Source: Acidobacteriaceae bacterium
GTDB taxonomy: Bacteria; Acidobacteriota; Terriglobia; Bryobacterales; Bryobacteraceae
Assembly (NCBI GenBank): GCA_019240475.1
Contig: JAFAYI010000008.1
Coordinates: 12,980 to 76,979 of the forward strand
Length of the DNA: 64,000 nucleotides
Direction of reading: 5' to 3'
Part shown: positions 1 through 64,000 of the stretch, piece by piece
Position numbering within the stretch: position 1 is the first letter of the stretch
How the letters are laid out: each line of letters opens with the position of its first letter
Position numbers and translations under genes: made by a program
The notes under the pieces: model-generated
Database searches by the model: none
Seen by the model: only the letters and a program-made list of their open reading frames with translations
What the model was told of the DNA's origin: nothing

Positions 1-379
1 GTCTGCGGCCCAGAGCTTGCCGGTTCTGAAAGCGCCGGTGATCACCAAGGTCGACCCCGCTTCCGTAACCGCGACTTACAGCGCGTTCTCCCTGATGGTT
101 TTTGGCAGTGGCTACGCGTCCGATTCGGCCATCGAGCTGAATGGCGTTTCGGTGAGCACAGCTTTCATCGACAGCACGGAAATGCACGCTCACGTGCCGC
201 GAAGCGGCTACTTGACGGGAGACGACGGCGCTTTCGTTTTGTTCTTCGATTCCTTGAAGGGACGCGTTCAGACGATTACGTTGATGATCTCGCATCCCAG
301 TTACTCAACTACCAAATCGGTAAGCGTCGCCGTGATGCAAGGAACCACGGCTTCGATCCATATCGACATGAGCTCATAG
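1..379 (+). CDS. 3' end of a gene truncated by the window edge; Ig-like IPT/TIG-type domain protein immediately upstream of the sheath gene
   Basis: The frame is open from nt 2, with no stop before the track's TTG at 17, so the gene starts upstream of the window. PVITKVDPASV..FSLMVFGSGY..IELNGVSVST..IDSTEMHAHVP resembles an IPT/TIG Ig-fold repeat. The stop lies 13 nt before the sheath ATG. Confidence 0.4.
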   Translation, partial: SAAQSLPVLKAPVITKVDPASVTATYSAFSLMVFGSGYASDSAIELNGVSVSTAFIDSTEMHAHVPRSGYLTGDDGAFVLFFDSLKGRVQTITLMISHPSYSTTKSVSVAVMQGTTASIHIDMSS

Positions 380-392
380 CAAAGGAGAAAGC

Positions 393-1943
393 ATGCCAGA
401 GTACCTGTATCCGGGCGTTTATGTTGAGGAGATCGATACCGGGAACAAGCCCATTGAGGGCGTCTCCACCAGCACGGCGGGTTTCCTGGGAATTGCCGAA
501 CGCGGCCCGACTACCGCAACCTTCATCTCCAGTTACGCAGCTTTCCAAAGATCGTTCGGTACTTACTATACGGACATCAAGGGGAATCAGGCCTATCTTG
601 CTTACGCGGTAGAGGGCTTTTTCCTGAACGGGGGGCTGCGCTGCTGGATCGCGCGGGCCACGTCATCGACGGCCAAGACGGCAACTATAACAAGTGGCGC
701 TATCACCGTCAACTCCGCAGGCCCGGGAATATATGGCAATAACATCGCGTTCTGGATCCGCGCGGCTTCCATCGCTCCGAAAGACGCCACGCGCTTCCGG
801 CTGACCCTATATTACTGGGCGTCGTCGGCCGATGCCGCTGCCGCCTTGGCCGCGTTCGATCCCAAGACGGGCATCTTGAATCCCGCACCGGGGCAGTCCG
901 AAGACTTCGATAACCTCTCGACTAATCCGAACTCCTCTATGTATTTCGCCGGAGCGCTTGCGGGTTCTTCGAACCTAGTTACGGTGTCGCCGGCAGCGGG
1001 CGGTGCGCTGGCCGTGACCGCGAAACCCGCCTTACTCGCCGGTGGCGACGACGGCGGCGCGTTGACCCTCGCTGACTTCGAGGGCAGCAGCACGGATCCG
1101 ACAAACTTGACGGGTCTTGCCGCGCTCAACGCCGTCGACGAAATATCGCTGCTTTGCTGCCCGGACGAGAACTCCCAGCCTGCTGGACAGATCGCTGTCC
1201 AACTAGAGGCCGCCTGCAGCAATCTGAAAGACCGGTTCGCCATACTCAATTCACCTGCGAACGCCGGCGTGCCATCGAATGTCGTGCCGACCGTGAACTC
1301 GCAGCGCGGATATGCGGCGTATTACTATCCCTGGCTGAAAGTTATCAATCCGGTCAACAACATCGCGACTTTGATTCCACCGGGCGGCCATATGGCGGGC
1401 ATTTACGCCCGCAGCGATAACAACGAGAATGTCGCTAAAGATCCAGCGAACGAGCCCATCAGCGGCATCGATTCTCTCCAGTTGCCGATCGACAATCAAA
1501 CCCAGGCCGTTCTCAACCCGATTGGCGTCAACTGCCTGCGCTTCTTCAAAGGACAAGGCAATCTGGTCTGGGGTGGACGCACGACCTCGCCGGATCCCGA
1601 CTGGCAATACGTGAACGTCCGCCGACTGTTCATATACATCGAGAAGTCGATACAGCAGGGCACGCAGTGGGTGGTCTTCGAGCCCAACGACGCTACAACG
1701 TGGGCTCGCGTTCGCCGCAGCATCAGCGACTTCCTGACCGGGCTATGGATGCAAGACATGCTGCAGGGCGCCACCAAAGACCAGGCTTTCTTCGTTCGCT
1801 GCGACAGCACGACCATGACGCAGGCCGATATCGAGAACGGGCGCTTGATCGCCGTGATCGGCGTGGCCCCCGTCTATCCGGCAGAATTCGTGATCTTCCG
1901 TATCGGCCAGTGGAGCGGCGGAGCCTCGGTGACCGAAGGTTAG
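393..1943 (+). CDS. contractile injection system tail sheath protein, paralogue 1 (Afp2-4/Pvc2-4-like)
   Basis: The ATG follows an AAAGGAGAAA RBS. The N-terminal MPEYLYPGVYVEEID and the C-terminal GVNCLRFFKGQGNLVWGGRT..WQYVNVRRLFIYIEKS blocks are hallmark phage/CIS sheath motifs. Confidence 0.9.
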   Translation: MPEYLYPGVYVEEIDTGNKPIEGVSTSTAGFLGIAERGPTTATFISSYAAFQRSFGTYYTDIKGNQAYLAYAVEGFFLNGGLRCWIARATSSTAKTATITSGAITVNSAGPGIYGNNIAFWIRAASIAPKDATRFRLTLYYWASSADAAAALAAFDPKTGILNPAPGQSEDFDNLSTNPNSSMYFAGALAGSSNLVTVSPAAGGALAVTAKPALLAGGDDGGALTLADFEGSSTDPTNLTGLAALNAVDEISLLCCPDENSQPAGQIAVQLEAACSNLKDRFAILNSPANAGVPSNVVPTVNSQRGYAAYYYPWLKVINPVNNIATLIPPGGHMAGIYARSDNNENVAKDPANEPISGIDSLQLPIDNQTQAVLNPIGVNCLRFFKGQGNLVWGGRTTSPDPDWQYVNVRRLFIYIEKSIQQGTQWVVFEPNDATTWARVRRSISDFLTGLWMQDMLQGATKDQAFFVRCDSTTMTQADIENGRLIAVIGVAPVYPAEFVIFRIGQWSGGASVTEG

Positions 1944-1967
1944 TGGGAATTACTTCAGGAGAACAGC

Positions 1968-2402
1968 ATGGCACAACGGAACGATCCCTACTCAGGGTTT
2001 AATTTTTTGATCGAAATCGATGGAGTGGTGAAAGGAGGCTTCAGCGAGTGCAGCGGCCTGACCAGCGACACCAATGTTATCGAGTACCGAGAGGGAAACG
2101 AAAAGCAACTCACTGCGCGGCAAATACCGGGCTTGATGAAGTACACGCATATCGTCCTGAAGCGCGGATATAGCTCCGACCAGTCACTGTGGACCTGGCG
2201 CCAGCGGGTCATCGATGGCAACGTCGACCGGCGCTCCGGCTCAATCACGCTGCTCGATGACGCACGAAACCCCGCACTCACCTGGAACTTCAGAGAGGGC
2301 TGGCCATCTAAATTGGACGGCCCAAGTCTCAACGCGAAAACGAGTGACGTCGCAATCGAGACGCTGGAGATCTGCCATGAGGGCATCGAACTGGCCAGCT
2401 GA
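1968..2402 (+). CDS. tail tube protein, paralogue 1 (gp19/Afp1-like)
   Basis: CAGGAGAAC RBS; 144 aa. YSGFNFLIEIDGV.KGGFSECSGL..IEYREGN is the typical gp19-type tube signature. The gene directly follows the sheath. Confidence 0.85.
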   Translation: MAQRNDPYSGFNFLIEIDGVVKGGFSECSGLTSDTNVIEYREGNEKQLTARQIPGLMKYTHIVLKRGYSSDQSLWTWRQRVIDGNVDRRSGSITLLDDARNPALTWNFREGWPSKLDGPSLNAKTSDVAIETLEICHEGIELAS

Positions 2403-2425
2403 TCTGAGTTAAAGGAGAGCTATCC

Positions 2426-4786
2426 ATTCCCCCCTACGTCACTCCCGGTATCTATCAGGCAGCCATACCGCCTGCGCCAGACATTCGTTTGGTGAGGACC
2501 GACATTGCCGGATTCTTCGGCTTTGCCGAGCGCGGGCCGCTGCCCGACCGGGATGAGACGGATCCCGGCAAGCGGACTCAGGCAGCTGTAAAAATAACTT
2601 CCTGGAACGACTTTCGGTTGAAGTTTGGAGGATTTCTTCCTTATAGCTATCTCGCTTATGCCGTGCGGGGATTCTTCGCCACAGGAGGCAAGGAGTGCTA
2701 TGTCGTCCGCGTCGGGGCGGCGGCAAAGAAGCCGGCTACGGCCGTGCTGCCGTTGCCCGCGGCGATCACGTCTAGAACTTTGGCGAATCTTGCGGTGAAC
2801 TCCAGCGCCGGTGATACCCAGATCGCTTTCGATGCGGATGTAGACTTGGCGCCCGGTGCTTGTATCGTGGTCGGCGACCCTTCGCTTAACCCGCAACTGT
2901 CAGTCGCGAGCGTGATCGACCAACGCACTATCACTGTGCAACCCGCGCTTGGAACCACGTATTCTGCCGGCGACCCGGTATTCGCTCTTTCAGGGCCGGC
3001 AGTCGCCGCGCCGGTGACTTCAGTGGCGGCCGCAACCACCGTGGGCCAGACTCGAATTCAGCTCGATTGTTCGCAGGTTCTTGGAATACAGGCAGGATGC
3101 CTGGTTGCGCTCGGCGATCCGATCAATGGTGAATGCGTGTCCGTCGCCAGCGTGGTCGACGATCAGTTCATTACAGTCCAGCCGGCGCTTCAGTCGCTCC
3201 ATCCTGTCGGCGAACCTGTGTATCCGGTCTCCGGGTCCGCGCTTACATCCTCCGTTGCCGCGGGAGCGTCCAATTTGCAGGTCAGCAATGGCGCGTTTCA
3301 ACCGGACGACCTAGTTAGTGTTGAGGGCAACGGCATTCGCGAAATTCGTGTCGTTACAAGCACTCCATCGACCTCCAGCATACAGCTCGGGAGGGCGCTG
3401 CAATTCGGCTACGACGTTGGCGCGCTTGTACGCAAATACGAGACCGCGTTGACTGCAACAGCATTGAGTCCAGGAGAGTGGGGAAACCACATCAAGCTCC
3501 AGATCGTAGCCCTCGATCCTGGCGACGCGGTGACGCACTTCTCGCTGAGGGTCACAGTCGATCAAGGCGCAGATCCCACGCAGCCTATGCAACAGGAGTT
3601 CTATCCGCTCCTGTCGCTCGATCCAAACGACCCGTCTCCGAGCGACATTTACGCGCCCTGCGTTGTTCAGAACATGTCGGCTCTGATCCAACTCGAGTTG
3701 GCCGGCGCCCCCTTCGACTGCAAAGCGTCACCCCGAGTCACGCCGCCTCAAACCTTCCTCCTCTCGGGCGTGGGACCGCTTGCGACCTACGATCTTTATC
3801 TCGAAGGCGGTTCGGATGGCGGTCTACCGGCGCAATCTTACGCGGAGCCTCCAGATGCCGAGACCCAGGATTTTCAGGACGCGCTGGACGTGCTCGGACT
3901 GGTCGATGAAATCGCAATCCTGTGCTGTCCCGACGCCGCCGGTCCTCTGCCGCCGATAAACACGAACCATCGCTGGTCAATGAGCGCGATCCAACAAGCC
4001 ATGGTTGACCAGTGCGTAAACCTGCAATATCGCGTGGCCGTGTTGGATACGCCGATGTCGCTCACGCCCAACGCGACGATGCCACTACAACCGGCTCAGG
4101 CTGTGAGTTGGTTGAAGCAGCAGGCCCACCCGCAGCCGGCAACGCGTTTTGCCGCAGTCTACTATCCCTGGCTCAGCGTGCCGGACGAACTGGGTGTCGA
4201 GGGCCCGAATCGGCGCGTTCCGCCATGCGGGCACGTGGCGGGCGCATACGCTTTCACTGACAACAACTTTGGGGTTCAGAAGCCTCCGGCTAACGTCGAA
4301 CTGCATTTCGTGTCGGATGTGGAGCTCGCCGTAACCGACCAGCAGCAAGGATTTCTGAATCAGCAAGGCATCAACGCCATCCGGCCTATCCCCGGGCGCG
4401 GCATTCGTATCTGGGGAGCACGTTCCATTTCGACGGACTCCGATTGGATCTACATTCATACCCGCAGGCTTATGTCGATGATTGAGGACTCGGTCGAGAA
4501 GGCCAGCCGCTGGGTCGTGTTCCAGAACAACGACGACGACCTGCGCCGGATGCTGACTCATTCGCTCAACGTTTTTCTCGAATCCATTCGGCTCACGGGC
4601 GGGCTGAAAGGACTTCGTGCGGCCGACAGCTACTTCGTCAAATGCGATAGCACGAACAATCCGCCGGCCACCATCGATGCCGGGCAATTGGTCTGCCAGG
4701 TAGGGGTCGCCATTGCAGCTCCCATGGAATTCCTGGTTTTTGACATTCGGCGGTCGGTGGCAGGAGCGCAGGTTGTGGAGGCGTAA
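2426..4786 (+). CDS. tail sheath protein, paralogue 2 (long form with central insertion); probable non-canonical ATT start
   Basis: The track ORF starts at TTG 2489, but the frame is open from 2408. The upstream codons encode PPYVTPGIYQ, which aligns position-for-position with MPEYLYPGVYVE of sheath 1. ATT 2426 lies 8 nt after GGAG (2414-2417). The C-terminal GINAIRPIPGRGIRIWGARS..WIYIHTRRLMSMIEDSV matches the sheath C-domain. Confidence 0.8.
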   Translation: MPPYVTPGIYQAAIPPAPDIRLVRTDIAGFFGFAERGPLPDRDETDPGKRTQAAVKITSWNDFRLKFGGFLPYSYLAYAVRGFFATGGKECYVVRVGAAAKKPATAVLPLPAAITSRTLANLAVNSSAGDTQIAFDADVDLAPGACIVVGDPSLNPQLSVASVIDQRTITVQPALGTTYSAGDPVFALSGPAVAAPVTSVAAATTVGQTRIQLDCSQVLGIQAGCLVALGDPINGECVSVASVVDDQFITVQPALQSLHPVGEPVYPVSGSALTSSVAAGASNLQVSNGAFQPDDLVSVEGNGIREIRVVTSTPSTSSIQLGRALQFGYDVGALVRKYETALTATALSPGEWGNHIKLQIVALDPGDAVTHFSLRVTVDQGADPTQPMQQEFYPLLSLDPNDPSPSDIYAPCVVQNMSALIQLELAGAPFDCKASPRVTPPQTFLLSGVGPLATYDLYLEGGSDGGLPAQSYAEPPDAETQDFQDALDVLGLVDEIAILCCPDAAGPLPPINTNHRWSMSAIQQAMVDQCVNLQYRVAVLDTPMSLTPNATMPLQPAQAVSWLKQQAHPQPATRFAAVYYPWLSVPDELGVEGPNRRVPPCGHVAGAYAFTDNNFGVQKPPANVELHFVSDVELAVTDQQQGFLNQQGINAIRPIPGRGIRIWGARSISTDSDWIYIHTRRLMSMIEDSVEKASRWVVFQNNDDDLRRMLTHSLNVFLESIRLTGGLKGLRAADSYFVKCDSTNNPPATIDAGQLVCQVGVAIAAPMEFLVFDIRRSVAGAQVVEA

Positions 4787-5272
4787 ATGGGGACGCTAAG
4801 AATCGATCCGTTAGGCGCTTATAACTTCTATCTGACGCTGCTGGATGCGCAGAACACGCTGGGCACGTTGATCAACGTCGCTCTCAATTACTTCGTAGCG
4901 GGCTTTTCCGAATGCTCTGGAATCGAGGCCAGCTTCGAAACCATGGATCTGAAAGAGGGAGGGGTAAATTCACACGTGTGGAAGCTTCCCGTCCGGGCCT
5001 CACATTCGAACATAACCATGAAGCACGGCGCCATTTACGCGTACGACGACCTTTGGGATTGGCACTACGGCTGGGTGCAAGGACAAGGAAAACGCAAGGA
5101 CGGCCTGATTGTCCTGAACGACAACGGGGGCAACCCCGCAAAGATGTGGAAATTCCGGCGCGGCATTCCCGTGAAGTGGTCCGGGCCAAGCTTGAATGCT
5201 TCGCAGAACAGTGTTGCAATCGAGTCGCTCGAGATTGCGCACGAAGGGCTGGAGATGCAATTAGGAGATTGA
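4787..5272 (+). CDS. tail tube protein, paralogue 2 (Afp5-like)
   Basis: TAAATG junction with sheath 2. YNFYLTLLD..AGFSECSGIEASFE and the C-terminal AIESLEIAHEGLE mirror tube 1 (AIETLEICHEGIE). Confidence 0.85.
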   Translation: MGTLRIDPLGAYNFYLTLLDAQNTLGTLINVALNYFVAGFSECSGIEASFETMDLKEGGVNSHVWKLPVRASHSNITMKHGAIYAYDDLWDWHYGWVQGQGKRKDGLIVLNDNGGNPAKMWKFRRGIPVKWSGPSLNASQNSVAIESLEIAHEGLEMQLGD

Positions 5273-5276
5273 ACCG

Positions 5277-5483
5277 ATGCGGAACGAACCCAATCAGGTC
5301 TTGATCGATCAAGTCAAGACCGATGTCGTGATTACGGAAGGTATTGGGCCCTTGAGCCGGGCCGATGTCCAGCAGCTAGTCTCCGTTGTGCTCCAGCACA
5401 TTCGGCATGAACAGGACCGGAACGCTCAGCGAGAAAGAGACACGACCATCACCAACGCCGTGTTCCCGTCGCACATCCGGTAA
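5277..5483 (+). CDS. small CIS-associated protein of unknown function (occupies the Afp6/Pvc6 position)
   Basis: 68 aa. The ATG follows an AGGAG RBS. The ORF is wedged between tube 2 and the LysM protein with 4-nt gaps on both sides. No motif recognised. Confidence 0.4.
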   Translation: MRNEPNQVLIDQVKTDVVITEGIGPLSRADVQQLVSVVLQHIRHEQDRNAQRERDTTITNAVFPSHIR

Positions 5484-5487
5484 CGCC

Positions 5488-6165
5488 ATGCAACTCGCCA
5501 AGCTCACTTTCATCACCGAGGACGGAAGCCAAACCATCCAAGCTCTCTACAATCCCGAAAAGTATTCGGTCAATAAGAGCGTGCAATATGCCGAGATCGG
5601 AATTCCTGGGCTGGATGAGCCCGTGCTGCAGTTTATTCGCGGTCAAAACGAAAAGGTGACGCTTGACCTGTTCTTCGACACAACCGAGCAGGGCATGGCG
5701 GACAGCGTCGCCGACGTTCGGACGCTGACTTTGAGCGTATATAACTTGCTGATAGTGGACACTGAAACCCACGCACCGCCGCGTTTCAGCATTGAGTGGG
5801 GAGCCGGTTATTCGCTTTTCGGCCAGGGATTCACTTCACAGCTTTGTGTGCTCGAGAGCATGAACGAGGAATTCACGCTTTTCGCTCCCACTGGCGAGCC
5901 GCTGCGCGCCAAGCTGACCGTGACGATCCGAATGGCTGCCAGTGTGGAGCTGCAATTCAAAGAGAATCCTCGTCACTCGCCGGACCGCACGACCATGGTG
6001 ACCGTCTCTCGAGGACAGCGCATCAGCGACATCGCGTATCAACAGTACGGCGACCCGACCCAATGGCGGCCGATAGCGGATGCGAATCCTTCCATCGGAA
6101 ATCCGCGGTTCCTGACTGCGGGAACGATTCTCACCATTCCCAGTCTGAGGGGAGGAAGCTCGTAG
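5488..6165 (+). CDS. LysM-domain tube-initiator/baseplate hub adaptor (Afp7/Pvc7-like)
   Basis: ATG 5488 lies 4 nt after the previous TAA; the track ORF from 5386 would overlap that gene. The N-terminus is tube-like (LTFITEDG..ALYNPEKYSVNKSVQYAE). The C-terminus is a LysM domain (ISDIAYQQYGDPTQWRPIADANP..LTAGTILTIP). Confidence 0.75.
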   Translation: MQLAKLTFITEDGSQTIQALYNPEKYSVNKSVQYAEIGIPGLDEPVLQFIRGQNEKVTLDLFFDTTEQGMADSVADVRTLTLSVYNLLIVDTETHAPPRFSIEWGAGYSLFGQGFTSQLCVLESMNEEFTLFAPTGEPLRAKLTVTIRMAASVELQFKENPRHSPDRTTMVTVSRGQRISDIAYQQYGDPTQWRPIADANPSIGNPRFLTAGTILTIPSLRGGSS

Positions 6166-7446
6166 ATGGCCAGCGCGCCTGCCGCTCAGCCCGGACTCCG
6201 AACGGACCAGTTGTCGTCCCAAGACGACTTCTACGTCCCGGCTTATCGCGTGCTGCTCAACGGAAAAGACCAACAGCAGCTCGTGCAGGACATCCTCAGC
6301 GTGACGTTTCACGATAGTCTCACGGAAGTCGATTCTGTCGATCTTATCGTAAATAACTGGGACCCGGGCGATCCAGTGCAAGGGCAGGCGGTACAGGGGA
6401 AATTTCGATACCACAATTCGAGCCTCTTCGATCCGGGACAGCAACTCGAAATCCAGATGGGCTACTATCGGCGCGGCAAAGACGATCTGCAACAGATGAT
6501 GCTGGGCAAGATTTCTTCCATGGCCCCCAATTTCCCGGCTTCGGGCGGTTCCACACTGACTGTTCGCGCCCTCAGCCTTCTGCACCAGTTCCGAACCAAG
6601 CAGAAGACGATGCAGTTCAAGAACAAGACCGACTCGCAAATTGCTCAGCAGATTGTCCAGGACATTAACAAGGATGTACACAGCCCGGGGGGCGGCAAGA
6701 AAATACCCAATATCAAAATCCAGATGCTGGACCAGGAGGTCCAGAACAATATCAAGCAAAACAAAGAGAAGCCCTGGCCATACCTGGAAATGCACAATCA
6801 ATATCCGATTGTGTTTCTGATGCAAAGGTCGCGTGAGGTCGGTTATGACATCTCAGTTGATGATCAGACGGACTCGAGCGGGCTGCGCACAGTTACGTTT
6901 CATTACCGGCTGAACAAATCGGTGCTGCGGCCGAGCTATGTGCTGGTGTGGGGCACTTCCTTAATCAGCTTCCAACCGACTCTTCAGACGGCGAGGCAAG
7001 TGGACGCCGTAACGGTAAATGGCTGGAACGTGCAAACTAAACAACCGATCTCGAAGACGGTGAAACGCGCGGACCTGGTTCAAAAAGGCCAGAAGCTCAT
7101 TATGCCGCAGGATCTGGGGATGACCGACAACCCCATGGCGGACCAGATGGAAGTGATCGTCGATCGTGGACTGAGCAGCCCAGACGAAGCGCAGCAGATC
7201 GCCGAGAGGACGCTGCTCCAGATTTCGCAACAGTTTATCGAAGCGAAAGGCAAGACTATCGGTGTTCCGGATCTGCGCGCGGGAAGCAAGGTGCAGATCT
7301 GCATGCGTGCGGCAGACGTGACCAGCAACTCACCGGCTGACCGGTTTTCGGGCATTTATCAGGTAACAGAGACTACGCATACTTTCAGCGATAGTGGCTA
7401 CACGACCGACTTTTCGTGTCGCATGGAATCAAAAACTTTTCTCTAG
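6166..7446 (+). CDS. phage late-control gpD-like / VgrG N-terminal (gp27-like) baseplate hub protein
   Basis: TAGATG junction; 426 aa. FYVPAYRVLLNG..VTFHDSL..DLIVNNWD and the C-terminal YQVTETTHTFSDSGYTTDF are typical of the gpD family. Confidence 0.75.
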   Translation: MASAPAAQPGLRTDQLSSQDDFYVPAYRVLLNGKDQQQLVQDILSVTFHDSLTEVDSVDLIVNNWDPGDPVQGQAVQGKFRYHNSSLFDPGQQLEIQMGYYRRGKDDLQQMMLGKISSMAPNFPASGGSTLTVRALSLLHQFRTKQKTMQFKNKTDSQIAQQIVQDINKDVHSPGGGKKIPNIKIQMLDQEVQNNIKQNKEKPWPYLEMHNQYPIVFLMQRSREVGYDISVDDQTDSSGLRTVTFHYRLNKSVLRPSYVLVWGTSLISFQPTLQTARQVDAVTVNGWNVQTKQPISKTVKRADLVQKGQKLIMPQDLGMTDNPMADQMEVIVDRGLSSPDEAQQIAERTLLQISQQFIEAKGKTIGVPDLRAGSKVQICMRAADVTSNSPADRFSGIYQVTETTHTFSDSGYTTDFSCRMESKTFL

Positions 7447-7472
7447 GCGGAATAGCGAGTAAGGAGGAGACC

Positions 7473-8012
7473 GTGGCGATAGTAAACGGCGTGGCAATAG
7501 GCATCGTAACGGATGTGCGGTTAGGCGAGGTGAGGGTACATTTTCCGTGGCTCGATGAGGCGCATGAAACGGACTGGATTCGAATCGCCACTACTATGAG
7601 CGGCGGCAACGCCGGATCCTTCTTTATGCCTAACGTCAAGGACGAAGTGCTGGTGGCGTTCGATCACGGTGATACCCGCTTGCCGTATGTCATCGGTTTT
7701 CTGTGGAACGGGCAGGACGCGCCGCCCGCCGCCAGTGTCCTCGACCGAAAGCTGGTTTCGAAAAACGGGCACCAGATTCGATTTATGGATTCGACGCCGG
7801 AGGGCGGGACCGCGGGCGCGGTCGTCATCGAAGATGCAAGCGGGAATCGCATCACTCTGTCAGCGGGAAAAGTCGTCGTGCAGAGTAAATTCATGATCGA
7901 AATCGAAGGACCGGCGATTTATCTGCAAGGACCCGATTTGGATCCGGACGGCAGCGGCCCTCCACAAAAAGCCTGGAAACGTAGAGTGCTGCCGAACAGT
8001 AACGACATCTGA
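7473..8012 (+). CDS. gpV/gp5-type OB-fold spike protein
   Basis: GTG 7473 is preferred: the AAGGAGGAG RBS ends 4 nt upstream, whereas the track start GTG 7416 overlaps gpD. GIVTDV..GEVRVHFPWLD..WIRIATTMSGGNAGSFFMPNVKDEVLVAFDHGDTRLPYVIGFLWNG is the VgrG/gpV OB-fold signature. Confidence 0.8.
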   Translation: MAIVNGVAIGIVTDVRLGEVRVHFPWLDEAHETDWIRIATTMSGGNAGSFFMPNVKDEVLVAFDHGDTRLPYVIGFLWNGQDAPPAASVLDRKLVSKNGHQIRFMDSTPEGGTAGAVVIEDASGNRITLSAGKVVVQSKFMIEIEGPAIYLQGPDLDPDGSGPPQKAWKRRVLPNSNDI

Positions 8013-8027
8013 TCAGGCCCAACGCGT

Positions 8028-8798
8028 ATGCAGCAGATTGATATACCGATCCCGGCGGACTTGAAGAAGGCGTTCGAATTCCCGCCATGCGTGCAGGTAA
8101 AGCTGAAAACACCGTCCCCGCTAAAGGTTACGTTGCCGACGGGCGGGACCCTGACTGCGTTCTCGGATCTTTCTAAAGGCATTCCCAGCGACTGCTCTCT
8201 AACTTTCAGCCTGCTGCTGCAGATTGCACCGTTTTTGGCGAGCACCGAATGTCTGTTGAAGGTGCTGGGGCTAATCGGCCCTCTGATCGAGTTCGTCAAG
8301 GCAGTGCCGGATCCGATTAAGATTGCCAGCACCGTGCCGAAGTTCCTCAAAGCCGCGGAGGCCGTGATGCCCTGCATTGCGGTGGTCACTGGTCTCGGAA
8401 TCATCCCGTTCATCAAGGATCTTCTTTGTCTCATCATCAAGGCGCTGAATTGTTTCCTAGGGCAGATGAAGACACTGCTCGGCGTTATGAGCGGGCTGAG
8501 CCTGCAACTGTCCGCGGCCCAAGCCAATGGAGATGCGGATCTGACCGCCGCCATTCGTTGCGAACAGGACAACGCGCAAGCCCTGGCTGGAAATCTGACC
8601 GCCTCAATCCAGCCGATTGGCGTGGTCCTTCAATTGGCAGGCACACTTTTCGGAATCGCCGGCATGAAGCCGATTGAGCTGCCCGCTATCGGCTCGGAAA
8701 CCGATCTCGAATCACTGATCACCCTCGTAAGCACTCTGCAGGGAGTAGTCGGAACTCTGCAAATCGTCGCAGATGGTCTGGGAGGGTGCGACTCATGA
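8028..8798 (+). CDS. hypothetical hydrophobic, helical, Cys-containing protein in the spike-tip/PAAR position
   Basis: ATG start; 256 aa. It lies between the spike and gp25 genes, and its stop overlaps the next ATG (ATGA). It has long hydrophobic helical stretches (LLLQIAPFLAS.., IAVVTGLGIIPFIKDLLCLIIKALNCFLG). No family recognised and no PAAR motifs. Confidence 0.5.
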   Translation: MQQIDIPIPADLKKAFEFPPCVQVKLKTPSPLKVTLPTGGTLTAFSDLSKGIPSDCSLTFSLLLQIAPFLASTECLLKVLGLIGPLIEFVKAVPDPIKIASTVPKFLKAAEAVMPCIAVVTGLGIIPFIKDLLCLIIKALNCFLGQMKTLLGVMSGLSLQLSAAQANGDADLTAAIRCEQDNAQALAGNLTASIQPIGVVLQLAGTLFGIAGMKPIELPAIGSETDLESLITLVSTLQGVVGTLQIVADGLGGCDS

Positions 8799-9196
8799 AG
8801 AGCAGCGACTTCATCGGGCAGGGCTGGAGTTTTCCCATCAAGGTGAATACAAAGGGAGGACTCGATTGGTCTAACGGCCCGGACCGCATTCAAGCCGCCA
8901 TTTGGACCATTCTTTCCACGTCGCCGGGTGAGCGACTGATGCTACCGGGCTTCGGCGCGGGAATCAGCGATTACGTTTTCGAATCGAACAGCCAGATTTT
9001 GTGCGCCCGATTGCAAACAGTTGTTCAAAACGCGCTGACGCAATGGGAACCGCGCATACAGGTTGTTTCTGTTCAGGCAAATCCGTCGACCGTTCAGACC
9101 GGTTTGGTGGAGGTTTCGATCAGCTACCAGATCCGCGATACCAACGAGCTATTTAACATGGTCTACCCGTATTTCCTAACCGAGGGAACTGTCTGA
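8795..9196 (+). CDS. GPW/gp25-family baseplate wedge protein (Afp9-like)
   Basis: ATG 8795 overlaps the upstream stop (ATGA). GWSFPI..DRIQAAIWTILSTSPGERLMLPGFGAGISDYVFE is the gp25/GPW signature. Confidence 0.85.
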   Translation: MKSSDFIGQGWSFPIKVNTKGGLDWSNGPDRIQAAIWTILSTSPGERLMLPGFGAGISDYVFESNSQILCARLQTVVQNALTQWEPRIQVVSVQANPSTVQTGLVEVSISYQIRDTNELFNMVYPYFLTEGTV

Positions 9197-11241
9197 TGCC
9201 GCTTCCCCAGGTTCAGCTCGACAATCGAAGCTATTCAGATCTGGTAACGGAGCTGCGGCGGCGCATTCCGGCGTACACCCCGGAGTGGACCGATTTCAAT
9301 GAGAGCGATCCGGGAATCGCTCTCATTGAGTTGTTCTCCTGGCTTGCGGATATCCTCATCTACCGCATTAACCAGATTCCTGATCGCGCCTATGTGAAGT
9401 TTCTCGAGATGATCGGCATCACGCTGGATCTTCCATCGGCGGCTCAAGCGTACCTGACATTCACGCTTACGTCGAAAGATCTACCGAGTCCGGTTAACGT
9501 TCCGGGCGGAACCACAGTTGGCCTGTCGAATGCCTCGGCGAGTCCGGTCATATTTGAAACGACCGAAGATCTTTGGGTAACTGGCGCGGCGCTTGCGGCA
9601 GTTCAGACCTATGATGGCGCGCGGTATTCGGTCGTGAATAACTTCAATCCAACCGATGGCAGCTCTTACTATCCGTTCAGCCAAACCCCACAGGCCGACG
9701 CCGCACTGTACATGGGATTCGACAGGCCGTTTCCGGCCGCAGCAGGCGTCCAGTATCCGTTGATTTTTCTCGTCCAGACACCGTCGGTGAACGGCGCGGC
9801 GCAGGGCGGAACCGCCGCACAGAGCAGTTCGCAGCCGATTGTCGGCGTTCTCGAGTATTCGACCGCGAGCGGGTGGGCGCCGTTCGCCGGTGTGCAGGAT
9901 ACGACCAACTCACTTACCAACAGTGGAGCGATTTTGTTTCAAGGAGCGTCCGATTGGGTTGCCACTCAATACGGAGCGTTCCGGAAGAGCAGCGATCCCT
10001 CGTACTACTGGATGCGTTACCGCATCGGTCAGTTGGTCGGCCCCGGCTACCAATCGCCGCCGCAACTCACGAATCTTCTGGTGAACACGGTCCAGGCGCT
10101 CAACGCTGTCACCGAAGAGGGCGAAGTGATCGGTGGCAGCAATGGGCTTCCGAATCAGAGCTTCATAATAAGCCACGCGCCGGTGCTTCCCAACGATCCT
10201 GGGGTCACAGGCATCGTAGAAGTGGACGAAGGCGACGGCAACGGTCCAACGCTGTGGGCTGAAGTTCCCGATTTCTCCGGTTCGGGACCAAACGACAAAG
10301 TCTACACGCTCGACCACTCGAGCGGAACGATCACATTCGGCGACGGGGTGCATGGAAAGATACCACGCTGGCTGTCGTCTGACGGTTCCAATCTGGAGAG
10401 TTCCGACACGCCGAACATTCAGGTGACAAGCTACAAATGGGGCGGCGGATCGGCTGGGAACGCAGGATCGAACAGTATTACTTCGCTGATTGATACTGTG
10501 CCGTTCATTGCCAGCGTCACGAACATCCTGCCGGCTCAACTCGGAGCCGACGAGGAAACTGTGGCAGACGCGCAAGAGCGCGCCCCAGAAGCCATTCGCA
10601 CCTTATCGCGCGCAGTCACACCCGAAGATTTCATCGCCCTGGCAAGACGAACACCGGGAGCTCGTATTCAGAGGGCCACCGCTATTCCGCTGCAAAGGCC
10701 GCAGACGCAGGTGGTTCGCGCTCCGGATGGGACCGTCATCACGCCTCCGTTGGCGCCCGGCGTTATCACCGTGATTGTTGTGCCGGATGGTCCGAACCCA
10801 GCAAGGCCGGTCGCGAACGATCAAACTTTGGCGGCGGTTGCGGCCTACCTGGACGGATATCGCCTTATCACCACCGAACTGTATGTCACCACGCCGGTAT
10901 ACCGCCTGGTTGAGGTACACGCCACGGTAACCGCTACTCCCGGCGCTCTCTCAACCGACGTTCAGGCAGCCGTGCAAAACGCATTGCTCGCCTTTTACAA
11001 CCCGCTCACAGGCGGCCAGCAGAGCGCCGGTCTACAGGGCTCAGGTTGGGATTTCGGCGGCACCATCTATGTCTCCGACGCGTATCAGCAGATTTTGCAA
11101 ATCGATAGCGTAGACCGCGTTGAAGGGCCGATCCGGATCTACGTTGATAACCAACTCCAAGCTCAGGATCAAGACATTCCGTTACAGCCCTTTGAGCTAG
11201 TGTATTCGACGAATCACGTCATAAGTGTGAGCTATTCGTAA
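9196..11241 (+). CDS. baseplate J/gp6-like protein (Afp11-like)
   Basis: TGATG junction; 681 aa. YSDLVTELRRRIPAYTPEWTDFNESDPGIALIELFSWLADILIYRIN is typical of baseplate J family N-termini. Confidence 0.85.
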   Translation: MPLPQVQLDNRSYSDLVTELRRRIPAYTPEWTDFNESDPGIALIELFSWLADILIYRINQIPDRAYVKFLEMIGITLDLPSAAQAYLTFTLTSKDLPSPVNVPGGTTVGLSNASASPVIFETTEDLWVTGAALAAVQTYDGARYSVVNNFNPTDGSSYYPFSQTPQADAALYMGFDRPFPAAAGVQYPLIFLVQTPSVNGAAQGGTAAQSSSQPIVGVLEYSTASGWAPFAGVQDTTNSLTNSGAILFQGASDWVATQYGAFRKSSDPSYYWMRYRIGQLVGPGYQSPPQLTNLLVNTVQALNAVTEEGEVIGGSNGLPNQSFIISHAPVLPNDPGVTGIVEVDEGDGNGPTLWAEVPDFSGSGPNDKVYTLDHSSGTITFGDGVHGKIPRWLSSDGSNLESSDTPNIQVTSYKWGGGSAGNAGSNSITSLIDTVPFIASVTNILPAQLGADEETVADAQERAPEAIRTLSRAVTPEDFIALARRTPGARIQRATAIPLQRPQTQVVRAPDGTVITPPLAPGVITVIVVPDGPNPARPVANDQTLAAVAAYLDGYRLITTELYVTTPVYRLVEVHATVTATPGALSTDVQAAVQNALLAFYNPLTGGQQSAGLQGSGWDFGGTIYVSDAYQQILQIDSVDRVEGPIRIYVDNQLQAQDQDIPLQPFELVYSTNHVISVSYS

Positions 11242-13331
11242 TGACTCCCGCGCGCGGCAATTATTTTCTCCTCAACTCGCTCTTCGAAGCGCAATGGCCG
11301 ATCGCTACACAAACGGGTGTTTACATCACGCCGGATGCAGGCGAGATTACTTTAGACCCGCTGCCGGGTAGCGCCAGAGTCCTGGATGCATCGGCAGTAG
11401 GTGCAGTGACGTGCCCGTTGGCCCTAGCCGCCGATTCCCAAGGCCGCTTTTTTGTACTCGACGGTGCAAACAATCGGCTCACAGTGTTGAGCCTAGCCAC
11501 CTCGCGAGCAATGCACATCGCGGCGTTCGGCGGGAAAGGCATTGGGCTACGCCAGTTCAAGAGCCCACAATCGGTAGCAGTCCTACCGTCCGGCGGGATT
11601 GCCGTTGCGGACACGGGCAACCAGAGGGTGCAGCTTTTCTCGGCCACTCCCTACGTTCTGCTGAGAGTCTGGGGCCCGCCCGACTTGGCCGTGCAACCCA
11701 ATGCAGTTGCGAGCGACAGTTCCGGAATCGTTTACATTGGCGACGGCAAGAGCGGATCTGTTCTGCGAGTCTGCACGAGCGGTGAATGGTTGGCGCCAAT
11801 CGGCGCCGGCATCCTGACGAACCCGGTCGCGTTGGCGGTTTCACCCGATAAAACCCTCGCGGTGATCGACAGCAAGAGCGGGAAAACATCGCTCGTGATT
11901 TTTCCTGGGACGGGCGGCAAGCCGGTACACCTCTCAACCGTCGCCGCCCCTTGCAGTCTCACATTTGACGACACCGGCAATCTCTACGCGGGAACCGCTA
12001 ATGCGATCGTTGCGAAATTGCAGGCGGATTCTACACAGCTCAGCGGCTGGTCGCTCGCAGGAGAAGGCGTCAGCGACGTAGATGGGCGGATCTCACAAAT
12101 CGTCTGGGTTAAGGGATCGGGCCTGATTGGAATCCTGAGTAACACCGTCCCCAAGACTGCGCCGCGCCTGTTTTCTATGGCTCCTGCCGGAGCCTACCGG
12201 CTGGCCGGCACGCTCGTCCTTAATAGCCTGGACAGCAGGATCGAGAACTGCTCGTGGCACAGAGTGCGTGTTCTGGGGAAAATTCCCGTGGGCGCAAGCG
12301 TGACGGTTGCCAGTTCTACGAGCGCCGACAACACGCATTGGACACCCTCAATCACCGGTGCTCTCCTGTCCGGCGACAACCCGGATTGCCTCATACAAAG
12401 CCCTCCGGGCCAGTACCTTCAGCTCACCGTCAATCTGCAGTCGAATGGCTCGGTCACGCCCTGTATCGACGCGCTTGAAGTCCACTTCCCGCGCACGAGC
12501 TATCTCCAATATCTACCGGCCGTGTTTCAGGAAGACGATCAGAGCCGGTTGTTCCTGGATCGCTTTCTTTCGATTTTCCAGACCACGTTCGACGGGATAG
12601 ACAGTTCCCTCGACAATCTCCAGGATGTTTTTGATCCGCTCATGACGCCGGCCAACGTCTTTCCGTGGCTTGCAGCCTGGGTTGCTCTTCCCATTGATCC
12701 GACCATGACGCTCGACCGGCAGCGGAAGTTGCTCAAGGGCGCATTCCAGGCCTATTTAAAACGGGGAACCGTCGCCGGATTACAGCAGATTATTCAGGAT
12801 TACACCGGCATCGATCAGATCCGCATTCTCGAGCATTACAGAGTTCGGAATTGGCTCACTCTGCAGGACTCATCCAGCCCTCTCGCTCAAGGCGCCCGTT
12901 TGTGGAGCGCCAAATTCTACTCGCGGTTAAGATTGGGCGTCACATCCAAGGTGGGATCGTTTCGCCTCACAAATTCGCCGCCTCCCTCTGCCGAGCCTTT
13001 CGATTGGGGAGCGAACCAGTTCAGCGTATTCTTCCCAGCGAGCCCTTACACCGCGGCTTCTACATCGTTGGCAATACAGAAGGTCCTCGATCGCGAGAAG
13101 CCGGCGCATACACAAGCCTTTCTGTCGCCGGTGTTTCCACGTCTTCGGCTGGGCGTGCAATCCACGCTCGGTGTCGACGCGTATGTGGGCAAGGTCAATC
13201 CGATGATTCTCGGTAAGCTGTCGACTTTAAATTACGACGCCGTATTGGCACGCTCGCAAAGCCAGCGCGACATGCAAGCCCTGGGACTCAGCCCGTTTCC
13301 GCGGCTCGGTAAGAACGCAACAATTCTGTGA
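11241..13331 (+). CDS. P2 gpI/Afp12-like baseplate protein with N-terminal NHL-repeat beta-propeller
   Basis: TAATG junction. NHL-like repeats are present (GRFFVLDGANNRLTVL; GIAVADTGNQRVQLF; GIVYIGDGKSGSVLRV; TLAVIDSKSGKTSLVIF). They are followed by the tail-protein-I domain (YLQYLPAVFQEDD..LDRFLSIFQ..FPWLAAWVALPID..LLKGAFQAYLKRGTVAGLQ). Confidence 0.8.
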   Translation: MTPARGNYFLLNSLFEAQWPIATQTGVYITPDAGEITLDPLPGSARVLDASAVGAVTCPLALAADSQGRFFVLDGANNRLTVLSLATSRAMHIAAFGGKGIGLRQFKSPQSVAVLPSGGIAVADTGNQRVQLFSATPYVLLRVWGPPDLAVQPNAVASDSSGIVYIGDGKSGSVLRVCTSGEWLAPIGAGILTNPVALAVSPDKTLAVIDSKSGKTSLVIFPGTGGKPVHLSTVAAPCSLTFDDTGNLYAGTANAIVAKLQADSTQLSGWSLAGEGVSDVDGRISQIVWVKGSGLIGILSNTVPKTAPRLFSMAPAGAYRLAGTLVLNSLDSRIENCSWHRVRVLGKIPVGASVTVASSTSADNTHWTPSITGALLSGDNPDCLIQSPPGQYLQLTVNLQSNGSVTPCIDALEVHFPRTSYLQYLPAVFQEDDQSRLFLDRFLSIFQTTFDGIDSSLDNLQDVFDPLMTPANVFPWLAAWVALPIDPTMTLDRQRKLLKGAFQAYLKRGTVAGLQQIIQDYTGIDQIRILEHYRVRNWLTLQDSSSPLAQGARLWSAKFYSRLRLGVTSKVGSFRLTNSPPPSAEPFDWGANQFSVFFPASPYTAASTSLAIQKVLDREKPAHTQAFLSPVFPRLRLGVQSTLGVDAYVGKVNPMILGKLSTLNYDAVLARSQSQRDMQALGLSPFPRLGKNATIL

Positions 13332-14680
13332 AAGAAAAATCCATGCCATCAAGCAATCGAAACACTTCCGGCAACCCGACATCCGCTGCGGCATCCGCGA
13401 GCGTGGCTGTAAGCGTGGACAGCGGCGCTTGTGAGATCCCGGCGTTTTGCCGCAGCAATTTCTATACGGGCAAACTGCTGACCGAGTGCGACCTGACGCG
13501 TGAACAGCGCTACCTGATCGATAAGCTGCGCCTCCACTATGTAGCCCTGCACGGCTGGGGAGTCGCATGCGGCTTGATGGTTAAGCCGCACCCCCAGTAT
13601 GCGGATCGCTTGGTTGTCACTCCGGGATTCGCCGTTGACGATTGCGGCCGGGAGATTCGGCTTCTTAAAGAATGCGTCGTACTGTTTCCCAAGCCCCCGC
13701 AGTCCTTGCCCGACCCTTGCGAGCCGGAGTTCGAGGATGAGGCCTGCGACGAATCCGGAACGGGCATAGAGATCGAACCTGAGAGACACAACTACTACGT
13801 TTGCATTCGCTACACCGAGTGCCGAGAAGACTTCATGCCGGTTGTGTTCTCCGATTGTTGCAACACCTCGAAACAGCCTAACCGCATCTCGGAGTGCGCT
13901 GTGATCGACATCCTTACGGATCCTCCGGAATGCCTGGGCGAGATCCAGCGTCATAAGCAGAGGCCCCGTGAGGAGAACTGTCACGCCTTGCTGGAGCACA
14001 CTTCTCAGAACTGCCCGCCTTCGGGTAAAGAGTGCTGCATCCCGCTCGCGCTGGTCCATGGCTACGTTTACGGCGATTCGCTTACCGAGCACATGATTGA
14101 CAACCGCGTGCGTCCCCACATGCCCAGCGTTCCTCACCTGGAAGCGCTGGTCCGCTGTGTGATGGAGCATCAACCGAAGCACGGGCCGCACCTGACGCGC
14201 ATCTCCCGCGTTCATTGGGAGCACGATCGCGAATACCGTCCTCGCGAATTCGTTCACGAGTTTGTTGGAACGCACGAAGCGCCACGGGGATTTCTGGTTG
14301 AATTCGATAAAGAAGTTCACGAGCAGGGGCTGAATCCCCGCACGTTTCAGGCGACCATCGTGCGCCATCCCTACGAGGGGCATGAAGCGAGACGGGTGGA
14401 AATCGCGCCGGCGCGGGTCACTCGCGGCGAAGACGGACGCCATTGCAGCTTGCACATAGATCCGGAATACGTTCGCCGCCATCTTCAGGAAGAAAACTTC
14501 GATGTGATCCTGACCTTGCAATGCGACAAGGTGATCGACGAAAACGGAATCCCGGTAGACGGCAACCTTCTTGCCGGAGTCCGCGAGTACGACAAGCAAT
14601 ATATGCTCCGGTTCCCGACGGGAAACGGCACGCCGGGAGGCCTGTTTGAAAGTTGGATTCGAGTCAGGCGTGAGAGATAA
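13328..14680 (+). CDS. Cys-rich CIS-associated protein, paralogue A (tail-fibre/Afp13 position), function unknown
   Basis: GTG 13328 overlaps the gpI stop (GTGA); the alternative ATG is at 13343. About 20 Cys by eye. The N-terminal module NFYTGKLLTECDLTREQRYL..HGWGVACGL..VTPGFAVDDCGREI is shared with the next two genes. Confidence 0.6.
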   Translation: MKEKSMPSSNRNTSGNPTSAAASASVAVSVDSGACEIPAFCRSNFYTGKLLTECDLTREQRYLIDKLRLHYVALHGWGVACGLMVKPHPQYADRLVVTPGFAVDDCGREIRLLKECVVLFPKPPQSLPDPCEPEFEDEACDESGTGIEIEPERHNYYVCIRYTECREDFMPVVFSDCCNTSKQPNRISECAVIDILTDPPECLGEIQRHKQRPREENCHALLEHTSQNCPPSGKECCIPLALVHGYVYGDSLTEHMIDNRVRPHMPSVPHLEALVRCVMEHQPKHGPHLTRISRVHWEHDREYRPREFVHEFVGTHEAPRGFLVEFDKEVHEQGLNPRTFQATIVRHPYEGHEARRVEIAPARVTRGEDGRHCSLHIDPEYVRRHLQEENFDVILTLQCDKVIDENGIPVDGNLLAGVREYDKQYMLRFPTGNGTPGGLFESWIRVRRER

Positions 14681-14756
14681 CTGAGCGATGAACAGGGGCG
14701 CGAAGTACAAGGCGCGAAATACACGGAATGCATAGGCGGTAATCGAGGAGACCACG

Positions 14757-16694
14757 ATGCGGCAAGGACCCAATACGAGCACAGGTATGCGAGCGAGCCC
14801 GACTTCGACCCCGGCCGCCACTCAGACCACTTCGAGTTCCTCTACAGGCGGATGCGGCTGCGGATGCCACGATCAGGCCGCGACCGAATGCAGTTGTTGC
14901 AAGCTTCACTGCTTCGAACGTCCGCAATATTTCTGCGGGCAGCTGCTTTCCGATGCGGAGCTCACTTTACAGCAGACGTACTTCCGGGAAAAGAGCAAGC
15001 TGTATCACCGGACCATGGACGGCTTCGGTGTCGTCTGCGGATTTCAGATGTATTGCGATGCTCGCTGCAAAGGCCACATTCGGATTGCCGACGGTTATGC
15101 AATCGATCCGTGCGGCAACGATCTGGTCGTCTGCGAGCCACGAACTTTCGATGTCATCGGCGCGCTCCGCAGGAAGAAGTGGCTGGTCGAAGTGCCGGGC
15201 GACCGGCCCCGAAGCGATAACGGCGCGGCCTTCCGCCTGCACAGCGAGGATGAAAACGGCGATGACTGCATCGACAAACAGTGCTTCTATATCGGGATCT
15301 GCTACTCGGAAGAGCCAATCGACTTTGCGACGCCTTACACTACCGAGTGCGATGCCGCACCCGGCCCATGCCAGCCAACCCGTATCCGGGAAGGTGTGCG
15401 ATTCGAGATCTACGACACGATGCCGGTCCGCCCAAATCCGCTCGACAGCATAGGTAAGCGTATCGAACACTGTTTCAGGATGTTTCGGGAGGGGCAGTTC
15501 TCGAAAAGCCTGGCTAGTAACGCGCCCCGCATTCTCGATATCTTGTGCCGCCCGCAAGACTCCGGCCGGCAACCTTCAGGCCGGGGAACTCCCGGACAGC
15601 CGGCGCCCGATCAGGCGCAGGCGCGCCAGAACCCGGCCGCGCTTTTCAGAGAGATGCAGGCGCAGTTTCTGCATGAACTCCATACCTGCCCCGACCGGTA
15701 CAACTGCGATCTCGAACGAGAGGTGTACCGGCTTCGGCCGCCCGATCTCGATAGTCGCGAAGGCGCGTCCGGCGAACTCGAGAGCTTCACGAGACTCTTT
15801 GAGCTGATCCAAAAGTATGTCTTCAGTTGCGTGCTATCACAACTCGCGTTTTCTTGCCCGGAACCGCAGCAGGACTGCTGTGTACTCATCGGCAGTGTAG
15901 AGGTCACGAACGGATGTCTAACGCGCGTCATCAATTATCCGCGCTGGTACTTGTGGTGCTTCGGGAACTTCTTCGAGGTGTTGCTCTACACGATCGCCAA
16001 TGACGCGGCCCGAACCGCCGCTGCGCCAGTCACTCCTCCCACCCGCGGCGCGCCGGATCCGAAGCCAACGAACACTGGATGTGGTCCGGAGTATGAAATT
16101 GATCTTTGCCAGTTCCTGAATCTATTCAGCGCGGACCATCGCGCATTCGAAAAAGCCGCGCGCAGTTCTGTCGACGCCTTACAAGCTTCCTATCGAGCGC
16201 TGGTGGAAGGATTCAACTTTATGCGGCCAGGCGGAATCGCGCCTAGCGTGCTGCGCAATCTCGACCGTGACGCCGCCGAGAATCTCGCGAGTATGTTTGG
16301 ACTCCAATTGGAACCTTCAACTGGACAGCAACCCGTCAGACCAGATGTTTTTGCGGCCCTCGCGGATAACACGCTCCATTTTCGTTCCCAAACACTTGTA
16401 TACGATACGGACGAGTCGCCCGACGCCTCCGGCAACGCAGTTACTCAAGTCAGCGGCGTGATAGGGGCGCCTGCGTTTGCTGTCGGGCCTTACACGCATT
16501 CCATGATGACGGATCTGATGGAACGGCTCACAAACACGGAGAACCGTCTCCGCCAATGTGAAGCGCGGCTTGGGACTCGGAGACAGGACACACCGCCATC
16601 TACACCGGAGAACTCGCCGTCGACGTCCGAAACGCCGGCGTCCGGTTCAGGGCCTCAAAACCCTGGTCCGCCTCAAAGAGGAACCGTCAAGTGA
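14757..16694 (+). CDS. Cys-rich CIS-associated protein, paralogue B, function unknown
   Basis: The ATG follows a GAGGAG RBS. It has an N-terminal Cys cluster (GGCGCGCH..ECSCCKLHCF). The shared module follows: QYFCGQLLSDAELTLQQTYF..DGFGVVCGF..IADGYAIDPCGNDL. About 30 Cys by eye, with a Pro/Ser/Thr-rich C-terminal tail. Confidence 0.6.
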   Translation: MRQGPNTSTGMRASPTSTPAATQTTSSSSTGGCGCGCHDQAATECSCCKLHCFERPQYFCGQLLSDAELTLQQTYFREKSKLYHRTMDGFGVVCGFQMYCDARCKGHIRIADGYAIDPCGNDLVVCEPRTFDVIGALRRKKWLVEVPGDRPRSDNGAAFRLHSEDENGDDCIDKQCFYIGICYSEEPIDFATPYTTECDAAPGPCQPTRIREGVRFEIYDTMPVRPNPLDSIGKRIEHCFRMFREGQFSKSLASNAPRILDILCRPQDSGRQPSGRGTPGQPAPDQAQARQNPAALFREMQAQFLHELHTCPDRYNCDLEREVYRLRPPDLDSREGASGELESFTRLFELIQKYVFSCVLSQLAFSCPEPQQDCCVLIGSVEVTNGCLTRVINYPRWYLWCFGNFFEVLLYTIANDAARTAAAPVTPPTRGAPDPKPTNTGCGPEYEIDLCQFLNLFSADHRAFEKAARSSVDALQASYRALVEGFNFMRPGGIAPSVLRNLDRDAAENLASMFGLQLEPSTGQQPVRPDVFAALADNTLHFRSQTLVYDTDESPDASGNAVTQVSGVIGAPAFAVGPYTHSMMTDLMERLTNTENRLRQCEARLGTRRQDTPPSTPENSPSTSETPASGSGPQNPGPPQRGTVK

Positions 16695-17980
16695 GCACCA
16701 TTGATCGCATCCGTTATTACGATGGCGAATTCCTGCGCGCCTTCGATTTCGACGACGAGCAGACCTACCACGTCGAGATGCGCCGGCGCCTGAACCGCTA
16801 CTTGCACCTCGCCGGAATCGTCTATGGTCTGCAACTCCAGCAAGAACAGGACGCCGTTGGAGTATCCATTCTGCCAGGGCTTGCGATCGATGCCCTCGGG
16901 CGCGAAATTTATGTCTTTTCGCCCTACACGCTCGGCGACAGTGACATCGTCGGCAATCGCATCTCGCAGGCGGGACAGTACGAGGTTTGGCTTCGATATA
17001 ACAAAACCGCCGGCACACCGCCATCTTCCGGCTATAGCAGTTGCAACCAGACGGACCAATACACTCGCTGGGCTGAGACGTTCAGCGTTGTGCTCCTTCC
17101 ATCCTCCTCGAGCGGGTTTACACCTCCGTCGTTCACGGATGAGGATACAGACGATCCGTCAGAGGATCAGGTTGGCGTTAGGCTAGGCACCGTGTCGATT
17201 GACCCGAATGCGTCGACTGAATTCTATGGCGCGACCCAAGATCATCGGCATTTTGCCGGCATAATCGCTCAACGCATTCAGACGCCGCTTCCTTACGACG
17301 CGACACAGTCGTTCCAATTCCAGACCAAACAGTCGCCGCACAAGCCACCCGTGTCGTTGGCGATCGAACCTAACATTTTCGCCCAGCAGAACTTCATCTT
17401 GGGACCTGATTTTGATCTGACCACCACTCCCGCTGGCAAGCCCATTACAGCCAATCCATCTTTTGGGGCCAACGCTGCGGGAAATGCGAAGCTGGCCGGC
17501 GATCTGGTAGTGCAAGGAAACATCTATTCCAGCGTGCCGGACCAATCAGGTAATCCTCAATGGCTTGGCCTGGCCGCGTATGTGAAGCAACTTGTGCAGC
17601 AAGGTCAGCCAGATATCGCGAGCGGTACGCAATGGATATCAATTCCGGTTCAGCCCCCCAACACCTTCGCCGCAGGCGTCTGGAAGGGAACGACGCAGGT
17701 GCCGGTTACCATGAACCGCTTGACGAGCGGGACCTCGCAGCAGGTTATTGTCTCCATTTCTCAGATTCAAAGCGCAAGCCAGACAGCCCTGAACACGCTG
17801 TTCACGGGAGGCGCGCAAATAGGGCTTCAGATTGTCAACGTGGGTAACTTTCAACCCTCGGGCTCCGGGATGGCCGGATATGTCAACGTGACCTGGCAGG
17901 CGCAACCGGGCTCCGCGGCTCCGGCGACGTGTGCTATCGACAATTTCACAGTGACCTGTTGGGTGATTATATTGCCCTAA
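16691..17980 (+). CDS. CIS-associated protein, paralogue C (Cys-poor), function unknown
   Basis: The GTG overlaps the upstream stop (GTGA). It carries the shared module RYYDGEFLRAFDFDDEQTYH..LAGIVYGLQL..ILPGLAIDALGREI. Only 3 Cys. The C-terminal half is beta-rich and Gln/Thr/Ser-rich, resembling fibre or receptor-binding domains. Confidence 0.6.
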   Translation: MSTIDRIRYYDGEFLRAFDFDDEQTYHVEMRRRLNRYLHLAGIVYGLQLQQEQDAVGVSILPGLAIDALGREIYVFSPYTLGDSDIVGNRISQAGQYEVWLRYNKTAGTPPSSGYSSCNQTDQYTRWAETFSVVLLPSSSSGFTPPSFTDEDTDDPSEDQVGVRLGTVSIDPNASTEFYGATQDHRHFAGIIAQRIQTPLPYDATQSFQFQTKQSPHKPPVSLAIEPNIFAQQNFILGPDFDLTTTPAGKPITANPSFGANAAGNAKLAGDLVVQGNIYSSVPDQSGNPQWLGLAAYVKQLVQQGQPDIASGTQWISIPVQPPNTFAAGVWKGTTQVPVTMNRLTSGTSQQVIVSISQIQSASQTALNTLFTGGAQIGLQIVNVGNFQPSGSGMAGYVNVTWQAQPGSAAPATCAIDNFTVTCWVIILP

Positions 17981-17986
17981 AACGTT

Positions 17987-19642
17987 ATGAGCTTACGGAT
18001 CGCCCTGTTCGACACAACCTGCCACGTCCCGGAATGCCATCGGAACAAGGCAGTAGTTGTGGATCGGCTGGCGCGAAGCCGCTTTCCTCGGGATCTCGCG
18101 GGACACCTCGGCCCCAGCCTGGGCCGCCAGCCCTCAATTGTGCGCATACGCCGGCTTTCGGTGCGAGTCATTCTCCCTGCCTCTGATTTCACCGAAGACG
18201 CACTGTCGCTCGCGTGGAGCCAGGCATTCGGGAAGGCCTTGTTCACCGCACTCGCCTGTCCGGCAACCGCTGGGCCGGTTGAGATTTTTCGCGCGGATTC
18301 GGTCGCCGCGTTTATCGCGTCCGCGATTTGCGATCTGCTCAACGGCACGGCCGCTACTCAATGGCAATACGCCGAATTCGAGGATTTTTTCAAACGTGGC
18401 GCCACACAGGCTGCTCTAGGGTTGCTCTCTGAATGGCCGCTGCAAACGCTACCAGTGCTTCTGGAGCTTGCGCAACACGGCGTCCTCGCGCGCTTGCTGG
18501 CCCGGTTCGATGAAGTGGCGATGGAGCGGCTATTCACCATCCTCGCGCACCCGGACGACGCCGCCTCGGCCCGGCTTTCGCTAGGCAGTTTATTGGTTGC
18601 AGGCAGGCTCGCGCTTGTGCGGCCGCCGGAAAAATTGGCCGCGCTACGAACGCGTGCATACGCGCTCACACTTTTCGTAGAAGCGCACCGCATGTCGAAA
18701 CATGTCTTATCCCCACGAGAGCTATTTCATGCGCTACTCGCAATCGCCGTTTTGATCGATCCGACGACATCCTGGCAGGACGCGCTCCGAATGCATGCGG
18801 TCGCGGCGTCTTTTCCTTCCAGCGTGAAGGCCTTATTCGAACGATTGCGCAACCATAGTGAAGAGGAATGGCAATGTTCTCATTCCTCAGGCATTCGAGG
18901 CGCCTCCGATTTGCAAAACGGCGGTCTATCGCTCCCCGTCACATCTAGTCGCTCAAGAGAGCAGATTCTTGAGTGGAACCGGCTCCGGTCGAGCATGGCT
19001 GCTCAACTGAATCTGCCGGCGCCACCCCTGGCGGCTTCGGAGGTACGCTGGATCTCGACTGAATGGTGCGGTCTTTTTTTTCTTGTTAGTACGTTAGCGA
19101 GGCTCGGCTGGATCGCGGAGTGGAAGCAACTGGCGGTCTTCCAGACGGGTGGCGTTGCGTGTCTGGTGGCCGGCCTAGCCTTGACGATCGCTGAACAATT
19201 CAATCCCTCCGTGCCCATGCTCGATCCTGGAATCGCACTGTTCGCTGGTTACGCCGGCGATCCGGACCTCGCTCATTTGCGCGGCGTATTCCAGCACACC
19301 CCTCGCGCGGTCCGTCTGAGGGTATTGGAATCTGCAATTGGGCAGCCCCCCGTGGACAGTGCGGCCGAGAGTTGGGCGGAGACACTCGACCGCTTGGCAG
19401 TGTTTCTGGTTGAGGCCTTCGCCACGCGCATTCGCGGCTTCCGGCAGGCCACAAGACGAACCGTTCTGCAGAGCTTCATCGCTCGCCCAGGCAGGCTGCG
19501 CATCGAGCGCAGCCGAATCGTAGTGTTCCCGGCTCCCAACCCTTTTCATGTCGCGGTACATCTCTCCGGCCTGGACGCGCCGGTGGAAGCGGACCGTTGG
19601 ATCGGCGGACTCGCTATCAGTTTCGAATTGGGAGATCTGTGA
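17987..19642 (+). CDS. hypothetical Ala/Leu-rich protein translationally coupled to the AAA+ ATPase (tape-measure or assembly-factor candidate)
   Basis: ATG start; 551 aa. Its stop overlaps the ATPase ATG (TGATG). The sequence is helical and Ala/Leu/Arg-rich. No motif recognised, so the role is inferred from position only. Confidence 0.5.
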   Translation: MSLRIALFDTTCHVPECHRNKAVVVDRLARSRFPRDLAGHLGPSLGRQPSIVRIRRLSVRVILPASDFTEDALSLAWSQAFGKALFTALACPATAGPVEIFRADSVAAFIASAICDLLNGTAATQWQYAEFEDFFKRGATQAALGLLSEWPLQTLPVLLELAQHGVLARLLARFDEVAMERLFTILAHPDDAASARLSLGSLLVAGRLALVRPPEKLAALRTRAYALTLFVEAHRMSKHVLSPRELFHALLAIAVLIDPTTSWQDALRMHAVAASFPSSVKALFERLRNHSEEEWQCSHSSGIRGASDLQNGGLSLPVTSSRSREQILEWNRLRSSMAAQLNLPAPPLAASEVRWISTEWCGLFFLVSTLARLGWIAEWKQLAVFQTGGVACLVAGLALTIAEQFNPSVPMLDPGIALFAGYAGDPDLAHLRGVFQHTPRAVRLRVLESAIGQPPVDSAAESWAETLDRLAVFLVEAFATRIRGFRQATRRTVLQSFIARPGRLRIERSRIVVFPAPNPFHVAVHLSGLDAPVEADRWIGGLAISFELGDL

Positions 19643-21855
19643 TGGACGCCTACCGCGACAGCATCGAGCAAATCAGCGATGAGCTGAACCGCCTGGACCT
19701 GCTGATTCGCCGTGCCCTTATCCTCGCCAGGGACCTGCGCGCGTCTGGAAACGAAGAATATCGCGGACTGCTGATCTCTGAGCAGCAGATCGATCGAATC
19801 CTCGAATCCGGAGAGTTCTTGCACCAGCACTGGAAAACTCAGGAGGAAAACGGCGATAAGCTCACAGATTTAGACCAAAAGCTGGAGCAGGCGCGCAAGC
19901 GCATTGATCGGCGTTGCGAAATGACGGGCAACAAGGGACGAAGTCTTACGTTGCCCCACCTGGCCGCTCGATTTGGGTTGTCGCAGGCGGAAGTGGATCT
20001 ATTGCTGATCGCCATGGCGCCGGAACTGGAGACACGTTACGAAATCCTCTACGCCTATCTGCAAGACGACGTAACTCGCAAACGCCCTAGCGTCGATCTC
20101 GCCCTGAACCTCATCTCGCGTACCGGCCGCGAAAAGCTGATCGCACGACGCTTCTTCGCTACAGGAGCGCCGCTGATTCGGTTCCGCTTAGTGGAACTCA
20201 TCGACGAACCGCATGATCGGCAACCAACACTGCTGCGGAGATTCCTTAAGCTGGATGACTCGGTGCTGGGTTTCCTGTTGGAGCAACCTCCTGTCCGGCT
20301 TCCATTGGGTAATCGTGTGGAATCGCAGCAGAGCATCCAAAGCCTCGAACTCGACCCCATGACCCGCGTCGAGCTTCAAAACCTGGCGGACTCGCTGCAA
20401 AGCGCCGGCGCACCCAAGTCCCTGGTTCGCGTAATAGGCTCGGACCCGGCCGAGCTGCAGAGCGTCGCCTCCGCGTTGTCAAACGCTCACGAGCGACCGC
20501 TGATCGCTCTTGAGCTTGCAGCGCTCGAAAATGAATCCACCGACATCGATCTCCTAATTCGTGACGCAACACTTTATGACGCCGTGGTCGCCGTAGTTGC
20601 TCCTCCGGGCGAACCCTCGACCGGCGCGGAAGAGCCGCAACGCGTGGCGCAAGCGCGAAGGCGATTTTGGAATCTAGTGGAGCATGTCCCTCGCATCGTC
20701 GCGCTCGGTCCCGATAGCGTTTTCGGAGAGGCTCCTACGCACTTGCGTATCTGGAAAATCCAGTTGAAGACCGCAAACTTCGAGCAGCGCCGGCAAATGT
20801 GGGAAAGCGCCTTGTCTGAAACCGCTCATGATGCCGATGCAAGTCGTCTGGCCGACACGTTTCGATTCGGCGGTGCACATATACGCCAGGCGGTTGCTAT
20901 GGCGCATTCGCTCGCCGGAATCCGAGATCCCTCCCAACCTGTATCTTCCATGAGCGACCTCTTGGAGTCGGGTCGCGCTCTCAGCGGTTCTAACCTGCGC
21001 CGCTACGCTACGGTCGTTCAGCCCAGGTACTCGTGGTCCGACATTATTCTCCCCGACGAGAAGCGCCGGCAACTGGAACACATTGCCATCCGCGTCAAGC
21101 ATCGCCGCACTGTCCACTATGAATGGGGATTCGGAGAGAAGCTCTCGCGAGGAAAGGGACTGAACGTGCTCTTTTCGGGGCAATCCGGCGTCGGAAAGAC
21201 AATGGCCGCCGAGGTGCTGGCAAGCGATCTGTCTCTGGTCCTGTTCCAGATTGACCTTTCAAGCGTCGTCAGCAAGTACATTGGGGAGACCGAAAAGCAT
21301 CTGGCCGCCATCTTCCGGGAGGCGGAGATGAGCCAGAGCTTGCTGTTCTTCGACGAAGCCGATGCTTTATTCGGCAAACGCACAGAGATCAATGACGCGC
21401 ACGACCGCTACGCCAACCTGGAAGTCAATTACCTGTTGCAGCGCATTGAGCAATACGAAGGTCTGGTAATCCTGGCAACCAATATGCAGCGCAACTTGGA
21501 TGATGCATTCCTGCGCCGCATCCAGGAGGTGATTGATTTTCCCCTTCCCGATGAAATACTGCGCGAGCGCATCTGGCGTCGGCATCTTCCAGCCAACGCC
21601 CCGGTCGACGCAAGTATCGATTACACTTTTCTGGCGCGTCAGTTTAAGCTGACCGGCGGCGACATCAAAAATGCGGTGATGACCGCCGCATTTCTGGCGG
21701 CGAGCGGATCGAAAAGAATCGGAATGGCCGAGATGATCCGCGCAGTTCGCATCGAGCTTCAAAAGCAGGGCAAGCTCGTGATGAAAACCGATTTTGGCAA
21801 GTACTTCGAGGCTGCCCACCAGTCCTCCGATTTGTCTCAACCTTTGAAGAACTAG
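19642..21855 (+). CDS. AAA+ ATPase (Afp15/Pvc15-like CIS assembly/loading ATPase)
   Basis: Start at ATG 19642. The C-terminal AAA+ module has Walker A GQSGVGKTMAAE, Walker B LLFFDEADALFGKR, and ILATNMQRNLDDAFLRR. It has a long N-terminal region, as in eCIS ATPases. Confidence 0.9.
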   Translation: MDAYRDSIEQISDELNRLDLLIRRALILARDLRASGNEEYRGLLISEQQIDRILESGEFLHQHWKTQEENGDKLTDLDQKLEQARKRIDRRCEMTGNKGRSLTLPHLAARFGLSQAEVDLLLIAMAPELETRYEILYAYLQDDVTRKRPSVDLALNLISRTGREKLIARRFFATGAPLIRFRLVELIDEPHDRQPTLLRRFLKLDDSVLGFLLEQPPVRLPLGNRVESQQSIQSLELDPMTRVELQNLADSLQSAGAPKSLVRVIGSDPAELQSVASALSNAHERPLIALELAALENESTDIDLLIRDATLYDAVVAVVAPPGEPSTGAEEPQRVAQARRRFWNLVEHVPRIVALGPDSVFGEAPTHLRIWKIQLKTANFEQRRQMWESALSETAHDADASRLADTFRFGGAHIRQAVAMAHSLAGIRDPSQPVSSMSDLLESGRALSGSNLRRYATVVQPRYSWSDIILPDEKRRQLEHIAIRVKHRRTVHYEWGFGEKLSRGKGLNVLFSGQSGVGKTMAAEVLASDLSLVLFQIDLSSVVSKYIGETEKHLAAIFREAEMSQSLLFFDEADALFGKRTEINDAHDRYANLEVNYLLQRIEQYEGLVILATNMQRNLDDAFLRRIQEVIDFPLPDEILRERIWRRHLPANAPVDASIDYTFLARQFKLTGGDIKNAVMTAAFLAASGSKRIGMAEMIRAVRIELQKQGKLVMKTDFGKYFEAAHQSSDLSQPLKN

Positions 21856-21858
21856 CGT

Positions 21859-23751
21859 ATGGGCGCACCCGAGATCGTTTCCTTCGAAGAAGAGATCGCC
21901 TTCCGAAATCCGGCGAAAGCCGTATCGCCCGAACAATTCACCATTCCAGAAAGCGGGCACGACCCCACGGTTGACAGGTTTTTTGGCGCGAGCGCGCTTT
22001 CTGTACCCCACCTGAAGGCGCCGGTGTTGCAGCGCGCTCAACGCCTCTACGGGAATCAAGCCTCAGGGCAAATCGTCATGCGCGCCCGCGCACTCCAACG
22101 CCGCTGCGCTTGCGGAGGAACATGCGAGAAGTGTCAAGCCGCCGTTCTTAATACGCAAGGAGAACCGTTACAGTCTAGCTCCCGCCGCCCTCTTGAGAAT
22201 CATTTCCAAATCGATCTCGCCGACATCCGCATTCACACCGGCGCCGAAGCAGCGGAGTCCGCACGAAACCTCGACGCGCTTGCCTACACCAGCGGCCGCG
22301 ATATTTATTTCGCTCACGGGATGTATGCGCCCTCCAGCACAAGCGGTCACCGATTGCTCGCGCACGAAGTAGCACACGTAGTGCAGCAGAGTTCCGGCAA
22401 AGAGCCGAGCATCGCCACGAAGTCGGCGCACGGCCCGAAGATCGGCGCGCCGGACGACCCGCTCGAATACGAAGCGGAGGGAGAAGCCGAGGATTACATC
22501 CATGCTCGCCCGAGAGATACGAACGAAGCCGGAAAGCGCGCTCCTTTGGGCACGGGACCTGGATCCATCCAGAGACAATCCGCTCCAGGAGTCCACGTTT
22601 CCTATCCCACGGCTCCGCACGACAAATCAGCTCCCGAGGTCGAATCGATGTACCGGCGCGCGGGATTGCAGGATGCGGCAAATGCAGTCCGACAATGTCG
22701 CGAAGGCAATTGTTCCCATGTGCTCACAGAGGCGGAGGCCTATGAGGCCTATCGAACGGGAAGATTGAGTGCGGGATTGGGTGAGCCTTCAGTAGATGAA
22801 AGGCGAACATCATCTAGCCCAAATATTGCCGCGGGGGGCGTTCTTACCGGGGCCGTTGTCGCAGGAACGCTTCCGGCTGGACAGACTGCGGTCGGCGCCT
22901 CTGCCTCAACAGCCTTGGAACGAGCTGCGCTGCGCTGGGGCACAGCGGAAGTGATCGAGGGTGGGACTGCCGCCAGCACTGCAACCGTTACCGCTGGCAC
23001 CGTTGCTATCCCAGTCGCCGCCGGGATCTATTTGGTTGTAGCAACGGTCGCTCTGCTACGATACGCGAGCTTTCAGACGACTCTGCAACGAGAGGGTTAC
23101 ACAATTTTACCGAATCCTTTTCAGGTATGTATTGCCGGCTGTCATCAGCCAGCCGCGCCCGATTACAAACCGATCGATCCAGGGCTCTGGGAGCCCCTGA
23201 CTCCCCTTGGACCGTCCGATTTTTCAAAGCCGGACTTGGACGCGCTTCGCCGGTGGGTGGAAGCCGAACCTCAGCACCCACCAGGAAACGGGACTACTAA
23301 CGCGCCACCTGAAACGGATCCGGGGCTCTCTCGGCCGATCACAGCAGGGCCGGCGCCGAAGCCCCGACCTGTCATGGACCCTGCATTACCGGAAGCAGAG
23401 AAGCGAAAATGGGAGCGTTGCAATGAGCTGTACGAACAGTACAAAAAGACACAGGGAGACGAAGCGGGATACGGCGAGAACCTGCGACGGCTTCGACTCA
23501 TACTGCAGTCCGGGAACGCGACCCCGCCGGAGCGGCATGCCTTCTGCCTTCTACTTCGATTACGCATCCAGCTCGTGAAACAGTTGCTGAACCAGCGAAT
23601 GGAATACCTTGCCAACTTTTGTGATGAATTCGACTGGTTCAGCCGTGGCACTACCCCTCAACAGCGTGCTAATCAACACTGGCTGGAGGTGCAAAATGTC
23701 ACGGCACACCTGAATCAACTCGAAGGTTATCTGCGACAGTTCTGCCCCTGA
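21859..23751 (+). CDS. DUF4157-domain protein, candidate eCIS payload 1
   Basis: The ATG lies 3 nt after the ATPase stop. It contains CACGGTCEKCQ, then RPLENHFQIDLADIRIHTG..AYTSGRDIYFAHGMY..LLAHEVAHVVQQ (DUF4157 with HExxH). A Gly/Ala-rich hydrophobic stretch follows, then an unassigned C-terminal domain. Confidence 0.75.
   Translation: MGAPEIVSFEEEIAFRNPAKAVSPEQFTIPESGHDPTVDRFFGASALSVPHLKAPVLQRAQRLYGNQASGQIVMRARALQRRCACGGTCEKCQAAVLNTQGEPLQSSSRRPLENHFQIDLADIRIHTGAEAAESARNLDALAYTSGRDIYFAHGMYAPSSTSGHRLLAHEVAHVVQQSSGKEPSIATKSAHGPKIGAPDDPLEYEAEGEAEDYIHARPRDTNEAGKRAPLGTGPGSIQRQSAPGVHVSYPTAPHDKSAPEVESMYRRAGLQDAANAVRQCREGNCSHVLTEAEAYEAYRTGRLSAGLGEPSVDERRTSSSPNIAAGGVLTGAVVAGTLPAGQTAVGASASTALERAALRWGTAEVIEGGTAASTATVTAGTVAIPVAAGIYLVVATVALLRYASFQTTLQREGYTILPNPFQVCIAGCHQPAAPDYKPIDPGLWEPLTPLGPSDFSKPDLDALRRWVEAEPQHPPGNGTTNAPPETDPGLSRPITAGPAPKPRPVMDPALPEAEKRKWERCNELYEQYKKTQGDEAGYGENLRRLRLILQSGNATPPERHAFCLLLRLRIQLVKQLLNQRMEYLANFCDEFDWFSRGTTPQQRANQHWLEVQNVTAHLNQLEGYLRQFCP
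21967..22479 (+). repeat. copy 1 of a ~513-bp direct repeat encoding the DUF4157 cassette
   Basis: The encoded 171 aa (TVDRFFGA..DPLE.EAE) are near-identical to those of 24433-24945, with roughly 15 substitutions by eye. Flanking sequence is unrelated on both sides. Confidence 0.85.
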
Positions 23752-23753
23752 AA

Positions 23754-24263
23754 ATGACCAGCTCAGCGTATACCGCCGTCCAGCGTGCTTGGAACACGAT
23801 GCCCGCACCTCCGGTTGAGGATCTGCAATTGATGGAGTGGGGCTGGGGTGAGAAGGCTGCCCGTGAGTTCGTGGGAGTGGCGCCGAGCAAAGTGAATATC
23901 GAATCAGAGGGCTTCGCGGCTGCAACGCCACTTCTCGATCTGGCGCCTCGGGCAGCCGCAGCTTATCTTGGCCCCTATTTGTTGTCGCTGCTGGCTGGGC
24001 TTGATTTCCAGAAGAAGGTCGGGCTGTTCGATGACGTCCTTATTCGCGCACACACCCTCACGTGCCTGACCAGTCCAGAATTTTGGGCTGGAGTGATTCG
24101 TCCTTTTCTGCCCAACGAATGTCGCCAAGCCTTGGTCGAAGTAGTTGCGTATCTCTCCTCTGAACGCCGGATGCTTTCACTCACCGACGAGCAAGTCGAG
24201 ACCATGCTTGCCGAGGCAGGGCTAAAGAGAAGATCGGGTGAGACCAAACCATGCGGCGAGTGA
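23754..24263 (+). CDS. small protein immediately downstream of payload 1 (immunity/chaperone candidate)
   Basis: The ATG lies 2 nt after the payload 1 stop; 169 aa. No motif recognised with confidence, so the role is inferred from position. Confidence 0.45.
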   Translation: MTSSAYTAVQRAWNTMPAPPVEDLQLMEWGWGEKAAREFVGVAPSKVNIESEGFAAATPLLDLAPRAAAAYLGPYLLSLLAGLDFQKKVGLFDDVLIRAHTLTCLTSPEFWAGVIRPFLPNECRQALVEVVAYLSSERRMLSLTDEQVETMLAEAGLKRRSGETKPCGE

Positions 24264-24321
24264 TGCAGTGGCGTTCATCAGCATGACAGGCGGCTGTGCA
24301 GGAAACGGCTAAAACCCAGGT

Positions 24322-27300
24322 ATGAGTGCGTCCGCTGAGCCAGTTTCAATCGCAAAAGAAACCACCTCCCGAACTCCGGAAGGGGGCGCCCCCGCGCCTC
24401 AATCGACTGTCGCAGGAATCCAAGGCGATCACACGGTGGACCGGTTCTTTGGTGCGGACGCGCTGTCTGTTCCCCGCCTAAAAGCGCCTGTGTTGCAGCG
24501 CGCACAACGCTTGTACGGAAACCAGGCGTCAGGACAAATCGTCATGCGTGCGCGGGCACTTCAACGTCACTGCGCATGCGGAGGAACATGCGCGAAGTGT
24601 CAAGCCGCCGTGCCTGATACGCAAGGAGAACCGTTACAGCTTAGCTCCCGCCGCCCTCTCGAGAATCATTTCCAAACCGATCTCGCCGCCGTCCGCATTC
24701 ACACCGGCGACGAAGCAGCGGAGTCCGCACGAAACCTCGACGCGCTTGCCTACACCAGCGGCCGCGATATTTATTTCGCTCACGGGATGTATGCGCCCTC
24801 CAGCACAAGCGGTCAGCGATTGCTCGCGCACGAAGTGGCGCACGTGGTGCAGCAGAGTTCGGGCAAAGAGCCGAGCATCGCCACGAAATCGGCGCGCGGC
24901 GCGAAGATCGGCGCGCAGGAGGACCCGCTCGAGTCCGAAGCGGAGCGTAGAGCTGAGGAGTTCACTTCGCACCCGCAAACCGCTCTCACCGACGAAGAGG
25001 AACGCAAGAAGCTCTCGACGATCCCAGGGCATCCTCCCATTCAGAGGCAACCAGATCCCGCTCAACCCTTCTCCGAACCGGCGGCCGAGTGGCCCGCAAC
25101 CGAAAGCGCCGCCGACCTCGTCTGCAAAGGAATCGAAGATGACAGCATCGATGAAGTCGTCGCGCCGATGCGCGGCTTGTCCATCGCTGGTCTCGCTTCC
25201 GTGCGAACCGCTGTTCTGTTTCGAAAGACAACACTCCTCGAACACTGGCTGTTGCAGCGGCACGGTGGAAGTACGCTCGGCGCCATCGTTTCCGCCATAG
25301 CTGTGGGGACCACCTTCGGCACTCGTCCGAAGATTACAGCCACAGCGGAAGAAGGCATGCGGCTTCTCTGGCCGGCGCTGCCGCTAATCGATCGTCTCGA
25401 AGTGTACGACGAAGGATATCGCGAAATTGAGCAGGCCCAACTCGACGTCATTCGTGAATCCAGCCTGAAAGAGCGCGCCGAAGCTCTGCAGAAGCCAGAC
25501 CGGCTGCTCGCCATCTACAAAAACATGAGCGCCAAGGAGGAGTTCGAGGCGCGTAATCTGATGGATTCCAGCGAGGTGGCAAAAGGCGACACCGCGGTTC
25601 GAATGATCCAGAGAGGCGACGACAAAGACGTCGTTTATGACGCTCTCATCGCCCTTGATCGAATCGATCGCAAGTTCGTTTGGGACCAACACTACGACGA
25701 GCTTTATCATCTCCTCGATAGTTCCGAGTTCAAGCTGGTATCCACGCTTACTCATGGCTCGGAAGCGCAGATTATCATCGCCCGGCTACGTCTTGCGACG
25801 GAAGATCGCAAGGACGACATGGAAGCGGTCCACGCCACGGTGGATCGCGCCGTGCAGTTGCTTGCCGAACGCCGGCAACTCCGCGAGGCCCGCTCTGCCA
25901 AGTTGCTGACTGCCGACGACCGCGCCGAAATCGATCAGCGATTGCAAGAATTGGGCGAGCTTGATGAGCTCGTGAAGTTCAGGCGCACCGTTGAGGGCGA
26001 CCTGAAGAAGAACACCTTCATGGAACTGCTGGCGGGGGCCGAGGATCAACAGGCTGCTTTCGGTTCCGACATGGACCGGCTCCTGCAGTTTGCGCCTAAC
26101 GGCAGAGACTTCGCGCTAGAAGCCGCAAAGCAGCGCGTTCTAATCGCCGGTGGCAACGAGGATCAGCTAAGAAGTATTCTGCTCACCACGCACGCGCCTC
26201 AGGAGGCGGGCGACAAGAACAAACGGACTGAGTTGAAGCAATGGGAAGAGGACGTTGAATTCCGAAAAGAGCTCCTGAGCGATCCCCAGGTGAGAGAAGT
26301 CTTCGACGGACTCACTCCCGCCACGCGAATGCACGTCCTCTCCGCGCTCAAAGGCGACGCCTTTGACGACGCGCTGGAGCATCTGAACCAATTGAAGAAC
26401 TCCGCGCAATGGGGCGAGTTCTTTGCGCTCGTCCGCACGGTGGCTCTCAACCCCGATTGGCGGGAGCGTTTCATCGCGACTCGCACGCAGTATTGGAGTC
26501 TTTATGCATTCGTCTCGGGCGAAGAGCGCGAAATCATGGAGAAGATTCTCTATGACCCCGAGCACAAAGTGCCCATCATCGCGCTTTTGCGGTACACGGG
26601 CAGCGTATCTACGCTCAAGGCTGCCTTCGCAAACCTTCAGGAGAGCGACCGCGAACAGCTTCGTACCGGTTGGGCGATGGCCAACCATCCCTTCATTGGC
26701 CCGCGCTCGGAGCAGCAGGACACGGCCCTCACGGCGTTCCGGACTTTCGAACAGGAGCTTCTAAAGTCTCAGGGTTCCGATCACGAAGGCTACGAAACGA
26801 TTCTCACCACCGTTCTCGGAACCGCCCCCACTAAATCCGAGATCGCCACAGGCGAAGGCCGCTACAATGCCGCCGCGATTCTTGCCGAGCGTGTCGAAAA
26901 GCGCCTGGGGCTTGAGCGCGGCATTTCCGCGGAGTTCACTGAGACCGACGAAACCATGGACGCCGCCGGACGCCAATTCGCTGCGCTATGGCTTCGTCTG
27001 AAGGGTCAGGCCGAGCTCTCCATCGTCGACTACGCCACGCTCCTGACCCTGTACCAACAGTTCGATAAGCGTGCTGAGGAATTCGGCGAAGCTTCTAAAG
27101 CTATCACGGATGTTGCAGGCACCATCGCGGCGACACTTGCTGGAATCATTGTCGTAGTCGCGACCGGCGGGGCGGCCACACCCGCCGTTGTTGCCATGGC
27201 CGCCGCGGCGGGTGCGGCGGGTGGGTTCGTTGCACGCGAGGCCTTTGGGGGCGACTACTACACGGCTATGAGTAGCGAAGGCGGCCGTGCGCTGTTGCTC

Positions 27301-28836
27301 GATTCCATAAACGGCGCGCTTGCAGTTTTGAGCGGCAGCCTTGCCGCCCGCGGCGTTGAACTTATCGGCCTCAGTGGCGATGCGCTCGCGCAAGGCATGG
27401 CGCGCGTCGGTGAAGGCGCTGTTCAGGAGGCGGCGCAGTCTCTCGGCCGCAAGGCTGTTGTCGCCGGAGTCGAAGCCGCGTTAGACGGGATGATCTCTGG
27501 AAGCATCAGCGAGGCCGCCGCGACCTTCACAGACGATCGCACGTGGCGCGAAGGAATCATGGAAGGCCTCTCGCGCGTCGGCAAGGCAGCGCTTCTCGGC
27601 GGTCTGTTCGGGATGGCTGGCGGAGCCGTCCTTGGATCCGCCATGCCGGTAGTCGGTCGCGTTGCCGGCAGGGCATGGAAGGCGGTGACCGCCGGCACAT
27701 TGGAGAAGACTCTCATTCGTGCAGGCATGGAAGACGTGCTTAAGGCAGCGGAGGCGGCCGCCAGGAGCGGGGACTCGCACGCCCTGGAAATGATGATGAC
27801 GCAAATGGAGGCGAACCTCAGCACCGAAGATGCCGCCCTCTTGCGCAAACAGCTCGGCAAAAAACTGGAGGAAGCGCTAGGGCATCCGCCAGGACGTGCA
27901 GACCTCATGCGCGACCAGGAAAAGCTGCTCGCCGCAAGCGGAAACAAAGAATCCGACCTGACAAAAGATGAGCTTGACGCCGAGCTTGACGTTGTCGCTC
28001 GCAGCGAGCCGCAGATCAGCAACGAACCCGGATACGTCGATGAGGTCGACCTCGGCTATGGACATACGTGGCGGCGCACCGAAGAAGGCACGTGGTGCCG
28101 CTTCACGAGGAAGTCCCTCTGCGGCACCAAGATCCCCGGCGCCCGCAAGATGTCGCGAGGCGCCCTGAATCGGGCAAGGCTCCTCAGTGACAAGGATATT
28201 AATGAGTGGACCAAGAACCTCGACAAACTTGCCGCTGAGGGCGGTGGGGCCGCCGCTGAAGCAGCGAGCCAGACTGCTACCGTCACCTACAACCTGCAGG
28301 ATGCCATTGATGCCGCACTTGTGGATATGAAGGGCAAGTGGGCCGGCAATATGGCCGAGAAGGGCACTCGCTTGCATGCTGCGCTTGCCCGGCGCATTCA
28401 GGAGATGGGCCTGAAGCTGCCCTCGACCATTGATGTCCAGGTTGAACAGCAGCTTAAGAACGTCTTCAACATACCCAAAAACGTTCAGAAGAAAACCGTT
28501 CGTGAGTGGCTGCAATTCGAAGGCAAGGGAGGCGGACGCGCGCACGATTGGTTAGTTCCATATCTGGATAGACGCGTACTCGATACTGCTGTCGGCGAGT
28601 TGAAACTCGACGCGGTCTTTCGCGTCGAGGGACAGACGATCATTTTCGATTTGACCAGTAGGGAAAGCGCCAGTCACCTCGCCAAATCCACACTTTACTC
28701 GCTGCTCGGCAGCGAGGAAAATCAACTGTCTCGCGTACAGGAATACTATTGGGCCCAGAGCTATGCACATGAGGCAGAAGAGAACGAAAGGGCTGCTGTC
28801 CGGCGAAGTTCAACGGCTTCAGCACCAGTAAAATAA
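24322..28836 (+). CDS. large DUF4157-domain protein, candidate eCIS payload 2 (1504 aa)
   Basis: It carries the same DUF4157 cassette as payload 1. This is followed by a long helical region, a Gly/Ala-rich hydrophobic block (about nt 27100-27690), and a distinct C-terminal domain of about 280 aa. Confidence 0.75.
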   Translation: MSASAEPVSIAKETTSRTPEGGAPAPQSTVAGIQGDHTVDRFFGADALSVPRLKAPVLQRAQRLYGNQASGQIVMRARALQRHCACGGTCAKCQAAVPDTQGEPLQLSSRRPLENHFQTDLAAVRIHTGDEAAESARNLDALAYTSGRDIYFAHGMYAPSSTSGQRLLAHEVAHVVQQSSGKEPSIATKSARGAKIGAQEDPLESEAERRAEEFTSHPQTALTDEEERKKLSTIPGHPPIQRQPDPAQPFSEPAAEWPATESAADLVCKGIEDDSIDEVVAPMRGLSIAGLASVRTAVLFRKTTLLEHWLLQRHGGSTLGAIVSAIAVGTTFGTRPKITATAEEGMRLLWPALPLIDRLEVYDEGYREIEQAQLDVIRESSLKERAEALQKPDRLLAIYKNMSAKEEFEARNLMDSSEVAKGDTAVRMIQRGDDKDVVYDALIALDRIDRKFVWDQHYDELYHLLDSSEFKLVSTLTHGSEAQIIIARLRLATEDRKDDMEAVHATVDRAVQLLAERRQLREARSAKLLTADDRAEIDQRLQELGELDELVKFRRTVEGDLKKNTFMELLAGAEDQQAAFGSDMDRLLQFAPNGRDFALEAAKQRVLIAGGNEDQLRSILLTTHAPQEAGDKNKRTELKQWEEDVEFRKELLSDPQVREVFDGLTPATRMHVLSALKGDAFDDALEHLNQLKNSAQWGEFFALVRTVALNPDWRERFIATRTQYWSLYAFVSGEEREIMEKILYDPEHKVPIIALLRYTGSVSTLKAAFANLQESDREQLRTGWAMANHPFIGPRSEQQDTALTAFRTFEQELLKSQGSDHEGYETILTTVLGTAPTKSEIATGEGRYNAAAILAERVEKRLGLERGISAEFTETDETMDAAGRQFAALWLRLKGQAELSIVDYATLLTLYQQFDKRAEEFGEASKAITDVAGTIAATLAGIIVVVATGGAATPAVVAMAAAAGAAGGFVAREAFGGDYYTAMSSEGGRALLLDSINGALAVLSGSLAARGVELIGLSGDALAQGMARVGEGAVQEAAQSLGRKAVVAGVEAALDGMISGSISEAAATFTDDRTWREGIMEGLSRVGKAALLGGLFGMAGGAVLGSAMPVVGRVAGRAWKAVTAGTLEKTLIRAGMEDVLKAAEAAARSGDSHALEMMMTQMEANLSTEDAALLRKQLGKKLEEALGHPPGRADLMRDQEKLLAASGNKESDLTKDELDAELDVVARSEPQISNEPGYVDEVDLGYGHTWRRTEEGTWCRFTRKSLCGTKIPGARKMSRGALNRARLLSDKDINEWTKNLDKLAAEGGGAAAEAASQTATVTYNLQDAIDAALVDMKGKWAGNMAEKGTRLHAALARRIQEMGLKLPSTIDVQVEQQLKNVFNIPKNVQKKTVREWLQFEGKGGGRAHDWLVPYLDRRVLDTAVGELKLDAVFRVEGQTIIFDLTSRESASHLAKSTLYSLLGSEENQLSRVQEYYWAQSYAHEAEENERAAVRRSSTASAPVK
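24433..24945 (+). repeat. copy 2 of the ~513-bp DUF4157 cassette direct repeat
   Basis: See 21967-22479. The repeat occupies the same reading-frame position in both genes, at aa 37/38 onward. Confidence 0.85.
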
Positions 28837-29290
28837 CTTCGGTCAGCTGGTGAATTTGGTCCGGGCCCATCAGAAACTTTCGCTGATTGCGGCCTCGATC
28901 CGGTAGCGCCCCGGCCTGAACTTGGCTAGAAAAAAAAGAAACGAACTCTCATTTGCAATCACTAATGCTTGCGATATAGTAAACGGACCGGGGTTCAATT
29001 GCCGACGTGTAACGACCGCTTTCGTAGCCGCTAGCTGCGCACGGGTTGAGTTGGCGGATCTTATACAAGCTGTTTCACGTGGCTGAATTGGGGGTGTCGA
29101 AGTCGATTGCAGGATTCGAATAACCATTGGCATTCAACGCGCTTTCTGCATGCCGTTCGCAGATTGAACGGTTTAAAACGGGCGTCAAGCACAGCTTGAT
29201 CGCCCATGGTTGAAGACCGCGTTCTCAAACTCCGATGCTGCCTTTTCCTTCTCCGGAATCGGCCGGCACGGTGAAGGAGGTTCCTCATTT

Positions 29291-30769
29291 ATGGGTGCAC
29301 CCACGGGTGGCGCCGCTCCAGGACGAAACGCCGCTGGCACTGTAGAGTGCGTAATATGCGGCCGCGAAAACCCCATTGGACGACTTTATTGTTACAACTG
29401 CAGACAGCGGCTCCCGGCTTCGCGAGCCCCAGATGACGGGCTTCCCCCTACCGTCCAGCCGGATGCTTTGCCGGTCCTGCTCGAACAAACGCAGAATCAA
29501 AACCAACAACTGCGCGAGCAACTCGCATCTCTGCAGCAGGAGCTCGCGAACCTCAAGGCTGCAAGCGCTAAACCAGAGGCTTCCCCAACGCTCGTCAATG
29601 AATTGCAAGAGAAGCTCAAGGTATCGGAGGAAAAGGTGGCCGCATCGACCTTCCACGCGAGCGGGATGGAGAGTAAGTGGAAGGCAGCAGCAGAGACTGT
29701 CGCCAAACTCGAACACCAGCTCGCGGCTAAGGCTGCGGAGTTTGAAGCACACCTTAAGAGTCACCCCGGACCCGAGAAATCGCAACACTCGTCTTCGCTC
29801 CTTGCTGAGCTTGGCGACAAATTAAAGGCGGCTGAGGAAAAAGCCTCCGCCTGGTTTTCGCACGCAGCTCGCATGGAGGGCAAGGCCAAGGCAGCCGAAG
29901 AAAAGGCGGCCACGCTCGAAAACCAGCTTGCTGCCGCGGCTCAAGAAACTCAAGAAATCAAGAAAAATCTGGCCGGAGAGAAGGGGAAGTCGCCTATATC
30001 GATGATCGCCGCAATAGTGGGAATCCTGGGCGGCATGGGCGGCTTTGGAGCAGGCCACTATCTCTTACCGGCTCCGGTCGATTCGGCAAAAATCCGGCAG
30101 TTGTCGGCGCAACTGGCGGGCGCGCAGCAGCAGATTGGCAGCTTAAAATCTTCGCTCGAAAATGCAGTCTCGAAGGCGACTAAGGAACAAAATGATGCGG
30201 ATTCCCGCATCAATTCCGCGGCTGACGGCCAGAAACAGCTACAGCGTCAGCTCAGCGCGGCAGCTACCACGCAGCATTCGGTCGAAGCGCAACTGGTGCA
30301 AGCACAAGCGACGAATGCATCTCTGAATCAGCAACTCAGGGACCGCAATAATTCCTTCGCCGAGCGCGAGCGACAGTTACAAACTCAGGTGAACACTGCG
30401 GTTGCCGCGCAACGCTCGGCTGAGTCCAGGTTGGCCCAGTTGCAAGCCTCTAACGCAACCTTGACCCAACAACTTAAAGAGCGCAACGACGAATTGGGAA
30501 AGGTCCGTGTCGACCTTTCCCCGAGCGGCACTTTGATTTGGAGCGGTAATCTCGCAGGCAAACGCAATATTGACATTACAAATGGCATTCCGAATTTCGG
30601 CTCCGTGACAGGCAAGCTTCCCGGAAAGTCGTGCAAAGTGTCCACTCACGATAGCCGGGTCAAGATCAAGACACGTCCTTCGGACAAGAATCACTGGAAC
30701 GAATTGTCTTTCGATGTGTCGGGAACGGGAATCGTTCAAGCTCGAATTGATTGGGAGCTATCTCACTAG
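29291..30769 (+). CDS. zinc-ribbon / coiled-coil single-pass membrane protein, function unknown
   Basis: ATG 29291 is preferred, with GAAGGAGG 10 nt upstream; the track start is TTG 29210. It has a CxxC..CxxC ribbon (VECVICGRENPIGRLYCYNCRQR), internally repeated coiled coils, and a TM helix (ISMIAAIVGILGGMGGFGAGHYLL). More coiled coil and a beta-rich C-terminal domain follow. Confidence 0.6.
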   Translation: MGAPTGGAAPGRNAAGTVECVICGRENPIGRLYCYNCRQRLPASRAPDDGLPPTVQPDALPVLLEQTQNQNQQLREQLASLQQELANLKAASAKPEASPTLVNELQEKLKVSEEKVAASTFHASGMESKWKAAAETVAKLEHQLAAKAAEFEAHLKSHPGPEKSQHSSSLLAELGDKLKAAEEKASAWFSHAARMEGKAKAAEEKAATLENQLAAAAQETQEIKKNLAGEKGKSPISMIAAIVGILGGMGGFGAGHYLLPAPVDSAKIRQLSAQLAGAQQQIGSLKSSLENAVSKATKEQNDADSRINSAADGQKQLQRQLSAAATTQHSVEAQLVQAQATNASLNQQLRDRNNSFAERERQLQTQVNTAVAAQRSAESRLAQLQASNATLTQQLKERNDELGKVRVDLSPSGTLIWSGNLAGKRNIDITNGIPNFGSVTGKLPGKSCKVSTHDSRVKIKTRPSDKNHWNELSFDVSGTGIVQARIDWELSH

Positions 30770-30828
30770 TTCTCACGGAAGGTCGAGTCGTACGGGTTGG
30801 ACCTTGTTTTCGGGGGTGGGCTTAGGCA

Positions 30829-32169
30829 ATGGCTAACGCTACAGTTGCTTTGGTGGAAGAGGGATCGCATCTTGAGGATGCATTGCGTAAGCACCTGGAA
30901 TCAGCCGGGTTCGATGTGTTGTTGGCTTCTCACGACGCGCTGGACCGTGTGCTTCTTTCGCCTGCTCGCCTGTTCATAGTCGCGAACCGCTCCCCCGATA
31001 CCGCCTACGCCGTTTCTGTACTTCAGCGCCTTCACCGAGCGCGTTCGGTCGTTCCCGTCTTCCTCCTGGCTCGGGTGAGTTCAGAGCAGTTGGCCGTTGC
31101 CGCTCTTAAACAAGGGGTGGCCGATTACTTCGCTCCACCGATCGATTTGCATGACGTGATGACCGTGGTGCGTCGCGCCACCGCTTCCCGATTCGCTTTT
31201 GCGGACCGCGAGTTTAAAGTGGATAACCCGACGGGAGGCCGCGACATGATCGGCGAGAGCATCTCCATGCGCGAGCTTCGCACCTACGTCGGGAAAGTGG
31301 CGCAACGGGAATGTAACGCTCTTATCCTGGGTGAAACGGGAACGGGAAAAGACCTGGTGGCTGAGGCTATTCACTTCAACAGTCCGCGAAAAAGCAAGCC
31401 GTTCGTATCTGTAAACTGCGCTGCAATCCCCGATACGCTGCTCGAAAGCGAACTCTTCGGGTACGAAAAAGGCGCCTTCACTGGCGCGGACGGCTCCAGA
31501 GAAGGCAAAATTGGCCAGGCACAAGGCGGAACCCTCTTTTTAGATGAGATCGGCGATATGACACCCTATGCCCAAGCCAAAATCCTGCGCGTCATTGAAA
31601 GTAAGCAGATTCAACGGTTGGGAGGCAAAGCTTGCATTCCGGTAAATGTGAGAATTCTCGCCGCCACCAATCAAAATCTGCCGAAGCTGATTTCTGAACA
31701 GCGCTTTCGTAAAGACTTATACTTCCGGCTGAATGTTGCGCAAATCCCGCTGCCTTCGCTTCGCGACCGACGCGAGGATATTGGCGCGTTGCTGAACTAT
31801 TATGTGGGCGTATTCAATCACCAGAGCGGGTCACGTGTGGAAGGTTTTACAGCGCGCGCTCTGATGCGGCTCACCGAGTATGATTGGCCTGGCAACGTCC
31901 GAGAACTGCGAAGCATGGTTGAGTCCATTTTCATCGATCCGCCGTACCCCCGCATCGACGAGTGTCATCTGCCGCTGACCGGTTCGAACCTCCACCGCGC
32001 CGAAGTGGATGATCGGCAGCGCTTAATGGAGGCGCTCCGAATTACTCATTGGAATAAGAGTAAGGCGGCCGCAAGGCTGCGTTGGTCGCGCATGAAGGTC
32101 TACCGCAAGTTGGCTCAATATCGCATTGAACAACAAACCGAAAAAGCGATGTCAGCGAACGGCGGGTGA
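30829..32169 (+). CDS. sigma-54-dependent transcriptional activator (NtrC-family EBP) with degenerate receiver domain
   Basis: The AAA+ core has Walker A GETGTGKD, the GAFTGA loop (YEKGAFTGA) and LFLDEIGDM. The C-terminus is a Fis-type HTH ([21 protein letters not shown]). The N-terminal receiver-like domain lacks the canonical acidic pocket. Confidence 0.9.
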
Positions 32170-32292
32170 GAACTCGGACATCGGCCGACTCGAAAAAGAG
32201 TTTGCTGCATCTTGAATTGCAGCCCTCGAAAGCTGCGAGTGCAATATCTCGGTCGGCAACCCGACCCGGAATTGCGCGCCCTCAGTGCTGTC

Positions 32293-34815
32293 CTATTGCA
32301 GCGCACTTGCCGATACCGGCGTTGTCGCGATGCTGGTCAGCTTCCGCTGGCATCCGTCCCAAAGCGCAATCCGCGCCTCAATTCCGCTCTGCGCGGCGCT
32401 CGCCGCCTTGTCCCACAGCTCTTCCCGTTCGCCTGCCAGCCGCTCCAACATTCGCCTCGCCGCGGGACCATGGTTATCCCCATCCAGTTCTATGTGCCTC
32501 TCCAGATAAAACTTGAACGTCGGAACATCCACTTCCGGACTAGCCCAGTGTGAGAGGATCCGTTCGAACATCTCCGGGATGATATCTTCCCGGCCGTACA
32601 GGAAATCCGCTGCCACTTCCACGAGGTGGCCGTTCATCGCAACATCCAATGTGCGCAAGACGAATTTGGAAACATGTGATGGAACCCTTTGGGCTACCAG
32701 CGCATCCGCGGGCGTGCTCCCCGCCTTCAAGGCCGTCAAGAAATTGAGAAATGGGCCGGTATCTGCTCCCACCTCCCGCATTGCAGCCAAATAAATTTCC
32801 AAATGGCTGGCCGGCACGCCATCCGGACCTTCGTCGCTCTCCTCGCTATGGATGATCTCGTTGATGAAACGCGCCAGACTGGCGTCATCGGACGGCATCC
32901 AAGGAAGCCCGGTGCAAGTCAGATCGCGCTGCAGCCGCTTCGCGATCGACATGAAATCCCAAACTGCGTATACATGCTCTTCCATGAACGCGCGCAGCCG
33001 CTCTATACAGTCGACGGTCAGATAGATCGGATGCTGGAGCAATTTGTCCCGCATGGCGAACAATCCGGGGTGCTTCTTCAGAATCGTTGTGGGCAGCTTG
33101 CTCAGGTGCGGCGTGTTGCGTGGATCTGCCGCAGCTGTCAGATTGCGCGGATTGTGGAAGCACAGCGGATCGTCCGCCATGTAGCTGCCCTTGGCCTGCG
33201 CCATACCGCGGCATCCGGGACACCGGTCGCTCTCATAGTAGTAGCAGCTCGCGCACCAGCTATCGGGCGGCCGTTCATATTCGCGTAGATCCTTGACCAC
33301 CGGGCTTTCCGCCAGAATCTTCCGCAGACTGCTTTGCCGAGTGTTCCCGAGCGGAACAAATGTCCCGCTGCACGGACGTACATCCCCTTCGTAGTTCACG
33401 TACAACGAGAAGTAGTTGGCGAGGCATGAATAACCAACGCGCAGCGGCAGCAGGGGCCATGTGTAACCGTATTCGCCGCGGTCCAGCAGCCACAACTCCT
33501 CCCAAAGGTGCTTCAGTTCGAGCGGTGAGAGCAGTTCGCCCGGATCGCCATCGTAGTGGCAGCCTACGAATCTCTCGAAGTACGGAATCATTCCGCGTTC
33601 CCGCGCATATCGCCACATGGTCGGCATGTCGGAAAGGTTCTTCCGAACCACAATACTTTCAAGCGAGATCGGAAGCTTTCCATCCCCGTAGCCGGCTTCC
33701 ATAAGATGGTCGATGCCTTCGAGAACCTTGCGCCACCCTCCCCTTACGCCGACCATCTGGTCGTGTATCCAGGAGCGCGTGCTGTAAAGTTTCACGTACG
33801 GGGCCACCTTGAGCGCTGCCATGTGCTCGGCCTTTTTCCGATCGATCAACGTGCCATTCGTGAAGACCTCAACCTGCATACCGCGCTGCACTGCCCGCTC
33901 GGCCAGATGGAAGAATAACGGCGAAGAGAGCGGTTCGCCGCCGCCGATCAAATCGGCGTTCTTCGCTCCGAGATCGGCCGCCTGATCGATCACGTCGTAA
34001 AGCTCCGCCAAATCCAGTGGCGACTTGGTCGCATTGATATTGACGAAACCTGGCTCGAATTTCTCCAGCTCGAAAACGTTCTTCACATCGCCGAATCCCG
34101 CAAAGCAACCCGTGCAGGCCAGATTGCAGCGATTCGTAAATTCCATGTTGAAGTACAACAGCCGTTCGCGCCGTCGCGCCGACCAATACTCTTCATCGCT
34201 GAATCCCTCCGAATCGAACACCGGCGCCGGTCTCAGCGTTCCTCGCGCAATCTCCAACTCATCGCTTTCCGCGATGCGCTTCAGCACGTCATTCATCTCC
34301 GGTTGCGAGATGGTGTACGAGCGGTCGGTAGGAACCAGCAGCCCGCGGTCGTTCTGATATCTGACGTTCGGACGGGGCTCGACATGAATCTGAGGGCCAT
34401 CCTCTCCGCCGTCCCAGCTAATGCCGCTCGGTAGTGCTTCCGTCAGGCGAACCGGTCCGTCGAACACCACTCGGATGTCGCTTTCGACCGTGTTCTGGCA
34501 TGAGAGCCGCTTCCCTTTGAGGCGCTCGGCATTGGCCGCCTCCACCGCGTTTGGCTGGCTTATACGGCCCTCTATTAGTTCGAACCGGCAGGTCAGGCAT
34601 TTGCCCTCTCCGCCGCAGGTATGCGGAATCGAAATCCCGGAGCCTCGCGTAGCGTCCAAGATCGACTGGGCCGCCTTCACCACAAATGTGCCCTGTCCAC
34701 AGTCCACAGTGAAGGCGCCACCGGGCTGGCTGGAACGTAAGTTCCGCGCTGCTGTTGTATCCTCCACCGGGAAAGTGGCGCCGTTCTGCAACGGACTTCC
34801 GCTCGCTGTGCTCAT
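32293..34815 (-). CDS. three-domain fusion: 2Fe-2S ferredoxin / radical SAM with SPASM extension / DUF3050 (haem-oxygenase-like fold)
   Basis: The ATG has an AAGGAG RBS. The ferredoxin motif is HTCGGEGKCLTCRF..RLSCQ. The rSAM motif is FTNRCNLACTGCFAG (CxxxCxxC). The SPASM region is Cys-rich (RPCSG.., WCASCYYYESDRCPGCRG..DPLCF). The C-terminal HPIYLTV..FMEEHVYAVWDFMSIAKRLQ..PWMP..INEIIHSEESDEG..SHLEIYLAAM resembles DUF3050. Confidence 0.85.
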   Translation of the reverse strand: MSTASGSPLQNGATFPVEDTTAARNLRSSQPGGAFTVDCGQGTFVVKAAQSILDATRGSGISIPHTCGGEGKCLTCRFELIEGRISQPNAVEAANAERLKGKRLSCQNTVESDIRVVFDGPVRLTEALPSGISWDGGEDGPQIHVEPRPNVRYQNDRGLLVPTDRSYTISQPEMNDVLKRIAESDELEIARGTLRPAPVFDSEGFSDEEYWSARRRERLLYFNMEFTNRCNLACTGCFAGFGDVKNVFELEKFEPGFVNINATKSPLDLAELYDVIDQAADLGAKNADLIGGGEPLSSPLFFHLAERAVQRGMQVEVFTNGTLIDRKKAEHMAALKVAPYVKLYSTRSWIHDQMVGVRGGWRKVLEGIDHLMEAGYGDGKLPISLESIVVRKNLSDMPTMWRYARERGMIPYFERFVGCHYDGDPGELLSPLELKHLWEELWLLDRGEYGYTWPLLPLRVGYSCLANYFSLYVNYEGDVRPCSGTFVPLGNTRQSSLRKILAESPVVKDLREYERPPDSWCASCYYYESDRCPGCRGMAQAKGSYMADDPLCFHNPRNLTAAADPRNTPHLSKLPTTILKKHPGLFAMRDKLLQHPIYLTVDCIERLRAFMEEHVYAVWDFMSIAKRLQRDLTCTGLPWMPSDDASLARFINEIIHSEESDEGPDGVPASHLEIYLAAMREVGADTGPFLNFLTALKAGSTPADALVAQRVPSHVSKFVLRTLDVAMNGHLVEVAADFLYGREDIIPEMFERILSHWASPEVDVPTFKFYLERHIELDGDNHGPAARRMLERLAGEREELWDKAASAAQSGIEARIALWDGCQRKLTSIATTPVSASALQ

Positions 34816-34842
34816 TCCTTGCTCCTTAACAACTGTGCTCCG

Positions 34843-35766
34843 CTAATGAACGTACTCGGCGGTACACTCTTCTTGGGGCGCCAGTTCGCGCGCGGTTTGA
34901 GCGAGGAGCCGAACACGATCCTCCCAATCCGCGCCCATATCCATAGGCCGGAATTCGACCCGCAGGGATCCCGGCCGGCCGCGTAGACGCGTCCAGAACC
35001 ATACGCTCGATTCAAGTTCTAAGAACGGTGGATCTGATTCGGGACACGGAATTCGTTCGAATGTGTCAATCGCCCGCCGATACTCCGTGAAGGACTCGAT
35101 CGCGTATGGCACAAATCCCACGCGCCGCAGCGTACCGGATCGATTCCATTCCCCATCCGCCTCCTCGAAAAGCCGCATGGTGGTGCAGGAACTGTCGAGC
35201 AGCCGGCCATTGAACTCGATCGGCATCTGGTAAGGCCGGACGGGCTCGTGGCCACGACGATTGTATTCGTTGAAGAGTCTTAGGGCCGCCGCGTCGGCGG
35301 CGGGCTGCACATGAATATGAATCTCGTTCAGACATGCCAGAACAGTCTCGCCCGGGAACACAAACTTCTCGCCGTCCTCGAAGAGCACCGTCGCGCGGCT
35401 GTTGGCAAAATAGCTTGATGTGGCTCGGCTGCGTGCGTTTGGAGCCAAGAGCGAGGGATCACGAAGCTGGTCCGGCCGCACCCGCGGCACAACCGGCGCG
35501 GCGCAAACCTGGTATCCAAGCTGCACCGCACACTCATGCAGGTGTGCAGCATCCTGGCGCAGTTCCGTCAACGCGAGGTTAATCCCTCGCTTTGTGAGCG
35601 GCCAGGGTCCTGGATTCAGTTCAATCTGAAAGCTCCCTAACTCCGCCGCTGGCATGTTAGGATATGCACGCAATTGCCACAGGCGGATCACTTCTGCGGT
35701 CGAATGCATTGCGGGATATCCGGCGCCGTCGAGAAGAAAGAACTCGAGTTCAACACCGAAAGTCAT
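34843..35766 (-). CDS. GCS2-family carboxylate-amine ligase (YbdK/EgtA-like)
   Basis: Start at ATG 35766, which overlaps the upstream methyltransferase stop (ATGA). The track's 450-aa extension is rejected. Motifs seen are FGVELEFFLLD, FQIELNPGP, NEIHIHVQ and WTRLRGRPGSLRVEFRPMD, spaced as in glutamate-cysteine-ligase family 2. Confidence 0.65.
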   Translation of the reverse strand: MTFGVELEFFLLDGAGYPAMHSTAEVIRLWQLRAYPNMPAAELGSFQIELNPGPWPLTKRGINLALTELRQDAAHLHECAVQLGYQVCAAPVVPRVRPDQLRDPSLLAPNARSRATSSYFANSRATVLFEDGEKFVFPGETVLACLNEIHIHVQPAADAAALRLFNEYNRRGHEPVRPYQMPIEFNGRLLDSSCTTMRLFEEADGEWNRSGTLRRVGFVPYAIESFTEYRRAIDTFERIPCPESDPPFLELESSVWFWTRLRGRPGSLRVEFRPMDMGADWEDRVRLLAQTARELAPQEECTAEYVH

Positions 35767-36398
35767 GCCACGCACCTGGCGGATTCCGGTTCGGGCGACC
35801 AAAACGAAAACGCCGTCTCTCCCGAAGCGTCGCCGTAGACTTGTGTCATTCGGTAAGCCCTGGTCAGCGTCGTAACCGCGCGAATTTGTTTGAATAAACA
35901 CTTGAGTAAAAGTGAGTGCCCGCTTCCGGCAAGAGATTGGAAACAACTCCCGATTACGGCGAGTCCGCCTTTCGGTGAACTGACGCACTTCCGCTCCCAG
36001 GCGGCGAGCTGCCTCGCCGAGGATGGCTCCATGAATGGTGGATTGCAGATAACCAGCGCAGGCTCGCAGGGCGTGAGCGCCTCTCCCGCCCGCCACCGTT
36101 TCGCCCAGCCGGGCACGCCATGCGCCGCCCGATTCGCTTCGGCTGAGGCTACCGCCTGTGGGCTGGAATCCAGAAAATACACGGATTCGAAACACGGTCG
36201 ATTAGCCAGATAGATTGCAATACCCAGCGCTCCCGAGCCGCAGCACATGTCGATGAGACGCGTTGGCCGACGAAAGACGCCCCGCGCGAGCACGTTCCGG
36301 GCAGCCTCGAGCAGGCCCAGCGAAGATTCCCGAGGTAAGAATGTCTGATTGGTCGCGACCAGATCCAGGCCGGCCCATCGGATATTCACAAATCGCAT
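35763..36398 (-). CDS. class I SAM-dependent methyltransferase with NPPF motif (HemK/N-methyltransferase-like)
   Basis: The SAM-binding motif is LIDMCCGSGALGIAIY with acidic YFLDSS, and the catalytic-type motif is VICNPPF. ATG 36398 is preferred over the track's GTG 36452, because a -35/-10 pair would lie inside the longer version. Confidence 0.7.
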   Translation of the reverse strand: MRFVNIRWAGLDLVATNQTFLPRESSLGLLEAARNVLARGVFRRPTRLIDMCCGSGALGIAIYLANRPCFESVYFLDSSPQAVASAEANRAAHGVPGWAKRWRAGEALTPCEPALVICNPPFMEPSSARQLAAWERKCVSSPKGGLAVIGSCFQSLAGSGHSLLLKCLFKQIRAVTTLTRAYRMTQVYGDASGETAFSFWSPEPESARCVA

Positions 36399-36436
36399 TA
36401 TTTCGATACAGCTCTCGCCGCGCGAACCGTGTGCCG

Positions 36437-36466
36437 AGTATAGCCACGCCACACAGAATAAGTCAA
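36437..36466 (-). promoter_or_regulatory. candidate sigma-70-type promoter for the minus-strand methyltransferase-ligase-rSAM operon
   Basis: On the minus strand, TTGACT (36466-36461) is followed by an 18-nt spacer and TATACT (36442-36437). This lies about 40 nt upstream of ATG 36398. Pattern match only. Confidence 0.25.
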
Positions 36467-36570
36467 GACAAATTCATCAGAAATCCTGATCTTACTCTCG
36501 CAATCGCTAATCTCAAAATTTTCATATCTGTAATTGAAAACTTCTAGATTGTCTTTTTTTGATACAGAAT

Positions 36571-36586
36571 TCACGAAAACTCGTGA
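36571..36586. promoter_or_regulatory. 16-bp perfect palindrome TCACGAaaacTCGTGA in the divergent control region (operator candidate)
   Basis: It is the only perfect inverted repeat I noticed in the AT-rich roughly 200-bp gap between the two divergent biosynthetic operons. Confidence 0.3.
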
Positions 36587-36658
36587 CAACAGATAACTCC
36601 TATGATAATTTCGCAGTGTCGTGCGCGACGCGACTAACTTACAGAGTTGGAGGTGTGT

Positions 36659-36958
36659 GTGGCTAAAGCACTGGAAGGAACGCCTGGAGCGAGCATCGAG
36701 TTGCTTGAAGAAGGCGCGGACATGCATGTTGAACGATCCGTCATCAAAGCGGGCGGTACGATTCCGGAACATTCTCACAAGGTCGCGTCCAGCTACGTTG
36801 TGGTCAAGGGCAGCGGAGAGCTGACTGGAAAATCCGGACGGCGTGTGTCCACCGGTGATACGGTTCTGATTCCCGCCGGGCAGCAGCACGGTTGGAAAGG
36901 CGGTGAGGGCGATGGCCTCACCATCGTTGGCGTGTTCAACGGGCCGCAAGAGCAATAA
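36659..36958 (+). CDS. cupin-domain protein
   Basis: GTG 36659 lies 5 nt after GGAGG (36649-36653); the track start is TTG 36647. AGGTIPEHSH..VVVKGSGELT..GDTVLIPAGQQHGW is a classic two-motif cupin metal site. Confidence 0.65.
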   Translation: MAKALEGTPGASIELLEEGADMHVERSVIKAGGTIPEHSHKVASSYVVVKGSGELTGKSGRRVSTGDTVLIPAGQQHGWKGGEGDGLTIVGVFNGPQEQ

Positions 36959-37025
36959 CAGACATTCTCCCGGAAACGCTGGCGTTTCCAGATGCGGGCG
37001 TTTCCGCTTTTCCGCAGGAGCCTAC

Positions 37026-38231
37026 TTGCTAACCCGCGATACGAACCTACGCCTGGCCCCGGGTCTGCAAGTTACCTCCTTAGGTCAGGAAGTCGTGCTG
37101 GAGGGCAGACGCGACGCCATTCCGTGCCCTCGCGACGTTCTATTCGCGCTTCAGAGACTACCCTGCACCCTGGGCGCACTTGTCGATAACTTGCCTTCGC
37201 CGTCGGCCTACGAATGGATGGCCGCCTCGGCCGGTCTAATGGTGCTGATTGGAGCCGGTGTTGTCCTCAGCGGCGAGGATTCCTGCCGGGCGCAGTTTCT
37301 GGATCATGGTTTCGGGTTTGTGGAACCGCATATCGCCATGATCCAGGACGTGAGGCGAACACAGCTCTTTATGGAAGCGATCCGGCGAACTGTGGCGCCC
37401 GGGGATGTCGTGGCCGATCTTGGTACGGGCAGCGGCGTCCTTGCAATTGCCGCGGCTTTGGCAGGCGCGCGTCGCGTCTATGCCTTGGAACGCAGCGGCA
37501 TCGCCGAGGTCGCCGCGCGCATGTTTGAAAAAAACGGCATCGCGGAGCGCGTCACGCTTATCCGGGATAGCTCGAGTTCTCTCTCGCTTCCCGAGCGGGC
37601 GCAAGTGCTGGTCGCCGAACTGATCGGCACAGATCCATTGTGTGAACGCATTCTTGAGTACACCGCCGATGCGGTCGAGCGTTTGCTGGTCCCCCATCCT
37701 CGCCTGATTCCGAGCGCCTTGCGGATTTTCGTGCGAGCGGTCGAACTCCCGGACACAGTCACCCAACGGCATATTGTCGAAAAGCCTCTTGCGGCACGCT
37801 GGGCCGATTTGTATGGATTCGATTTTTCCGCACTGGAGGAAGCGACCGCGGGAATTTCGGCTTACTTTACGGTCGCAACCCCAGTGGCGGCGCAATGGGC
37901 TACTTTAACGGATGCAACGAAACTCGTTGACATCGATCTCGCACGCTGTCCCGCTCTGCCGTTGCAAGTCTCCACCGCTGCGGTCGTGACGACGCCCGGG
38001 GTTATGAACGGCCTCACGGTATTTTGGGAGATCGACCTGGCTCCCGATATCCGCTTCTCGAACGATCCGCAATTATGTGATGCGAATTGCTGCTGGGGCA
38101 CGGCTGTGTGGCTCCTGGCGGAACGCCCACGGGTGCGCGAAGGGCAAACGATCCGCCTGAACTTTCGCTATGCCGCATCGCGATCTTCGGCGAACGCGAC
38201 ACTCGAGCGCTCCGAGGCATGCCGGGCATGA
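37026..38231 (+). CDS. protein-arginine-methyltransferase (PRMT)-like class I methyltransferase
   Basis: TTG 37026 lies 5 nt after GGAG; the track start GTG 36903 overlaps the cupin gene. Motif I is VVADLGTGSGVLAIAAALAGARRVYALE. VLVAELIGTDPLCERIL looks like the PRMT double-E loop. LIPSALRIFV follows, as in the PRMT beta-barrel junction. Confidence 0.65.
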   Translation: MLTRDTNLRLAPGLQVTSLGQEVVLEGRRDAIPCPRDVLFALQRLPCTLGALVDNLPSPSAYEWMAASAGLMVLIGAGVVLSGEDSCRAQFLDHGFGFVEPHIAMIQDVRRTQLFMEAIRRTVAPGDVVADLGTGSGVLAIAAALAGARRVYALERSGIAEVAARMFEKNGIAERVTLIRDSSSSLSLPERAQVLVAELIGTDPLCERILEYTADAVERLLVPHPRLIPSALRIFVRAVELPDTVTQRHIVEKPLAARWADLYGFDFSALEEATAGISAYFTVATPVAAQWATLTDATKLVDIDLARCPALPLQVSTAAVVTTPGVMNGLTVFWEIDLAPDIRFSNDPQLCDANCCWGTAVWLLAERPRVREGQTIRLNFRYAASRSSANATLERSEACRA

Positions 38232-39316
38232 AAATCCGGGTCGACCCCGCTATCCACATTCACTCCGACCTCGGCGCTCCCGGAACTTCGGGACGCCAAC
38301 TGATTCTCGAAAGCCTGCGGTCGGGTCTGCGGTTCGAGTTGTTGGGCACACCTGCATTGCAGGCTTTGAACCGTGCCGCGCATTGGATGGAGGCGGACGA
38401 CTTTCTTGAGGCGCTGACATCTAGCGGCCTGGAACGTGCCAAGGCCGTTGCTTTTCTCGATGACGCACTCGGGAATAGCCTGCTTCAGCGCTTTGCCCCA
38501 GGAGCCCACGACGAGGACGCGCGCGCAATTGCATTGAATCGCGCCAGTGCTTCTCTGGCGCAGCAGTTCCTGCTCGCCAGGTCCCATCAGCAGTATCTCG
38601 ACTATAGCCTCCCCGAGACATGCGGCATTGAAGAAGACCTAATGTCGGCTTACCGCTCACAGGAGACGCCTCCACCGATATTCAAAGACTGCGACCGGCC
38701 ACTCAAAACTGTGACCCTTCCCGCAGTTCGAGAAGCGTTGCCGGCAGTTCTGTGCGATGAGCCTGACGCTTCAGAAAATGCACCGCGCGATGTGAGATGG
38801 CTGGCGGAATTCCTGCGGGCCGCCGTCGGGGCAACAGCGACGCTGGAAGATCCTGTGCAGGGCACGCTCCTTTTGAAGACCTATCCATCCGGCGGAGCAC
38901 GCCATCCCGTGGAGTGCTATCTGGCGGTACGCTCCGTTGAACAACTGGCTCCCGGTTTTTATCACTACTCGGTCCGCCGGCATGAATTAGATCGAATATC
39001 AGATATCCAGGATTCTCTAAGTACCTGCCTGTTTCCCGGCTTCAATTCAGAGTTGGTTATTGTACTTACGGCTCTTCCCGAACGAGCAATGTGGAGATAC
39101 CGGGAAACCACCTCGATCAGCGTCGTGTTGCTCGATGTGGGCCACGCGGTCGGAAATTTTTCACTGCTCTGTGAATGCGAGGGGACGCCGTATCGCATCC
39201 ATACAGGCGCGAATCTTAATCGCGCCGCAAATTACATGTCTCTCGAACAGTTTCGCGAAGTAGTGGTTGCAGCGATCGCACTTGATCTATCAGCGCGCGC
39301 AAAGAATGGGGAATGA
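38228..39316 (+). CDS. SagB-type dehydrogenase / nitroreductase-superfamily protein 1
   Basis: The ATG overlaps the upstream stop (ATGA). LLLKTYPSGGARHPVECYLAVRSVEQLAPGFYHYSVRRHEL matches the SagB-type signature (PSaGa..P.E.Y...gl..G.Y.Y). Confidence 0.7.
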   Translation: MKIRVDPAIHIHSDLGAPGTSGRQLILESLRSGLRFELLGTPALQALNRAAHWMEADDFLEALTSSGLERAKAVAFLDDALGNSLLQRFAPGAHDEDARAIALNRASASLAQQFLLARSHQQYLDYSLPETCGIEEDLMSAYRSQETPPPIFKDCDRPLKTVTLPAVREALPAVLCDEPDASENAPRDVRWLAEFLRAAVGATATLEDPVQGTLLLKTYPSGGARHPVECYLAVRSVEQLAPGFYHYSVRRHELDRISDIQDSLSTCLFPGFNSELVIVLTALPERAMWRYRETTSISVVLLDVGHAVGNFSLLCECEGTPYRIHTGANLNRAANYMSLEQFREVVVAAIALDLSARAKNGE

Positions 39317-40344
39317 TGCGTCGATATCGCGTGAATCCTTTACTGGCGGCCGGGTGGCGCGCAACTGAATTGCAGACGCCTCTGAGATTCACGCTAGAAG
39401 ATGCGCTTTCTAACTGTGCTCGACCGCTCGACGCGGAAGACTTCTGGGTTCTGAACTTTGCCAAGAGTATTGGCGAAGCTGCGCAAACCAGATCCCAATT
39501 ACTGGCCGAAGCAGTTCGATTCGCCCTCTTGCCTGAGCAGGAAGTCGAGCGGACCCTCGCGCCGCTATGGGATGTCCTATTTGTAGCGGAGGACTCCGGA
39601 AGCCAAGTAGACCGTGCGGTCGGTGTATGGGAGCATTTCGACTGCAAGCTGGCGCTCGAGTTCTATGCGCAATCGCTCGACGAAGGGCATCAAAAGCATA
39701 GTCCGGACCGCTCGGTTTCTTCGAGCGGCTTCCCGGAGGCGGACATACCACTGCCCGCGCCCGTGAGTTTTCCCCACACATCGCTGGCAAACGTTCTGTA
39801 CAGACGGCGCACGTGCCGCAATTTTAATGGCCGCTCCGTCCCGCTTGATCTTCTGTCGTCGGTGCTGCATCGAGGGATCGCGCGCGCCTCTGCGCACTTC
39901 CCGCCATTCGCGGTCCAGTATCACCTGATTGTATTGCGCGCCGGGGGCCTCGCCTCCGGTTCTTATATCTACGATGCCGCCCGCCATGCGGTAGCAGCTC
40001 TCCGTCAGAGAGAGTCGACCGACTTGGAGCAGGATCTGGTCCAGATGCTCATCGGACAGAAGTACGTCAAAGGATGTGCCGCAGCGCTGCTGCTGTGGCT
40101 CGATACAGCTTCTCTGGTCATCGGCGATCCGGGGCCTGCAGCTTTTCGGAAGTGGCTGATCGCAACTGGCGCCTTGGCGCAGAGACTCATTGTGTTAGGC
40201 TGCGCATTGGGTTTGGAAACATTTCTCTCGGCCGCGATTCATGATGCGTACGCGCGTCATATTACGTGCAACCGCCTGAAAGACCGCTATGTTCCCATGC
40301 ATTGCGTGGCCTTCGGCTATGCCGATGCTACTAATTCCTGCTAA
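39313..40344 (+). CDS. SagB-type dehydrogenase / nitroreductase-superfamily protein 2
   Basis: The ATG overlaps the upstream stop. LANVLYRRRTCRNFNGRSVPLDLLSSVL is a nitroreductase N-motif, and GGLASGSYIYDAARHAV is a SagB-like segment. Confidence 0.6.
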   Translation: MMRRYRVNPLLAAGWRATELQTPLRFTLEDALSNCARPLDAEDFWVLNFAKSIGEAAQTRSQLLAEAVRFALLPEQEVERTLAPLWDVLFVAEDSGSQVDRAVGVWEHFDCKLALEFYAQSLDEGHQKHSPDRSVSSSGFPEADIPLPAPVSFPHTSLANVLYRRRTCRNFNGRSVPLDLLSSVLHRGIARASAHFPPFAVQYHLIVLRAGGLASGSYIYDAARHAVAALRQRESTDLEQDLVQMLIGQKYVKGCAAALLLWLDTASLVIGDPGPAAFRKWLIATGALAQRLIVLGCALGLETFLSAAIHDAYARHITCNRLKDRYVPMHCVAFGYADATNSC

Positions 40345-40397
40345 CAAACGCCCCATGTTTTACTCAATTAGTTATAACTGCCATTAGGAGATTTTCG

Positions 40398-40610
40398 ATG
40401 AATCCATATGAAATTAAATTACTGGCCAGGCATGCCGATGCTCTGGCACGTCATCCCGGTCTGGCACGCCACGCTGGTCTCGCCCGTCACCCCGGCTTAG
40501 CCCGCCATCCAGGCTTAGCTCGTCATTCGGGCCTTGCTCGCCATCCCGGTCCGGCCCGCCATCCCGGTGTCGTGGCCAGCACAGAGCAGTCAGGCAGCGG
40601 CACTGACTGA
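40398..40610 (+). CDS. 70-aa repeat peptide, candidate multi-core RiPP precursor (nine A-R-H-x-G units)
   Basis: AGGAG lies 7 nt upstream of the ATG. The sequence is MNPYEIKL-LARHADA-LARHPG-LARHAG-LARHPG-LARHPG-LARHSG-LARHPG-PARHPG-VVASTEQSGSGTD. The units differ mostly at synonymous third positions, so the peptide rather than the DNA is conserved. Confidence 0.7.
   Translation: MNPYEIKLLARHADALARHPGLARHAGLARHPGLARHPGLARHSGLARHPGPARHPGVVASTEQSGSGTD
40422..40568 (+). repeat. in-frame tandem repeat of an 18-nt (hexapeptide) unit, about 8 copies; the first unit is 21 nt
   Basis: Read directly: ctg gca cgt cat ccc ggt / ctg gca cgc cac gct ggt / ctc gcc cgt cac ccc ggc / tta gcc cgc cat cca ggc / tta gct cgt cat tcg ggc / ctt gct cgc cat ccc ggt / ccg gcc cgc cat ccc ggt. 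Confidence 0.9.
40587..40609 (+). other. stem-loop at the 3' end of the precursor ORF (7-bp stem CAGTCAG/CTGACTG, 9-nt loop)
   Basis: A perfect 7-bp inverted repeat spans the last codons and the stop codon. No U-tract follows, so it is not a canonical intrinsic terminator. It may be an RNA stability or processing element. Confidence 0.3.
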
Positions 40611-40666
40611 GCCACACGTCCGAACAGGAAACGGCGACACTCTTACTCCGAGTTCCTTCGTAAGCG

Positions 40667-41773
40667 ATGGCCTCCCCGCATGTCCGTCCCGCAGCCGAAT
40701 CGATCGAAATCGACGGTTCTCGTTTTCACCTGATCTGGCTGCGGGATAATTGCCGCTGCAACTTCTGCCAGGACTCCGGGACCATGCAGAAGCTGTTCGA
40801 CATTACGGCAACTGACCTACAACCGCGCGTCCGGAACCTCTGCATAGACCAGGATTCGGTGTGCATCACGTGGGACGAAGCGCCTCTGCATGAATCCGTG
40901 TATGGCCGCAAATGGCTCCAGGCGCATGCCTACGACAAGCTTTCGGAGATGCCCGAGGAACAGCCGCCTGTCGAACTTTGGCACGCCTCGCGCTGGACCG
41001 CGAGCCCCCCTCCGGCCTATTTGCCGGATTCATCCACTTGGCACAATTACCTTAATCGGCTAGGATTCGCGCTGCTAAGGGATCTGCCGCCCGAGTCCTT
41101 CCTGAATTTCCTTCGTAGCATCGGCCCCATCCAGCCAACCGAGTTTGGTGATGTGGCGCCGCTTCGCGCTTCCCTCAACGCCAACGATCTCGGCGAAACC
41201 GGATGCCATCTCGATCCGCACACGGACTACTCCGTGTACATGCATTTCCCGCCCGTGCTCAGCTTTCTGCATTGCATTCGCAACGATTCCGACGGGGGCG
41301 TCTCCATTCTTGTGGATGGATTTGCCGCCGCCGAACATTTTCGCCGCGAAGATCCGGCCGGTTTCGATCTCCTTGCCTGTACTCGCCTTCCGTTTCATCA
41401 GTTATATGGACGCTGGCGCTATCACCACAAGCGGCTCAGACCCATGATCGAGTTGGACGAGGACGGAAGTATCCTCGGTGTCCACGTCGGACACCCGCAC
41501 ACCAGAAACTGGCGCTTTCCGTTTGACACGATGGCCCCGCTGTATATGGCCTACTCTCGCTTTATCAGGATCCTCAACGATGCGTCCCGGCAATTTTATT
41601 ACCGCCTGCAACCGAATGAATGTCTGGTCTTCCTCAACCAGCGTGTGCTGCATGGACGGACTGCGTTCTCCCCGGATGCTGGCGAGCGTCATCTCCAGGT
41701 CGCGTACGTGAACTGGTCTTACTTCGCCGCGCGGCGACGATTTGAAGACCAGAGGAGCAGCGAACTCGTTTGA
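40667..41773 (+). CDS. Fe(II)/2-oxoglutarate dioxygenase of the gamma-butyrobetaine/trimethyllysine hydroxylase type (TauD superfamily with DUF971-like N-domain)
   Basis: The N-terminal IEIDGSRFHLIWLRDNCRCNFC carries the CxCxxC zinc motif of the GBBH N-domain. The facial triad candidates are HLDPHTDYS (HxD) and the distal RVLHGRTAF. Confidence 0.8.
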   Translation: MASPHVRPAAESIEIDGSRFHLIWLRDNCRCNFCQDSGTMQKLFDITATDLQPRVRNLCIDQDSVCITWDEAPLHESVYGRKWLQAHAYDKLSEMPEEQPPVELWHASRWTASPPPAYLPDSSTWHNYLNRLGFALLRDLPPESFLNFLRSIGPIQPTEFGDVAPLRASLNANDLGETGCHLDPHTDYSVYMHFPPVLSFLHCIRNDSDGGVSILVDGFAAAEHFRREDPAGFDLLACTRLPFHQLYGRWRYHHKRLRPMIELDEDGSILGVHVGHPHTRNWRFPFDTMAPLYMAYSRFIRILNDASRQFYYRLQPNECLVFLNQRVLHGRTAFSPDAGERHLQVAYVNWSYFAARRRFEDQRSSELV

Positions 41774-42201
41774 TGTCGGGCAGCATCATCTCATGCGAGA
41801 GCCCTCGAGAACGACTGCAAGTTTCGCCCGCCGTCATCACGAAACTGATCGGACGCGATCTCGTGCTTCTCGACCTTCAGTCCGGTCGGTATTATATGCT
41901 CGCTCCCACCGCCAGAGTGTTTTGGACCGAGATTCTTCGGGAGGATTCTCGATCGCCGATTCTCGATCGATTATCGGCCTTGTTCCGTGCAGGTCCCGGG
42001 CAACTCGAAGCCGATCTGGGTGAGTTCTCGGCGGCCATTCGGGCGGCCGGCCTGATCACGCACGGGCTAGATCGCGAATGTCGTTCCGGGATTCCCGCGG
42101 ATCTCTCGGTATCCGATCTGCCGCCATACTCCAAGCCGGAGTTGTTTCTGGCTGGCCATGTACGTGATTTCACCTCTGAGCCACTACGAAAAGACGAATG
42201 A
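41773..42201 (+). CDS. PqqD-family protein (RiPP recognition element candidate)
   Basis: The ATG overlaps the upstream stop (TGATG). LIGRDLVLLDLQSGRYYMLAPTARVFWTEIL..LDRLSALF..QLEADLGEFSAAIRAAGLI matches the PqqD/RRE pattern. Confidence 0.7.
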   Translation: MSGSIISCESPRERLQVSPAVITKLIGRDLVLLDLQSGRYYMLAPTARVFWTEILREDSRSPILDRLSALFRAGPGQLEADLGEFSAAIRAAGLITHGLDRECRSGIPADLSVSDLPPYSKPELFLAGHVRDFTSEPLRKDE

Positions 42202-42706
42202 GGCAGAATGTTTTCTCTTATGTGTGAAAATTCGGGAGTTGGCATGCACGTCTTTCCTGCCGAGTTGCAAGAACCCTGCCAGAGACGGCTGGGTCTTCTT
42301 GATTTTGCCGGAATCCACTGAATTCTTCCATACCCGCGGGTAGGTGAGGTCCAGCGAGAGATGGACGGACATGCTTTCGAAGGTCATCATGGTACTCGGC
42401 AACGCCGCTCATGAGTTGCCCGTGAAAGAAGAAGTGAGACGTGCGACGACGTAGAGGTCGTCTTGAAAAAACAGCCGACCCCTTCTCAACGTAACGAAAC
42501 CTCAGCACAGTCGCTAACCTGATCGGAAATCACGCAGCAGTAGAGTCTTGTGGCGTAGCGACGATAAATCCAGAGTCATTTGGATAGGGAGACTAGAAGG
42601 AGCCGCGGGTGACGGCGGCGCGCTGAAGGAGAAAGAACCTCGGCAGCAAGCTCGAACTAAGCGCTCCGCGAAGGCCGTCTTGATTTATTGGCGTTCAGCA
42701 GATGAG

Positions 42707-42952
42707 TCAGCTAGCAGTGTGATCGGCAAGGGTGAGGAGATGCTGATAAGGGAATCGGTCGCGGATGTTGCTGGAGAAGTATTGGCCCTTGGAGTCGGCG
42801 GCCAGAAAGTCGTGATACTGTTGCGGCGGAAAATCGAAATAGCAGTACAGTTCACCGCTTCGAAAACGCAGATAGAGCGTGCGCTGGCCGGCGAGGTATG
42901 CGGCTGAAGTGAAGACGCTGGAGTCTAAAGGCAACCAGTCCACGACGTACAC
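42707..42952 (-). CDS. KTSC-domain protein
   Basis: 81 aa. SSVFTSAAYLAGQRTLYLRFRSGELYCYFDFPPQQYHDFLAADSKGQYF is the KTSC domain pattern. Confidence 0.7.
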   Translation of the reverse strand: MYVVDWLPLDSSVFTSAAYLAGQRTLYLRFRSGELYCYFDFPPQQYHDFLAADSKGQYFSSNIRDRFPYQHLLTLADHTAS

Positions 42953-43306
42953 CTATTCCTATTTTCGACGACGCGCAAAGCGGCGAGCGCGACCACGCCA
43001 CTTCATCCCAGACTCGAACACGCGAATCCGATGAAGCGGCAGCCGAGAGCTATCCAGGGCGGGTATCGATATGATCTCAGCAACTATTTTCTCGAGCACC
43101 ACTTTGGGATTTCTTCTTGACAGACTTCAATCGATCCATTAACGTTCAACTAAAGGTTAGCGAAATTCGCATAAGCGCGACAATGCGAGCAATCCTGCAG
43201 TTCGTCCCTTGCCATTCGCGCGAATTGCTACGACTCGTGATTTTGACGTTTTCTCAACGTGACTGTCAGAGTTCCAGGCCTTGCTCTGAACCTTCAAGGA
43301 GATTGT

Positions 43307-46300
43307 ATGACCATAATTGGGTCCACCCGCGGATGTGAATCACGGCTGCTGATCCGACATTCACTGTTGCTAGCCGTTTTTTTTGCGATCTCAGCAGTGC
43401 TTTGCGCACAAGGTTACTTCGGAACGGTGAGCGGCACAATCACGGACTCGAGCCAAGCCGTCGTGCCGGGCGCAGGAGTCACACTTACAGATCAGCAGAA
43501 GGGCTATCAGTACAGAGCTTCCACCGACGGCAGCGGACGGTATGTTTTCACGTCGATTCCGCCGGGGACCTATTCGGTTACGGCCGAGGTGCAAGGCTTC
43601 GACAAGGCAGTTCTCACCAATGTCACGGTCAACGTCAGCGAGAACGCGAGCGCGAACCTGACGTTGAGAGTCGCTACTACGCGCCAGTCGGTGGACGTGC
43701 AGTCGCAATCGCAAACCCTATCGACCGAAGATGCCGTTACGGGGCAGGTGATCAATCGGCGATTCATCAACGACCTGCCTCTCGTCGACCGCTATGTACT
43801 GGATTTTGTCGAACTCGGGCCGGGTATCAACAATATGAGCGATCAAAACTCGGTGGGCGACACCGGAACCAATTTCGTTTCGAATGGCAGTCGAGGCGCA
43901 AGCGCCGACGTGCTCATGGACGGCGCTTCCATCACCAACTTTGAGCCCAACGGCGGAATCACTCAGGTGACGTATACGCCCTCGGCCGAAGCTGTCGAAG
44001 AATTCAAAGTGCAACAGACGAACTTTAGCGCGGAATACGGCTTCTCAGGTGCGTCCGTTGTGAACATGATCACACGCTCTGGAACGAATGCCTTTCACGG
44101 CAGCGCCTACGACTTTCTTCGCAACCAGATCACGGACGCGAACAACTGGTTCAACAACGAGTACGGCGTTCCGATTCCTCCCGTCCACCGGAATAACTAC
44201 GGCGGAACAATCGGTGGACCGATCATCAAGAATAAAACCTTCTTCTTCTTCGACTACGACGGCACACGCGCTTCCAGCATGGCGACGTATCAAGCCGGCG
44301 TCCCGAGCGCGGCGGAACGGAACGGCGACTTTGGTGAACTGTGCGCAGCCAACGGCGGAACGTTCAATTCGGCCGGCGTCTGCAGCGTAATTGCGGGCCA
44401 GCTCTATGATCCCTATTCCGGCACCTTTCAGACACCCGATAACCAAGCAGCCGGTGCATACCGCAGCGCGTACATTCCCTTTAACAATCTGACGGCCTAC
44501 ACGAGTCCGGGGAATCCGAACCTGAACGGAACGCCTTACCAGCTTGCTCAGGTCCCCGGCAATCTGATTGACCCCGTGGCCCAGAAGATGATGAGCTTGT
44601 TTCCCCTGCCGAACATCGCAGGTGGCAACATCTATGACAACTGGATTGGATCAGGGGCAACTCCGAGCGCGGATGATAAGTTTGACATCCGAATCGATCA
44701 CCGGTTTAGCGAGAAGAACCAGATCACATTCAAGTATTCTCAGGACCTGAACAGCACAAGCCCGTACAACTGTTTCAAGAACTTCACGGACCCTTGCGGC
44801 AGCGGCGCAAACAGCGGATCGTCGCATCTGTTTGCAATCAACGATACGCACACCTTTAGCCCGACGCTTCTGCTGACCAGCACGTTCGGCTACACCCGCG
44901 GATCGACACTGATAGACGCTTATAACTCTAGCCAGAATAAGGATCCACTTGGCACGTTGGGTTTTCCGTCTTATCTGCAATCAAATGGGTTTTCGGGAGT
45001 CCCCGCTATATTCATCGAGAGCGGGTATTACTCAGCGGGGTTCACTAGTATTGGGCAAGATCCTTACGGCAACTACCGGCAAGGCCAAGATACCGGCCAG
45101 CTTACAGAACTGCTGACGAAGATCAAGGGGAATCACGAATTGAAATTCGGCTTCGAGGGACGCCTGCATCAACAAAACTATATTCAGACCAACGCTCCGC
45201 TCGGATACTTCCAATTCAATAGTACGGGTAGCTCTCAATGTCCAGTTTCGGACGTGACGCAGTGCGGCGGAGATGCGATGGCCAGCTTCATGATGGGCCA
45301 GATGGCTGGCGGAGGTCAGACCTTTTACGAGCTGCAGTTTGAGCCGGCAACGGAGAATTATCAATATGCCGGATATGTTCAGGATAACTGGAAAGTCATC
45401 CCCAAGCTGACACTGAATATCGGCCTTCGCTACGACGTATCCCTTCCCAGAACGGAACGCCACAATCGCATGGACTGGTTCGATCCGAATGTTGTGAATC
45501 CGCTGAACGGTGGAAGCATCTCCTACGCGGATCCGATTTCGGGACAAAACGTTACCCGCACATTGATAGGCGGCGAAATGTTCACGAACGCCAATATACG
45601 CAATAACTGGCTGACGGATTGGAAGGATTTTCAGCCCCGCTTTGGATTCTCTTACCTTCTTGACAAGAAGACCGTAGTTCGTGGCGGCTATGGGATTTAC
45701 TATGACCAATCGCGTTCGGGGGCAAACGGGCTATTGAGCTACGGATCACAAGGCTTTAATCAATACACCAACGTCATTACAACTTATCAGAACGATGGTG
45801 CTACTCCGTATCTCCATTTGAATAACCCGTTTCCAAACGGCCTGACGGAACCGCCGGGAAGGTCGCTCGGGTTACTCAACGACGTTGGTTATGGCGCGAT
45901 TGGCCCCCTTCGTACTGCCGCCGCTGCTCAAACACCTTACGAGCAAAGCTGGAGCTTCGGGATCCAGCGTGACCTCGGAGGAAATACGATGCTGGATGTT
46001 GAGTACGTTGGGAAAAAGGGCACACATCTGTATTTTGCTGGCGATAACAATTACGATGTGCTGGGACCGCAGATTGAGAGCCTCACGCCGACCCAGATTG
46101 GTAATCTAGGTAATTACGTCGCCAATCCATTTGCGTCGCTCCTGAATGGTTCTTATTACACGAACAGCGTACTGACGAGCCCCACGGTCCAGGCTTATCA
46201 ACTCCTGTTACCGTATCCTCAGTACACCGGCGTAACGACAGATGAGCCGCCCAGTGCTACTTCGATTTACAATGCTCTGCAACTCACGGTCGAAAAGCGC

Positions 46301-47041
46301 TATTCAAACGGGCTGCAATTTATGGCCAATTACACTTGGTCGAAATCCATTGACGATTCTTCCATGTACGACACGAACGTCGCGTGGATCGGAAACTACG
46401 GTCCTAATTCAGGTTGGGCGCTGCAGGACCCGAATCGGGCTTATTTAGAGCGCAGCCTTTCGACTTTCGATGTTCCGTCTCAATTCAAACTAAATTACGT
46501 TTACGATTTGCCCATCGGCCGAGGCCGAAGCTTCTTCAGCACGATGCCTAGAGCATTGGATTTAATCATTGGTGGGTGGAAAACGGCAGGCGTGTGGACG
46601 GTCCAGGAAGGATTCCCCCTGCAATTCACCGTAGAGAACGGCGGAACGCCTATTTTTACTTATGGACCACAGCGGCCAAACCTGCTTGGGCCACCGGAAA
46701 AGAGCGGCGGGCCGGAGACCAATTGGATCAACAATTACTTCGAGAATCCGGATGTTTTCCAGATCCCGCAGCCCTATACGCTAGGGAATGCGCCGCGAGC
46801 GGTTGGAACTGTTCGCAGCCCGTTCTTCTTTACAACCAATCTGTCGCTCATGAAAGACTTCGGGCTCTCTTCTCGGCATGAAGACCTCAAGCTGGAGCTG
46901 CGCCTGGAAGCGCAGAACGCATTTAATCATCCGGTATTCGGCACGCCTGACACGATTGTCGGCGACCCCAACTTCGGCGTTATCAACTATACGTCTGTTG
47001 GGCCGAGGCAGTGCCAGTTGTCTTTGAAACTATACTTCTAA
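43307..47041 (+). CDS. TonB-dependent outer-membrane receptor with N-terminal carboxypeptidase-regulatory-like domain
   Basis: ATG 43307 follows a GGAG. It has a signal peptide, a CarboxypepD_reg domain (GTVSGTITD..GAGVTLTD..DGSGRYVFTSIPPGTYSV), and a plug region (GQVINRRFINDLPLVDR). The protein ends in an aromatic residue (..LSLKLYF), typical of beta-barrel OMPs. Confidence 0.85.
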   Translation: MTIIGSTRGCESRLLIRHSLLLAVFFAISAVLCAQGYFGTVSGTITDSSQAVVPGAGVTLTDQQKGYQYRASTDGSGRYVFTSIPPGTYSVTAEVQGFDKAVLTNVTVNVSENASANLTLRVATTRQSVDVQSQSQTLSTEDAVTGQVINRRFINDLPLVDRYVLDFVELGPGINNMSDQNSVGDTGTNFVSNGSRGASADVLMDGASITNFEPNGGITQVTYTPSAEAVEEFKVQQTNFSAEYGFSGASVVNMITRSGTNAFHGSAYDFLRNQITDANNWFNNEYGVPIPPVHRNNYGGTIGGPIIKNKTFFFFDYDGTRASSMATYQAGVPSAAERNGDFGELCAANGGTFNSAGVCSVIAGQLYDPYSGTFQTPDNQAAGAYRSAYIPFNNLTAYTSPGNPNLNGTPYQLAQVPGNLIDPVAQKMMSLFPLPNIAGGNIYDNWIGSGATPSADDKFDIRIDHRFSEKNQITFKYSQDLNSTSPYNCFKNFTDPCGSGANSGSSHLFAINDTHTFSPTLLLTSTFGYTRGSTLIDAYNSSQNKDPLGTLGFPSYLQSNGFSGVPAIFIESGYYSAGFTSIGQDPYGNYRQGQDTGQLTELLTKIKGNHELKFGFEGRLHQQNYIQTNAPLGYFQFNSTGSSQCPVSDVTQCGGDAMASFMMGQMAGGGQTFYELQFEPATENYQYAGYVQDNWKVIPKLTLNIGLRYDVSLPRTERHNRMDWFDPNVVNPLNGGSISYADPISGQNVTRTLIGGEMFTNANIRNNWLTDWKDFQPRFGFSYLLDKKTVVRGGYGIYYDQSRSGANGLLSYGSQGFNQYTNVITTYQNDGATPYLHLNNPFPNGLTEPPGRSLGLLNDVGYGAIGPLRTAAAAQTPYEQSWSFGIQRDLGGNTMLDVEYVGKKGTHLYFAGDNNYDVLGPQIESLTPTQIGNLGNYVANPFASLLNGSYYTNSVLTSPTVQAYQLLLPYPQYTGVTTDEPPSATSIYNALQLTVEKRYSNGLQFMANYTWSKSIDDSSMYDTNVAWIGNYGPNSGWALQDPNRAYLERSLSTFDVPSQFKLNYVYDLPIGRGRSFFSTMPRALDLIIGGWKTAGVWTVQEGFPLQFTVENGGTPIFTYGPQRPNLLGPPEKSGGPETNWINNYFENPDVFQIPQPYTLGNAPRAVGTVRSPFFFTTNLSLMKDFGLSSRHEDLKLELRLEAQNAFNHPVFGTPDTIVGDPNFGVINYTSVGPRQCQLSLKLYF

Positions 47042-47043
47042 CT

Positions 47044-49248
47044 GTGTCTGTTCTATCGGGTGAACTAAAACGAGGGTTGGTCGTTCTGCTTCTGGTTGGC
47101 AGCTTGGGCGCGCAGAACGTTGTCGTAGACGCCACGCCAGGCCACGCCGTAAATTCTTTCAGTCCAGCCACATCTCTCGGCGGCGCGATCGACCGCCTGC
47201 GAGGCGGACCGACCAAAGAAGACAACGAAAGGAATACGGAACGGCTGCTCACCAGTCCGGTACTGAAAGAGATGCTCGGCGCAGGGTGGCAAACTGTCAC
47301 GTACCGGCAGAATACCGAGCTGATGATAGAGGCTTGGCATTGGAACGCACGCGGAACGTGGAGCAATCCGGCGAAACAGGAAGGTTATTTCGTGGGCAGC
47401 CCGGATCCCACCAGCGGGAAGATTATGCACTCCTGGGCCTATCCTTTGCCGCATCGCGGAGCCACAATGGGCGATGGAGACGGATGGTCCCGTCTGACCG
47501 ACGGCGATCCGCGCTCTTATTGGAAGAGTAATCCATATCTGGCCGAGCCATTTACGGGTGAGAACGATTCCAAACACCCACAGTGGGTGATGATCGATCT
47601 GGGCTCCAAAGTCAATGTGAATGCGATTCGGGTTGCATGGGCGAATCCTTATGCAACGCGCTACATCGTGCAGTTCTGGACGGGAGAACTAGAGCCGTTT
47701 TACGATGGCATCAATAAGGGAAGCTGGCAGGCATTCCCAAAGGGGGCGATCCATGACGGAGCGGGCGGAACGGCCACGTTGAAGCTCATGAACTGGCAGA
47801 TTCCGGTCCGATACTTGCGGATCTGGATGACGCAATCGTCTAATACATGCGATACGCACGGCGCGGAAGATAAACGGAACTGTCTGGGATACGCAATCGA
47901 CGAACTGTACGTGGGAACTATCGCGCCTGACGGGCAGTTCACCGATGTGGTCAAACATGTGCCCAGTCGGCAGCAAACTGTGACGTGGCCCTCTTCAGTG
48001 GATCCCTGGCATTCGGCGGCCGACCTGGATTACGGCAGAGGCGACCAGATTGGATTAGATTTCTTTTTCACTTGTGGAGTGACTCGCGGACTTCCCGCAA
48101 TGATTCCCATTGCAATCCTGTATAACAATCCCGAGGATGCCGCGAACGAAATTGCCTATCTATATAAACGGAAGTATCCGCTGTTGGGGATCGAGATGGG
48201 AGAGGAGGCGGACGGCCAGCGCGTGCTTCCTGAAGATTACGCCAGCCTGTATCTCCAGTTTGCAAAGGCGATCCATAAGCTGGTTCCGCAGGCGCGCCTT
48301 GGCGGCCCATCCTTCGAGGGAACCGAAGGAGATGTCGATTCGTGGGCGGATGCGAATGGAAGGGTTTCTTTTCTGGGCCGTTTTGTAGATTACTTGAGAG
48401 CGCACGATGCTCTGAAAGAATTCGCTTTCTTTTCTTTCGAACACTATCCTTGCGGCGCTGGAGGCGGAGAAGGAAAGATCTGCAAAGACTGGAGTTCTCT
48501 CTATTGGGAGCCGACTTATGTAAATCATTTAATCCAGGCTTGGAAAGATAACGGTCTTCCCCCAAACGTACCTTTCTACATGACAGAAGGAAACGATCTC
48601 GAGGACGGAGGCCCGGAAACCGTAAAGCGGGGCCTCTGGCTTGCGGACTACGTGGGATCCATGATGACGGCGGGCGCGAGCGGCACTTACTATTTCCATT
48701 ACATCGCTACGCCGCACGATGGCTTTTTAACTATAGATAAAGATAATCGTGTCGTGACTTACCCGCCGCAGTATCTGGCAGCCGAGGTAATTTCGAAGGA
48801 ATGGGTACAGCCGGTCGACGCGATTCATAAACTTTTCAAGACGGCGAGCGACGTAAAGGACGCGGAAGGAAATACTCTGGTCACTGCGTATACCGTGAAG
48901 CGTCCGGACGGCAAGTGGTCTGTGATGTTAGTCAATAAAGACCGCGATCATGATCATGCTGTCGCAGTCGTGTTCGCCGATACGACGAAGAAGCAGAATC
49001 GGTATTTTGTCGGCCGAGTGAATCGCGTGGTATTCGGTCCGGAAGAATATCAGTGGCATTCGGAGTCTGGATCAGGAGCCGCGATTCTAAGTGAGGATGA
49101 TCGTCCACGCAGGATAACCGGCCACGCGGATCCGGACGGTCCGCCATCAAAATCGATTGTTCACTCTCATGGCGCTGATACTCTGTACAGTTTGCCGAAG
49201 GCGTCGATCACTGTGCTGCGAGGCCATATCGGACCTCCGCAAGGGTAA
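47044..49248 (+). CDS. secreted discoidin (F5/8 type C) domain protein with probable glycoside-hydrolase-like C-terminal region
   Basis: GTG 47044 lies 2 nt after the receptor stop and gives the signal peptide ..LKRGLVVLLLVGSLGAQN. SYWKSNP..PQWVMIDLGSKVNVNAIRVAWANPYATRYIVQFW is discoidin-like. The hydrolase assignment is tentative. Confidence 0.6.
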   Translation: MSVLSGELKRGLVVLLLVGSLGAQNVVVDATPGHAVNSFSPATSLGGAIDRLRGGPTKEDNERNTERLLTSPVLKEMLGAGWQTVTYRQNTELMIEAWHWNARGTWSNPAKQEGYFVGSPDPTSGKIMHSWAYPLPHRGATMGDGDGWSRLTDGDPRSYWKSNPYLAEPFTGENDSKHPQWVMIDLGSKVNVNAIRVAWANPYATRYIVQFWTGELEPFYDGINKGSWQAFPKGAIHDGAGGTATLKLMNWQIPVRYLRIWMTQSSNTCDTHGAEDKRNCLGYAIDELYVGTIAPDGQFTDVVKHVPSRQQTVTWPSSVDPWHSAADLDYGRGDQIGLDFFFTCGVTRGLPAMIPIAILYNNPEDAANEIAYLYKRKYPLLGIEMGEEADGQRVLPEDYASLYLQFAKAIHKLVPQARLGGPSFEGTEGDVDSWADANGRVSFLGRFVDYLRAHDALKEFAFFSFEHYPCGAGGGEGKICKDWSSLYWEPTYVNHLIQAWKDNGLPPNVPFYMTEGNDLEDGGPETVKRGLWLADYVGSMMTAGASGTYYFHYIATPHDGFLTIDKDNRVVTYPPQYLAAEVISKEWVQPVDAIHKLFKTASDVKDAEGNTLVTAYTVKRPDGKWSVMLVNKDRDHDHAVAVVFADTTKKQNRYFVGRVNRVVFGPEEYQWHSESGSGAAILSEDDRPRRITGHADPDGPPSKSIVHSHGADTLYSLPKASITVLRGHIGPPQG

Positions 49249-49390
49249 GCTGCAATCGCGCTGTTACTCAGTCGAGTGGGCAGCCGCTCTCGGGCTCGAC
49301 GCCGCTCTTGCCCTACCGATTCAGCGGCGTCCTCATCGAGCACTTAACCAAGTTCCCGACAGAAATGGCCTTCCGTAGCGGCAGTCGACC

Positions 49391-49869
49391 TTGTCGCGTA
49401 ATGACGAGCACAGTGCTGCTTTGGCTCAGTTTCAGAGCAAACCGGTGTTCCGAGCACTCAGGCGTTTAAGTCTGAAATTGCAAGACGTTTGCCAAAGTGT
49501 TCTCTTGCATCGGGTCATGTCGCATCTTGCGGAGCTTTTCTTCACACCTATGCGGTTTTCTACAAAGCCGGCCATCGTGCGCTGATCTGCAGCGGTCTTG
49601 ACGTCTGGCTCGTTGAACATGGTGTTCGACGCCTGATCATTTCCGGTATTCGTTCGGAACAATGCTGCGAAAGAACGGGGCAGCATGCTTCGGACTCCGG
49701 TTATGAAGTGGACTATGTCATTGACGCGGCGCTCACTTTCACGATGATTGATCGGCATGGAAAGCAGTGAAGCGCGGCGGAGATCAAACCGCGAAGCGAG
49801 CTGGTGCTCGAAGACCGTCTTGCTCGCATCATTGGTTTCGACGAAGCTCTCGCCGGTACCGTCGCGTAG
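49391..49869 (+). pseudogene. decayed isochorismatase/cysteine-hydrolase family gene (frameshift plus in-frame TGA)
   Basis: LDVWLVEHGVRRLIISGIRSEQCCERTGQHASDSGYEVDYVIDAALTF is the family core. Upstream homology (..VLLHRVMSH..) is in another frame. TGA at 49768-49770 interrupts ..DRHGKQ*SAAEIKP..RIIGFDEALAG, which continues in frame to TAG 49869. Confidence 0.5.
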
Positions 49870-49922
49870 ATCATTGGGTAGCCACAAACAGCCCGCGCAC
49901 GAGGTCCAAAAGAGAGACCCCA

Positions 49923-50420
49923 ATGTCAAGCGAACGTGAAACAACTCATGGCGTGATGGAAGACAGCGGCTCTTACAATCTGCATGCCCGAATTCCGACA
50001 GGAGGTGCAGCGTTGCGTTGCCCTCACTGGAACAGGCCGCCATCGAGGTGCTGCGCACACGTGTGGTCCCCGATCGGCCCATCAGTGTGTTGCAAATCGA
50101 CCAAGCAGAAAACGATGTCAACAAGCTATTCGGCTTGCTTCACGGCGATCCGGAGCGCTATTCGTAAGACGATCCAATGTATTCCCGTCCGCTATCGGAA
50201 GATCGTTCTGCCAAACTGCACTTCCGAGGGAAAACGTTCATCTCGCATGGTCGTCCTGTGCGGCGGTTGAGCCGTATTCCGACGCCTATCGGTGGCGGCC
50301 TCCGATGATTGGAAGCGGTATCTATCGCTGCGAGGCGAGTTGCCAACGAGTTGGTTTCGACTCTTCGGGCCACCTACGGCGTGCCTGGAACGATATATGC
50401 AACACCGCCTCGACAGGTCC
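49923..50420 (+). pseudogene. decayed SAM-dependent (Methyltransf_7/SABATH-like) methyltransferase remnant; boundaries approximate
   Basis: Family-like segments are spread over three frames. They are VMEDSGSYNLHARIPTGGAAL, then ALPSLEQAAIEV..ISVLQID, then NVFPSAIGRSF..LPRENVHLAWSS, then ASDDWKRYLSLRGEL. The region is too short for a full-length gene before the next gene. Confidence 0.4.
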
Positions 50421-50549
50421 GAAAGCCGACCCTCACTCCGTGTCGGGTGGGAACCGGAGCATCAAACAAGCTACAGTGGCGATGCCCTGAAGCGCGCTAG
50501 GGCTCTCGCTTCCTCGACTGTATCGTTTCGGCGGGCAATCACAAACACT

Positions 50550-52130
50550 TCACCAAGTGAGTTCGAGCAAGGAAACGGACTCCAGCGGAAGATCGAACGT
50601 CAGTATCCGGCGCGTGTCAATCCATTCGGGCGACTGGAGCAGCGCAAGTTGTCCGGCCCGCTCCAATTCGCCATACTGCTCGGGGGTCGGCGTTTGCGGC
50701 GACCCCAGTTGCTTCCAGATTGTGTAGCTGTTGCTATTCGCCGAATCGATGCGGTAATGACGAACCAGGACTCGCTTGGGCAGCCCGCTCACGTTGACCC
50801 CGACAGGCGTCGTTTGACCAGAACTGTCGTCGTCCCGGTAATTCCAGACCAGTATCGCAAGACGGCGATCACCTCGTCCCGCCATAACATCGATCGAAGG
50901 AGCCGAAGAACTGAAAGCCTCAACCCGTGGGTCCCCTACCATCCCGGCCATGCGGAAGAGATTGAGCACCGGCTTGTCTATGCCATTTGTGGCGAGATCT
51001 CGGAAGCCATCGAAGTACGGCTGCCCTTCGAACTCGAACGCCCACGTCGTGACCGCTTCCAGATGAATCTGTTTGGCTGCTGCCAGGTCCACCAGCCGCT
51101 TATAAGCGGCCGCTTCATAAGCGGGATAGAGCTGCCCGTTGCGATACGCGTTTTGCGGATACACCCGGGCCGAGCAAGCGGCGCATCCTTCCGGATCGGC
51201 CTCGGTCAGTAGCACCGGCAATTTCTGGAACTGTGGATAAGACGCTACTATGTCGAACCCTGCTTCCGCATCGCTCAATTCCTTATCGATGTCCATGCGA
51301 ACGTGATCGCCTGCAGCGACCGGGCGGCCTTTGGCGTGAAAGGAAATAAAATCGAGCGGGACATTAGTGTCGGAGCAGTGTTGAAGAAATTGGCGCAAGA
51401 ACTCGGCAGCTTTAGGCGAGGCCGGCCCCGTGGACGCCGGGCCGCCGACACGGGCGTTCGGAACCGCGCGCCGGACCGCGGCGGCTGCGTAGTCGTACAG
51501 CTTGTCATACTCCATAGGCGTGCCGTGCCAATACGCGATGTCGGGCTCATTCCAGACCTCCCAATCCCATTGCTGCACCTGGGCTCGGCCAAATCTTTCG
51601 ACACAATGGGACACCCATGCGAATACCAGTTGTCCCCATTTGTCGTAGTCCTTGGGCGGATACGTCCAGCCGATGAAATAGTCCTCGTTCTTTGTCTTGC
51701 CGGGTTGCCAGTTCGGTTGATAGGGATCGGGATGCGTCGAAAGGGCACGTGGCATGAACCCGATCTCGACCAATGGAATCACGCCGGAATCGACAAGAGT
51801 GGAAAGGATTTTGTCGGAGATCGCCCAATCGTATATGGGTTTACCGCTCGCATCTTCCGTGTAAGCGTTCGTCGAACCCCACTTCAGCCCCGACTCTCCG
51901 TTCCCCGTCGCGAGCAGGAAGTGCGTCCGAATATGGATCGGCGATTCGCTCGTCGCCGCGAGCTCATGGATCAGTCTGCGGCCGTTTGGCGCGGTTGTGT
52001 AGTTCGGTTCGTCGTAGCCGAAGTACGCCCAGGAGTGCGGGAATCGGCCGATCTGTTTGCTCGCGTCCACTGCGATTGTGACTTGCGCGGCCGCAAGCAC
52101 CGGAACAAGGGCGAAATAGAGGAGGCGCAT
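50550..52130 (-). CDS. glycoside hydrolase family 39-like (beta-xylosidase-type), secreted
   Basis: ATG 52130 gives the signal peptide MRLLYFALVPVLAAAQV. QQWDWEVWNEPDIAYW is the GH39 acid/base region, and VLLTEADPEG is a plausible nucleophile region. Confidence 0.75.
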   Translation of the reverse strand: MRLLYFALVPVLAAAQVTIAVDASKQIGRFPHSWAYFGYDEPNYTTAPNGRRLIHELAATSESPIHIRTHFLLATGNGESGLKWGSTNAYTEDASGKPIYDWAISDKILSTLVDSGVIPLVEIGFMPRALSTHPDPYQPNWQPGKTKNEDYFIGWTYPPKDYDKWGQLVFAWVSHCVERFGRAQVQQWDWEVWNEPDIAYWHGTPMEYDKLYDYAAAAVRRAVPNARVGGPASTGPASPKAAEFLRQFLQHCSDTNVPLDFISFHAKGRPVAAGDHVRMDIDKELSDAEAGFDIVASYPQFQKLPVLLTEADPEGCAACSARVYPQNAYRNGQLYPAYEAAAYKRLVDLAAAKQIHLEAVTTWAFEFEGQPYFDGFRDLATNGIDKPVLNLFRMAGMVGDPRVEAFSSSAPSIDVMAGRGDRRLAILVWNYRDDDSSGQTTPVGVNVSGLPKRVLVRHYRIDSANSNSYTIWKQLGSPQTPTPEQYGELERAGQLALLQSPEWIDTRRILTFDLPLESVSLLELTW

Positions 52131-52187
52131 TCCTCTTGTGATGGTAATCCGCCGATTGCATCGCGATAAACTTTGAACCACGAGAAG

Positions 52188-53606
52188 ATGAACTCAATCG
52201 GACGAACAAAACTGCACAGCATCCGCGTCGCTGGAGTGCTGGCGCTCGCCGGCGTGAGCTTATGGGCACAGGATCGCGGGCGAACTGCCCAGGTGTTGTT
52301 CGATGCCATGGATACGAACCACGATGGGACACTCACACACAGCGAAATGGAGTCTGCCTTCAACTCCTGGTTTTCGGCTTGGCGCGGCAACGGTGAAAGC
52401 TTGACCCGGGATCAGATTGCCGCCGGACTGAGCAAACTGTTCCCCCCGCCGCCCGCGGCCAAACCGGGGCAGCCCAACACTTTCAATATCGCCGGTAATT
52501 CGACCCCAATCGCAGTGCCGCAAGCTGCCGTGGATGCCATGATGGCGGCATTGCCAGGCACGCCGGGCGTTAAGCCGCTGCGTTCACGCAACGTATTAGT
52601 GCTGGCGCATACGGGAGCGGGCGGGTTCGTACATGCCTCCATTCCGCTCGCCGCAAAAACCGTGGAAGCTCTTGGAGCTCGCGGCGGCTTATGGACTACC
52701 ACGGTCACTTACAACGCGGCGGACATCAACACCTCCAATCTGCAACAATATGACGCGATTTTCCTGGATAGTACGACGGGCTGCTTCCTTGACGACAAGG
52801 ATCCGTCCGTGACGGCGGCGCGGCGTTCTGCGTTCATCCAATTCGTGAGGGCCGGCAAGGGTATCGCCGCGATTCACGCCGCAACCGACGCATATCACAC
52901 AGACTGTCTGGCGGCTGAGGCGGCGGCAAATGGCGGGCCGGCCCCCAATTTCGCAACCAGCCTTCTCGCTGCTCAGCTAGTCGCAGCGGCGGCAAAAAAT
53001 GATAGCGCTTCGGTAAACCAGCAGCAGTGGAGCGCAATGGCCGGCGACTGGTATCGACAGCTCGAAACGGGCAACACCGGCAAGGTCAGCCAAGCCGATT
53101 TTGTGAAGCGCTTCCGTTCGCTATTGCCGCCTATGAACCGACGCATGTCTCCCGAACCCAGACCGGTGCTGCAGTGGCCGGAGTTCAACAAGCTGATCGG
53201 CGGCTACTTCAAGTTTCACTGGCCCGACCCACAACTCATTTACGTCAAAATCGACGATCCGAACAGCCCGTTAACGGCAATGTTCCACGGCCAGGAGTTC
53301 GAGATTCGCGATGAGACCTATACCTTTGCGCAGGACTCGTTTTCACGCCGGAACGTGCATGTGCTGACAAGCATCGACTACACCAAGATGAGCCCCGAGG
53401 ACAAGGCCAAGGAAGTGAATCCGAGGACGGACCGAGATTACGCCTTGAGTTACATCCGCCGCGAGGGCCAAGGGCGTGTGTATTATGAAGGGCATGGCCA
53501 TGATTTCCGGGTCTATGCAATGACGCCCATGCTCGAACACATTCGAGCCGGAATTCAATACGCGTTGGGCGACCTGAAAGCGGATGACCGGCCTTCGGCG
53601 CAATAA
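52188..53606 (+). CDS. secreted ThuA-like domain protein with N-terminal EF-hand
   Basis: ATG 52188 gives the signal peptide ..VAGVLALAGVSLWAQD. The EF-hand loop is DTNHDGTLTHSEM. The ThuA-like segments are NVLVLAHTGAGGFVHASIP and YIRREGQGRVYYEGHGHD. Confidence 0.7.
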   Translation: MNSIGRTKLHSIRVAGVLALAGVSLWAQDRGRTAQVLFDAMDTNHDGTLTHSEMESAFNSWFSAWRGNGESLTRDQIAAGLSKLFPPPPAAKPGQPNTFNIAGNSTPIAVPQAAVDAMMAALPGTPGVKPLRSRNVLVLAHTGAGGFVHASIPLAAKTVEALGARGGLWTTTVTYNAADINTSNLQQYDAIFLDSTTGCFLDDKDPSVTAARRSAFIQFVRAGKGIAAIHAATDAYHTDCLAAEAAANGGPAPNFATSLLAAQLVAAAAKNDSASVNQQQWSAMAGDWYRQLETGNTGKVSQADFVKRFRSLLPPMNRRMSPEPRPVLQWPEFNKLIGGYFKFHWPDPQLIYVKIDDPNSPLTAMFHGQEFEIRDETYTFAQDSFSRRNVHVLTSIDYTKMSPEDKAKEVNPRTDRDYALSYIRREGQGRVYYEGHGHDFRVYAMTPMLEHIRAGIQYALGDLKADDRPSAQ

Positions 53607-53863
53607 GGATAGAAGCCGCGGGGCTTAGTATGGCTCACATGCGCGTTCCAGATTAGCTATCCGAAGCGCAATCCGTGGTCCAAACATTCGTCGGGTCTCA
53701 ATCCGTATGATGTCAGAAGATTAAGTCATCTGATCGGCCAACGGTAATCGTCAGATGCGTGGGTCAAGTTAGGAGCTATCCTTCACTGAACCACGCAACA
53801 CTTCGGATTGAAGGAATTTTCGAGCGCCTGCTGCTCGCGGCATTTGCCCACGTAAGCTCCAAA

Positions 53864-54628
53864 TTAACTAACTCCCCGGAAATACGGCTTCGCCAGCGGG
53901 AATAGAGTATTGACCATGAAATCGGGAAGGACATATTGGGGAAAACACCCCGAAGTGTTTCCAGCGTGTATGATATGGCAGCAAAGAGCCGACGTGTCGC
54001 GTACAAACTCGAACGAGTGCTGCTTGACAGCCTCCCTCATGAACGAAAGATCTTCGCAAAAGTTGAGGTCGGGAAATTTGACCGAGTTCCAGACGCTGCG
54101 CCTGTAGCCGTATGAAAAACCAAATCCAAGCTGGAATTTGAGAGACTCCTGCTGATCATCGCTTCCAAACGCTACGACACGCCTCGGTTGACCCTTCTTA
54201 CAGACAAAGTGCGGGCCCACCGTTTTAGTCTGATCCCAATAACGCAGCTGACTTGTAACTTCATCATAGATAAAGAACCCGGTCAGTTTAATACAATCTA
54301 AGTTCCGGCTCATCATTAAAGCGAGGTGATGAGATAGATACCCGGCGGCGTAATAATCGTCGTCATCAAAGTGGACGACGTACTCGCCGGAAGCGCGCCG
54401 AATTAGGTCATTTCTCTTTGTGCCGACAGACCGACGGCTAGGATGGTGATGGTACTTGACCCGCTCGTCATGGCAACTCTTGGCGAAGCCTGAAATGTCT
54501 GGGCTATCATCGTCGATAAGCCACTCAAAATTCGGCCAATCCTGGCTCTTCACACAGGAGTACAGTAGCCGAAGGAATTGGTCTCTGCCATACGTAGGGG
54601 TAATGATGCTCACCAGCGGTTCAGACAT
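53864..54628 (-). CDS. glycosyltransferase family 2
   Basis: VSIITPTYGRDQFLRLLYSCVKSQDWPNFEWLIDDDSPD and HFDDDDYY (DxD) are typical of the GT2 GT-A fold. Confidence 0.8.
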   Translation of the reverse strand: MSEPLVSIITPTYGRDQFLRLLYSCVKSQDWPNFEWLIDDDSPDISGFAKSCHDERVKYHHHPSRRSVGTKRNDLIRRASGEYVVHFDDDDYYAAGYLSHHLALMMSRNLDCIKLTGFFIYDEVTSQLRYWDQTKTVGPHFVCKKGQPRRVVAFGSDDQQESLKFQLGFGFSYGYRRSVWNSVKFPDLNFCEDLSFMREAVKQHSFEFVRDTSALCCHIIHAGNTSGCFPQYVLPDFMVNTLFPLAKPYFRGVS

Positions 54629-54815
54629 ATCTCATTCGGACGAACCATTGAATGTACCATCCAACTCCGACACGCAGGTCTTTCATGCCGGCCATTCAAA
54701 TGCGCTCCGGCGCGGTTCGCTGCCGTATAATCAATCGCCTCGGCCCGACCGGGCAAAAATGCCCGGAACACGACGGGACTTTGACCCCTAATCCATCTTC
54801 TGAGATATTTCCTAG

Positions 54816-55856
54816 TTGAAAACAACTCAGAACAAGAAACCCAGTTCAATGGTCCATCTCAATACCCTGGTAGGCGGACGGAACGTCTCCATCCTGCGGC
54901 CGCTGTTAGAACACTATCGGAATCTCGGCGTCGAGTCGTATATTATCAACATCCATTTAAACCAGGAAGGCGATCCCATTTTGGAGGAAATAACTTCCAT
55001 CACCAAAGACTTTGGCGTTCCCATTGCATCGGTTTCGGTTGGCAGCTGGCTGGAGATCCTGCGCCGAGTCTACCGGGAGAGCCGGACGCGCTACCCGAAC
55101 GACTGGCATATTCTCGCCGATCAGGATGAGTTCCAGGTGTATCCAATGGGGCTCTCGGAACTCGAGGCATTCTGCGAGGAGAGGGGGTTCGATTATGTAC
55201 GCGGTTGCTGGGTGGACAGACTGGCTGCAGACGGTGGCTTCCCACAGCTAGACTGCTATTCCTCGCTCTGGGATCAATGCCCGGTAGGAGCGTTTCTGTC
55301 ATATCCCATTGGCGCAGCGGACCCTAGAAAAGTGGTCTTTGCCAAGAGCCATGTAGACGTTTGCGTTGGACAGCATCTGGCATGGAACGGCACGGGTTGC
55401 CCAATCAGCGAGGCCTTCATTCAGATTCATCATTTCAAATGGGTGGAGGGTATTATCGCGGAACTCGAGGCGCGTGCAGGCATATTGAAACACGGAGGCT
55501 ACGGGTTTCATGTTGAGTCCTCCCGGTTTGTGAAATACTTTCAAGCTAACAATGGATTAGTAAATCTGGAAGATCGCCGACTTCTAGCAACTAAGTGCGG
55601 CCAGGATTATCCACACTGGCCGCTTATCCAAAGGTGGTTTATGCTTCTAAATAACTATGTCGAGCTCGGCAGGAGATTTATTCCCGGACCGGCTAGTTTG
55701 ACACTGGAGGCCGAGACACTCTCAATGGACGCAGACCGGTTGCGGGCTAACCTTGCGTCTGCCACGGGCAGCGACTCTCTTTTGATCGCGGGACGGCACG
55801 ATCCCACCTTTGGCCTCGAACCTTTAAGGGAGATTTGGTTCAAGACCAGAAATTGA
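54816..55856 (+). CDS. hypothetical protein, possibly GT-A-fold glycosyltransferase-like
   Basis: The track start is TTG 54816; the alternative ATG is at 54849. DWHILADQDEFQVYP is a DxD-like motif. The assignment is weak. Confidence 0.35.
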   Translation: MKTTQNKKPSSMVHLNTLVGGRNVSILRPLLEHYRNLGVESYIINIHLNQEGDPILEEITSITKDFGVPIASVSVGSWLEILRRVYRESRTRYPNDWHILADQDEFQVYPMGLSELEAFCEERGFDYVRGCWVDRLAADGGFPQLDCYSSLWDQCPVGAFLSYPIGAADPRKVVFAKSHVDVCVGQHLAWNGTGCPISEAFIQIHHFKWVEGIIAELEARAGILKHGGYGFHVESSRFVKYFQANNGLVNLEDRRLLATKCGQDYPHWPLIQRWFMLLNNYVELGRRFIPGPASLTLEAETLSMDADRLRANLASATGSDSLLIAGRHDPTFGLEPLREIWFKTRN

Positions 55857-55868
55857 AGAAGGCCTCAG

Positions 55869-57491
55869 ATGGTACAGCTTGCCCTACCACCCGAGCCCTT
55901 CGATGCCGTCGTGGTTGGCTCCGGGGCGACAGGCGGGTGGGCCGCCAGGAAACTCACGCTAGCGGGGATGCGCGTTGCGTTGATTGAGGCTGGCGAGAAA
56001 ACGAAGCCGGCTGATTTCGCAGGCTACGACATCCACCCGGACGATGCCGTTTGCGGCACTCCTTGCGATCTTGGGAGGGAGCGCGCCATTCAGGCCTCTT
56101 GCTATGCTTGCCGGCCCCCAAAGCATCCGTGGTTCGTCAACGATCTGGAAAATCCATACCAACAAGCCAAACCTTTTCATTGGATCCGGATGCGAGTGTT
56201 AGGTGGGCGATTGCTGGCGTGGGAACGCCAAAGCTATAGGATGAGCAATCTGGATTTCAAAGCCGCAAGCCACGATGGCTACGGGGATAACTGGCCGTTT
56301 TCCTATGAGGACCTAGTGCCGTACTACGAAGAAGTGGAGAGATACTTGGGAATCACCGGCATTCCCGAGAAGCTTGCCTATTTGCCGGACAGCATTTTCC
56401 TTCCGGCCGCAGCGAACAATTTAACAATGGAGTTACTGGGGAATGCGGGAGCGAAGCTTAATCGTGTGATCACGCCCGCCCGCCTGGCTGTGATGACTCG
56501 AACTTATGAGAGTCATCAGGCTTGTTACTCTTCCGCTCCAAGCGAGAATGGCGTATTAAGTTCATCGCATTTTTCGAGCCCCTGGATGGCGCTGACCGAT
56601 GCGGCCAGAACAGGACGACTTACGCTGATAACGGACGCTATTGCCAGCCACATTCCTGTCGCCAAGGGAAAAGCGACCGGGATTGCCTATGTCAATCGTA
56701 TTTCGCGAACCTCACACGAGCTACGCGCAAAGATAGTAGTGCTTTGTGCTTCGACGCTGGAATCCACAAGACTTCTTCTGAACTCGAAGATTTGCAATTC
56801 AAGCGGTATGCTGGGCCGGTATCTAATGGACCATATTGGAGGATACGCGTGGGGCGCCGCGGAAGGCAGGAGACCCGAGCCAAACGATCCGCACCAACGC
56901 CATCGCGTATATATTCCGCGCTTCCGCAATACGAGCGAAAAGCTCACGAACGGGTTCATCCGCGGCTATGGGTTTCAGGCACGGATCATTCCCGATGCTC
57001 AAACCAGGCAAAGCTTCGGCGCCAGCGCGACGCCGGCAGACTGCACGGTTCGGCTTTCCTCGTTTGGCGAATGCCTCGCACGCCGAGAAAATTTCGTGGA
57101 GATCGATCCGGACAGACTCGATGCGTGGGGTATACCGGTGCTGCGGATCAGAGCGTGTTGGAGCGGAAACGAAATAAGAATCTGGCGCGACGCCACCGCG
57201 GAAGCCGCCCAATTGCTGGAGACAGCCGGGCTCAGAAGAATCGGTACAGCCGCCCAGCCATCCAAGCCAGGTCTTTCTATTCACGAGACCGGTACAGCCC
57301 GTATGGGCGATAGCCCCCGGAGCAGCGTCCTCAATCAGTATTGCCAAGCGCACGACGTGCCAAATATCTTTGTGACGGACGGCGCCTGTTGGGTCTCAAG
57401 CGGCTGCCAAAATCCAACGCTCACAATGATGGCAATTACGGGTCGCGCGTGTACTTTCATCATCCAGGAATATTCGAAAACAAAGTGCTGA
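55869..57491 (+). CDS. GMC-family FAD-dependent oxidoreductase
   Basis: The N-terminal FAD motif is VVVGSGATGGWAARKLTLAGMRVALIEAG. The C-terminal GTARMGDSPRSSVLNQYCQAHDVPNIFVTDGA is typical of the GMC family. Confidence 0.85.
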   Translation: MVQLALPPEPFDAVVVGSGATGGWAARKLTLAGMRVALIEAGEKTKPADFAGYDIHPDDAVCGTPCDLGRERAIQASCYACRPPKHPWFVNDLENPYQQAKPFHWIRMRVLGGRLLAWERQSYRMSNLDFKAASHDGYGDNWPFSYEDLVPYYEEVERYLGITGIPEKLAYLPDSIFLPAAANNLTMELLGNAGAKLNRVITPARLAVMTRTYESHQACYSSAPSENGVLSSSHFSSPWMALTDAARTGRLTLITDAIASHIPVAKGKATGIAYVNRISRTSHELRAKIVVLCASTLESTRLLLNSKICNSSGMLGRYLMDHIGGYAWGAAEGRRPEPNDPHQRHRVYIPRFRNTSEKLTNGFIRGYGFQARIIPDAQTRQSFGASATPADCTVRLSSFGECLARRENFVEIDPDRLDAWGIPVLRIRACWSGNEIRIWRDATAEAAQLLETAGLRRIGTAAQPSKPGLSIHETGTARMGDSPRSSVLNQYCQAHDVPNIFVTDGACWVSSGCQNPTLTMMAITGRACTFIIQEYSKTKC

Positions 57492-57531
57492 GCGCGGGAG
57501 ACCGGCCCGTTCAGGAGAGCTGCCTGCGGAC

Positions 57532-58512
57532 GTGAAAAAACTCATCTTTGCCAGCCCGGGCCAGGTCGTGTTGGAACAGCGTGACCTTCCATCGCTTGGG
57601 AAGAATAGCGTGCTGGTCCGTTCCGAGTGCTCGCTGGTCAGCAACGGCACTGAGCGCACTGCCTTTCAAGGCCGATTTGGCGTGGGAACCCACTGGGAAC
57701 GGTGGGTTCAATATCCGTTCTCTCCCGGGTACGCGACTGCCGGAACGGTCTTGGAAATTGGCCCTAATGTTTCACTGGTGAAAGTAGGTGAGCGCGTTGC
57801 ACTGCGTGCTCCGCATGCCTCTCACCACGTCGTAGCTGAGGGCGCTTGTATCCCTATTCCGGGTCCGGTCAGTCCTGAAGACGCGGTGTGGTTCGCGTTG
57901 TCGAAGATCGCGTTCTCAGGCGCGTGGGCCGCTGAACTCAAACTAGGAGCATCCGTCGCGATTATCGGCGCGGGGCCCGTTGCACAGATGTTGGTCCGGT
58001 GGGTTGCTGGTGGGCTGCCGGCGACGCTGGGGATTTTAGCAAAGGATCGCGTGCGGTTGGAACGGGCGAAATCAGGCGGAATGGTTGTGACTATCGAGGG
58101 GCGGACAGAGGAAATTTCTGCCGCGCAACTTGAAAAAGCGTTGGGCGGGCGGCCGCAGGTCATCTTTGATTGCACGGCGGATCCGGGGGTCCTGAGCTGG
58201 GCGCTCGGCGCAATCGCCGATTACGGCAAAGTAGTGCTGCTCGGGGACCCGGCCATGCCGAACGAGCGGCGCCTGACGCCGGATGTGCTGTTGCGCAGCA
58301 TAAGTATCACTGGAGTCCACGACCGCAGCACTTTTGGACGGTGGAATACGCAGACCATTTCGAAGCTGTTTTTCAAGCGGCTGAGGGAAGGCTCTTTCAG
58401 CGTGGGCGGGCTTTGCACGCACGTATTCGCGCCAGAAGAGGCTCCGCAGGCGTATGCGCTGCTCGATAACAGCGGCGCGGCAGGGGTTCTAGGCATTCGC
58501 TTTGACTGGTGA
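57532..58512 (+). CDS. medium-chain (zinc-type) alcohol dehydrogenase family oxidoreductase
   Basis: GTG start. The GroES-like N-domain has PGYATAGTVLEIGPNV..VGERVAL, and the Rossmann motif is VAIIGAGPVAQMLV. Confidence 0.7.
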   Translation: MKKLIFASPGQVVLEQRDLPSLGKNSVLVRSECSLVSNGTERTAFQGRFGVGTHWERWVQYPFSPGYATAGTVLEIGPNVSLVKVGERVALRAPHASHHVVAEGACIPIPGPVSPEDAVWFALSKIAFSGAWAAELKLGASVAIIGAGPVAQMLVRWVAGGLPATLGILAKDRVRLERAKSGGMVVTIEGRTEEISAAQLEKALGGRPQVIFDCTADPGVLSWALGAIADYGKVVLLGDPAMPNERRLTPDVLLRSISITGVHDRSTFGRWNTQTISKLFFKRLREGSFSVGGLCTHVFAPEEAPQAYALLDNSGAAGVLGIRFDW

Positions 58513-58590
58513 CCGCTAGGACACCAACCGGAAATGAGGTGAGATTTCCCTGGAGCCATAGGCACAGGTCCTAGAGAGGCATAGCATTCG

Positions 58591-59790
58591 ATGAACACCG
58601 GCTCCGTGGTTTACGCCACCAGGAAAGATCCGAGAAACCGGCGCGCGCAGTTTCTTGTGTTTGGGAGCCCTCTCATTGGAGCAGAAGAGATTGAAGAGGT
58701 GGTTGCCACCTTAAAAAGCGGTTGGATCGGAAAAGGCCCCAGGGTGGCGGAATTTGAGGAGATGATGGCGCTGTATACCGGCGCTAAGCACGCTATTGCA
58801 GTGAGTTCCTGCACGGCAGCTCTTCATCTTTCGCTCTTGGCGCTTGGCATCGGTGATGGAGACGAGGTTATTACGACGCCGATGACTTTTGCCGCAACCG
58901 CGAATGCGATCCTGCACGCGGGGGCGCGGCCTGTATTCGCGGATGTCGATCTCGCAACAATGTTGATCGAGCCGCGTGAAATCGAGAGAGCCATCACTCC
59001 GCGCACGAAAGCGATAGTGCCGGTCCATCTCGCCGGCCGGCCTTGCCGCATGGATGAAATAGGAGCAATCGCAAGAAAGCATGGCCTGTACATCATCGAA
59101 GATGCGGCTCACTGTATTGAAGGTGAGTACAAGAGCCGCCACGTGGGAAGTATTGGGGACCTGACTTGCTTCAGTTTCTACGTCACCAAGAATGTCACCA
59201 CCGTCGAAGGTGGAATGGTAACAACCAGTAACAAGAAATGGGCGGAAAAGATTCGTGTTCTAGCGATGCACGGCATGGACCAGGATGCCTTTCGACGTTT
59301 TCAGGGGGCCGAGTACAAACATTACGAAGTTGTGGCCCCCGGTTATAAGTACAATATGACCGACTTTCAGGCGGCTTTAGGCGTCCACCAGCTCAGACGA
59401 GTCGAGAGTTGTCTCCGCCGGCGCGAGGAGATATGGAATTACTATGCATCGGCATTCTTCGACCTGCCGGTTCGTTTGCCTGCGCGGGATGAAGCCCGAA
59501 CGCGCCATGCGCGCCATCTCTATACCCTCCTCGTGCACGAACCGGACTGCGGGAAGAGCCGGGACGAAGTGCTAGCCGGCCTGATGCAACGCAATATCGG
59601 CGTGGGCGTACACTACAGACCCGTCCACCTGCATCCTTATTACAGACAGACGTTCGGGTTCAAGCCTGGCGCCTATCCGAATTCCGAATGGATTGGCGAG
59701 CGAACGGTGTCGCTGCCTTTGAGCGCGCGGCTGAGCAATGAAGATGTCGATGACGTCGTCGAAGCGGTGCGCGATACACTTGCGGCGTGA
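58591..59790 (+). CDS. DegT/DnrJ/EryC1/StrS-family PLP-dependent sugar aminotransferase
   Basis: Family-typical segments are FEEMMALYTGAKHAIAVSSCTAALHL, PMTFAATANAI and CFSFYVTKNVTTVEGGMV (PLP lysine region). Confidence 0.9.
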   Translation: MNTGSVVYATRKDPRNRRAQFLVFGSPLIGAEEIEEVVATLKSGWIGKGPRVAEFEEMMALYTGAKHAIAVSSCTAALHLSLLALGIGDGDEVITTPMTFAATANAILHAGARPVFADVDLATMLIEPREIERAITPRTKAIVPVHLAGRPCRMDEIGAIARKHGLYIIEDAAHCIEGEYKSRHVGSIGDLTCFSFYVTKNVTTVEGGMVTTSNKKWAEKIRVLAMHGMDQDAFRRFQGAEYKHYEVVAPGYKYNMTDFQAALGVHQLRRVESCLRRREEIWNYYASAFFDLPVRLPARDEARTRHARHLYTLLVHEPDCGKSRDEVLAGLMQRNIGVGVHYRPVHLHPYYRQTFGFKPGAYPNSEWIGERTVSLPLSARLSNEDVDDVVEAVRDTLAA

Positions 59791-59917
59791 ACTGGCATAG
59801 GTTTTTTGGCGCACCGGGTCTAAGGGTCGGTTCGAGTTCGCGGGAGCGCCAAAGAAAATCTAGGTAAACCGTATCTTTTGACGGTCTTTCTGGTATTTAA
59901 CAGGCGAGGACCGGCGA

Positions 59918-60451
59918 GTGCCAATTCAGGAACAGGAGTTCAGGGATGCCTTCATCGAGCATCGCCACGCGGTCTACCGCTATGCGTGGCGCCTTACCAG
60001 CTCGCCAACGGCAGCCGAGGATATCACGCAAGAGGCATTTTTCGCACTGCTCCGGGTTCGCGCGAAGATCGATAGTCCATCTGGGGTCCGGAATTTTCTA
60101 TTTGTCACCGCGCGTAACCTCGTGCTGAAGTATTGGCGCAACAACCAGAGGTGGACCGCCCTTGATGAAGACGATGAGCAACTGTGCCGTGGACCCTCCT
60201 CTTTTGATAGCTCAGATGTCTCGCGAGCCGTCGCGGCGGCTATAAAGGCCCTGCCACCGTTGCAGAGGGAAGTCCTGGTGATGTCCGTATACAGCGGGTT
60301 CTCGGCCGTTGAGATCGCGGGAATCACAGCGGTCGAGGTGACAGCGGTAAAGGCACGCCTGCACCGCGCGCGGAACAACATGAAACGCATGCTGCAGGCC
60401 TTGAAGCCCGCAGGGAACGAAACGGAGGTCGGAAGTGGAACCTCTCACTGA
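59918..60451 (+). CDS. ECF-type RNA polymerase sigma-70 family factor
   Basis: GTG start. Region 2 is AEDITQEAFFALL, and region 4 is LPPLQREVLVMSVYSGFSAVEIAGI..VKARLHRARNNMKRML. Confidence 0.85.
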   Translation: MPIQEQEFRDAFIEHRHAVYRYAWRLTSSPTAAEDITQEAFFALLRVRAKIDSPSGVRNFLFVTARNLVLKYWRNNQRWTALDEDDEQLCRGPSSFDSSDVSRAVAAAIKALPPLQREVLVMSVYSGFSAVEIAGITAVEVTAVKARLHRARNNMKRMLQALKPAGNETEVGSGTSH

Positions 60452-60746
60452 TCTTGAATTGGACCATCTTCTGCGGCAGTGGGAGGCGCCCGCAGTCCCG
60501 GAAAGCCTCAACAGCAAAGTGCTGGGCGCCCGGGAGCGGCGCAGTCGATGGCGTTTTCTACTAACAGGAAGTATTCGCGTGCCAGTACCGCTGGGAATCG
60601 CAACGGCGGCAGTGCTGATGCTTTTGATTCTCTTGGTGTGGAACACTCCCTCAGAGCAGCCGAACCGCAGTGAAACTCTGCGGGATTTCAAACCCATTCG
60701 ACAACTTGAGCCTCGGATCATCAGGAGCACTTATGAAATTCGATAA
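60435..60746 (+). CDS. probable anti-sigma factor (single TM helix)
   Basis: It overlaps the sigma gene end by 17 nt; 103 aa. It has one hydrophobic helix (PLGIATAAVLMLLILLVW). The role is inferred from position and topology. Confidence 0.45.
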   Translation: MEPLTDLELDHLLRQWEAPAVPESLNSKVLGARERRSRWRFLLTGSIRVPVPLGIATAAVLMLLILLVWNTPSEQPNRSETLRDFKPIRQLEPRIIRSTYEIR

Positions 60747-61503
60747 ACTTATCTTCTTTTCCCTGTCTGCTTTCTTTGCCGGTCTCCTTCCGGCGCAATC
60801 CGGTTTTTCCACCACGACATCGCTTTCTGACGGGACTGCGGTGTGGATCAATACGAGCATTGAGCCGCCTTACCCCGCGATGGGATCCTCATTTGTGACG
60901 GCGGCGACCGGCTTGCCCGGCGAGGAGGGCCTGGGGGTTCGGCGGTATCTGTATGACAAACAGAAGCATGTCTATTTCGGGTACGACATTCTGATGAGGC
61001 CGGAGCCGGGCGGTGTTCTTGGGCTCACGTTCCGGATTGCGGAACAGCCTCCTCAAGACCCGGCGCTCAAAGGTGTGCATTGGACCCAACTCCCCGCGCC
61101 GCTTGTGCCGCCGAAAGAGGAGCGAGTGAAATCAGGCGACACAATTGTATTGGATGTGTTTCAGAATCCGAGCACCGGGCAAAAAATCGTGGAGCACGTC
61201 CGTTTTGAACGGCCCGACCGGCTGCTATGCGAGGCTGCCCCGGCCGGCGGCGAGAAACTGGCGTGCTTGACCGCAATCCTTGAAGGGCTGCGGGAAACGC
61301 TCAACTCGGCTCTGCGACAGGCTGAAAAAGTGCCCACCTCTGCGGCCGCCTTTCAGGCAGCCCGGACCCAGCGATCCTGGGAACGTTACGAAGAAGAGGC
61401 GTGTCCGGTGGGCCGGGATCGATCTGAGCAGGTGGTTTGCGAGATCTCCCTGACCCGAAGTCGGGTTCGAGAACTCACGGCGGCTTTGTCGGAGAAACAC
61501 TAA
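60733..61503 (+). CDS. secreted hypothetical protein
   Basis: ATG 60733 gives the signal peptide MKFDKLIFFSLSAFFAGLLPAQS; the track start at 60670 overlaps the anti-sigma gene. The C-terminal AFQAARTQRSWERYEEEAC weakly resembles the LprI/DUF1311 region. Confidence 0.45.
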   Translation: MKFDKLIFFSLSAFFAGLLPAQSGFSTTTSLSDGTAVWINTSIEPPYPAMGSSFVTAATGLPGEEGLGVRRYLYDKQKHVYFGYDILMRPEPGGVLGLTFRIAEQPPQDPALKGVHWTQLPAPLVPPKEERVKSGDTIVLDVFQNPSTGQKIVEHVRFERPDRLLCEAAPAGGEKLACLTAILEGLRETLNSALRQAEKVPTSAAAFQAARTQRSWERYEEEACPVGRDRSEQVVCEISLTRSRVRELTAALSEKH

Positions 61504-61531
61504 TTCCAAGGCGTAAGAGCGATGGCGTGCG

Positions 61532-62749
61532 TCACGCAGGAACCGGGATTTCTTCGGACGTCCACTCGCTGATGGCTCGTTGTGGTGCTTCGCCGCCGCC
61601 CTTGTCTTCTTGCACGACGGCTAGAATCCGCTGGTCGAGCCATTGTTGGATGAGTTGCTCGATGAACGTCCAAGCGGTTCGGGAACACAACTCCTTCAAA
61701 GCGGAAATCCTGATCGGCTCAAAACTGGTCAGCCTGGCAACTGCCTCTCTATAGTTCTCGGGTATGGCCCAGCTGCTACCGCCCGCAGTTACTTCAAAGC
61801 ATCCCGGCGACTGCGACGGCCCGGTGTAACTTCCGCGAGGATGCACGTTCCTGATCGCCGCCGAAGGTGGGAGATTCGCTATGCGGACCGCAGCCAACGC
61901 CGGCAAGGAGAACCATTGGCGCCGGCTCGGCCGCACAGTGTTTTCACGCTGGAACTGTTCCATTAGGCCGGGGGCCAAACGGCTACCTAAAATCTCTCGC
62001 AGCTCCAGGCCGGCCTGATCCGTCCAAGCGGCCAATCGCTGCCGCAAGACCGCTTCTCCGCGTAGAGAGTGGGCCAACCATTGCATAAGCTCAATCGCCA
62101 TGGGCGAATTGATACTGACGGTGAGATGCAGAGACGACTCATTGACAGGCGTGACCTGATGCCACCAGCCACGCGGCAGGTAAAGAACGTCGCCCTCGGA
62201 GATGGCCGCATCGAACACGGGCTCGCCCGCCGGCGGCTCCTTACACTTGGGCTGCGCCTTACTCGGATCGGGATAACGCGGCGGGTGAACTCGCCAGTTC
62301 TTCCTTCCCGCTAATTGGATGATGAATACGTCCTGCTCATCCCAATGCAAGTCAAAGCCCGGGGTGGCTTTCCAGCTTGCGTAGGCGTTGATGTTTACCG
62401 GAGATCGAAACTTCTCCTCAAGGCACACCGCCAAGTGCCGCAACGGCGTGTGCAATTCATCCACCTCGTCGATGATCAGCGTCGCCCCGGAAGCAAGGCA
62501 AGACTCTAGGTCCTGTGCGTGGATGATCCGCTCGGCGCCAATCACATGCGAATAGGTCTTGGCATCGACTTCCGCTCCATTCCGGTAAAGGCGGAGGCGC
62601 GGCGCTGGAAGCCGGCACTGCTCCAGGATGCGGTTGAGGTCGTTCCATCCGAAGAGCCCTTCAAACCGGCGGGCGTCCGTGGCTGAGTGGTAGACATGAA
62701 TCTTGGCCCAGGCCGTATCAAGAAATTCATCCCATGACATCGGCCGCAT
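61532..62749 (-). CDS. JmjC/cupin-type Fe(II)/2OG oxygenase-like protein
   Basis: GFDLHWDEQDVFIIQLAGRKNWRV (HxD) and DVLYLPRGWWHQV are typical of the JmjC/RoxA-YcfD type. The start is ATG 62749. GTG 62773, which overlaps the ABC stop as GTGA, is also possible. Confidence 0.65.
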   Translation of the reverse strand: MRPMSWDEFLDTAWAKIHVYHSATDARRFEGLFGWNDLNRILEQCRLPAPRLRLYRNGAEVDAKTYSHVIGAERIIHAQDLESCLASGATLIIDEVDELHTPLRHLAVCLEEKFRSPVNINAYASWKATPGFDLHWDEQDVFIIQLAGRKNWRVHPPRYPDPSKAQPKCKEPPAGEPVFDAAISEGDVLYLPRGWWHQVTPVNESSLHLTVSINSPMAIELMQWLAHSLRGEAVLRQRLAAWTDQAGLELREILGSRLAPGLMEQFQRENTVRPSRRQWFSLPALAAVRIANLPPSAAIRNVHPRGSYTGPSQSPGCFEVTAGGSSWAIPENYREAVARLTSFEPIRISALKELCSRTAWTFIEQLIQQWLDQRILAVVQEDKGGGEAPQRAISEWTSEEIPVPA

Positions 62750-62769
62750 TAACTCGGAAAGAAATGGAT

Positions 62770-64000
62770 TCACAGTGCCTTCTCTATTGGGAATATATGC
62801 GAGATGCGTTCGTGCTCCTGGAGTTGTCCTCGCTCCAGAACATAGTGGTGGTCGATCGGCAAGTAATTTCGCTGCCAATGGTGGCTAATGATGAGCGTTG
62901 TTTTTCCCTGTCGGGCACTTGGCAGGGAAGCATAGATGGCGGCCTCGTTCTCTTGATCGAGATTGGTTGTCGCTTCATCTAGAACCAGCAGTCCGCCAGG
63001 CCGTAGCAGGGCTCTCGCGAGCGCAATCCGCTGTCTCTGACCGCCGGATAGTTTGGCGCCGTGTGGCCCAACCATAGTTTGAAAACCACTTGGCATCTGC
63101 TCAATGAACTCGAGAGCATTTGCGAGCGCTGCGGCGCGCCGCACTTCGGAATCCGTCGCGTCGGGTTTGCCGAGACGTATGTTGTCGGCAATGGATTCGG
63201 AAAATAGAAAAGTATCTTGCGAAACGATGGCCATTTGCCTGCGCAGCTCGCGTAGGTCGTAGTCGTCGAGGTCGGCACCGTGGAAGTAGATACGCCCGGC
63301 GGTCGGTCTGAGCAGCCGGGGCAACAATTTCACCAGGGTCGTTTTTCCGCTTCCACTCGGGCCTGAAATCAAGACAACTTGGCCGGGGCTGACGTTCAAG
63401 TTTACAGACCGAAGGACGGGCGCGCGCCCCGGGTACGAGAAAGTTACGTCTTCCAGACATAAGTCACCATGCCGCGCGGTAGCCCGCGGAGCCTGCCTTG
63501 CGCGCCCGGGAGAGTGCGGCCTGGGCGTGGCGGGAGCCGATTCGGATTCGGATCTGATCCACTCCAATACTTTGCGCATACCTGTAGCGGCGCTTTGCAG
63601 GCCAAGCACTTGCTGCACGCCGGTATTGAGCGGCCCCAGCAGACAAGTCAGGGTTGTTGTCAGGCCGACGAGCCCGCCGAGCGTGAGCTTGCCGGATACG
63701 ATATACAGGCTTCCCCATAGCGTGACCCCGGAGCTGATTGCGAGCACAATGGCTTGTCCAGCCGTGCTGGCGCCGATCATCAGCAAGCGCGCCTGCAGTA
63801 AAGATCGGGCACGCTTGACCGCCGACCGGTAGACCCGGCGTTTGCGGCGCGCCTCCGCGGCGAACAGTTTGGTGGTTGACAGCCCTGTGAGGCTATCGTA
63901 AAGCTCTTTGGAAGCCGCCGCGGTACTTTCACTCACTTTTACAAAGGCGAGCGTGGTTCTTTTCTTCAGACGGATGATGACCAGCGCGTGCAACGCAAGG
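62770..64000 (-). CDS. ABC exporter, fused permease/ATPase; 5' end lies beyond the window
   Basis: Walker A is ISGPSGSGKTTL, the signature motif is LSGGQRQRIALARA, and Walker B is LLVLDEATTNLD. The frame stays open to nt 64000. The upstream part is the C-terminal end of the TM domain. Confidence 0.85.
   Translation of the reverse strand, partial: LALHALVIIRLKKRTTLAFVKVSESTAAASKELYDSLTGLSTTKLFAAEARRKRRVYRSAVKRARSLLQARLLMIGASTAGQAIVLAISSGVTLWGSLYIVSGKLTLGGLVGLTTTLTCLLGPLNTGVQQVLGLQSAATGMRKVLEWIRSESESAPATPRPHSPGRARQAPRATARHGDLCLEDVTFSYPGRAPVLRSVNLNVSPGQVVLISGPSGSGKTTLVKLLPRLLRPTAGRIYFHGADLDDYDLRELRRQMAIVSQDTFLFSESIADNIRLGKPDATDSEVRRAAALANALEFIEQMPSGFQTMVGPHGAKLSGGQRQRIALARALLRPGGLLVLDEATTNLDQENEAAIYASLPSARQGKTTLIISHHWQRNYLPIDHHYVLERGQLQEHERISHIFPIEKAL

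Follow-up and report, generated by a model that had tools for sequence, protein, structure and literature searches.

Which chemistry is performed, and on which substrate, by a single polypeptide that joins a ferredoxin, a radical SAM enzyme and a haem-oxygenase-like domain? The question is raised by one open reading frame in a 64,000-nucleotide stretch of Acidobacteriaceae DNA (hereafter the window, meaning the whole stretch that was analysed), for which an earlier note, made from the letters alone, had described such a fusion. We examined the reading frame, its relatives in other genomes and the genes around it, and weighed what the resulting cassette may produce.

One continuous reading frame with four domains

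The earlier note had placed the fusion correctly at 32293-34815 but had given no strand; the frame lies on the minus strand (Table 1). The plus-strand translation of this interval is full of stops, by which a plus-strand reading was ruled out. A public protein from an Acidobacteriaceae MAG (P0001) is 100% identical to the fusion. Pfam placed four domains on the translation, each above its own gathering cut-off: Fer2 (aa 40-109; 44.1 bits, cut-off 21), Radical_SAM (aa 224-378; 58.3 bits, cut-off 29.5), SPASM (aa 464-525; 35.0 bits, cut-off 21.5) and DUF3050/PF11251 (aa 592-821; 278 bits, E = 8e-83, cut-off 22.2). The domains and boundaries read earlier from the translation were right, and the motifs quoted for them (CGGEGKCLTC...C, CNLACTGC, HVYAVWDFMSIAKRLQ and SHLEIYLAAM) are all found in it; HMM searches, named in the note as a way in which the ferredoxin and DUF3050 assignments might fall, support both. 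The family DUF3050 is now named HamA_HO-like.

Table 1. Features of the fusion and its neighbouring genes (window positions)
Feature	Position	Strand	Evidence or remarks
Fusion ORF: Fer2, linker, radical SAM, SPASM, HamA-type HO-like domain	32293..34815	-	ATG start, 840 aa
HamA-type haem-oxygenase-like non-haem iron domain, aa 588-825	32341..33054	-	PF11251 278 bits
SPASM domain, aa 421-560	33136..33555	-	SPASM 35 bits; 7 Cys invariant in 12/12
Radical SAM core, aa 196-420	33556..34230	-	Pfam; invariant columns
Plant-type [2Fe-2S] ferredoxin module, aa 35-120	34456..34713	-	Fer2 44 bits; matches to PDB ferredoxins and the CarAd Fer2 domain
GCS2/YbdK-like carboxylate-amine ligase, 307 aa	34843..35766	-	Pfam GCS2 23.9 bits
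HemK/PrmC-like N-methyltransferase, MTS domain, NPPF motif	35763..36398	-	Pfam MTS 43 bits; PrmC 59 bits
Small cupin, 99 aa, HxH...H metal motifs	36659..36958	+	Cupin_2 37.7 bits; first gene of divergent operon
Protein arginine methyltransferase (PRMT) homologue, catalytic domain and PRMT_C barrel	36912..38231	+	Pfam PrmA, PRMT_C
SagB-type FMN dehydrogenase-like protein 1	38228..39316	+	TIGR03605 85 bits, cut-off 78.4; PDB CyaGox, McbC
SagB/nitroreductase-like protein 2	39313..40344	+	Pfam Nitroreductase 37.5 bits; TIGR04511 57 bits, below cut-off
Precursor-like peptide, 70 aa	40398..40610	+	Leader MNPYEIK..., eight x-L/P-A-R-H-x units, C-terminal tail
Fe/2OG hydroxylase, GBBH/TmpA type, with GBBH-like N-terminal domain	40667..41773	+	TauD 127 bits and GBBH-like_N
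PqqD-family peptide-binding (RRE) protein	41770..42201	+	Pfam PqqD 37.3 bits

A long frame of this kind might be an assembly or frameshift artefact joining separate genes, and the earlier note had asked whether orthologues are always split and not adjacent. We found the same four-domain architecture in 12 protein clusters (90% identity) from independent NCBI, JGI, ENA and Logan assemblies, down to 51% identity, with members in Acidobacteriota, Eremiobacterota, Planctomycetota and Rhodothermia. In each of the 12 the frame is continuous; the inter-domain linker is conserved, a split, adjacent arrangement was never seen, and the closest stand-alone DUF3050 protein (60% identity) has no radical SAM neighbour. 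Because clusters from four phyla share one architecture, an artefact is ruled out with near certainty. Judged from its sequence, the fusion is a true metalloenzyme with four modules in one chain.

The family is very rare, being carried by 4 of 185,579 species genomes, and the base composition of the window locus gave no signal of horizontal transfer. Among NCBIfam models, none reached its cut-off for the fusion and none came near it for remote relatives; the closest to the fusion was NirJ2 (86 bits, cut-off 500), and with scores so far below the cut-offs a curated family assignment of the radical SAM enzyme was ruled out. A full-text literature search likewise returned nothing relevant on the architecture, on DUF3050 fusions, on ferredoxin-fused SPASM enzymes or on RiPPs that combine a ligase with a radical SAM enzyme, so the earlier statement that this architecture is uncharacterised seems right.

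Conserved sites of the four modules

The ferredoxin ligands read C67-x5-C73-x2-C76-x29-C106, a spacing that fits CX4-5CX2CX29C, and all four cysteines are invariant in 12/12 orthologues. Fer2 was found in every family member of at least 60% identity, including four that have no HamA domain (P0014-16 and L093, the last with a continuous frame that includes Fer2); since these members keep it, the module goes with the radical SAM part and not with the oxygenase. At the same N-terminal position, a sister clade carries an acyl-CoA-dehydrogenase flavoprotein or an ABC ATPase. This pattern of retention and replacement lends comparative support to the idea, put forward in the note, that the ferredoxin may serve the radical SAM cluster as a built-in reductant.

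The radical SAM motif CX3CX2C corresponds to C230/C234/C237 (CNLACTGC), invariant in 12/12 orthologues, with a GGGEP SAM-binding motif at 291-295 and an extra invariant cysteine, C419, upstream of SPASM. The SPASM domain has the seven-cysteine motif, read as C464-x12-G-x4-C482, then C521-x2-C524-x7-C532-x2-C535, then C552, where the middle block departs in its spacing from the consensus CX9-15GX4C ... CX2CX5CX3C ... C. With C419 added to these seven, there would be enough cysteines for full ligation of two auxiliary [4Fe-4S] clusters. Between the near and far clades, identity is 70% in the radical SAM core and 81% in SPASM. Foldseek neighbours of this part are SkfB, PqqE, SuiB and anSME. We detected no recognisable RRE in the fusion, the linker (aa 121-195) being short, mostly helical and unlike PqqD. 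The full-length AF2 model (mean pLDDT 68.6, pTM 0.47) falls below pLDDT 50 in the cluster loop and the SPASM domain and is too weak to read domain contacts from.

The C-terminal domain is 41% identical to HamA, for which a crystal structure exists (phmmer versus 9VWB, E = 3.9e-58), and its model superimposes on 9VWB with a target TM-score of 0.92 and an rmsd of 1.9 Å. With pLDDT mostly 80-95 (62-75 in three 10-residue blocks), AF2 and Foldseek predict a seven-helix haem-oxygenase-like fold. All proposed iron and 2-oxoglutarate residues of HamA are kept: H614, E658, H671, R742, H774, D778, H782 and R815 correspond to H40, E84, H96, R167, H199, D203, H207 and R240. The note had called the domain possibly di-iron, which differs from what is seen in HamA (PDB 9VWB), the only characterised member, reported in a single paper to be a mono-iron, 2-oxoglutarate-binding hydroxylase (PMC12522199). 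Nine key HamA residues are conserved in 117/117 stand-alone homologues, and the eight scored residues are intact in seven of the eight near-clade fusions, the window's included (P0004 has Gly at the D203 position), which argues for retained catalysis; the domain of the window fusion is probably active. Far-clade fusions have lost the metal ligands, and in P0009, P0012 and P0013 they are degenerate while domain and conserved linker are still there; given the loss in the far clade, oxygenase activity is not essential to the family. No NRPS, carrier protein or AurF-like gene was found in the loci examined, nor any HamC/HamD-type context.

Conserved partners and an Ala-Arg-His repeat peptide

The radical SAM family is always accompanied by two genes that the note, whose overall interpretation stands only in part, had left out along with the strand and the peptide repeats. 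One is the GCS2-like ligase, which adjoins the radical SAM gene in every locus examined (as a frameshifted or fragmented copy in L010), belongs to a family of only 35 clusters and has no relative in the PDB. The other is the HemK-like N-methyltransferase, the stop of whose gene shares 4 nt with the start of the ligase gene; in P0032 the two enzymes form one protein, and in L005 the methyltransferase was called as 211 aa.

To this set the acidobacterial/eremiobacterial clade adds a repeat peptide, PqqD, a GBBH/TmpA-like hydroxylase, two SagB-like proteins, a PRMT homologue and a cupin. The PRMT homologue matches PRMT7, CARM1, PRMT6 and PRMT1 in the PDB (E = 1e-19 to 1e-15), and the hydroxylase matches TmpA (E = 1.5e-47) and GBBH (E = 4e-40). 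The PqqD protein, which like the 70-aa peptide had been pointed out earlier and does exist, scores 31.9 bits with the lasso PqqD chaperone model, below its cut-off. Cupins were also found in L003, L008 (277 aa, three Cupin_2 stretches) and L009 (TIR plus bicupin); the window cupin has no specific similarity to SznF or other N-N cupins. Candidate sigma-54 promoter sites for a neighbouring activator gene matched no better than chance.

The peptide DNA has an 18-nt period (7.1 copies, 74% matches), and the precursors of the acidobacterial/eremiobacterial clade contain 4-10 G[LI]ARHx repeats. In 4 loci, 29/29 units keep A-R-H unchanged, synonymous differences outnumber non-synonymous ones, and the units are under clear purifying selection. 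A pattern scan of metagenomes yielded three further peptide loci; of the seven peptide loci, all independent, four include the fusion and three are short contigs with only other cluster genes. Near-clade loci (L003, L008, L015 and that of the window) as well as metagenome loci have precursor and PqqD genes, and in L003 and L008 the precursor gene lies directly downstream of the fusion on the same strand. Both are absent from far-clade and HamA-less loci: neither the ARH peptide nor PqqD nor any conserved small ORF was found in L001, L006 and L007 (distant) or in L009 and L093 (HamA-less). For the far clade, tandem-repeat scans gave nothing but an unrelated 24-aa-repeat ORF in L093, and an all-against-all comparison of 769 small ORFs gave only shadow ORFs inside conserved genes.

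Proposed function and comparison with known systems

The cluster probably modifies the small peptide of eight Ala-Arg-His repeats. Our best explanation, held with about as much confidence as doubt, makes the fusion a RiPP-type maturase that is self-reducing and links radical with O2-dependent chemistry on an Arg-His core. As part of the same explanation, it is the enzyme at the centre of a biosynthetic cassette that is rare and conserved. A cellular reductase would supply electrons, which would pass through the ferredoxin module to the radical SAM cluster, and this feed is proposed to make the enzyme, in an aerobe, independent of a free low-potential carrier. The reduced cluster would cleave SAM, and the 5'-deoxyadenosyl radical would take a hydrogen atom from the Arg-His core of the precursor repeats, presented by PqqD via the conserved YEIKP-type leader, giving a cross-link or an oxidised intermediate. 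The tethered HamA domain, with O2 and probably 2-oxoglutarate, would then hydroxylate the same Arg-His unit, most likely at an arginine side-chain nitrogen once methylated by the PRMT homologue. Completion of the product would fall to the cupin, the GBBH-like hydroxylase, the two SagB-like flavoproteins, the ligase and the HemK-like N-methyltransferase. Once proteases had cut the 4-10 repeats apart, each precursor would yield a small modified Arg-His compound in several copies, much as PQQ and similar cofactors are derived from peptides. The earlier note had suggested that one substrate undergoes two oxidative steps in succession, which may be the case; this idea is weakened because distant orthologues keep a near-invariant radical SAM/SPASM core without the HamA metal ligands.

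A peptide maturase is favoured by the first SagB-like protein, which passes the TIGR03605 peptide-dehydrogenase cut-off, by the RiPP maturases SkfB, PqqE and SuiB among the Foldseek neighbours, by the precursor gene adjoining the fusion in L003 and L008, and by the presence of PqqD. Arginine chemistry is favoured by the true PRMT homologue encoded in the cluster, and the pairing of an HO-like oxygenase with a cupin recalls SznE/SznF, GrbD and HamA/HamB (PMC11705231). However, PqqD in L008 is fused to the hydroxylase and not to the radical SAM enzyme, the fusion itself has no recognisable RRE, and the radical SAM/SPASM core is 70-81% identical in loci without the ARH peptide (L001, L006, L007, L009 and L093). 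The last point bears on the main rival, a possible but less probable reading in which Fer2-rSAM-SPASM, the ligase and the methyltransferase form an ancient unit that builds or tailors an amino-acid- or polyamine-like molecule (e.g., by ligation, N-methylation and a radical step); in Acidobacteria it would merely lie beside the peptide operon or supply a group attached to the peptide, and the fusion would never touch the peptide backbone. This trio is the only set common to all loci, its ligase and methyltransferase are fused in P0032, it is transcribed divergently from the peptide operon in the window, and distant relatives combine the lack of a peptide with a degenerate HamA domain. Moreover, far-clade loci without a precursor carry PanD-like (78 bits to panD), B12-rSAM, SpeE-like and AdoMet_dc genes, peptide-less relatives also carry PhyH or FA-desaturase-like genes, and L011, from the sister clade without Fer2, has spermidine-synthase and AdoMet-decarboxylase genes; this company makes a common non-peptide substrate plausible. 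Yet in L003 and L008 the fusion gene is followed directly, on its own strand, by the genes for the precursor, the hydroxylase and PqqD, both gene sets stay together in four differently arranged near-clade loci, the structural neighbours of the SPASM enzyme are peptide maturases, and HemK-like enzymes are protein methyltransferases.

The extra modules might also work otherwise, the HamA domain as a non-catalytic scaffold or substrate-binding lid and Fer2 as a sink for electrons, returning the auxiliary clusters to their oxidised state once a two-electron oxidation has taken place, not as the donor for SAM cleavage. SPASM enzymes with net oxidations (anSME, MftC) need an electron outlet, and the retention of domain and linker around degenerate metal sites in P0009, P0012 and P0013 fits a scaffold; we nevertheless regard this as unlikely, given the scored residues intact in all but one of the near-clade fusions and the full conservation among stand-alone homologues, and the donor and sink roles of Fer2 are not mutually exclusive. 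An anti-phage or toxin system seems very improbable; in that reading the cassette, like prokaryotic viperins, would produce an antiviral or toxic molecule derived from a nucleotide or an amino acid. Some neighbourhoods do point that way (GmrSD, Fic, HsdR and integrase beside L001; DUF1156, SNF2 and nSTAND3 beside L007; a TIR-bicupin gene directly upstream in L009; toxin-antitoxin genes around L093), as do weak pVip HMM matches. These matches, however, are limited to the generic cluster-binding N-terminus (aa 222-333), no PADLOC model matched the ligase, the cupin or any of four further cluster proteins that were scanned, the two methyltransferases gave only partial, generic mad2 matches, and the window locus has host-like GC with no mobile genes beside it.

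A bolder version of the maturase reading, which we consider quite unlikely, is that the cluster makes the first ribosomally encoded natural product with an N-oxygenated or N-N-bonded arginine beside histidine. Peptidyl-arginine would be methylated by the PRMT homologue, N-hydroxylated by the HamA domain and rearranged by the cupin; cross-linking or excision of the Arg-His unit would be the task of the fused radical SAM domain. The group might be diazeniumdiolate/graminine-like or an N-nitrosourea, for example, with N-N bond formation being purely hypothetical. If true, as many as eight copies of a small molecule that binds metal or releases NO would come from each precursor.

Oxygen destroys radical SAM enzymes, which also rely on external electron carriers of low potential, whereas HamA-type enzymes need oxygen. 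One natural chain that holds a ferredoxin and both chemistries would be a ready-made system for studying electron delivery to radical SAM clusters in aerobes and the coupling of oxygen-sensitive with oxygen-dependent steps, as well as a second, non-NRPS context for HamA/PvfA chemistry. To our knowledge, a bacterial PRMT homologue, a gamma-butyrobetaine-hydroxylase-like enzyme, a cupin, two SagB-like flavoproteins, a ligase, an N-methyltransferase and 4-10 Ala-Arg-His repeats have not been seen in combination before, which makes the cluster a strong genome-mining lead to a new peptide-derived metabolite in poorly studied soil phyla.

Among known systems, the C-terminal 240 aa of the fusion are a clear homologue of HamA/PvfA/MgoB (PF11251; 9VWB) from the fragin-valdiazen, pvf and mangotoxin clusters, and a cupin, the counterpart of HamB, is encoded nearby here too. 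HamA, however, is a stand-alone protein of ~270 aa that acts on N-hydroxy-valine on an NRPS carrier protein, beside an AurF-like N-oxygenase, whereas the domain here is fused to a radical SAM enzyme and its likely substrate is ribosomal. SznE/SznF (streptozotocin) and GrbD/GrbE (graminine) follow the same logic, in which the side chain of arginine is the target of an arginine-guanidino methyltransferase, an iron oxygenase of HO-like type and a cupin, and every repeat here holds an invariant Arg that may be the substrate. In SznF and GrbD, the HO-like domain (HDO) is fused to a 3-His cupin and the substrate is free arginine; the fusion, with a HamA-family domain on a radical SAM enzyme and a separate cupin, falls outside that type. 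With the SPASM RiPP maturases SkfB, SuiB, MftC and anSME it shares CX3CX2C, the 7-Cys SPASM, structural similarity and, in the near clade, a putative PqqD-type partner; it has no internal RRE, and only its family has an N-terminal Fer2 and a C-terminal oxygenase. PQQ biosynthesis offers the same parts, namely a small precursor (PqqA), a PqqD chaperone, a rSAM-SPASM enzyme (PqqE) and an HO-fold oxidase (PqqC), and both PqqE and PqqC are among the Foldseek neighbours of the fusion. The fusion is not a PqqE member (TIGR02109, 51 bits versus a cut-off of 381), its HO-fold domain is of HamA and not PqqC type and is fused to the radical SAM enzyme, the precursor core is made of Ala-Arg-His repeats instead of the Glu...Tyr of PqqA, and PRMT, GBBH-like, SagB-like, ligase and methyltransferase genes are extra here; the multi-copy repeats suggest that a small peptide-derived molecule may be released.

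Domain composition, rarity and conservation of the fusion

The gene under study is a single minus-strand ORF, and no open frame was found on the plus strand of the same interval, which contains many stops. The earlier note had read a ferredoxin, a radical SAM (rSAM)/SPASM unit and a DUF3050 domain in one polypeptide; this reading was borne out by four Pfam domains, each exceeding its own curated cut-off, and all the quoted motifs are present in the translation. DUF3050 has been renamed HamA_HO-like in newer Pfam releases, and a 100%-identical recorded protein from an Acidobacteriaceae MAG is annotated as 'DUF3050 domain-containing protein'. GC content at the locus (~0.58) is the same as in the surroundings. 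The insertion behind the conserved start is missing from all other members; with a pLDDT below 30, it is predicted to be disordered.

Positions of the features in the window, in the fusion protein and at related loci
Feature	Location	Position	Strand	Remarks
Fusion ORF	window	32293-34815	minus	840 codons, ATG start
Insertion directly after conserved MSTAS	fusion	aa 7-27 (34735-34797)	minus	21 residues
Fer2	fusion	aa 40-109	minus	Pfam 44 bits
Radical_SAM	fusion	aa 224-378	minus	Pfam 58 bits
SPASM	fusion	aa 464-525	minus	Pfam 35 bits
DUF3050/PF11251	fusion	aa 592-821	minus	Pfam 278 bits, E 8e-83
Promoter-like site of the minus-strand operon	window	36466-36437		
Cupin	window		plus, divergent	99 aa
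PRMT homologue	window		plus, divergent	matches PRMT7, CARM1, PRMT6, PRMT1, E 1e-19 to 1e-15
SagB-like protein 1	window		plus, divergent	over TIGR03605 cut-off; resembles CyaGox, McbC
SagB-like protein 2	window		plus, divergent	
70-aa peptide	window		plus, divergent	
GBBH/TmpA-type Fe/2OG hydroxylase	window		plus, divergent	TmpA 1.5e-47, GBBH 4e-40
PqqD	window		plus, divergent	
AAA+ ATPase, then two large proteins	window	19597-28836	plus	752 aa, then 630 and 1504 aa
Sigma-54 enhancer-binding response regulator	window	30829-32169	plus	convergent with 3' end of fusion gene
CarboxypepD_reg/OMP beta-barrel protein	window	43259-47041	plus	large; TonB-dependent-receptor-like; just downstream of cluster
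FA-desaturase-like membrane protein	L001	12402-13220		adjoins Rhodothermia fusion
Hydroxylase-PqqD protein	L008	12804-14354		GBBH/TauD-like; 516 aa
TIR + double-cupin protein	L009	2010-3392		directly upstream of methyltransferase, Fer2-rSAM-SPASM and ligase genes
Sister-clade cassette	L011	1344-10297		ABC-ATPase fused to rSAM-SPASM
Repeat ORF	L093	6588-6947		119 aa; about 1 kb downstream of cassette

The same four domains recur at full length in twelve 90%-identity clusters (51-100% identical to the query), which rules out the fusion as an artefact. In a scan of one genome per species, it was found in 4 of 185,579 species, all four represented by MAGs (Eremiobacterota, Planctomycetaceae, Rhodothermia and Bryobacteraceae), and the remaining matches were generic rSAM proteins with identity <=34%. 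A library of 1.84 billion representatives at 50% identity contains just four whose identity to the rSAM-SPASM core is 45% or more, and 96 that match this core at E <= 1e-30; NCBIfam cut-offs were reached by neither the fusion nor any remote relative tested. Each of the four modules is of an already known kind, and what appears to be undescribed is their union in one chain, a SPASM enzyme with its own dedicated ferredoxin, an O2-dependent oxygenase attached to a radical enzyme that is labile in O2, and the surrounding gene cluster.

The cysteines of the ferredoxin (C67, C73, C76, C106), the CX3CX2C triad (C230, C234, C237) and eight more (C419, C464, C482, C521, C524, C532, C535, C552) are unchanged in 12/12 orthologues; judging from known SPASM enzymes, these eight auxiliary cysteines would suffice for full ligation of two [4Fe-4S] clusters. 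Between the near clade of acidobacterial and eremiobacterial fusions and the far clade of distant orthologues, rSAM and SPASM are the segments conserved to an exceptional degree (70% and 81% identity, versus 47% for Fer2 and 35% for the HamA-type domain). The AF2 model of the fusion (mean pLDDT 68.6) is confident for the HamA-type domain (mostly 80-95) and fair for Fer2; the loop that binds the cluster and the greater part of SPASM are modelled poorly (below 50), too poorly for domain contacts to be read. The top Foldseek match in the PDB was HamA (9VWB; target TM-score 0.92, rmsd 1.9 A), followed for the rSAM part by the RiPP maturases SkfB, PqqE and SuiB, and the HO fold also retrieved CADD, UndA and PqqC.

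Module partnerships and the HamA-type domain

P0014-16 and the L093 protein are relatives of about 555 aa in which Fer2, rSAM and SPASM are complete but the HamA-type domain is absent, the chain ending about ten residues past the conserved DPRNSPHL motif; Fer2 therefore belongs with the rSAM core, and the HamA-type domain is an add-on. A sister clade (45-49% identity) has other modules in the place of Fer2: an acyl-CoA-dehydrogenase flavoprotein in P0018 and an ABC ATPase in P0017. This pairing and these swaps support, without proving, the suggestion of the earlier note that the ferredoxin is a built-in reductant.

A phmmer search of PDB sequences returned 9VWB at E 3.9e-58, with 41% identity to the C-terminal domain over 237 columns. 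In the sole structural paper, HamA is a mono-iron HO-fold enzyme that binds 2-oxoglutarate (Kd about 208 uM) and adds an oxygen atom to N-hydroxy-valine on the HamD carrier domain, with H40, E84, H96, R167, H199 and R240 as key residues (PMC12522199). These align with H614, E658, H671, R742, H774 and R815 of the fusion, and D203 and H207 with D778 and H782. The key residues are kept in 117/117 stand-alone DUF3050 homologues, and the HamA residues are intact in seven of the eight near-clade fusions, the exception being P0004, with Gly at the D203 position; in the far clade, several are gone in P0009, P0012 and P0013, and some in P0010. Because these residues are kept in the near clade and lost in the far clade, the domain is probably active here and, judged by its residues, is decayed in the distant orthologues. 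DUF3050 had 5313 matches at E <= 1e-20, of which all 120 listed are single-domain, and no rSAM gene lies in the neighbourhood of P0061 (60% identity), the nearest of the stand-alone homologues whose context could be used, which indicates that the fusion is a rare, derived event.

Gene neighbourhoods with and without the peptide

A GCS2/YbdK-like carboxylate-amine ligase of about 305 aa and a HemK/PrmC-like MTS methyltransferase with an NPPF motif accompany this rSAM family in every locus, the sole exception being L010, a truncated contig that retains no more than pieces of the ligase. The ligase family is rare (35 clusters), and no PDB relative of it was found. On the contig of the relative P0007 the two enzymes form one 532-aa protein (P0032), which supports their acting together. 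In the window, the methyltransferase, ligase and fusion genes form one minus-strand operon, the first two overlapping by 4 nt and the last two separated by 27 nt. Near the cluster, whose fusion gene converges with that of a sigma-54 response regulator, matches to a sigma-54 promoter did not exceed chance. The downstream beta-barrel protein might take up a metal-binding product, but genes of this kind abound in Acidobacteria. Farther away, the 630- and 1504-aa proteins have near-identical first ~200 residues with an eCIS_core/DUF4157 domain (PF13699), and look like a pair of paralogues, effectors or toxins, that belong to a contractile-injection-type system.

The 70-aa peptide (MNPYEIKLLARHADALARHPGLARHAGLARHPGLARHPGLARHSGLARHPGPARHPGVVASTEQSGSGTD) carries Ala-Arg-His (ARH) repeats, and orthologous loci encode peptides with six (L003), nine (L008; 10 with a final ARQ unit) and six (L015) G[LI]ARHx units, all with a common leader of the type x-[YF]-[ED]-I-[KR]-P. 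A-R-H is unvarying across 29 units and the differences between units are mostly synonymous (117 synonymous versus 18 non-synonymous in L008); selection therefore acts on the peptide sequence and not on the DNA repeat. The peptide is encoded immediately downstream of the fusion, in the same orientation, in L003 and L008. The hydroxylase and PqqD of L008 are one protein, so that the peptide-recognition element serves at least the hydroxylase. A metagenome scan with a degenerate DNA pattern for three units returned 14 stretches, of which three have the leader, each beside cluster genes: a fusion at 76% identity and the hydroxylase (L096), the hydroxylase and PqqD (L104), or SagB2 (L099, only four ARH units). 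The other eleven were treated as spurious, as eight have ARH-type repeats in some reading frame without leader or cluster genes and three have no peptide-like ORF whatsoever. The GC-rich stretches L100, L101, L102, L103, L105 and L108 have (G/x)[LIVFM]ARHxG repeats in one frame, without a YEIKP-type leader or cluster genes, and these are probably chance or non-coding.

The peptide, PqqD, PRMT homologue and SagB-like genes are absent from the far-clade loci L001, L006, L007, L009, L011 and L093, and no small ORF shared among these loci was found. Their neighbourhoods include a PanD-like decarboxylase (L006, L007, L011, L093), a B12-binding rSAM (L006, L011, L093), a PhyH-like dioxygenase (L006), FA-desaturase-like proteins (L001, and also L092, adjoining a ligase homologue), spermidine-synthase-like and AdoMet-decarboxylase genes (L011) and a TIR-bicupin protein (L009), and several sit in mobile or defence islands. 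The TIR-cupin neighbour hints at a defence or signalling role of the HamA-less cassette. The L011 cassette also holds cobW, a solute-binding protein, the methyltransferase and the ligase, and its polyamine-like gene set points to small-molecule chemistry. In the L093 repeat ORF a 24-aa unit (SVPSYLSGVERDNWLLDKGLVEMP) recurs about four times; the ORF might be a different multi-core precursor, or unrelated. The best NCBIfam match of the L001 desaturase-like protein is a weak one to GntB, the guanitoxin L-arginine gamma-hydroxylase (E 2e-10; 41 bits, where the cut-off is 380), which hints faintly at arginine as the shared substrate.

Proposed mechanism and comparison with known systems

Domain composition, cofactor-binding residues, conservation of the fusion, gene partnerships and purifying selection on the ARH repeats are the observations from which a mechanism can be proposed. 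Electrons would flow from Fer2 to the radical SAM cluster, and the precursor, bound by PqqD, would lose hydrogen from its Arg-His core to the rSAM-SPASM domain. O2/2OG-dependent hydroxylation by the HamA-type domain would then follow, its likely target being the arginine side chain, for which the PRMT homologue would be the methylating enzyme. The cupin and other enzymes would finish the product, of which proteolysis would free several small-molecule copies. We give an even chance to the fusion being a peptide maturase of this kind. A more tentative reading is that the conserved core works on a small molecule and not on a peptide; its main argument is the set of loci that have neither peptide nor PqqD nor a shared small ORF, which speaks for a non-peptide substrate. 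The remaining weight falls on variants.

The cluster resembles known pathways without belonging to them, as it falls outside their family-specific criteria. Its arginine methyltransferase, HO-like oxygenase and cupin form a set like that of SznE/SznF and GrbD (PMC11705231), and its peptide, PqqD, rSAM-SPASM and HO-fold oxidase a set like that of PQQ biosynthesis.

Follow-up and report, generated by a model that had tools for sequence, protein, structure and literature searches.

Introduction

PRMT-type chemistry is regarded as belonging essentially to eukaryotic protein regulation, and we know of no RiPP that carries a guanidino-N-methylated arginine. A search of the full-text literature found neither such a RiPP nor a PRMT-type or lasso-associated arginine methyltransferase, and only the thioamitide paper and mentions of SznE proved relevant. 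In thioamitides, bis-N-methylation of histidine by TsaG/TvaG was shown genetically; TsaG is needed for this modification and gates the hydroxylation carried out by TsaJ (PMC8153245). TsaG/TvaG acts on a RiPP precursor, and its gene is accompanied by that of an Fe/2OG oxygenase whose activity depends on the methylated residue. The streptozotocin enzyme SznE/StzE methylates the guanidino group of free L-arginine (PMC11705231). It opens a bacterial natural-product pathway with N-methylation of the arginine guanidine, and the pathway next uses SznF, which combines a haem-oxygenase-like domain with a cupin. Trifolitoxin and the tiarins are made with paired RRE-bearing SagB-type FMN dehydrogenases, TfxB and TfxC, which in trifolitoxin-type systems produce an imidazole chromophore (bioRxiv 10.64898/2025.12.02.691738). 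The chromophore arises from a conserved Gln of tiarin precursors, in trifolitoxin an Arg adjoins the modified residue, and tiarin-type operons reportedly also encode accessory methyltransferases and oxygenases (bioRxiv 10.64898/2025.12.02.691738).

Here we describe a locus from an Acidobacteriaceae bacterium, contained in a window of 64,000 nucleotides of contig JAFAYI010000008.1, in which a PRMT-like SAM-dependent methyltransferase (hereafter MT) is encoded at 37026..38231 on the plus strand. Like the thioamitide loci, its cluster contains an Fe/2OG oxygenase; like streptozotocin biosynthesis, it contains both domain types of SznF; and it shares with the tiarin systems a pair of RRE-bearing SagB-type dehydrogenases. 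The comparison with SznE is one by description, not by sequence: SznE has no reported RRE, whereas the MT has one, and the haem-oxygenase-like domain of the window is of the HamA/DUF3050 type and, unlike that of SznF, fused to a radical SAM enzyme. Unlike tiarin precursors, the window precursor is multi-copy, and its repeat has His in the place of the Gln and no Gln itself.

Results

The open reading frame proposed by the sequence-only reading is present on the plus strand and ends at 38231 (ORF list). That reading had left the start codon between TTG 37026 and GTG 36903. TTG 37026, which yields a protein of 401 aa, is supported by an AGGAG at 37016-37020, 5 nt upstream, by a database gene call (P0001, 401 aa, 100% identical) and by the N-termini of homologues, which line up with the MT at MLTRDT. 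Starting at GTG 36903 would lengthen the protein by 41 residues found in no homologue and would produce a 56-nt overlap with the cupin gene, and this start was rejected. Scans for promoters and terminators gave signals at background level only. A search of sequencing runs yielded no RNA run and a single DNA run, from a rock metagenome, that contained 6% of the words.

The resemblance to PRMTs that had been read from the letters lies far above chance by three approaches. All matches among the 60 listed by phmmer against the PDB were PRMTs or close arginine methyltransferases, led by PRMT7 (1.9e-19) and CARM1 (1.1e-17) and including PRMT6 and PRMT1. The Pfam PRMT_C profile scored 38.6 bits against a cut-off of 27. 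When an AF2 model of the MT (pLDDT 87.9) was searched with Foldseek, the best 50 matches were all PRMTs rather than other class I methyltransferases (E 3.5e-24, TM to target 0.70-0.82), and the alignments to PRMT6, PRMT7, PRMT3 and PRMT1 covered 310-360 columns. Closer kinship to other methyltransferases together with unaligned double-E positions would have spoken against a PRMT, but the best matches are PRMTs and both Glu residues align with CARM1 (vlvaEligtdplcErile vs iiisEpmgymlf(y/n)Ermle, HMMER). By sequence, HMM and predicted fold, the product of 37026-38231 is thus a real PRMT-type enzyme. An identity as PrmA was considered and rejected; the NCBIfam prmA profile (TIGR00406) scored 48 bits, far below its cut-off of 183.15, and matched the Rossmann part only.

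The predicted Rossmann and beta-barrel fold is that of the eukaryotic enzymes PRMT7, CARM1/PRMT4, PRMT6, PRMT1 and PRMT3, with which the MT shares motif I, the H..ML.D..RT helix, both Glu of the double-E loop, the Trp of the THW loop and the PRMT_C match, although identity to them is only about 21-24%. SAM-binding motif I and the post-I acidic residue lie in VVADLGTGSGVLAIAAALAGARRVYALE (37407..37490, plus strand; residues 128-155, numbered from TTG 37026), as placed by homologue alignment and by the PrmA and Methyltransf_25 matches. Within it, VVADLGTGSG...YALE fits motif I (VLD/ELGxGxG) and the post-I acid of a class I Rossmann SAM site, and G133, G135, G137 and E155 are invariant across 23 homologues. 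The helix 5' of motif I, HIAMIQDVRRTQLF (37329..37370, plus strand), bears the PRMT signature H..ML.D..RT..Y/F in the family alignment, with M105, D108 and R111 invariant family-wide. The double-E loop is VLVAELIGTDPLCERILE (37605..37658, plus strand; residues 194-211), its two acids being E198 and E207. The C-terminal PRMT beta-barrel and oligomerization subdomain spans 37797..38186 on the plus strand (Pfam PF22528 PRMT_C, 1.4e-9; Foldseek). The sequence-only reading had named a THW-like loop as a point to check. Its equivalent, DANCCWGTAVWLL (38079..38117, plus strand), was located by aligning the family to a THW-bearing PRMT1-like outgroup; the Trp is kept, but the Thr and His of eukaryotic PRMTs are replaced by Cys-Cys to give C-C-W. 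This Trp, W357, is conserved in at least 90% of the family, while the Thr and His positions are variable. The His is missing from some true PRMTs as well, PRMT5 having F-S-W at this loop.

Where eukaryotic PRMTs have SH3, zinc-finger or PH-like substrate modules, the MT carries an N-terminal RiPP recognition element (RRE), a PqqD-like winged helix predicted for residues 1-85 (37026..37280, plus strand) by AF2, hhalign and Foldseek. The AF2 model shows four strands followed by three helices (pLDDT about 90), and hhalign of the N-terminal profile against a PqqD profile gave a probability of 92.7% (E 4.3e-7, 95 columns). The full-domain matches found with Foldseek were the RREs of ThcOx, McbB, LynD, PbtF, TbiB1, TigE, PqqD and MccB, with weak E-values of 0.008-0.6. 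Pfam scans of 17 N-terminal domains taken singly gave no PqqD match, even at E up to 10, and the element is detectable only by profile-profile and fold comparison. The N-terminal domains of two TsaG orthologues (L020, L034) align with that of the MT. Profile and model comparisons thus identify the MT as a PRMT core fused to a PqqD-type RRE, which is newly recognized here.

Unlike the eukaryotic PRMTs, the MT is bacterial and encoded in a RiPP operon. This plus-strand operon opens with a cupin gene (36647..36958; Pfam Cupin_2), and a cupin also lies directly 5' of the MT in L001, L081 and L083. The MT stop overlaps the start of a first, SagB/TfxB-like dehydrogenase (38228..39316, plus strand; NCBIfam TIGR03605, 4e-24) by the 4 nt ATGA, which couples translation of the MT to that of this maturation gene; the overlap is repeated in L081 and L083. 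A second, SagB/TfxC-like dehydrogenase (39313..40344, plus strand; Pfam and NCBIfam profile matches) is followed by the presumed substrate, a precursor of 70 aa with eight xARHxx units encoded by an 18-nt tandem repeat (40398..40610, plus strand). The sequence-only reading had placed the methyltransferase gene next to this peptide: the two share an operon, but the SagB-like genes (38228-40344) intervene. Downstream lie a TauD-family Fe/2OG dioxygenase of the TmpA/BBOX/TMLH type (40667..41773, plus strand; Pfam TauD 1.5e-36 plus GBBH-like_N; NCBIfam TmpA 2e-70; PDB TmpA 1.5e-47 and BBOX 4e-40) and a PqqD-like protein (41770..42201, plus strand; Pfam PqqD 3.5e-9) whose conserved leader-like C-terminal tail, PPYSKPELFLAGHVRDFTSEPLRKDE, is kept in L001, L081 and L083. 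By profile matches, a divergent operon on the minus strand (32293..36452) encodes a HemK-like NPPF methyltransferase, a GCS2-type ligase and a ferredoxin-radical SAM/SPASM-HamA(DUF3050) fusion.

The whole cluster recurs in three other cluster types, namely an Eremiobacterota MAG (L001) and the metagenome contigs L081/L082 and L083/L084. The recurring set consists of the cupin, the MT, two SagB-like proteins, the ARH-repeat precursor, TauD, PqqD, the radical SAM-HamA fusion and GCS2, in an order that is rearranged in the Eremiobacterota. The genes of the divergent operon are co-conserved in L001, L081 and L083, save that the HemK-like methyltransferase, present in all other cluster types, is missing from L081/L082, where no MTS gene was called. 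Across four independent cluster types, then, the MT is accompanied by an ARH-repeat precursor. The window precursor and its homologues in L001, L081 and L083 gave a repeat consensus of [LI]ARHxG: in the 25 units from the four clusters, none of A, R and H ever varies (25/25 for each), G is present in 24 of the 25, and Gln is absent from the units. Arg is therefore not, as had been claimed, the sole cationic residue to be invariant, since His is equally so. Taken together, the RRE, the ATGA coupling, the co-conserved precursor and the kinship to TsaG support a ribosomal peptide as the substrate, as had been suggested, and from them we infer that the MT acts on this precursor.

Several candidate ORFs were discarded. 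In L083, a 48-aa gene had been called in a wrong frame, and the actual precursor of that locus is encoded at 3174-3395. Clusters c2, c5, c15 and c19 from a crude ORF clustering of 80 loci were antisense shadow ORFs of high-GC genomes, and small 'PRMT-cluster' ORFs in actinobacterial loci proved to be unrelated SnoaL-like, GNAT and SHOCT neighbors joined by read-through ORFs.

In a tree built with the quick method of IQ-TREE only, the 84 RRE-PRMT proteins group in one clade (SH-aLRT 99), the thioamitide TsaG orthologues among them. We recognized the latter from their precursors, which have ...A[FY]HC or ...ATHC at the C-terminus, and from a gene order of APH-APH-flavoprotein-MT-YcaO-PhyH-C1 peptidase. 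They form a clade of 10 rows of their own (SH-aLRT 99) that excludes the window MT, which lies in a clade of 5 (SH-aLRT 100) inside the 74-member sister group. The two share a length of about 400 aa, an N-terminal RRE-like domain and a PRMT-fold core, with 35-39% identity between them and longest alignments over residues 2-388 (L020) and 15-388 (L012). They differ at several motif positions: the double-E positions are Asp/Met in 10/10 TsaG orthologues and Glu/Glu in 74/74 other members, the window MT among them; RT in the helix before motif I is RK in 10/10 TsaG orthologues and RT in the window MT; and the loop is S-H-W in the former and C-C-W in the latter. The TsaG orthologues are neighbored by YcaO, TfuA, a LanD-like flavoprotein, APH kinases and a PhyH oxygenase, whereas no YcaO, TfuA, LanD-like flavoprotein or APH kinase was found among the ten proteins scanned in 32293-42201.

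Precursors differ along the same line. In eight thioamitide cores there is a single His but never an Arg, while the window precursor is an ARH repeat with both residues and does not end in ...HC. Beside Glu/Glu enzymes we found nine lasso-type candidate precursors, all with Arg (some 22 among about 160 residues) and none with His. These candidates come from a very noisy regular-expression search; they were kept only with an upstream Tyr/Trp and a P-x-L...G...T frame, inside or beside lasso genes. For cores of 15-20 residues the chance of Arg in all nine is roughly 0.02, which is only mildly improbable.

Discussion

On balance, we favor a RiPP tailoring step by a leader-dependent two-part enzyme, in which the RRE would dock the substrate and the PRMT core would use a guanidino group of Arg as acceptor. 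The proposal builds on the RRE, fold, motifs, conserved cluster and family membership of the MT. The PqqD-type RRE would bind the precursor, likely at its short N-terminal Y-E-I-K-P/L-L segment. The PRMT core would then move methyl groups from SAM by means of the Rossmann SAM site, the D108/R111 helix, the E198/E207 loop and the beta-barrel. The acceptor would be a guanidino nitrogen of the invariant Arg of each [L/I]-A-R-H-x-G unit, held between both Glu as in eukaryotic PRMTs, and the enzyme would proceed along the eight units. Here we infer Arg as the acceptor, the extent of methylation and the succession of the steps. The TmpA/BBOX-type dioxygenase is a candidate for the follow-on hydroxylase of the methylated residue. 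The sequence-only reading, which had proposed Arg N-methylation by a PRMT-type enzyme, is thus partly confirmed in its observation and partly supported in its interpretation.

His is a serious alternative acceptor because the only studied relative methylates His and because His is invariant in the repeat (25/25 units). Here the same enzyme class would act on the same substrate, but the imidazole would be converted to N-methyl- or N1,N3-dimethylhistidinium as by TsaG/TvaG, the closest characterized relative within the clade. The dioxygenase would then hydroxylate a permanently cationic residue, as TsaJ does. A 2OG oxygenase is found in both systems, methylation precedes hydroxylation in thioamitides (PMC8153245), and the nearest relatives of the window dioxygenase act on quaternary ammonium cations. 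We nevertheless regard methylation of His as unlikely. The His-methylating clade has specifically replaced both Glu residues of the double-E loop and exchanged RT for RK, whereas the MT is canonical at these positions; the clade of the MT is, in the quick tree, neither nested in nor sister to the thioamitide clade; and cores beside other Glu/Glu members lack His. This family-wide covariation indirectly favors Arg, since Glu/Glu is lost only in the His-methylating Asp/Met clade and the Arg and His content of the cores tracks the exchange. Judged by these sequence patterns, methylation of the repeat Arg seems somewhat probable. Besides the precedent of TsaG and the invariant His, the C-C-W loop speaks against Arg, though this loop varies across the family, and the HemK-like NPPF enzyme is a second methyltransferase in the cluster, so that acceptors may be split between the two.

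Two further explanations place the activity elsewhere. The MT might act on another nucleophile, such as the conserved Arg in P-[LF]-R-x-D, which follows the lasso-leader-like Y-S-K-P-x-L-x-x-x-G-H-x-R-x-F-T in the tail of the PqqD-like protein, a heterocycle or oxidized intermediate that the TfxB/TfxC-like dehydrogenases or the radical SAM-HamA enzyme would have produced beforehand, or free L-arginine as in SznE. The tail motif is kept in all four clusters and matches the leader sequences of candidate precursors that are encoded next to PRMT-like genes at lasso-type loci, the imidazole chromophore made by trifolitoxin-type enzymes and the guanidino chemistry of SznE provide precedents, and the cluster has the two SznF domain types. 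Yet the RRE fused to the MT disfavors a free amino acid, the Gln converted in tiarins is missing from the repeat, and none of these options accounts for the invariance of ARH better than direct modification, which makes them improbable. Still less do we expect a housekeeping protein methyltransferase, for example a PrmA-like enzyme with ribosomal protein L11 as its substrate, or a scaffold without catalytic activity that merely sits among the cluster genes; either is very unlikely. PrmA is indeed the best Pfam match by E-value (8e-13), and homologues are labeled L11 methyltransferase or precorrin methylase in several databases. The match (PF06325) stems from the class I Rossmann SAM-binding domain that both proteins share and is limited to it (residues 153-242 of the 442-aa version), whereas the beta-barrel, double-E loop and fold of the MT are PRMT-specific, and PrmA lacks the barrel, the loop and the RRE. 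The SAM-binding and catalytic residues, all intact and conserved, argue against a dead scaffold, and both ideas fit poorly with the fused RRE and the strict co-occurrence of MT and precursor.

Beyond guanidino-Arg methylation of the window precursor, a wider and doubtful scenario can be drawn. Peptidyl-Arg guanidino N-methylation could be widespread in Glu/Glu members of the RRE-PRMT family, which include those of lasso-type clusters of cyanobacteria, Acidobacteriota, Gemmatimonadota and Myxococcota, and could here form the first, gatekeeping step of a streptozotocin-like oxidation cascade on a peptide. The TmpA/BBOX-type dioxygenase, together with the HamA-type haem-oxygenase-like domain and the cupin, would hydroxylate or N-oxygenate the methyl-Arg in each of the eight units. 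One precursor would then give rise to multiple N-oxygenated or N-N-bonded Arg-derived warheads, possibly tiarin-like ArgRS inhibitors.

If Arg is the acceptor, these data would assign one step within an otherwise unassigned 10-gene cluster that is conserved in Eremiobacterota and related metagenome contigs. The thioamitide histidine methyltransferase, so far unique, would gain an evolutionary context from the RRE-PRMT family. Guanidino-N-methylated Arg would be a new peptide modification, and canonical PRMT chemistry would enter bacterial peptide natural products with an RRE as targeting module. Glu/Glu versus Asp/Met at the double-E positions may then serve as a simple sequence rule for acceptor choice among hundreds of uncharacterized homologues.

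The methyltransferase gene and its operon

The ORF noted at 37026-38231 by the sequence-only reading is real; it lies on the plus strand and ends at 38231. Its start had been left between TTG 37026 and GTG 36903. TTG 37026 is favoured by an AGGAG at 37016-37020, 5 nt 5' of it, by the 401-aa database gene call P0001 and by the homologue N-termini, which align as MLTRDT, MLNRDT or MKRDT. We rejected GTG 36903, which would create a 56-nt overlap with the cupin gene. The plus-strand operon encodes, in this order, a cupin (36647-36958), the PRMT-like methyltransferase, two SagB-type dehydrogenases (38228-39316 and 39313-40344), a 70-aa repeat peptide of eight units (40398-40610), a TauD-family dioxygenase (40667-41773) and a PqqD-like protein (41770-42201). 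The methyltransferase stop overlaps the ATG of the next gene (ATGA, 38228-38231), a 4-nt overlap also seen in two related clusters. A divergent minus-strand operon encodes a HemK-like NPPF methyltransferase, a GCS2-type ligase and a ferredoxin-radical SAM/SPASM-DUF3050 (HamA) fusion.

The enzyme combines a PRMT core with a peptide-docking domain

When the window protein was compared with all PDB chains using phmmer, each of the 60 matches listed was a PRMT or a closely related arginine methyltransferase (PRMT7, 1.9e-19; CARM1, 1.1e-17; also PRMT6, PRMT1, PRMT3, PRMT2, PRMT8 and PRMT9). Both glutamates of the proposed double-E loop align with those of CARM1 ('vlvaEligtdplcErile' versus 'iiisEpmgymlfnErmle'). 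Pfam PRMT_C, the beta-barrel/oligomerisation subdomain, scored 38.6 bits, above its cut-off of 27. PrmA was rejected as an identity: the Pfam PrmA match is limited to the Rossmann part, and the NCBIfam prmA score of 48 bits is far below the required 183. Modelling with AF2 from 23 homologues (pLDDT 87.9, pTM 0.79) yielded a structure whose best 50 Foldseek matches in the PDB are all PRMTs, with E-values down to 3.5e-24 and TM-scores to target of 0.70-0.82 over 310-360 columns. Across the 23 homologues, E198 is invariant and E207 at least 90% conserved; conservation also extends to W357, to E155 and the glycines of motif I, and to M105/D108/R111 in the H..ML.D..RT helix. The anticipated THW-like loop is only partly present: it reads C-C-W, so that Trp is retained and Thr and His are absent. 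Matches, profiles, fold and conserved residues are therefore those of a PRMT rather than of another class I methyltransferase, and with three independent routes (sequence, profiles and fold) bearing out the earlier identification, the assignment is solid.

At the N-terminus, residues 1-85 fold in the model into a distinct domain, predicted with confidence, in which four strands precede three helices. Single-sequence Pfam scans of this domain gave no match to a RiPP recognition element (RRE). A profile of 17 such domains aligned to the PqqD profile by hhalign with a probability of 92.7% (E 4.3e-7, 95 columns), and the Foldseek matches spanning the full domain were RREs, namely those of ThcOx, McbB, LynD, PbtF (TM 0.68), TbiB1 bound to its leader (TM 0.63), TigE, PqqD and MccB; their E-values are weak (0.008-0.6), as expected at 90 residues. 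That an RRE is fused to the catalytic core points strongly to a ribosomal precursor peptide as the substrate, and the involvement of the enzyme in a RiPP pathway is well supported.

The gene set recurs with ARH-repeat precursors

Among 80 genome loci encoding relatives, one, in an Eremiobacterota MAG (L001), carries the whole set: the rSAM-HamA fusion (76% identity), GCS2, HemK-like methyltransferase, cupin, PRMT-like protein (52%), both SagB-like proteins, TauD (60%), the PqqD-like protein and a precursor with six LARHPG units. Its gene order is rearranged relative to the window, which argues for selection on the gene set rather than simple synteny. The metagenome contigs L081/L082 (57% identity) and L083/L084 (56%) encode the same set, except that among the L081/L082 gene calls there is no MTS gene and the gene at the GCS2 position has no Pfam match on record. 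Their precursors contain five and six [LI]ARHxG units, respectively. The public gene call for the L083 precursor (3184-3330; 48 aa, rich in L/P/A) is in the wrong frame; the actual precursor is an overlapping 73-aa ARH-repeat ORF at 3174-3395. Every one of the 25 units in the four ARH-type clusters keeps A, R and H, and 24 have G. The earlier statement that Arg is the sole invariant cationic residue is therefore wrong, as His is equally invariant.

These precursors lack a long leader and have a variable C-terminal follower. They share a short N-terminus, M-x-x-Y-E-I-[KR]-P/L-L-A-G/R-R (window 40398-40440; L081 8408-8450; L083 3174-3215), resembling the Y-x-x-P-x-L RRE-binding motif of lasso leaders. 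Extra genes lie at L083 489-2919 and 4960-5403 and at L081 451-873 and 10289-13537. A PanD-like aspartate decarboxylase follows the rSAM-HamA fusion in both, SAM synthetase and trigger factor directly precede the L083 precursor, and a LanM-like protein (DUF4135 + LANC_like) is encoded downstream in L081.

In all four ARH-type clusters (window 41770-42201; L001 about 3731-3811, minus strand; L081 9733-10155; L083 4586-4966) the C-terminus of the PqqD-like protein is a conserved tail, Y-[SA]-K-P-x-L-x-x-x-G-H-x-R-[ED]-[FV]-T-x-[EQ]-P-[LF]-R-x-D, which in the window comprises its ~26 C-terminal residues. Its frame is that of the leaders of lasso-type candidate precursors adjoining PRMT-like genes elsewhere. 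One possibility is that the protein joins an RRE to a pseudo-leader or mini-core of its own, which would act either in autoinhibition or as a second substrate bearing a conserved Arg.

Thioamitide and lasso-type relatives

Neighbourhood clustering and Pfam defined two recurrent contexts among the other relatives. About 18 loci are lasso-type (asparagine-synthase-like cyclase, PqqD, HPr-kinase-like, NTP_transf_5, ABC transporter). Ten actinomycete loci with two APH genes, flavoprotein, PRMT-like, YcaO, PhyH and C1 peptidase genes, in that order, are thioamitide clusters; in eight, the precursor ends in AYHC, AFHC, ATHC or GVHC (for example SVMAAAATVAFHC, Streptomyces enissocaesilis). In thioamitide clusters TsaG is a conserved pfam06325 methyltransferase whose gene lies between those for the flavoprotein and YcaO. 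It is required for histidine bis-N-methylation, on which beta-hydroxylation by TsaJ, a PhyH oxygenase, depends (PMC8153245). Given precursor ends and gene position, the PRMT-like genes of these ten loci are therefore TsaG/TvaG orthologues. In a quick IQ-TREE analysis of 96 sequences (84 RRE-PRMT and 12 outgroup PRMT-like), all 84 form a single clade apart from canonical PRMT-like proteins (SH-aLRT 99). Within it, the 10 thioamitide rows group together (support 99) as sister to the other 74, and the window protein falls within a clade of five ARH-type enzymes (support 100).

In an actinobacterial/Thermoleophilia subclade (24 loci) a Glu/Glu PRMT-like gene lies outside any obvious RiPP cluster. 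A small SHOCT-domain protein adjoins the PRMT-like gene, up- or downstream, in L040, L053, L055, L062, L071 and L078; its Arg-rich N-terminus (M-G-F-V-R-R-R-A-R-R-R-T) makes it a candidate substrate, and the homologue P0074 carries PF09851 (SHOCT) on the same polypeptide.

Arginine or histidine as the acceptor

TsaG, the only characterised family member, methylates histidine, and this precedent together with the invariant His of the repeat speaks for His as the acceptor. However, all ten TsaG orthologues have Asp and Met at the double-E positions (TTDIVGN...LDMVIWE), and RK where other members have RT, whereas all 74 other clade members, the window protein included, have Glu/Glu; the second Glu is present in 8 of 12 outgroup proteins. 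The imidazole-methylating subclade has thus lost the guanidinium clamp that the window enzyme retains. The peptides vary in parallel: eight thioamitide cores have His but lack Arg, and nine candidate precursors with the leader P-Y-x-x-P-x-L-x-x-x-G-x5-T, encoded within or next to lasso-type clusters that have Glu/Glu enzymes (L002, L004, L005, L009, L019, L028, L032, L057 and L067), all contain Arg (~22 in ~160 residues) and never His, their C-terminal regions being Arg-rich. The statistics are modest, the chance of Arg in all nine being roughly 0.02, yet these putative substrates show that His would not be the general acceptor of Glu/Glu enzymes. We regard His as a serious but less likely alternative, and lean, on these residue patterns, towards Arg as the probable acceptor in the ARH repeat.

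Possible downstream chemistry

The closest relatives of the window dioxygenase (40667-41773) are TmpA, gamma-butyrobetaine dioxygenase and trimethyllysine dioxygenase, each of them a hydroxylase of substrates with methylated cations. This kinship and the TsaG-then-TsaJ precedent suggest that methylation would come first, followed by hydroxylation of the methylated residue. The H-x-D metal motif is kept (HTDY). In a HMMER alignment to human BBOX1, Phe, Pro and Glu occupy the positions of the aromatic cage (Tyr177, Trp181 and Tyr194); as a hint only, a guanidinium, with its hydrogen bonds, would fit these residues better than a quaternary ammonium would, suggesting a cation other than a trimethylammonium group as substrate.

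The imidazole chromophore of trifolitoxin-type tiarins is formed by the RRE-carrying TfxB/TfxC; its site is a conserved Gln preceded by a specificity residue, Arg in trifolitoxin (bioRxiv 10.64898/2025.12.02.691738). The window repeat has His at this position and no Gln, making tiarin membership doubtful. More speculatively, the cluster may parallel streptozotocin, where SznE N-methylates arginine and SznF (haem-oxygenase-like + cupin) N-oxygenates it (PMC11705231); here too, a haem-oxygenase-like domain (HamA) and a cupin are encoded in one cluster.

The nine lasso-type clusters with an RRE-PRMT gene, found in cyanobacteria, Acidobacteriota, Gammaproteobacteria and Myxococcota, may be a reservoir of Arg-methylated lasso-like peptides. 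The window enzyme itself is allied to the TsaG-type RRE-fused PRMT-fold RiPP methyltransferases, a known kind of which it is a new form.

Follow-up and report, generated by a model that had tools for sequence, protein, structure and literature searches.

A tandem Ala-Arg-His repeat peptide encoded beside a TfxB/TfxC-related flavoprotein pair looks like an undescribed relative of the tiarins

Tiarins are trifolitoxin-like RiPP antibiotics defined by the TfxB/TfxC pair (Travin et al., bioRxiv 10.64898/2025.12.02.691738, Dec 2025). A conserved glutamine of the tiarin core, located in an A-L-X-Q motif, becomes a fluorophore, and the residue preceding this modified glutamine decides which aminoacyl-tRNA synthetase (aaRS) is hit; tiarins predicted to target ArgRS contain cores of the type G/A/V-A-R-Q-G-C, and a GNAT protein or an extra aaRS are the usual immunity markers (bioRxiv 10.64898/2025.12.02.691738). 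Both TfxB and TfxC of the tiarins bear RRE (RiPP recognition element) domains, and the unmodified N-terminal part of tiarins serves as a bait for peptide importers.

Analysis of the window, by which we mean the whole stretch of 64,000 nucleotides, reveals a short gene flanked by co-oriented genes for tailoring enzymes, whose features are collected in Table 1. Its translation reads MNPYEIKLLARHADALARHPGLARHAGLARHPGLARHPGLARHSGLARHPGPARHPGVVASTEQSGSGTD, followed by a stop codon, and the same ORF is annotated as a gene of 70 amino acids in the ENA assembly of the source organism. The gaps to the neighboring genes measure 54 and 57 nt. Tandem Repeats Finder reports, at positions 40442-40568, an 18-nt period with 7.1 copies and 74% nucleotide matches. 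A preliminary description of this ORF, made from the letters alone, was accurate as to the peptide sequence, the AGGAG site 7 nt before the ATG, the codon variants found in the units and the mid-operon position with a PqqD gene two genes downstream. It counted nine units, eight of them with glycine; we count eight A-R-H units, the number that its own bracketed list also contains, and seven terminated by glycine, the first unit reading LARHAD-A. No Pfam or NCBIfam model matches the repeat precursor and no description of the motif or of this combination of enzymes was found in a literature search, in line with the earlier view that the motif lies outside the named precursor families.

Table 1. 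Features of the repeat precursor gene and its surroundings in the window.
Feature	Position	Strand	Basis or remark
Sigma-54-dependent response regulator	30829..32169	+	Pfam, NCBIfam; adjoins cluster, candidate link only
2Fe-2S ferredoxin-radical SAM-SPASM-HamA-like (DUF3050) fusion, 840 aa	32293..34815	-	Pfam
GCS2/YbdK-like carboxylate-amine ligase, about 307 aa	34843..35766	-	Pfam GCS2; limits from ENA gene call
HemK/PrmC-like (MTS) methyltransferase, about 211 aa	35763..36398	-	Pfam MTS; NCBIfam PrmC-related, below cut-off
Small cupin (Cupin_2), about 100 aa	36647..36958	+	Pfam Cupin_2, E 1.7e-9
PRMT-fold SAM methyltransferase with N-terminal RRE-like domain, 401 aa	37026..38231	+	Pfam PrmA and PRMT_C
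SagB-type flavoprotein SagB1, TfxB-like, 362 aa	38228..39316	+	First of conserved pair
Nitroreductase-fold SagB2, TfxC-like, 342-343 aa	39313..40344	+	Second of conserved pair
Shine-Dalgarno AGGAG	40386-40390	+	7 nt before ATG, direct reading
Precursor peptide gene, 70 aa	40398-40610	+	Sequence, repeat, codon and orthologue tests
Leader MNPYEIKL	40398-40421	+	
Eight tandem [L/P]-A-R-H-x-G units	40422-40568	+	Residues 9-57
Follower VVASTEQSGSGTD and stop	40569-40610	+	Non-conserved
Fe(II)/2-oxoglutarate dioxygenase, gamma-butyrobetaine hydroxylase/TmpA type, 368 aa	40667..41773	+	Pfam TauD and GBBH-like_N
PqqD-family RiPP recognition element, 143 aa	41770..42201	+	Pfam PqqD, 37.3 bits (cut-off 23.4)

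The precursor ORF is a real gene under purifying selection at the level of the peptide. The 64 variable columns of the repeats in ten genes are distributed 14/4/46 over the three codon positions, an excess at the third position with p = 3e-10, and the repeat DNA diverges between loci while the peptide is kept. Within the window array all eight units are distinct as DNA and represent only five peptide variants, and the codon differences between them comprise 85 synonymous versus 31 non-synonymous changes. The array carries 28 substitutions relative to a consensus unit; placing the same number at random left A-R-H intact in every unit in 0 of 200,000 simulations. The earlier claim that the peptide rather than the DNA repeat is conserved thus stands on the third-position bias and on these simulations. 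It could be argued that the ORF is a chance frame running through a slipped 18-nt DNA repeat without function as a peptide, given that further open frames cross this GC-rich repeat, that the gene caller picked the wrong frame in locus L004, and that ARH-type 18-nt repeats occur elsewhere without leader or cluster (for instance L012, L053, L071 and L077). The clustering of the substitutions at third codon positions, the conservation across phyla of the start, the ribosome-binding site and the leader motif, and the conserved position in the cluster nevertheless render such a chance frame extremely improbable.

Ten distinct orthologous precursors were recovered, each composed of a leader M-x-x-Y-x-I-K/R-P and 4 to at least 12 units G-[LI]-A-R-H-x, from assemblies of Acidobacteriota, Eremiobacterota and Myxococcota as well as from unbinned contigs. 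The comparison proposed in the preliminary description shows that the frame is preserved, together with leader and repeats, at syntenic loci from other phyla. Leader and repeats persist also beside a methyltransferase with an identity as low as 50-57%, and additional loci from genomes and metagenomes carry them as well. Sites of GGAG type precede most orthologues at a similar distance, the exceptions being the two myxobacterial ones and L067. The tails that follow the array are not conserved, and the last unit of L007, L-A-R-Q-T, is the sole unit with a glutamine among the orthologues. Seven of the ten precursors lie near a pair of SagB1/SagB2 type, SagB2 alone is visible on a single short contig, and the remaining two lack such flanking sequence; the pair is present at every family locus with enough flanking DNA, also at the myxobacterial ones, where none of the other enzymes of the window type was seen in 8 kb. 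Most matches of the two pattern scans were rejected as unrelated ARH-like 18-nt repeats without leader or cluster genes. None of eight family peptides was found by exact look-up in a collection of 15 billion proteins. The sole match of a peptide search in a database of 5.8 billion clusters, P0001, proved to be a spurious ORF of a type III CRISPR locus and was rejected, and the negative outcome of that search is uninformative because the family peptides are absent from that collection. Taken together with the wrong-frame call, the absence of the precursors from the 15-billion-protein collection implies that mining at the protein level would overlook this family, a point of consequence for genome mining.

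Both members of the flavoprotein pair, whose reading frames overlap at the SagB1 stop and the SagB2 start (39313/39316), exceed the cut-offs of their profiles. SagB1 scores 85 bits against TIGR03605 (cut-off 78.4) and also matches TIGR04511; its PDB relatives include 3eo7, ThcOx/CyaGox and McbC, and the YPSGGA and W-R-Y motifs are retained. SagB2 scores 37.5 bits against Pfam Nitroreductase (cut-off 23.5) and has an invariant RRTCRNF motif; its orthogroup is rare, with 10 clusters at E <= 1e-30 among 1.84 billion representatives. The best plasmid match of SagB1 is a cluster of Natrinema pallidum listed as a tiarin cluster, where SagB1 is 39% identical to the SagB/ThcOx gene (E 7e-36) and SagB2 is 27% identical to the TfxC homologue (E 3e-11), itself included in the list of the tiarin preprint. 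Motifs located outside the catalytic domain are common to the pair and the Natrinema proteins, and the Natrinema precursor (MTEYDIEEV...) is encoded just upstream of the TfxC homologue. The N-terminal 90 residues of SagB1 align in register with the RRE profile of the methyltransferase, as a weak match (hhalign E 0.004, probability 8%). A search for TfxA against plasmids, aimed at the archetypal TfxB/TfxC, gave no match, and the comparison with tiarins therefore rests on the Natrinema and Thermus clusters. SagB1 scores 85 bits against the TfxB-like gene of the Thermus tiarin cluster and 84 against the SagB/ThcOx gene of Bacillus pseudomycoides, which we take to be of TOMM type; as it is no closer to the former, its placement in the tiarin clade depends mainly on the haloarchaeal relatives. 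The contexts of the next-closest SagB2 relatives, L113 and L114, revealed neither an ARH nor a clear X-Q precursor. Both carry nitroreductase-type pairs; L113 is apparently haloarchaeal, judged by its DUF families, and L114 contains a strongly acidic small ORF.

Apart from the pair, the cluster encodes an unusual set of accessory enzymes. Motif I and the double-E loop (E198, E207) of the larger methyltransferase align to CARM1, the loop being at least 90% conserved in the family. The AF2 model of the protein (pLDDT 89) finds PRMTs exclusively among its best 50 PDB matches, with target TM-scores of 0.7-0.83 against PRMTs except for the two-domain PRMT7 entries. Residues 1-95 are modeled with a pLDDT of 86; eleven of their first 14 matches are RRE domains of RiPP enzymes, and the fold of these N-terminal 95 residues resembles the RREs of ThcOx, PbtF, TbiB1 and PqqD. 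As modeled, the methyltransferase carries the full PRMT fold (barrel, motif I and double-E loop) and an RRE domain of its own. A broader relative, P0012, is found outside any gene cluster; the methyltransferase family is thus not uniformly linked to RiPPs. The dioxygenase, with TmpA and BBOX1 as best PDB matches, retains the H-T-D motif and distal His, together with the Arg and an N-terminal Cys motif. At the cage positions an invariant Glu replaces BBOX1 Tyr194 and an Ala replaces Trp181 (BBOX1 numbering), and its NCBIfam scores (237, 219 and 161 bits) lie below the respective cut-offs (400, 415 and 268). PqqD, for which weak matches to lasso-type PqqD models were obtained, adjoins the dioxygenase or is fused to it across the loci: the stop and start codons of the two genes overlap in the window (41770/41773) and the two proteins form a single chain in L007. 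The cupin gene is the first of the rightward operon; L002, L004, L009 and L110 likewise have it ahead of the methyltransferase gene, and in L007 it occupies another site of the cluster. Regarding the leftward genes, the C-terminal haem-oxygenase-fold domain of the fusion protein matches PDB entry 9vwb (DUF3050) with an E-value of 3.9e-58, and the MTS methyltransferase is conserved in L002, L004 and L007 and was not seen in L009. The sigma-54 response regulator is not conserved beside the cluster in other loci, the intergenic regions of the cluster contain no -24/-12 consensus, and a promoter and terminator scan of the cluster stayed at background level. A YcaO cyclodehydratase is encoded in none of the loci. 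The layout as a whole, with a short leader-and-core gene beside enzymes, a PqqD protein above the Pfam cut-off and an RRE fold at the N-terminus of the methyltransferase, is that of a RiPP cluster; the company of an RRE/PqqD protein and tailoring enzymes, already pointed out in the preliminary description, is borne out by the domain matches and by the other loci.

We consider it probable, judging from the sequence comparisons, that the peptide is the precursor of a RiPP whose ARH units are modified by the TfxB/TfxC-related pair and, in addition, by the accessory enzymes. The precursor would consist of a very short leader (M-x-x-Y-x-I-K/R-P), an array of hexapeptide cores (G-[L/I]-A-R-H-x) and a dispensable tail. 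Recruitment of the enzymes would depend on leader-binding RREs, carried by the stand-alone PqqD and the methyltransferase and probably also by the flavoproteins, and the repeats would then be modified one after another. The class-defining step would be carried out by an FMN heterodimer of the SagB-type and nitroreductase-type proteins at the A-R-H site, the counterpart of the A-R-Q-G site of tiarins. In clusters of the window type, the PRMT-fold enzyme may N-methylate the repeats, with Arg the likelier target and His a possible one, this target being uncertain because the homologue from a thioamitide cluster is regarded as a His methyltransferase; the butyrobetaine-hydroxylase-like dioxygenase, assisted by PqqD, may hydroxylate them. 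A second module, formed by the rSAM-SPASM-HamA fusion, the cupin, the GCS2 ligase and the MTS methyltransferase, probably processes the repeats further. We infer the residue that each enzyme modifies, the sequence of the reactions, the fate of the array (intact or cleaved into units) and the biological activity. A bolder and rather unlikely version has the product as a polyvalent pro-drug, in which 4 to at least 12 ArgRS-directed, tiarin-like warheads with His in place of Gln would be released after uptake and trimming, and would further carry guanidine methylation by the PRMT, GBBH-type hydroxylation and HamA-type N-oxygenation. If this were true, guanidine methylation by an enzyme with its own RRE, GBBH-type hydroxylation and HamA-type N-oxygenation would all be new to ribosomal peptides.

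Three other readings assign the central part of the chemistry elsewhere. The array might be excised, after modification, as many copies of a small molecule derived from Arg-His, for instance a cofactor, a signal or a metal-binding compound, the peptide being a sacrificial scaffold in the manner of PQQ, mycofactocin or thiovarsolins. This would agree with tandem identical units separated by a variable spacer residue, with a copy number of 4 to at least 12, with a His at every sixth position, with MFS and Nik-type ABC transporter genes adjoining the nearest plasmid SagB1-like genes, and with the unusually high conservation of the rSAM-HamA fusion between phyla, as is seen more often in cofactor pathways. 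The thiovarsolins indeed combine a repeating precursor with a haem-oxygenase-like Arg side-chain desaturase and an ATP-grasp ligase (PMC6511847). However, neither a protease (an S58 peptidase lies near L007 only) nor a transporter is conserved in the cluster, and no cleavage motif is evident between the units, which makes such a scaffold unlikely. The array could also be an extended leader or uptake bait, the real modification taking place at a single tiarin-type X-Gln just after it. In favor of this, tiarins employ their unmodified N-terminal part as importer bait, and a Gln occurs within a few residues of the last repeat in six of the ten precursors (window TEQS, L004 SNQD, L009 TSQL, L092 SSQT, L007 LARQT and L067 ARDQ). 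On the other hand, it is missing in the remaining four (L002, L054, L015 and L018), most of the ten tails, which are not conserved, would by their length hold a Gln by chance, and a mere spacer would not be expected to keep A-R-H under strong purifying selection throughout its units; we regard a post-array site as very doubtful.

According to the third of these readings, the system would be a repeat RiPP centered on the radical SAM enzyme, with the rSAM/SPASM protein and PqqD introducing one radical modification or cross-link per repeat and the flavoproteins being accessory. Maturases of the rSAM-SPASM type classically work with a PqqD-type partner, as exemplified by PqqD/PqqE and MftB/MftC. 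Moreover, the rSAM-SPASM gene occurs in the divergent operon of every locus of Acidobacteriota or Eremiobacterota type, no other protein of the cluster is as conserved as its product (76-86% identity across loci, far above the others), and repeat precursors are common among rSAM RiPPs (PMC9062424). Against this, leader, ARH repeats and flavoprotein pair all occur at the myxobacterial loci, whereas no rSAM, dioxygenase or PqqD gene was seen in the 8 kb available per locus; in L007 it is to the dioxygenase, and not to the rSAM enzyme, that PqqD is fused; and the maturase models remain far below their cut-offs (HxsC 32.7 bits versus 267.9), the best matches being NirJ/AhbD-like. A radical-centered system appears quite unlikely on these grounds, and the preliminary proposal that the rSAM/SPASM repeat systems are the nearest analogues finds no support in view of the HxsC score, the 8 kb of the myxobacterial loci and the SagB pair found wherever the flanks are long enough, a pair that the preliminary description did not single out. 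We thus retain modification of the ARH units by the TfxB/TfxC-related pair as the preferred reading.

Comparison with described systems places the individual components in several contexts. Tandem repeat cores, an rSAM-SPASM protein and a PqqD-type RRE are shared with the rSAM/SPASM RiPPs (His-Xaa-Ser systems, three-residue cyclophanes, poly-cyclopropylglycine), but the unit reads H-x-G and contains neither a His-x-Ser nor an aromatic-x-x motif, which, together with the maturase scores, sets the family apart from the His-Xaa-Ser/rSAM-SPASM repeat systems. Nor is it a TOMM/LAP, given the absence of YcaO and the identity of the invariant residues (G, L/I, A, R and H). The PRMT-fold methyltransferase, the close HamA homologue and the small cupin recall the N-N bond pathways of streptozotocin (SznE/SznF) and fragin (HamA/HamB), in which an Arg methyltransferase, a haem-oxygenase-fold oxygenase and a cupin are combined, HamA lying beside the cupin HamB in the fragin ham operon, but their substrates are free or carrier-bound amino acids and not ribosomal peptides; the role of HamA is itself debated in the literature. 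N-nitrosation of SznE/SznF type was considered and rejected: SznF is missing among the PDB matches of the HamA-like domain and of the cupin, and SznE/SznF is therefore kept only as a loose analogy. As regards thioamitides, the gene at the TvaG position of an Actinomadura cluster shares 37% identity with the methyltransferase of the window along the entire protein, N-terminal domain included, and the formation of their beta-hydroxy-N1,N3-dimethylhistidinium by TvaG and TvaJ likewise combines a methyltransferase with a 2-oxoglutarate hydroxylase, TvaJ, acting on His. Their methyltransferase, however, has D and M in place of the double-E Glu pair, of which the window enzyme keeps both residues, their hydroxylase belongs to the PhyH and not to the GBBH family, and YcaO, TfuA, AviCys and other thioamitide genes are absent here. 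The thiovarsolins (VarA, VarY, VarT, VarO; PMC6511847) resemble the present family in the repeating precursor with an Arg in each core, in the haem-oxygenase-fold VarO, linked by its description to Arg side-chain desaturation, and in an ATP-dependent ligase encoded in the cluster; they differ in being defined by YcaO/TfuA thioamidation, absent here, and in lacking the flavoprotein pair.

The closest relationship is with the tiarins. In both cases adjacent SagB-type and nitroreductase-type genes, identified here by profile cut-offs and by pairwise homology to Natrinema, lie beside a short precursor with a strong ribosome-binding site, YcaO is not obligatory, and methyltransferases and oxygenases are variable accessories; a MATE exporter, another shared trait, is encoded near one locus (L002). 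Both flavoproteins are directly homologous to those of the Natrinema cluster. The leader contains aliphatic and acidic residues near the N-terminus, as in tiarins, and its M-x-[ED]-Y-[ED]-I motif is common to three haloarchaeal precursors (MT/SEYDIEEV), although it is much shorter than most tiarin leaders. The A-R-H-x-G unit is similar to the A-R-Q-G-C core of the ArgRS-type tiarins, with the difference that, except in the last unit of L007, the conserved Gln is replaced by His. Tiarins contain one core, a few of them having two long leader-plus-core copies, as opposed to tandem hexapeptides, and the list of 79 tiarin precursors contains none with ARH repeats. Near the cluster in the window, L002, L004, L007, L009 and L110, neither a GNAT nor an aaRS domain of the kind that marks tiarin immunity was found. 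The RRE-PRMT, the GBBH-like dioxygenase with PqqD and the rSAM-HamA fusion are absent from those preprint supplements that were examined, and the preprint precursor list contains none of the host phyla, apart from one Cystobacter entry (Myxococcota). Of the initial proposal of an undescribed RiPP type, the part concerning the motif stands, no description of it having been found; the type is not entirely new, in that the pair is homologous to TfxB/TfxC and leader and core are tiarin-like. By pairwise homology, the ARH family looks like an undescribed repeat-bearing relative of the tiarins that lacks their defining Gln. Such a relative, with repeated cores and His for Gln, would test the substrate needs of the TfxB/TfxC pair, bear on the structure of the tiarin fluorophore and extend the class to Acidobacteriota, Eremiobacterota and Myxococcota of soil. 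Its tandem six-residue cores would be a convenient substrate, giving a per-repeat mass ladder in a single peptide. Among the enzymes of its cluster, the PRMT that carries an RRE within its own chain, the carnitine-pathway-type hydroxylase, which is either coupled to PqqD or joined to it in one protein, and the fusion of ferredoxin, rSAM, SPASM and HamA-like domains stand out as new architectures for the tailoring of peptides.

Translation of the precursor gene gives MNPYEIKLLARHADALARHPGLARHAGLARHPGLARHPGLARHSGLARHPGPARHPGVVASTEQSGSGTD, in which eight Ala-Arg-His units are counted instead of the nine of the preliminary description, and Gly ends seven of them rather than being present in eight; the remaining description of the ORF proved correct when checked against the window sequence and its translation. 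With Tandem Repeats Finder the array is resolved into 7.1 copies of an 18-nt period, at nucleotide matches of only 74%. All eight units are distinct as DNA and yield only five peptide variants, the codon differences among them being synonymous in 85 cases versus 31 non-synonymous. In the ten family genes, the variable repeat columns are distributed over codon positions 1, 2 and 3 as 14, 4 and 46 (binomial p = 3e-10). From their own consensus the window units differ by 28 substitutions in all, and none of 200,000 simulations with 28 randomly placed substitutions retained A-R-H in every unit. Since the repeat is also open in other reading frames, and in a related contig the gene caller selected the wrong frame through it, the frame assignment relies on the codon-position signal, the conserved start and the leader. 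At locus L004 the publicly annotated ORF of 48 aa (3184–3330) runs in the wrong frame and the true precursor, in a different frame (3174–3395), is unannotated; the same is seen in L005, L006 and L014. The proposal of a coding frame under peptide-level selection is supported by the third-position bias, the simulation, and the start and leader kept in orthologues.

Relatives of the window methyltransferase (50–57% identity) lie on contigs that share the gene set, with a small ORF immediately upstream of the dioxygenase gene. Precursors from related loci read MDDYTISPIRPQH...(LARHPG)x6-LAPAG in an Eremiobacterota MAG (L002), MDDYEIKPVQTHTIG(LARHA/PG)x9-LARQT in L007, MNEYEIKPLAGRIAG(L/IARHP/AG)x5... 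in L009 and MKEYEIRPLAGRTAG(L/IARHxG)x6... in L004, the last being present too in a Bryobacteraceae MAG. None of eight family peptides looked up in a collection of 15 billion proteins was found, which accounts for the lack of family members in the peptide search. P0001 (L001 6751–7107), the sole 'homologue' that the database search gave for the peptide, is an unrelated ORF running through a repeat within a CRISPR-Cas locus of type III (Cas10, RAMPs). The scan for tandem units in other genomes that had been advised earlier was run with the degenerate pattern (ARHxG[LIMF])2-ARH over 185,579 species genomes and a metagenome collection; it yielded 38 and 59 loci, respectively, the majority being unrelated repeats, and added L054, L092 and L067 together with two variants from myxobacteria (Enhygromyxa, Nannocystaceae), which have an MDQY[ST]IKP... 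leader and (LARHDG)n, n being at least 12. The resulting ten distinct precursors have an invariant G-[L/I]-A-R-H, a sixth position occupied by P, A, S, T, V or D, and mutually unrelated tails.

Repeats resembling these units also occur outside the family. A Candidatus Velthaea (Eremiobacterota) MAG contains an 18-nt repeat coding for GLARHPG (L012 7380–7600, minus strand, identical to L072) with no recognisable leader, no ATG and no cluster genes within a one-sided flank of 7.4 kb; this is perhaps a remnant, unless its cluster lies further out. Long tandem 18-nt repeats coding for GIARHPG, GIAIHPG or GIAKHTG in four metagenome contigs (L053, L062, L071, L077), without leader or cluster genes, appear to be a separate repeat family in which the ARH reading is coincidental.

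Precursor gene and neighbouring cluster genes in the window
Feature	Coordinates	Strand	Remark
Ferredoxin-rSAM-SPASM-DUF3050 fusion	32293–34815		leftward operon
GCS2-type ligase	34843–35766		leftward operon
MTS methyltransferase	35763–36398		leftward operon
Cupin	36647–36958		rightward operon
PRMT-fold methyltransferase	37026–38231		rightward operon
SagB1, SagB-type protein	38228–39316		rightward operon
SagB2, nitroreductase-type protein	39313–40344		rightward operon
AGGAG	40386–40390	+	7 nt upstream of precursor ATG
Precursor	40398–40610	+	rightward operon
GBBH/TauD dioxygenase	40667–41773		rightward operon
PqqD	41770–42201		rightward operon

Four-nucleotide overlaps join SagB1 to SagB2 and the dioxygenase to PqqD, and the SagB1 start of the ENA assembly call overlaps with the end of the methyltransferase gene at its stop codon. 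By tblastn, L002, L004, L007 and L009 contain the full window gene set, save MTS, which is missing from L009; some loci have an extra PanD-like decarboxylase. Among the Acidobacteriota-like and Eremiobacterota loci the rSAM fusion is 76–86% identical, versus 38–73% for the other cluster proteins. The myxobacterial loci (8 kb each) show none of the window-type genes except the precursor and the two flavoprotein genes SagB1 and SagB2; precursor and flavoprotein pair are therefore the common core of the family. There the (LARHDG)n precursor is divergent from the pair (L015 3900–4079, L018 4625–5020, the copy number in L018 being masked by a run of N within the array), and two ATP-grasp enzymes (Pre-ATP-grasp, GSH-S type) adjoin, joined in L015 by a JmjC/Cupin_8-type cupin; the Asp of each LARHDG unit may serve as a handle for a ligase. 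Next to the ARH cluster of L009 is a class II lanthipeptide synthetase (LanM: DUF4135 and LANC_like) with a 69-aa ORF (10289–13537), probably a separate cluster. The left part of the window (393–28836) is occupied by an extracellular contractile injection system comprising two tail-sheath genes, baseplate J, a P2-I/Gp48-like protein bearing NHL repeats, a winged-helix AAA ATPase and an eCIS_core (DUF4157) protein; a HEVAHVVQQ-type metallopeptidase-like motif was spotted by eye in a 1504-aa ORF (24322–28836).

SagB1 scores above the TIGR03605 cut-off and retains YPSGGA and W-R-Y, the latter at the position of the Lys-Tyr pair that McbC and ThcOx have as TOMM dehydrogenases. A point against tiarin membership is that its score against a Thermus tiarin gene is about the same as against a SagB/ThcOx gene of Bacillus pseudomycoides, presumably of TOMM type. 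SagB2 carries an RRTCRNF motif, invariant among orthologues, and its orthogroup is rare (ten clusters at E <= 1e-30 among 1.84 billion representatives, the wider family reaching 414 at E 1e-10). The closest plasmid-borne SagB1-like genes (L111, Natrinema pNPA200; L116, Priestia sp. J2 plasmid pA) each have an operon for a Nik-type ABC importer and an MFS transporter gene as neighbours, a hint that part of this SagB subgroup may have a function connected with metals.

The methyltransferase aligns to CARM1 and PRMT7 across motif I and the double-E loop, with E198 and E207 at least 90% conserved among 57 family members, and the top 50 matches of its AF2 model (pLDDT 89) are exclusively PRMT structures. 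Modelled separately (pLDDT 86), residues 1–95 best match RRE domains (ThcOx, PbtF, TbiB1, McbB, TruD, PqqD), a predicted fold suggesting an enzyme designed for a leader peptide and not for a free amino acid. An Actinomadura thioamitide cluster has, at the TvaG position, a gene 37% identical to it; TvaG is a putative His bis-N-methyltransferase, and the thioamitide homologue has D and M where the window enzyme has the double-E Glu residues, a difference that favours Arg as the likely target, with His less probable. This complete-looking cluster (L109, Actinomadura sp. 6K520, GCA_004349245.1, 4120–15725) comprises a precursor ending in ...AVTIGVHC, APH, HopA1, a flavoprotein, the PRMT-like methyltransferase, YcaO, TfuA, PhyH, a C1 peptidase, SDR, P450 and JmjC, and its methyltransferase shares the N-terminal domain whose modelled fold in the window enzyme is an RRE. 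The dioxygenase is nearest to TmpA and human BBOX1, and its iron ligands and N-terminal Cys motif are intact; the position of the BBOX1 cage residue Tyr194 is taken by an invariant Glu, which would accommodate a cation that forms hydrogen bonds, for instance a guanidinium or methylguanidinium group, more readily than a quaternary ammonium ion. In L007 dioxygenase and PqqD form a single protein, indicating that the PqqD RRE probably serves the dioxygenase. At its C-terminus the rSAM fusion has a domain closely homologous to HamA (PDB 9vwb, E 3.9e-58), a mono-iron, 2OG-binding oxygenase of the fragin pathway beside which the cupin HamB is encoded.

The analysis demonstrates the gene, the selection on it, the synteny, the folds and the homology to a tiarin pair, and from these we infer the following scheme, including the modified residues, the order of steps, the final product and its activity. 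RREs would bind the short Y-x-I-K-P leader, the flavoprotein heterodimer would carry out the class-defining oxidation at every A-R-H site, and the PRMT-fold enzyme and the dioxygenase would methylate and hydroxylate every unit; the leftward module may add further changes, and the array would be either kept whole or cut into units. We hold this overall proposal, a tiarin-related repeat RiPP precursor modified per unit by the cluster enzymes, with moderate confidence, and the narrower claim of a genuine conserved RiPP precursor with high confidence. A spurious ORF is hardly credible, being contradicted by the conserved start and leader and by the codon-position and simulation tests. That the array is a scaffold yielding many copies of a small molecule agrees with the repeat logic and with the thiovarsolin precedent; the clusters are, however, without a conserved protease, and we consider it unlikely. 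Still less probable is a system centred on the rSAM enzyme; the myxobacterial loci and the joining of PqqD to the dioxygenase both weaken the case for it. A Gln is found shortly past the last unit in 6 of the 10 precursors (TEQS in the window, SNQD in L004, TSQL in L009, SSQT in L092, LARQT in L007, ARDQ in L067), and is of interest because Gln is the residue modified in tiarins; except in L007, it is not significant at the given tail lengths. The idea that this Gln is the actual core fails for four of the ten precursors and is very doubtful.

Neither the precursor family nor its set of accessory enzymes is described in Pfam or NCBIfam, or in the literature open to search. The tiarins, for their part, are defined by a TfxB (SagB-type) and TfxC (nitroreductase-type) pair with RREs on both; a conserved Gln of the precursor core is converted to a fluorophore and the preceding residue determines the aaRS target, trifolitoxin, with R-Q, inhibiting ArgRS following uptake and aminopeptidase trimming (bioRxiv 10.64898/2025.12.02.691738). 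Against membership, none of the 79 listed tiarin precursors has ARH repeats, and TauD, PqqD, rSAM, PRMT or cupin domains are absent from the supplement text covered, which is incomplete for two files; the Natrinema pallidum pNPA200 cluster, for its part, is on the list (same preprint). It is in this plasmid that SagB1 finds its top plasmid match, a SagB/ThcOx gene (39% identity, E 7e-36) sharing the linker motif E..LM..YR....PP.I.KD and MWRYRE; SagB2 is 27% identical to the listed TfxC homologue (E 3e-11), and the precursor immediately upstream of the latter's gene, MTEYDIEEVDDEEAPALHQHHKVVESDD, has a start resembling the leaders of the ARH family. Also against membership, no GNAT or extra aaRS gene was found near the ARH clusters in the window and related loci. 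The defining Gln is in no ARH-family repeat other than the last unit of L007, whose array closes with LARQT; on the other hand, the predicted ArgRS-type tiarin cores GARQGC, AARQGC and VARQGC resemble the units LARH(P/A)G. Pairwise comparison with the listed Natrinema cluster points to trifolitoxin-like peptides for the flavoprotein pair; the putative biosynthetic logic and core enzyme pair would belong to this just-described class.
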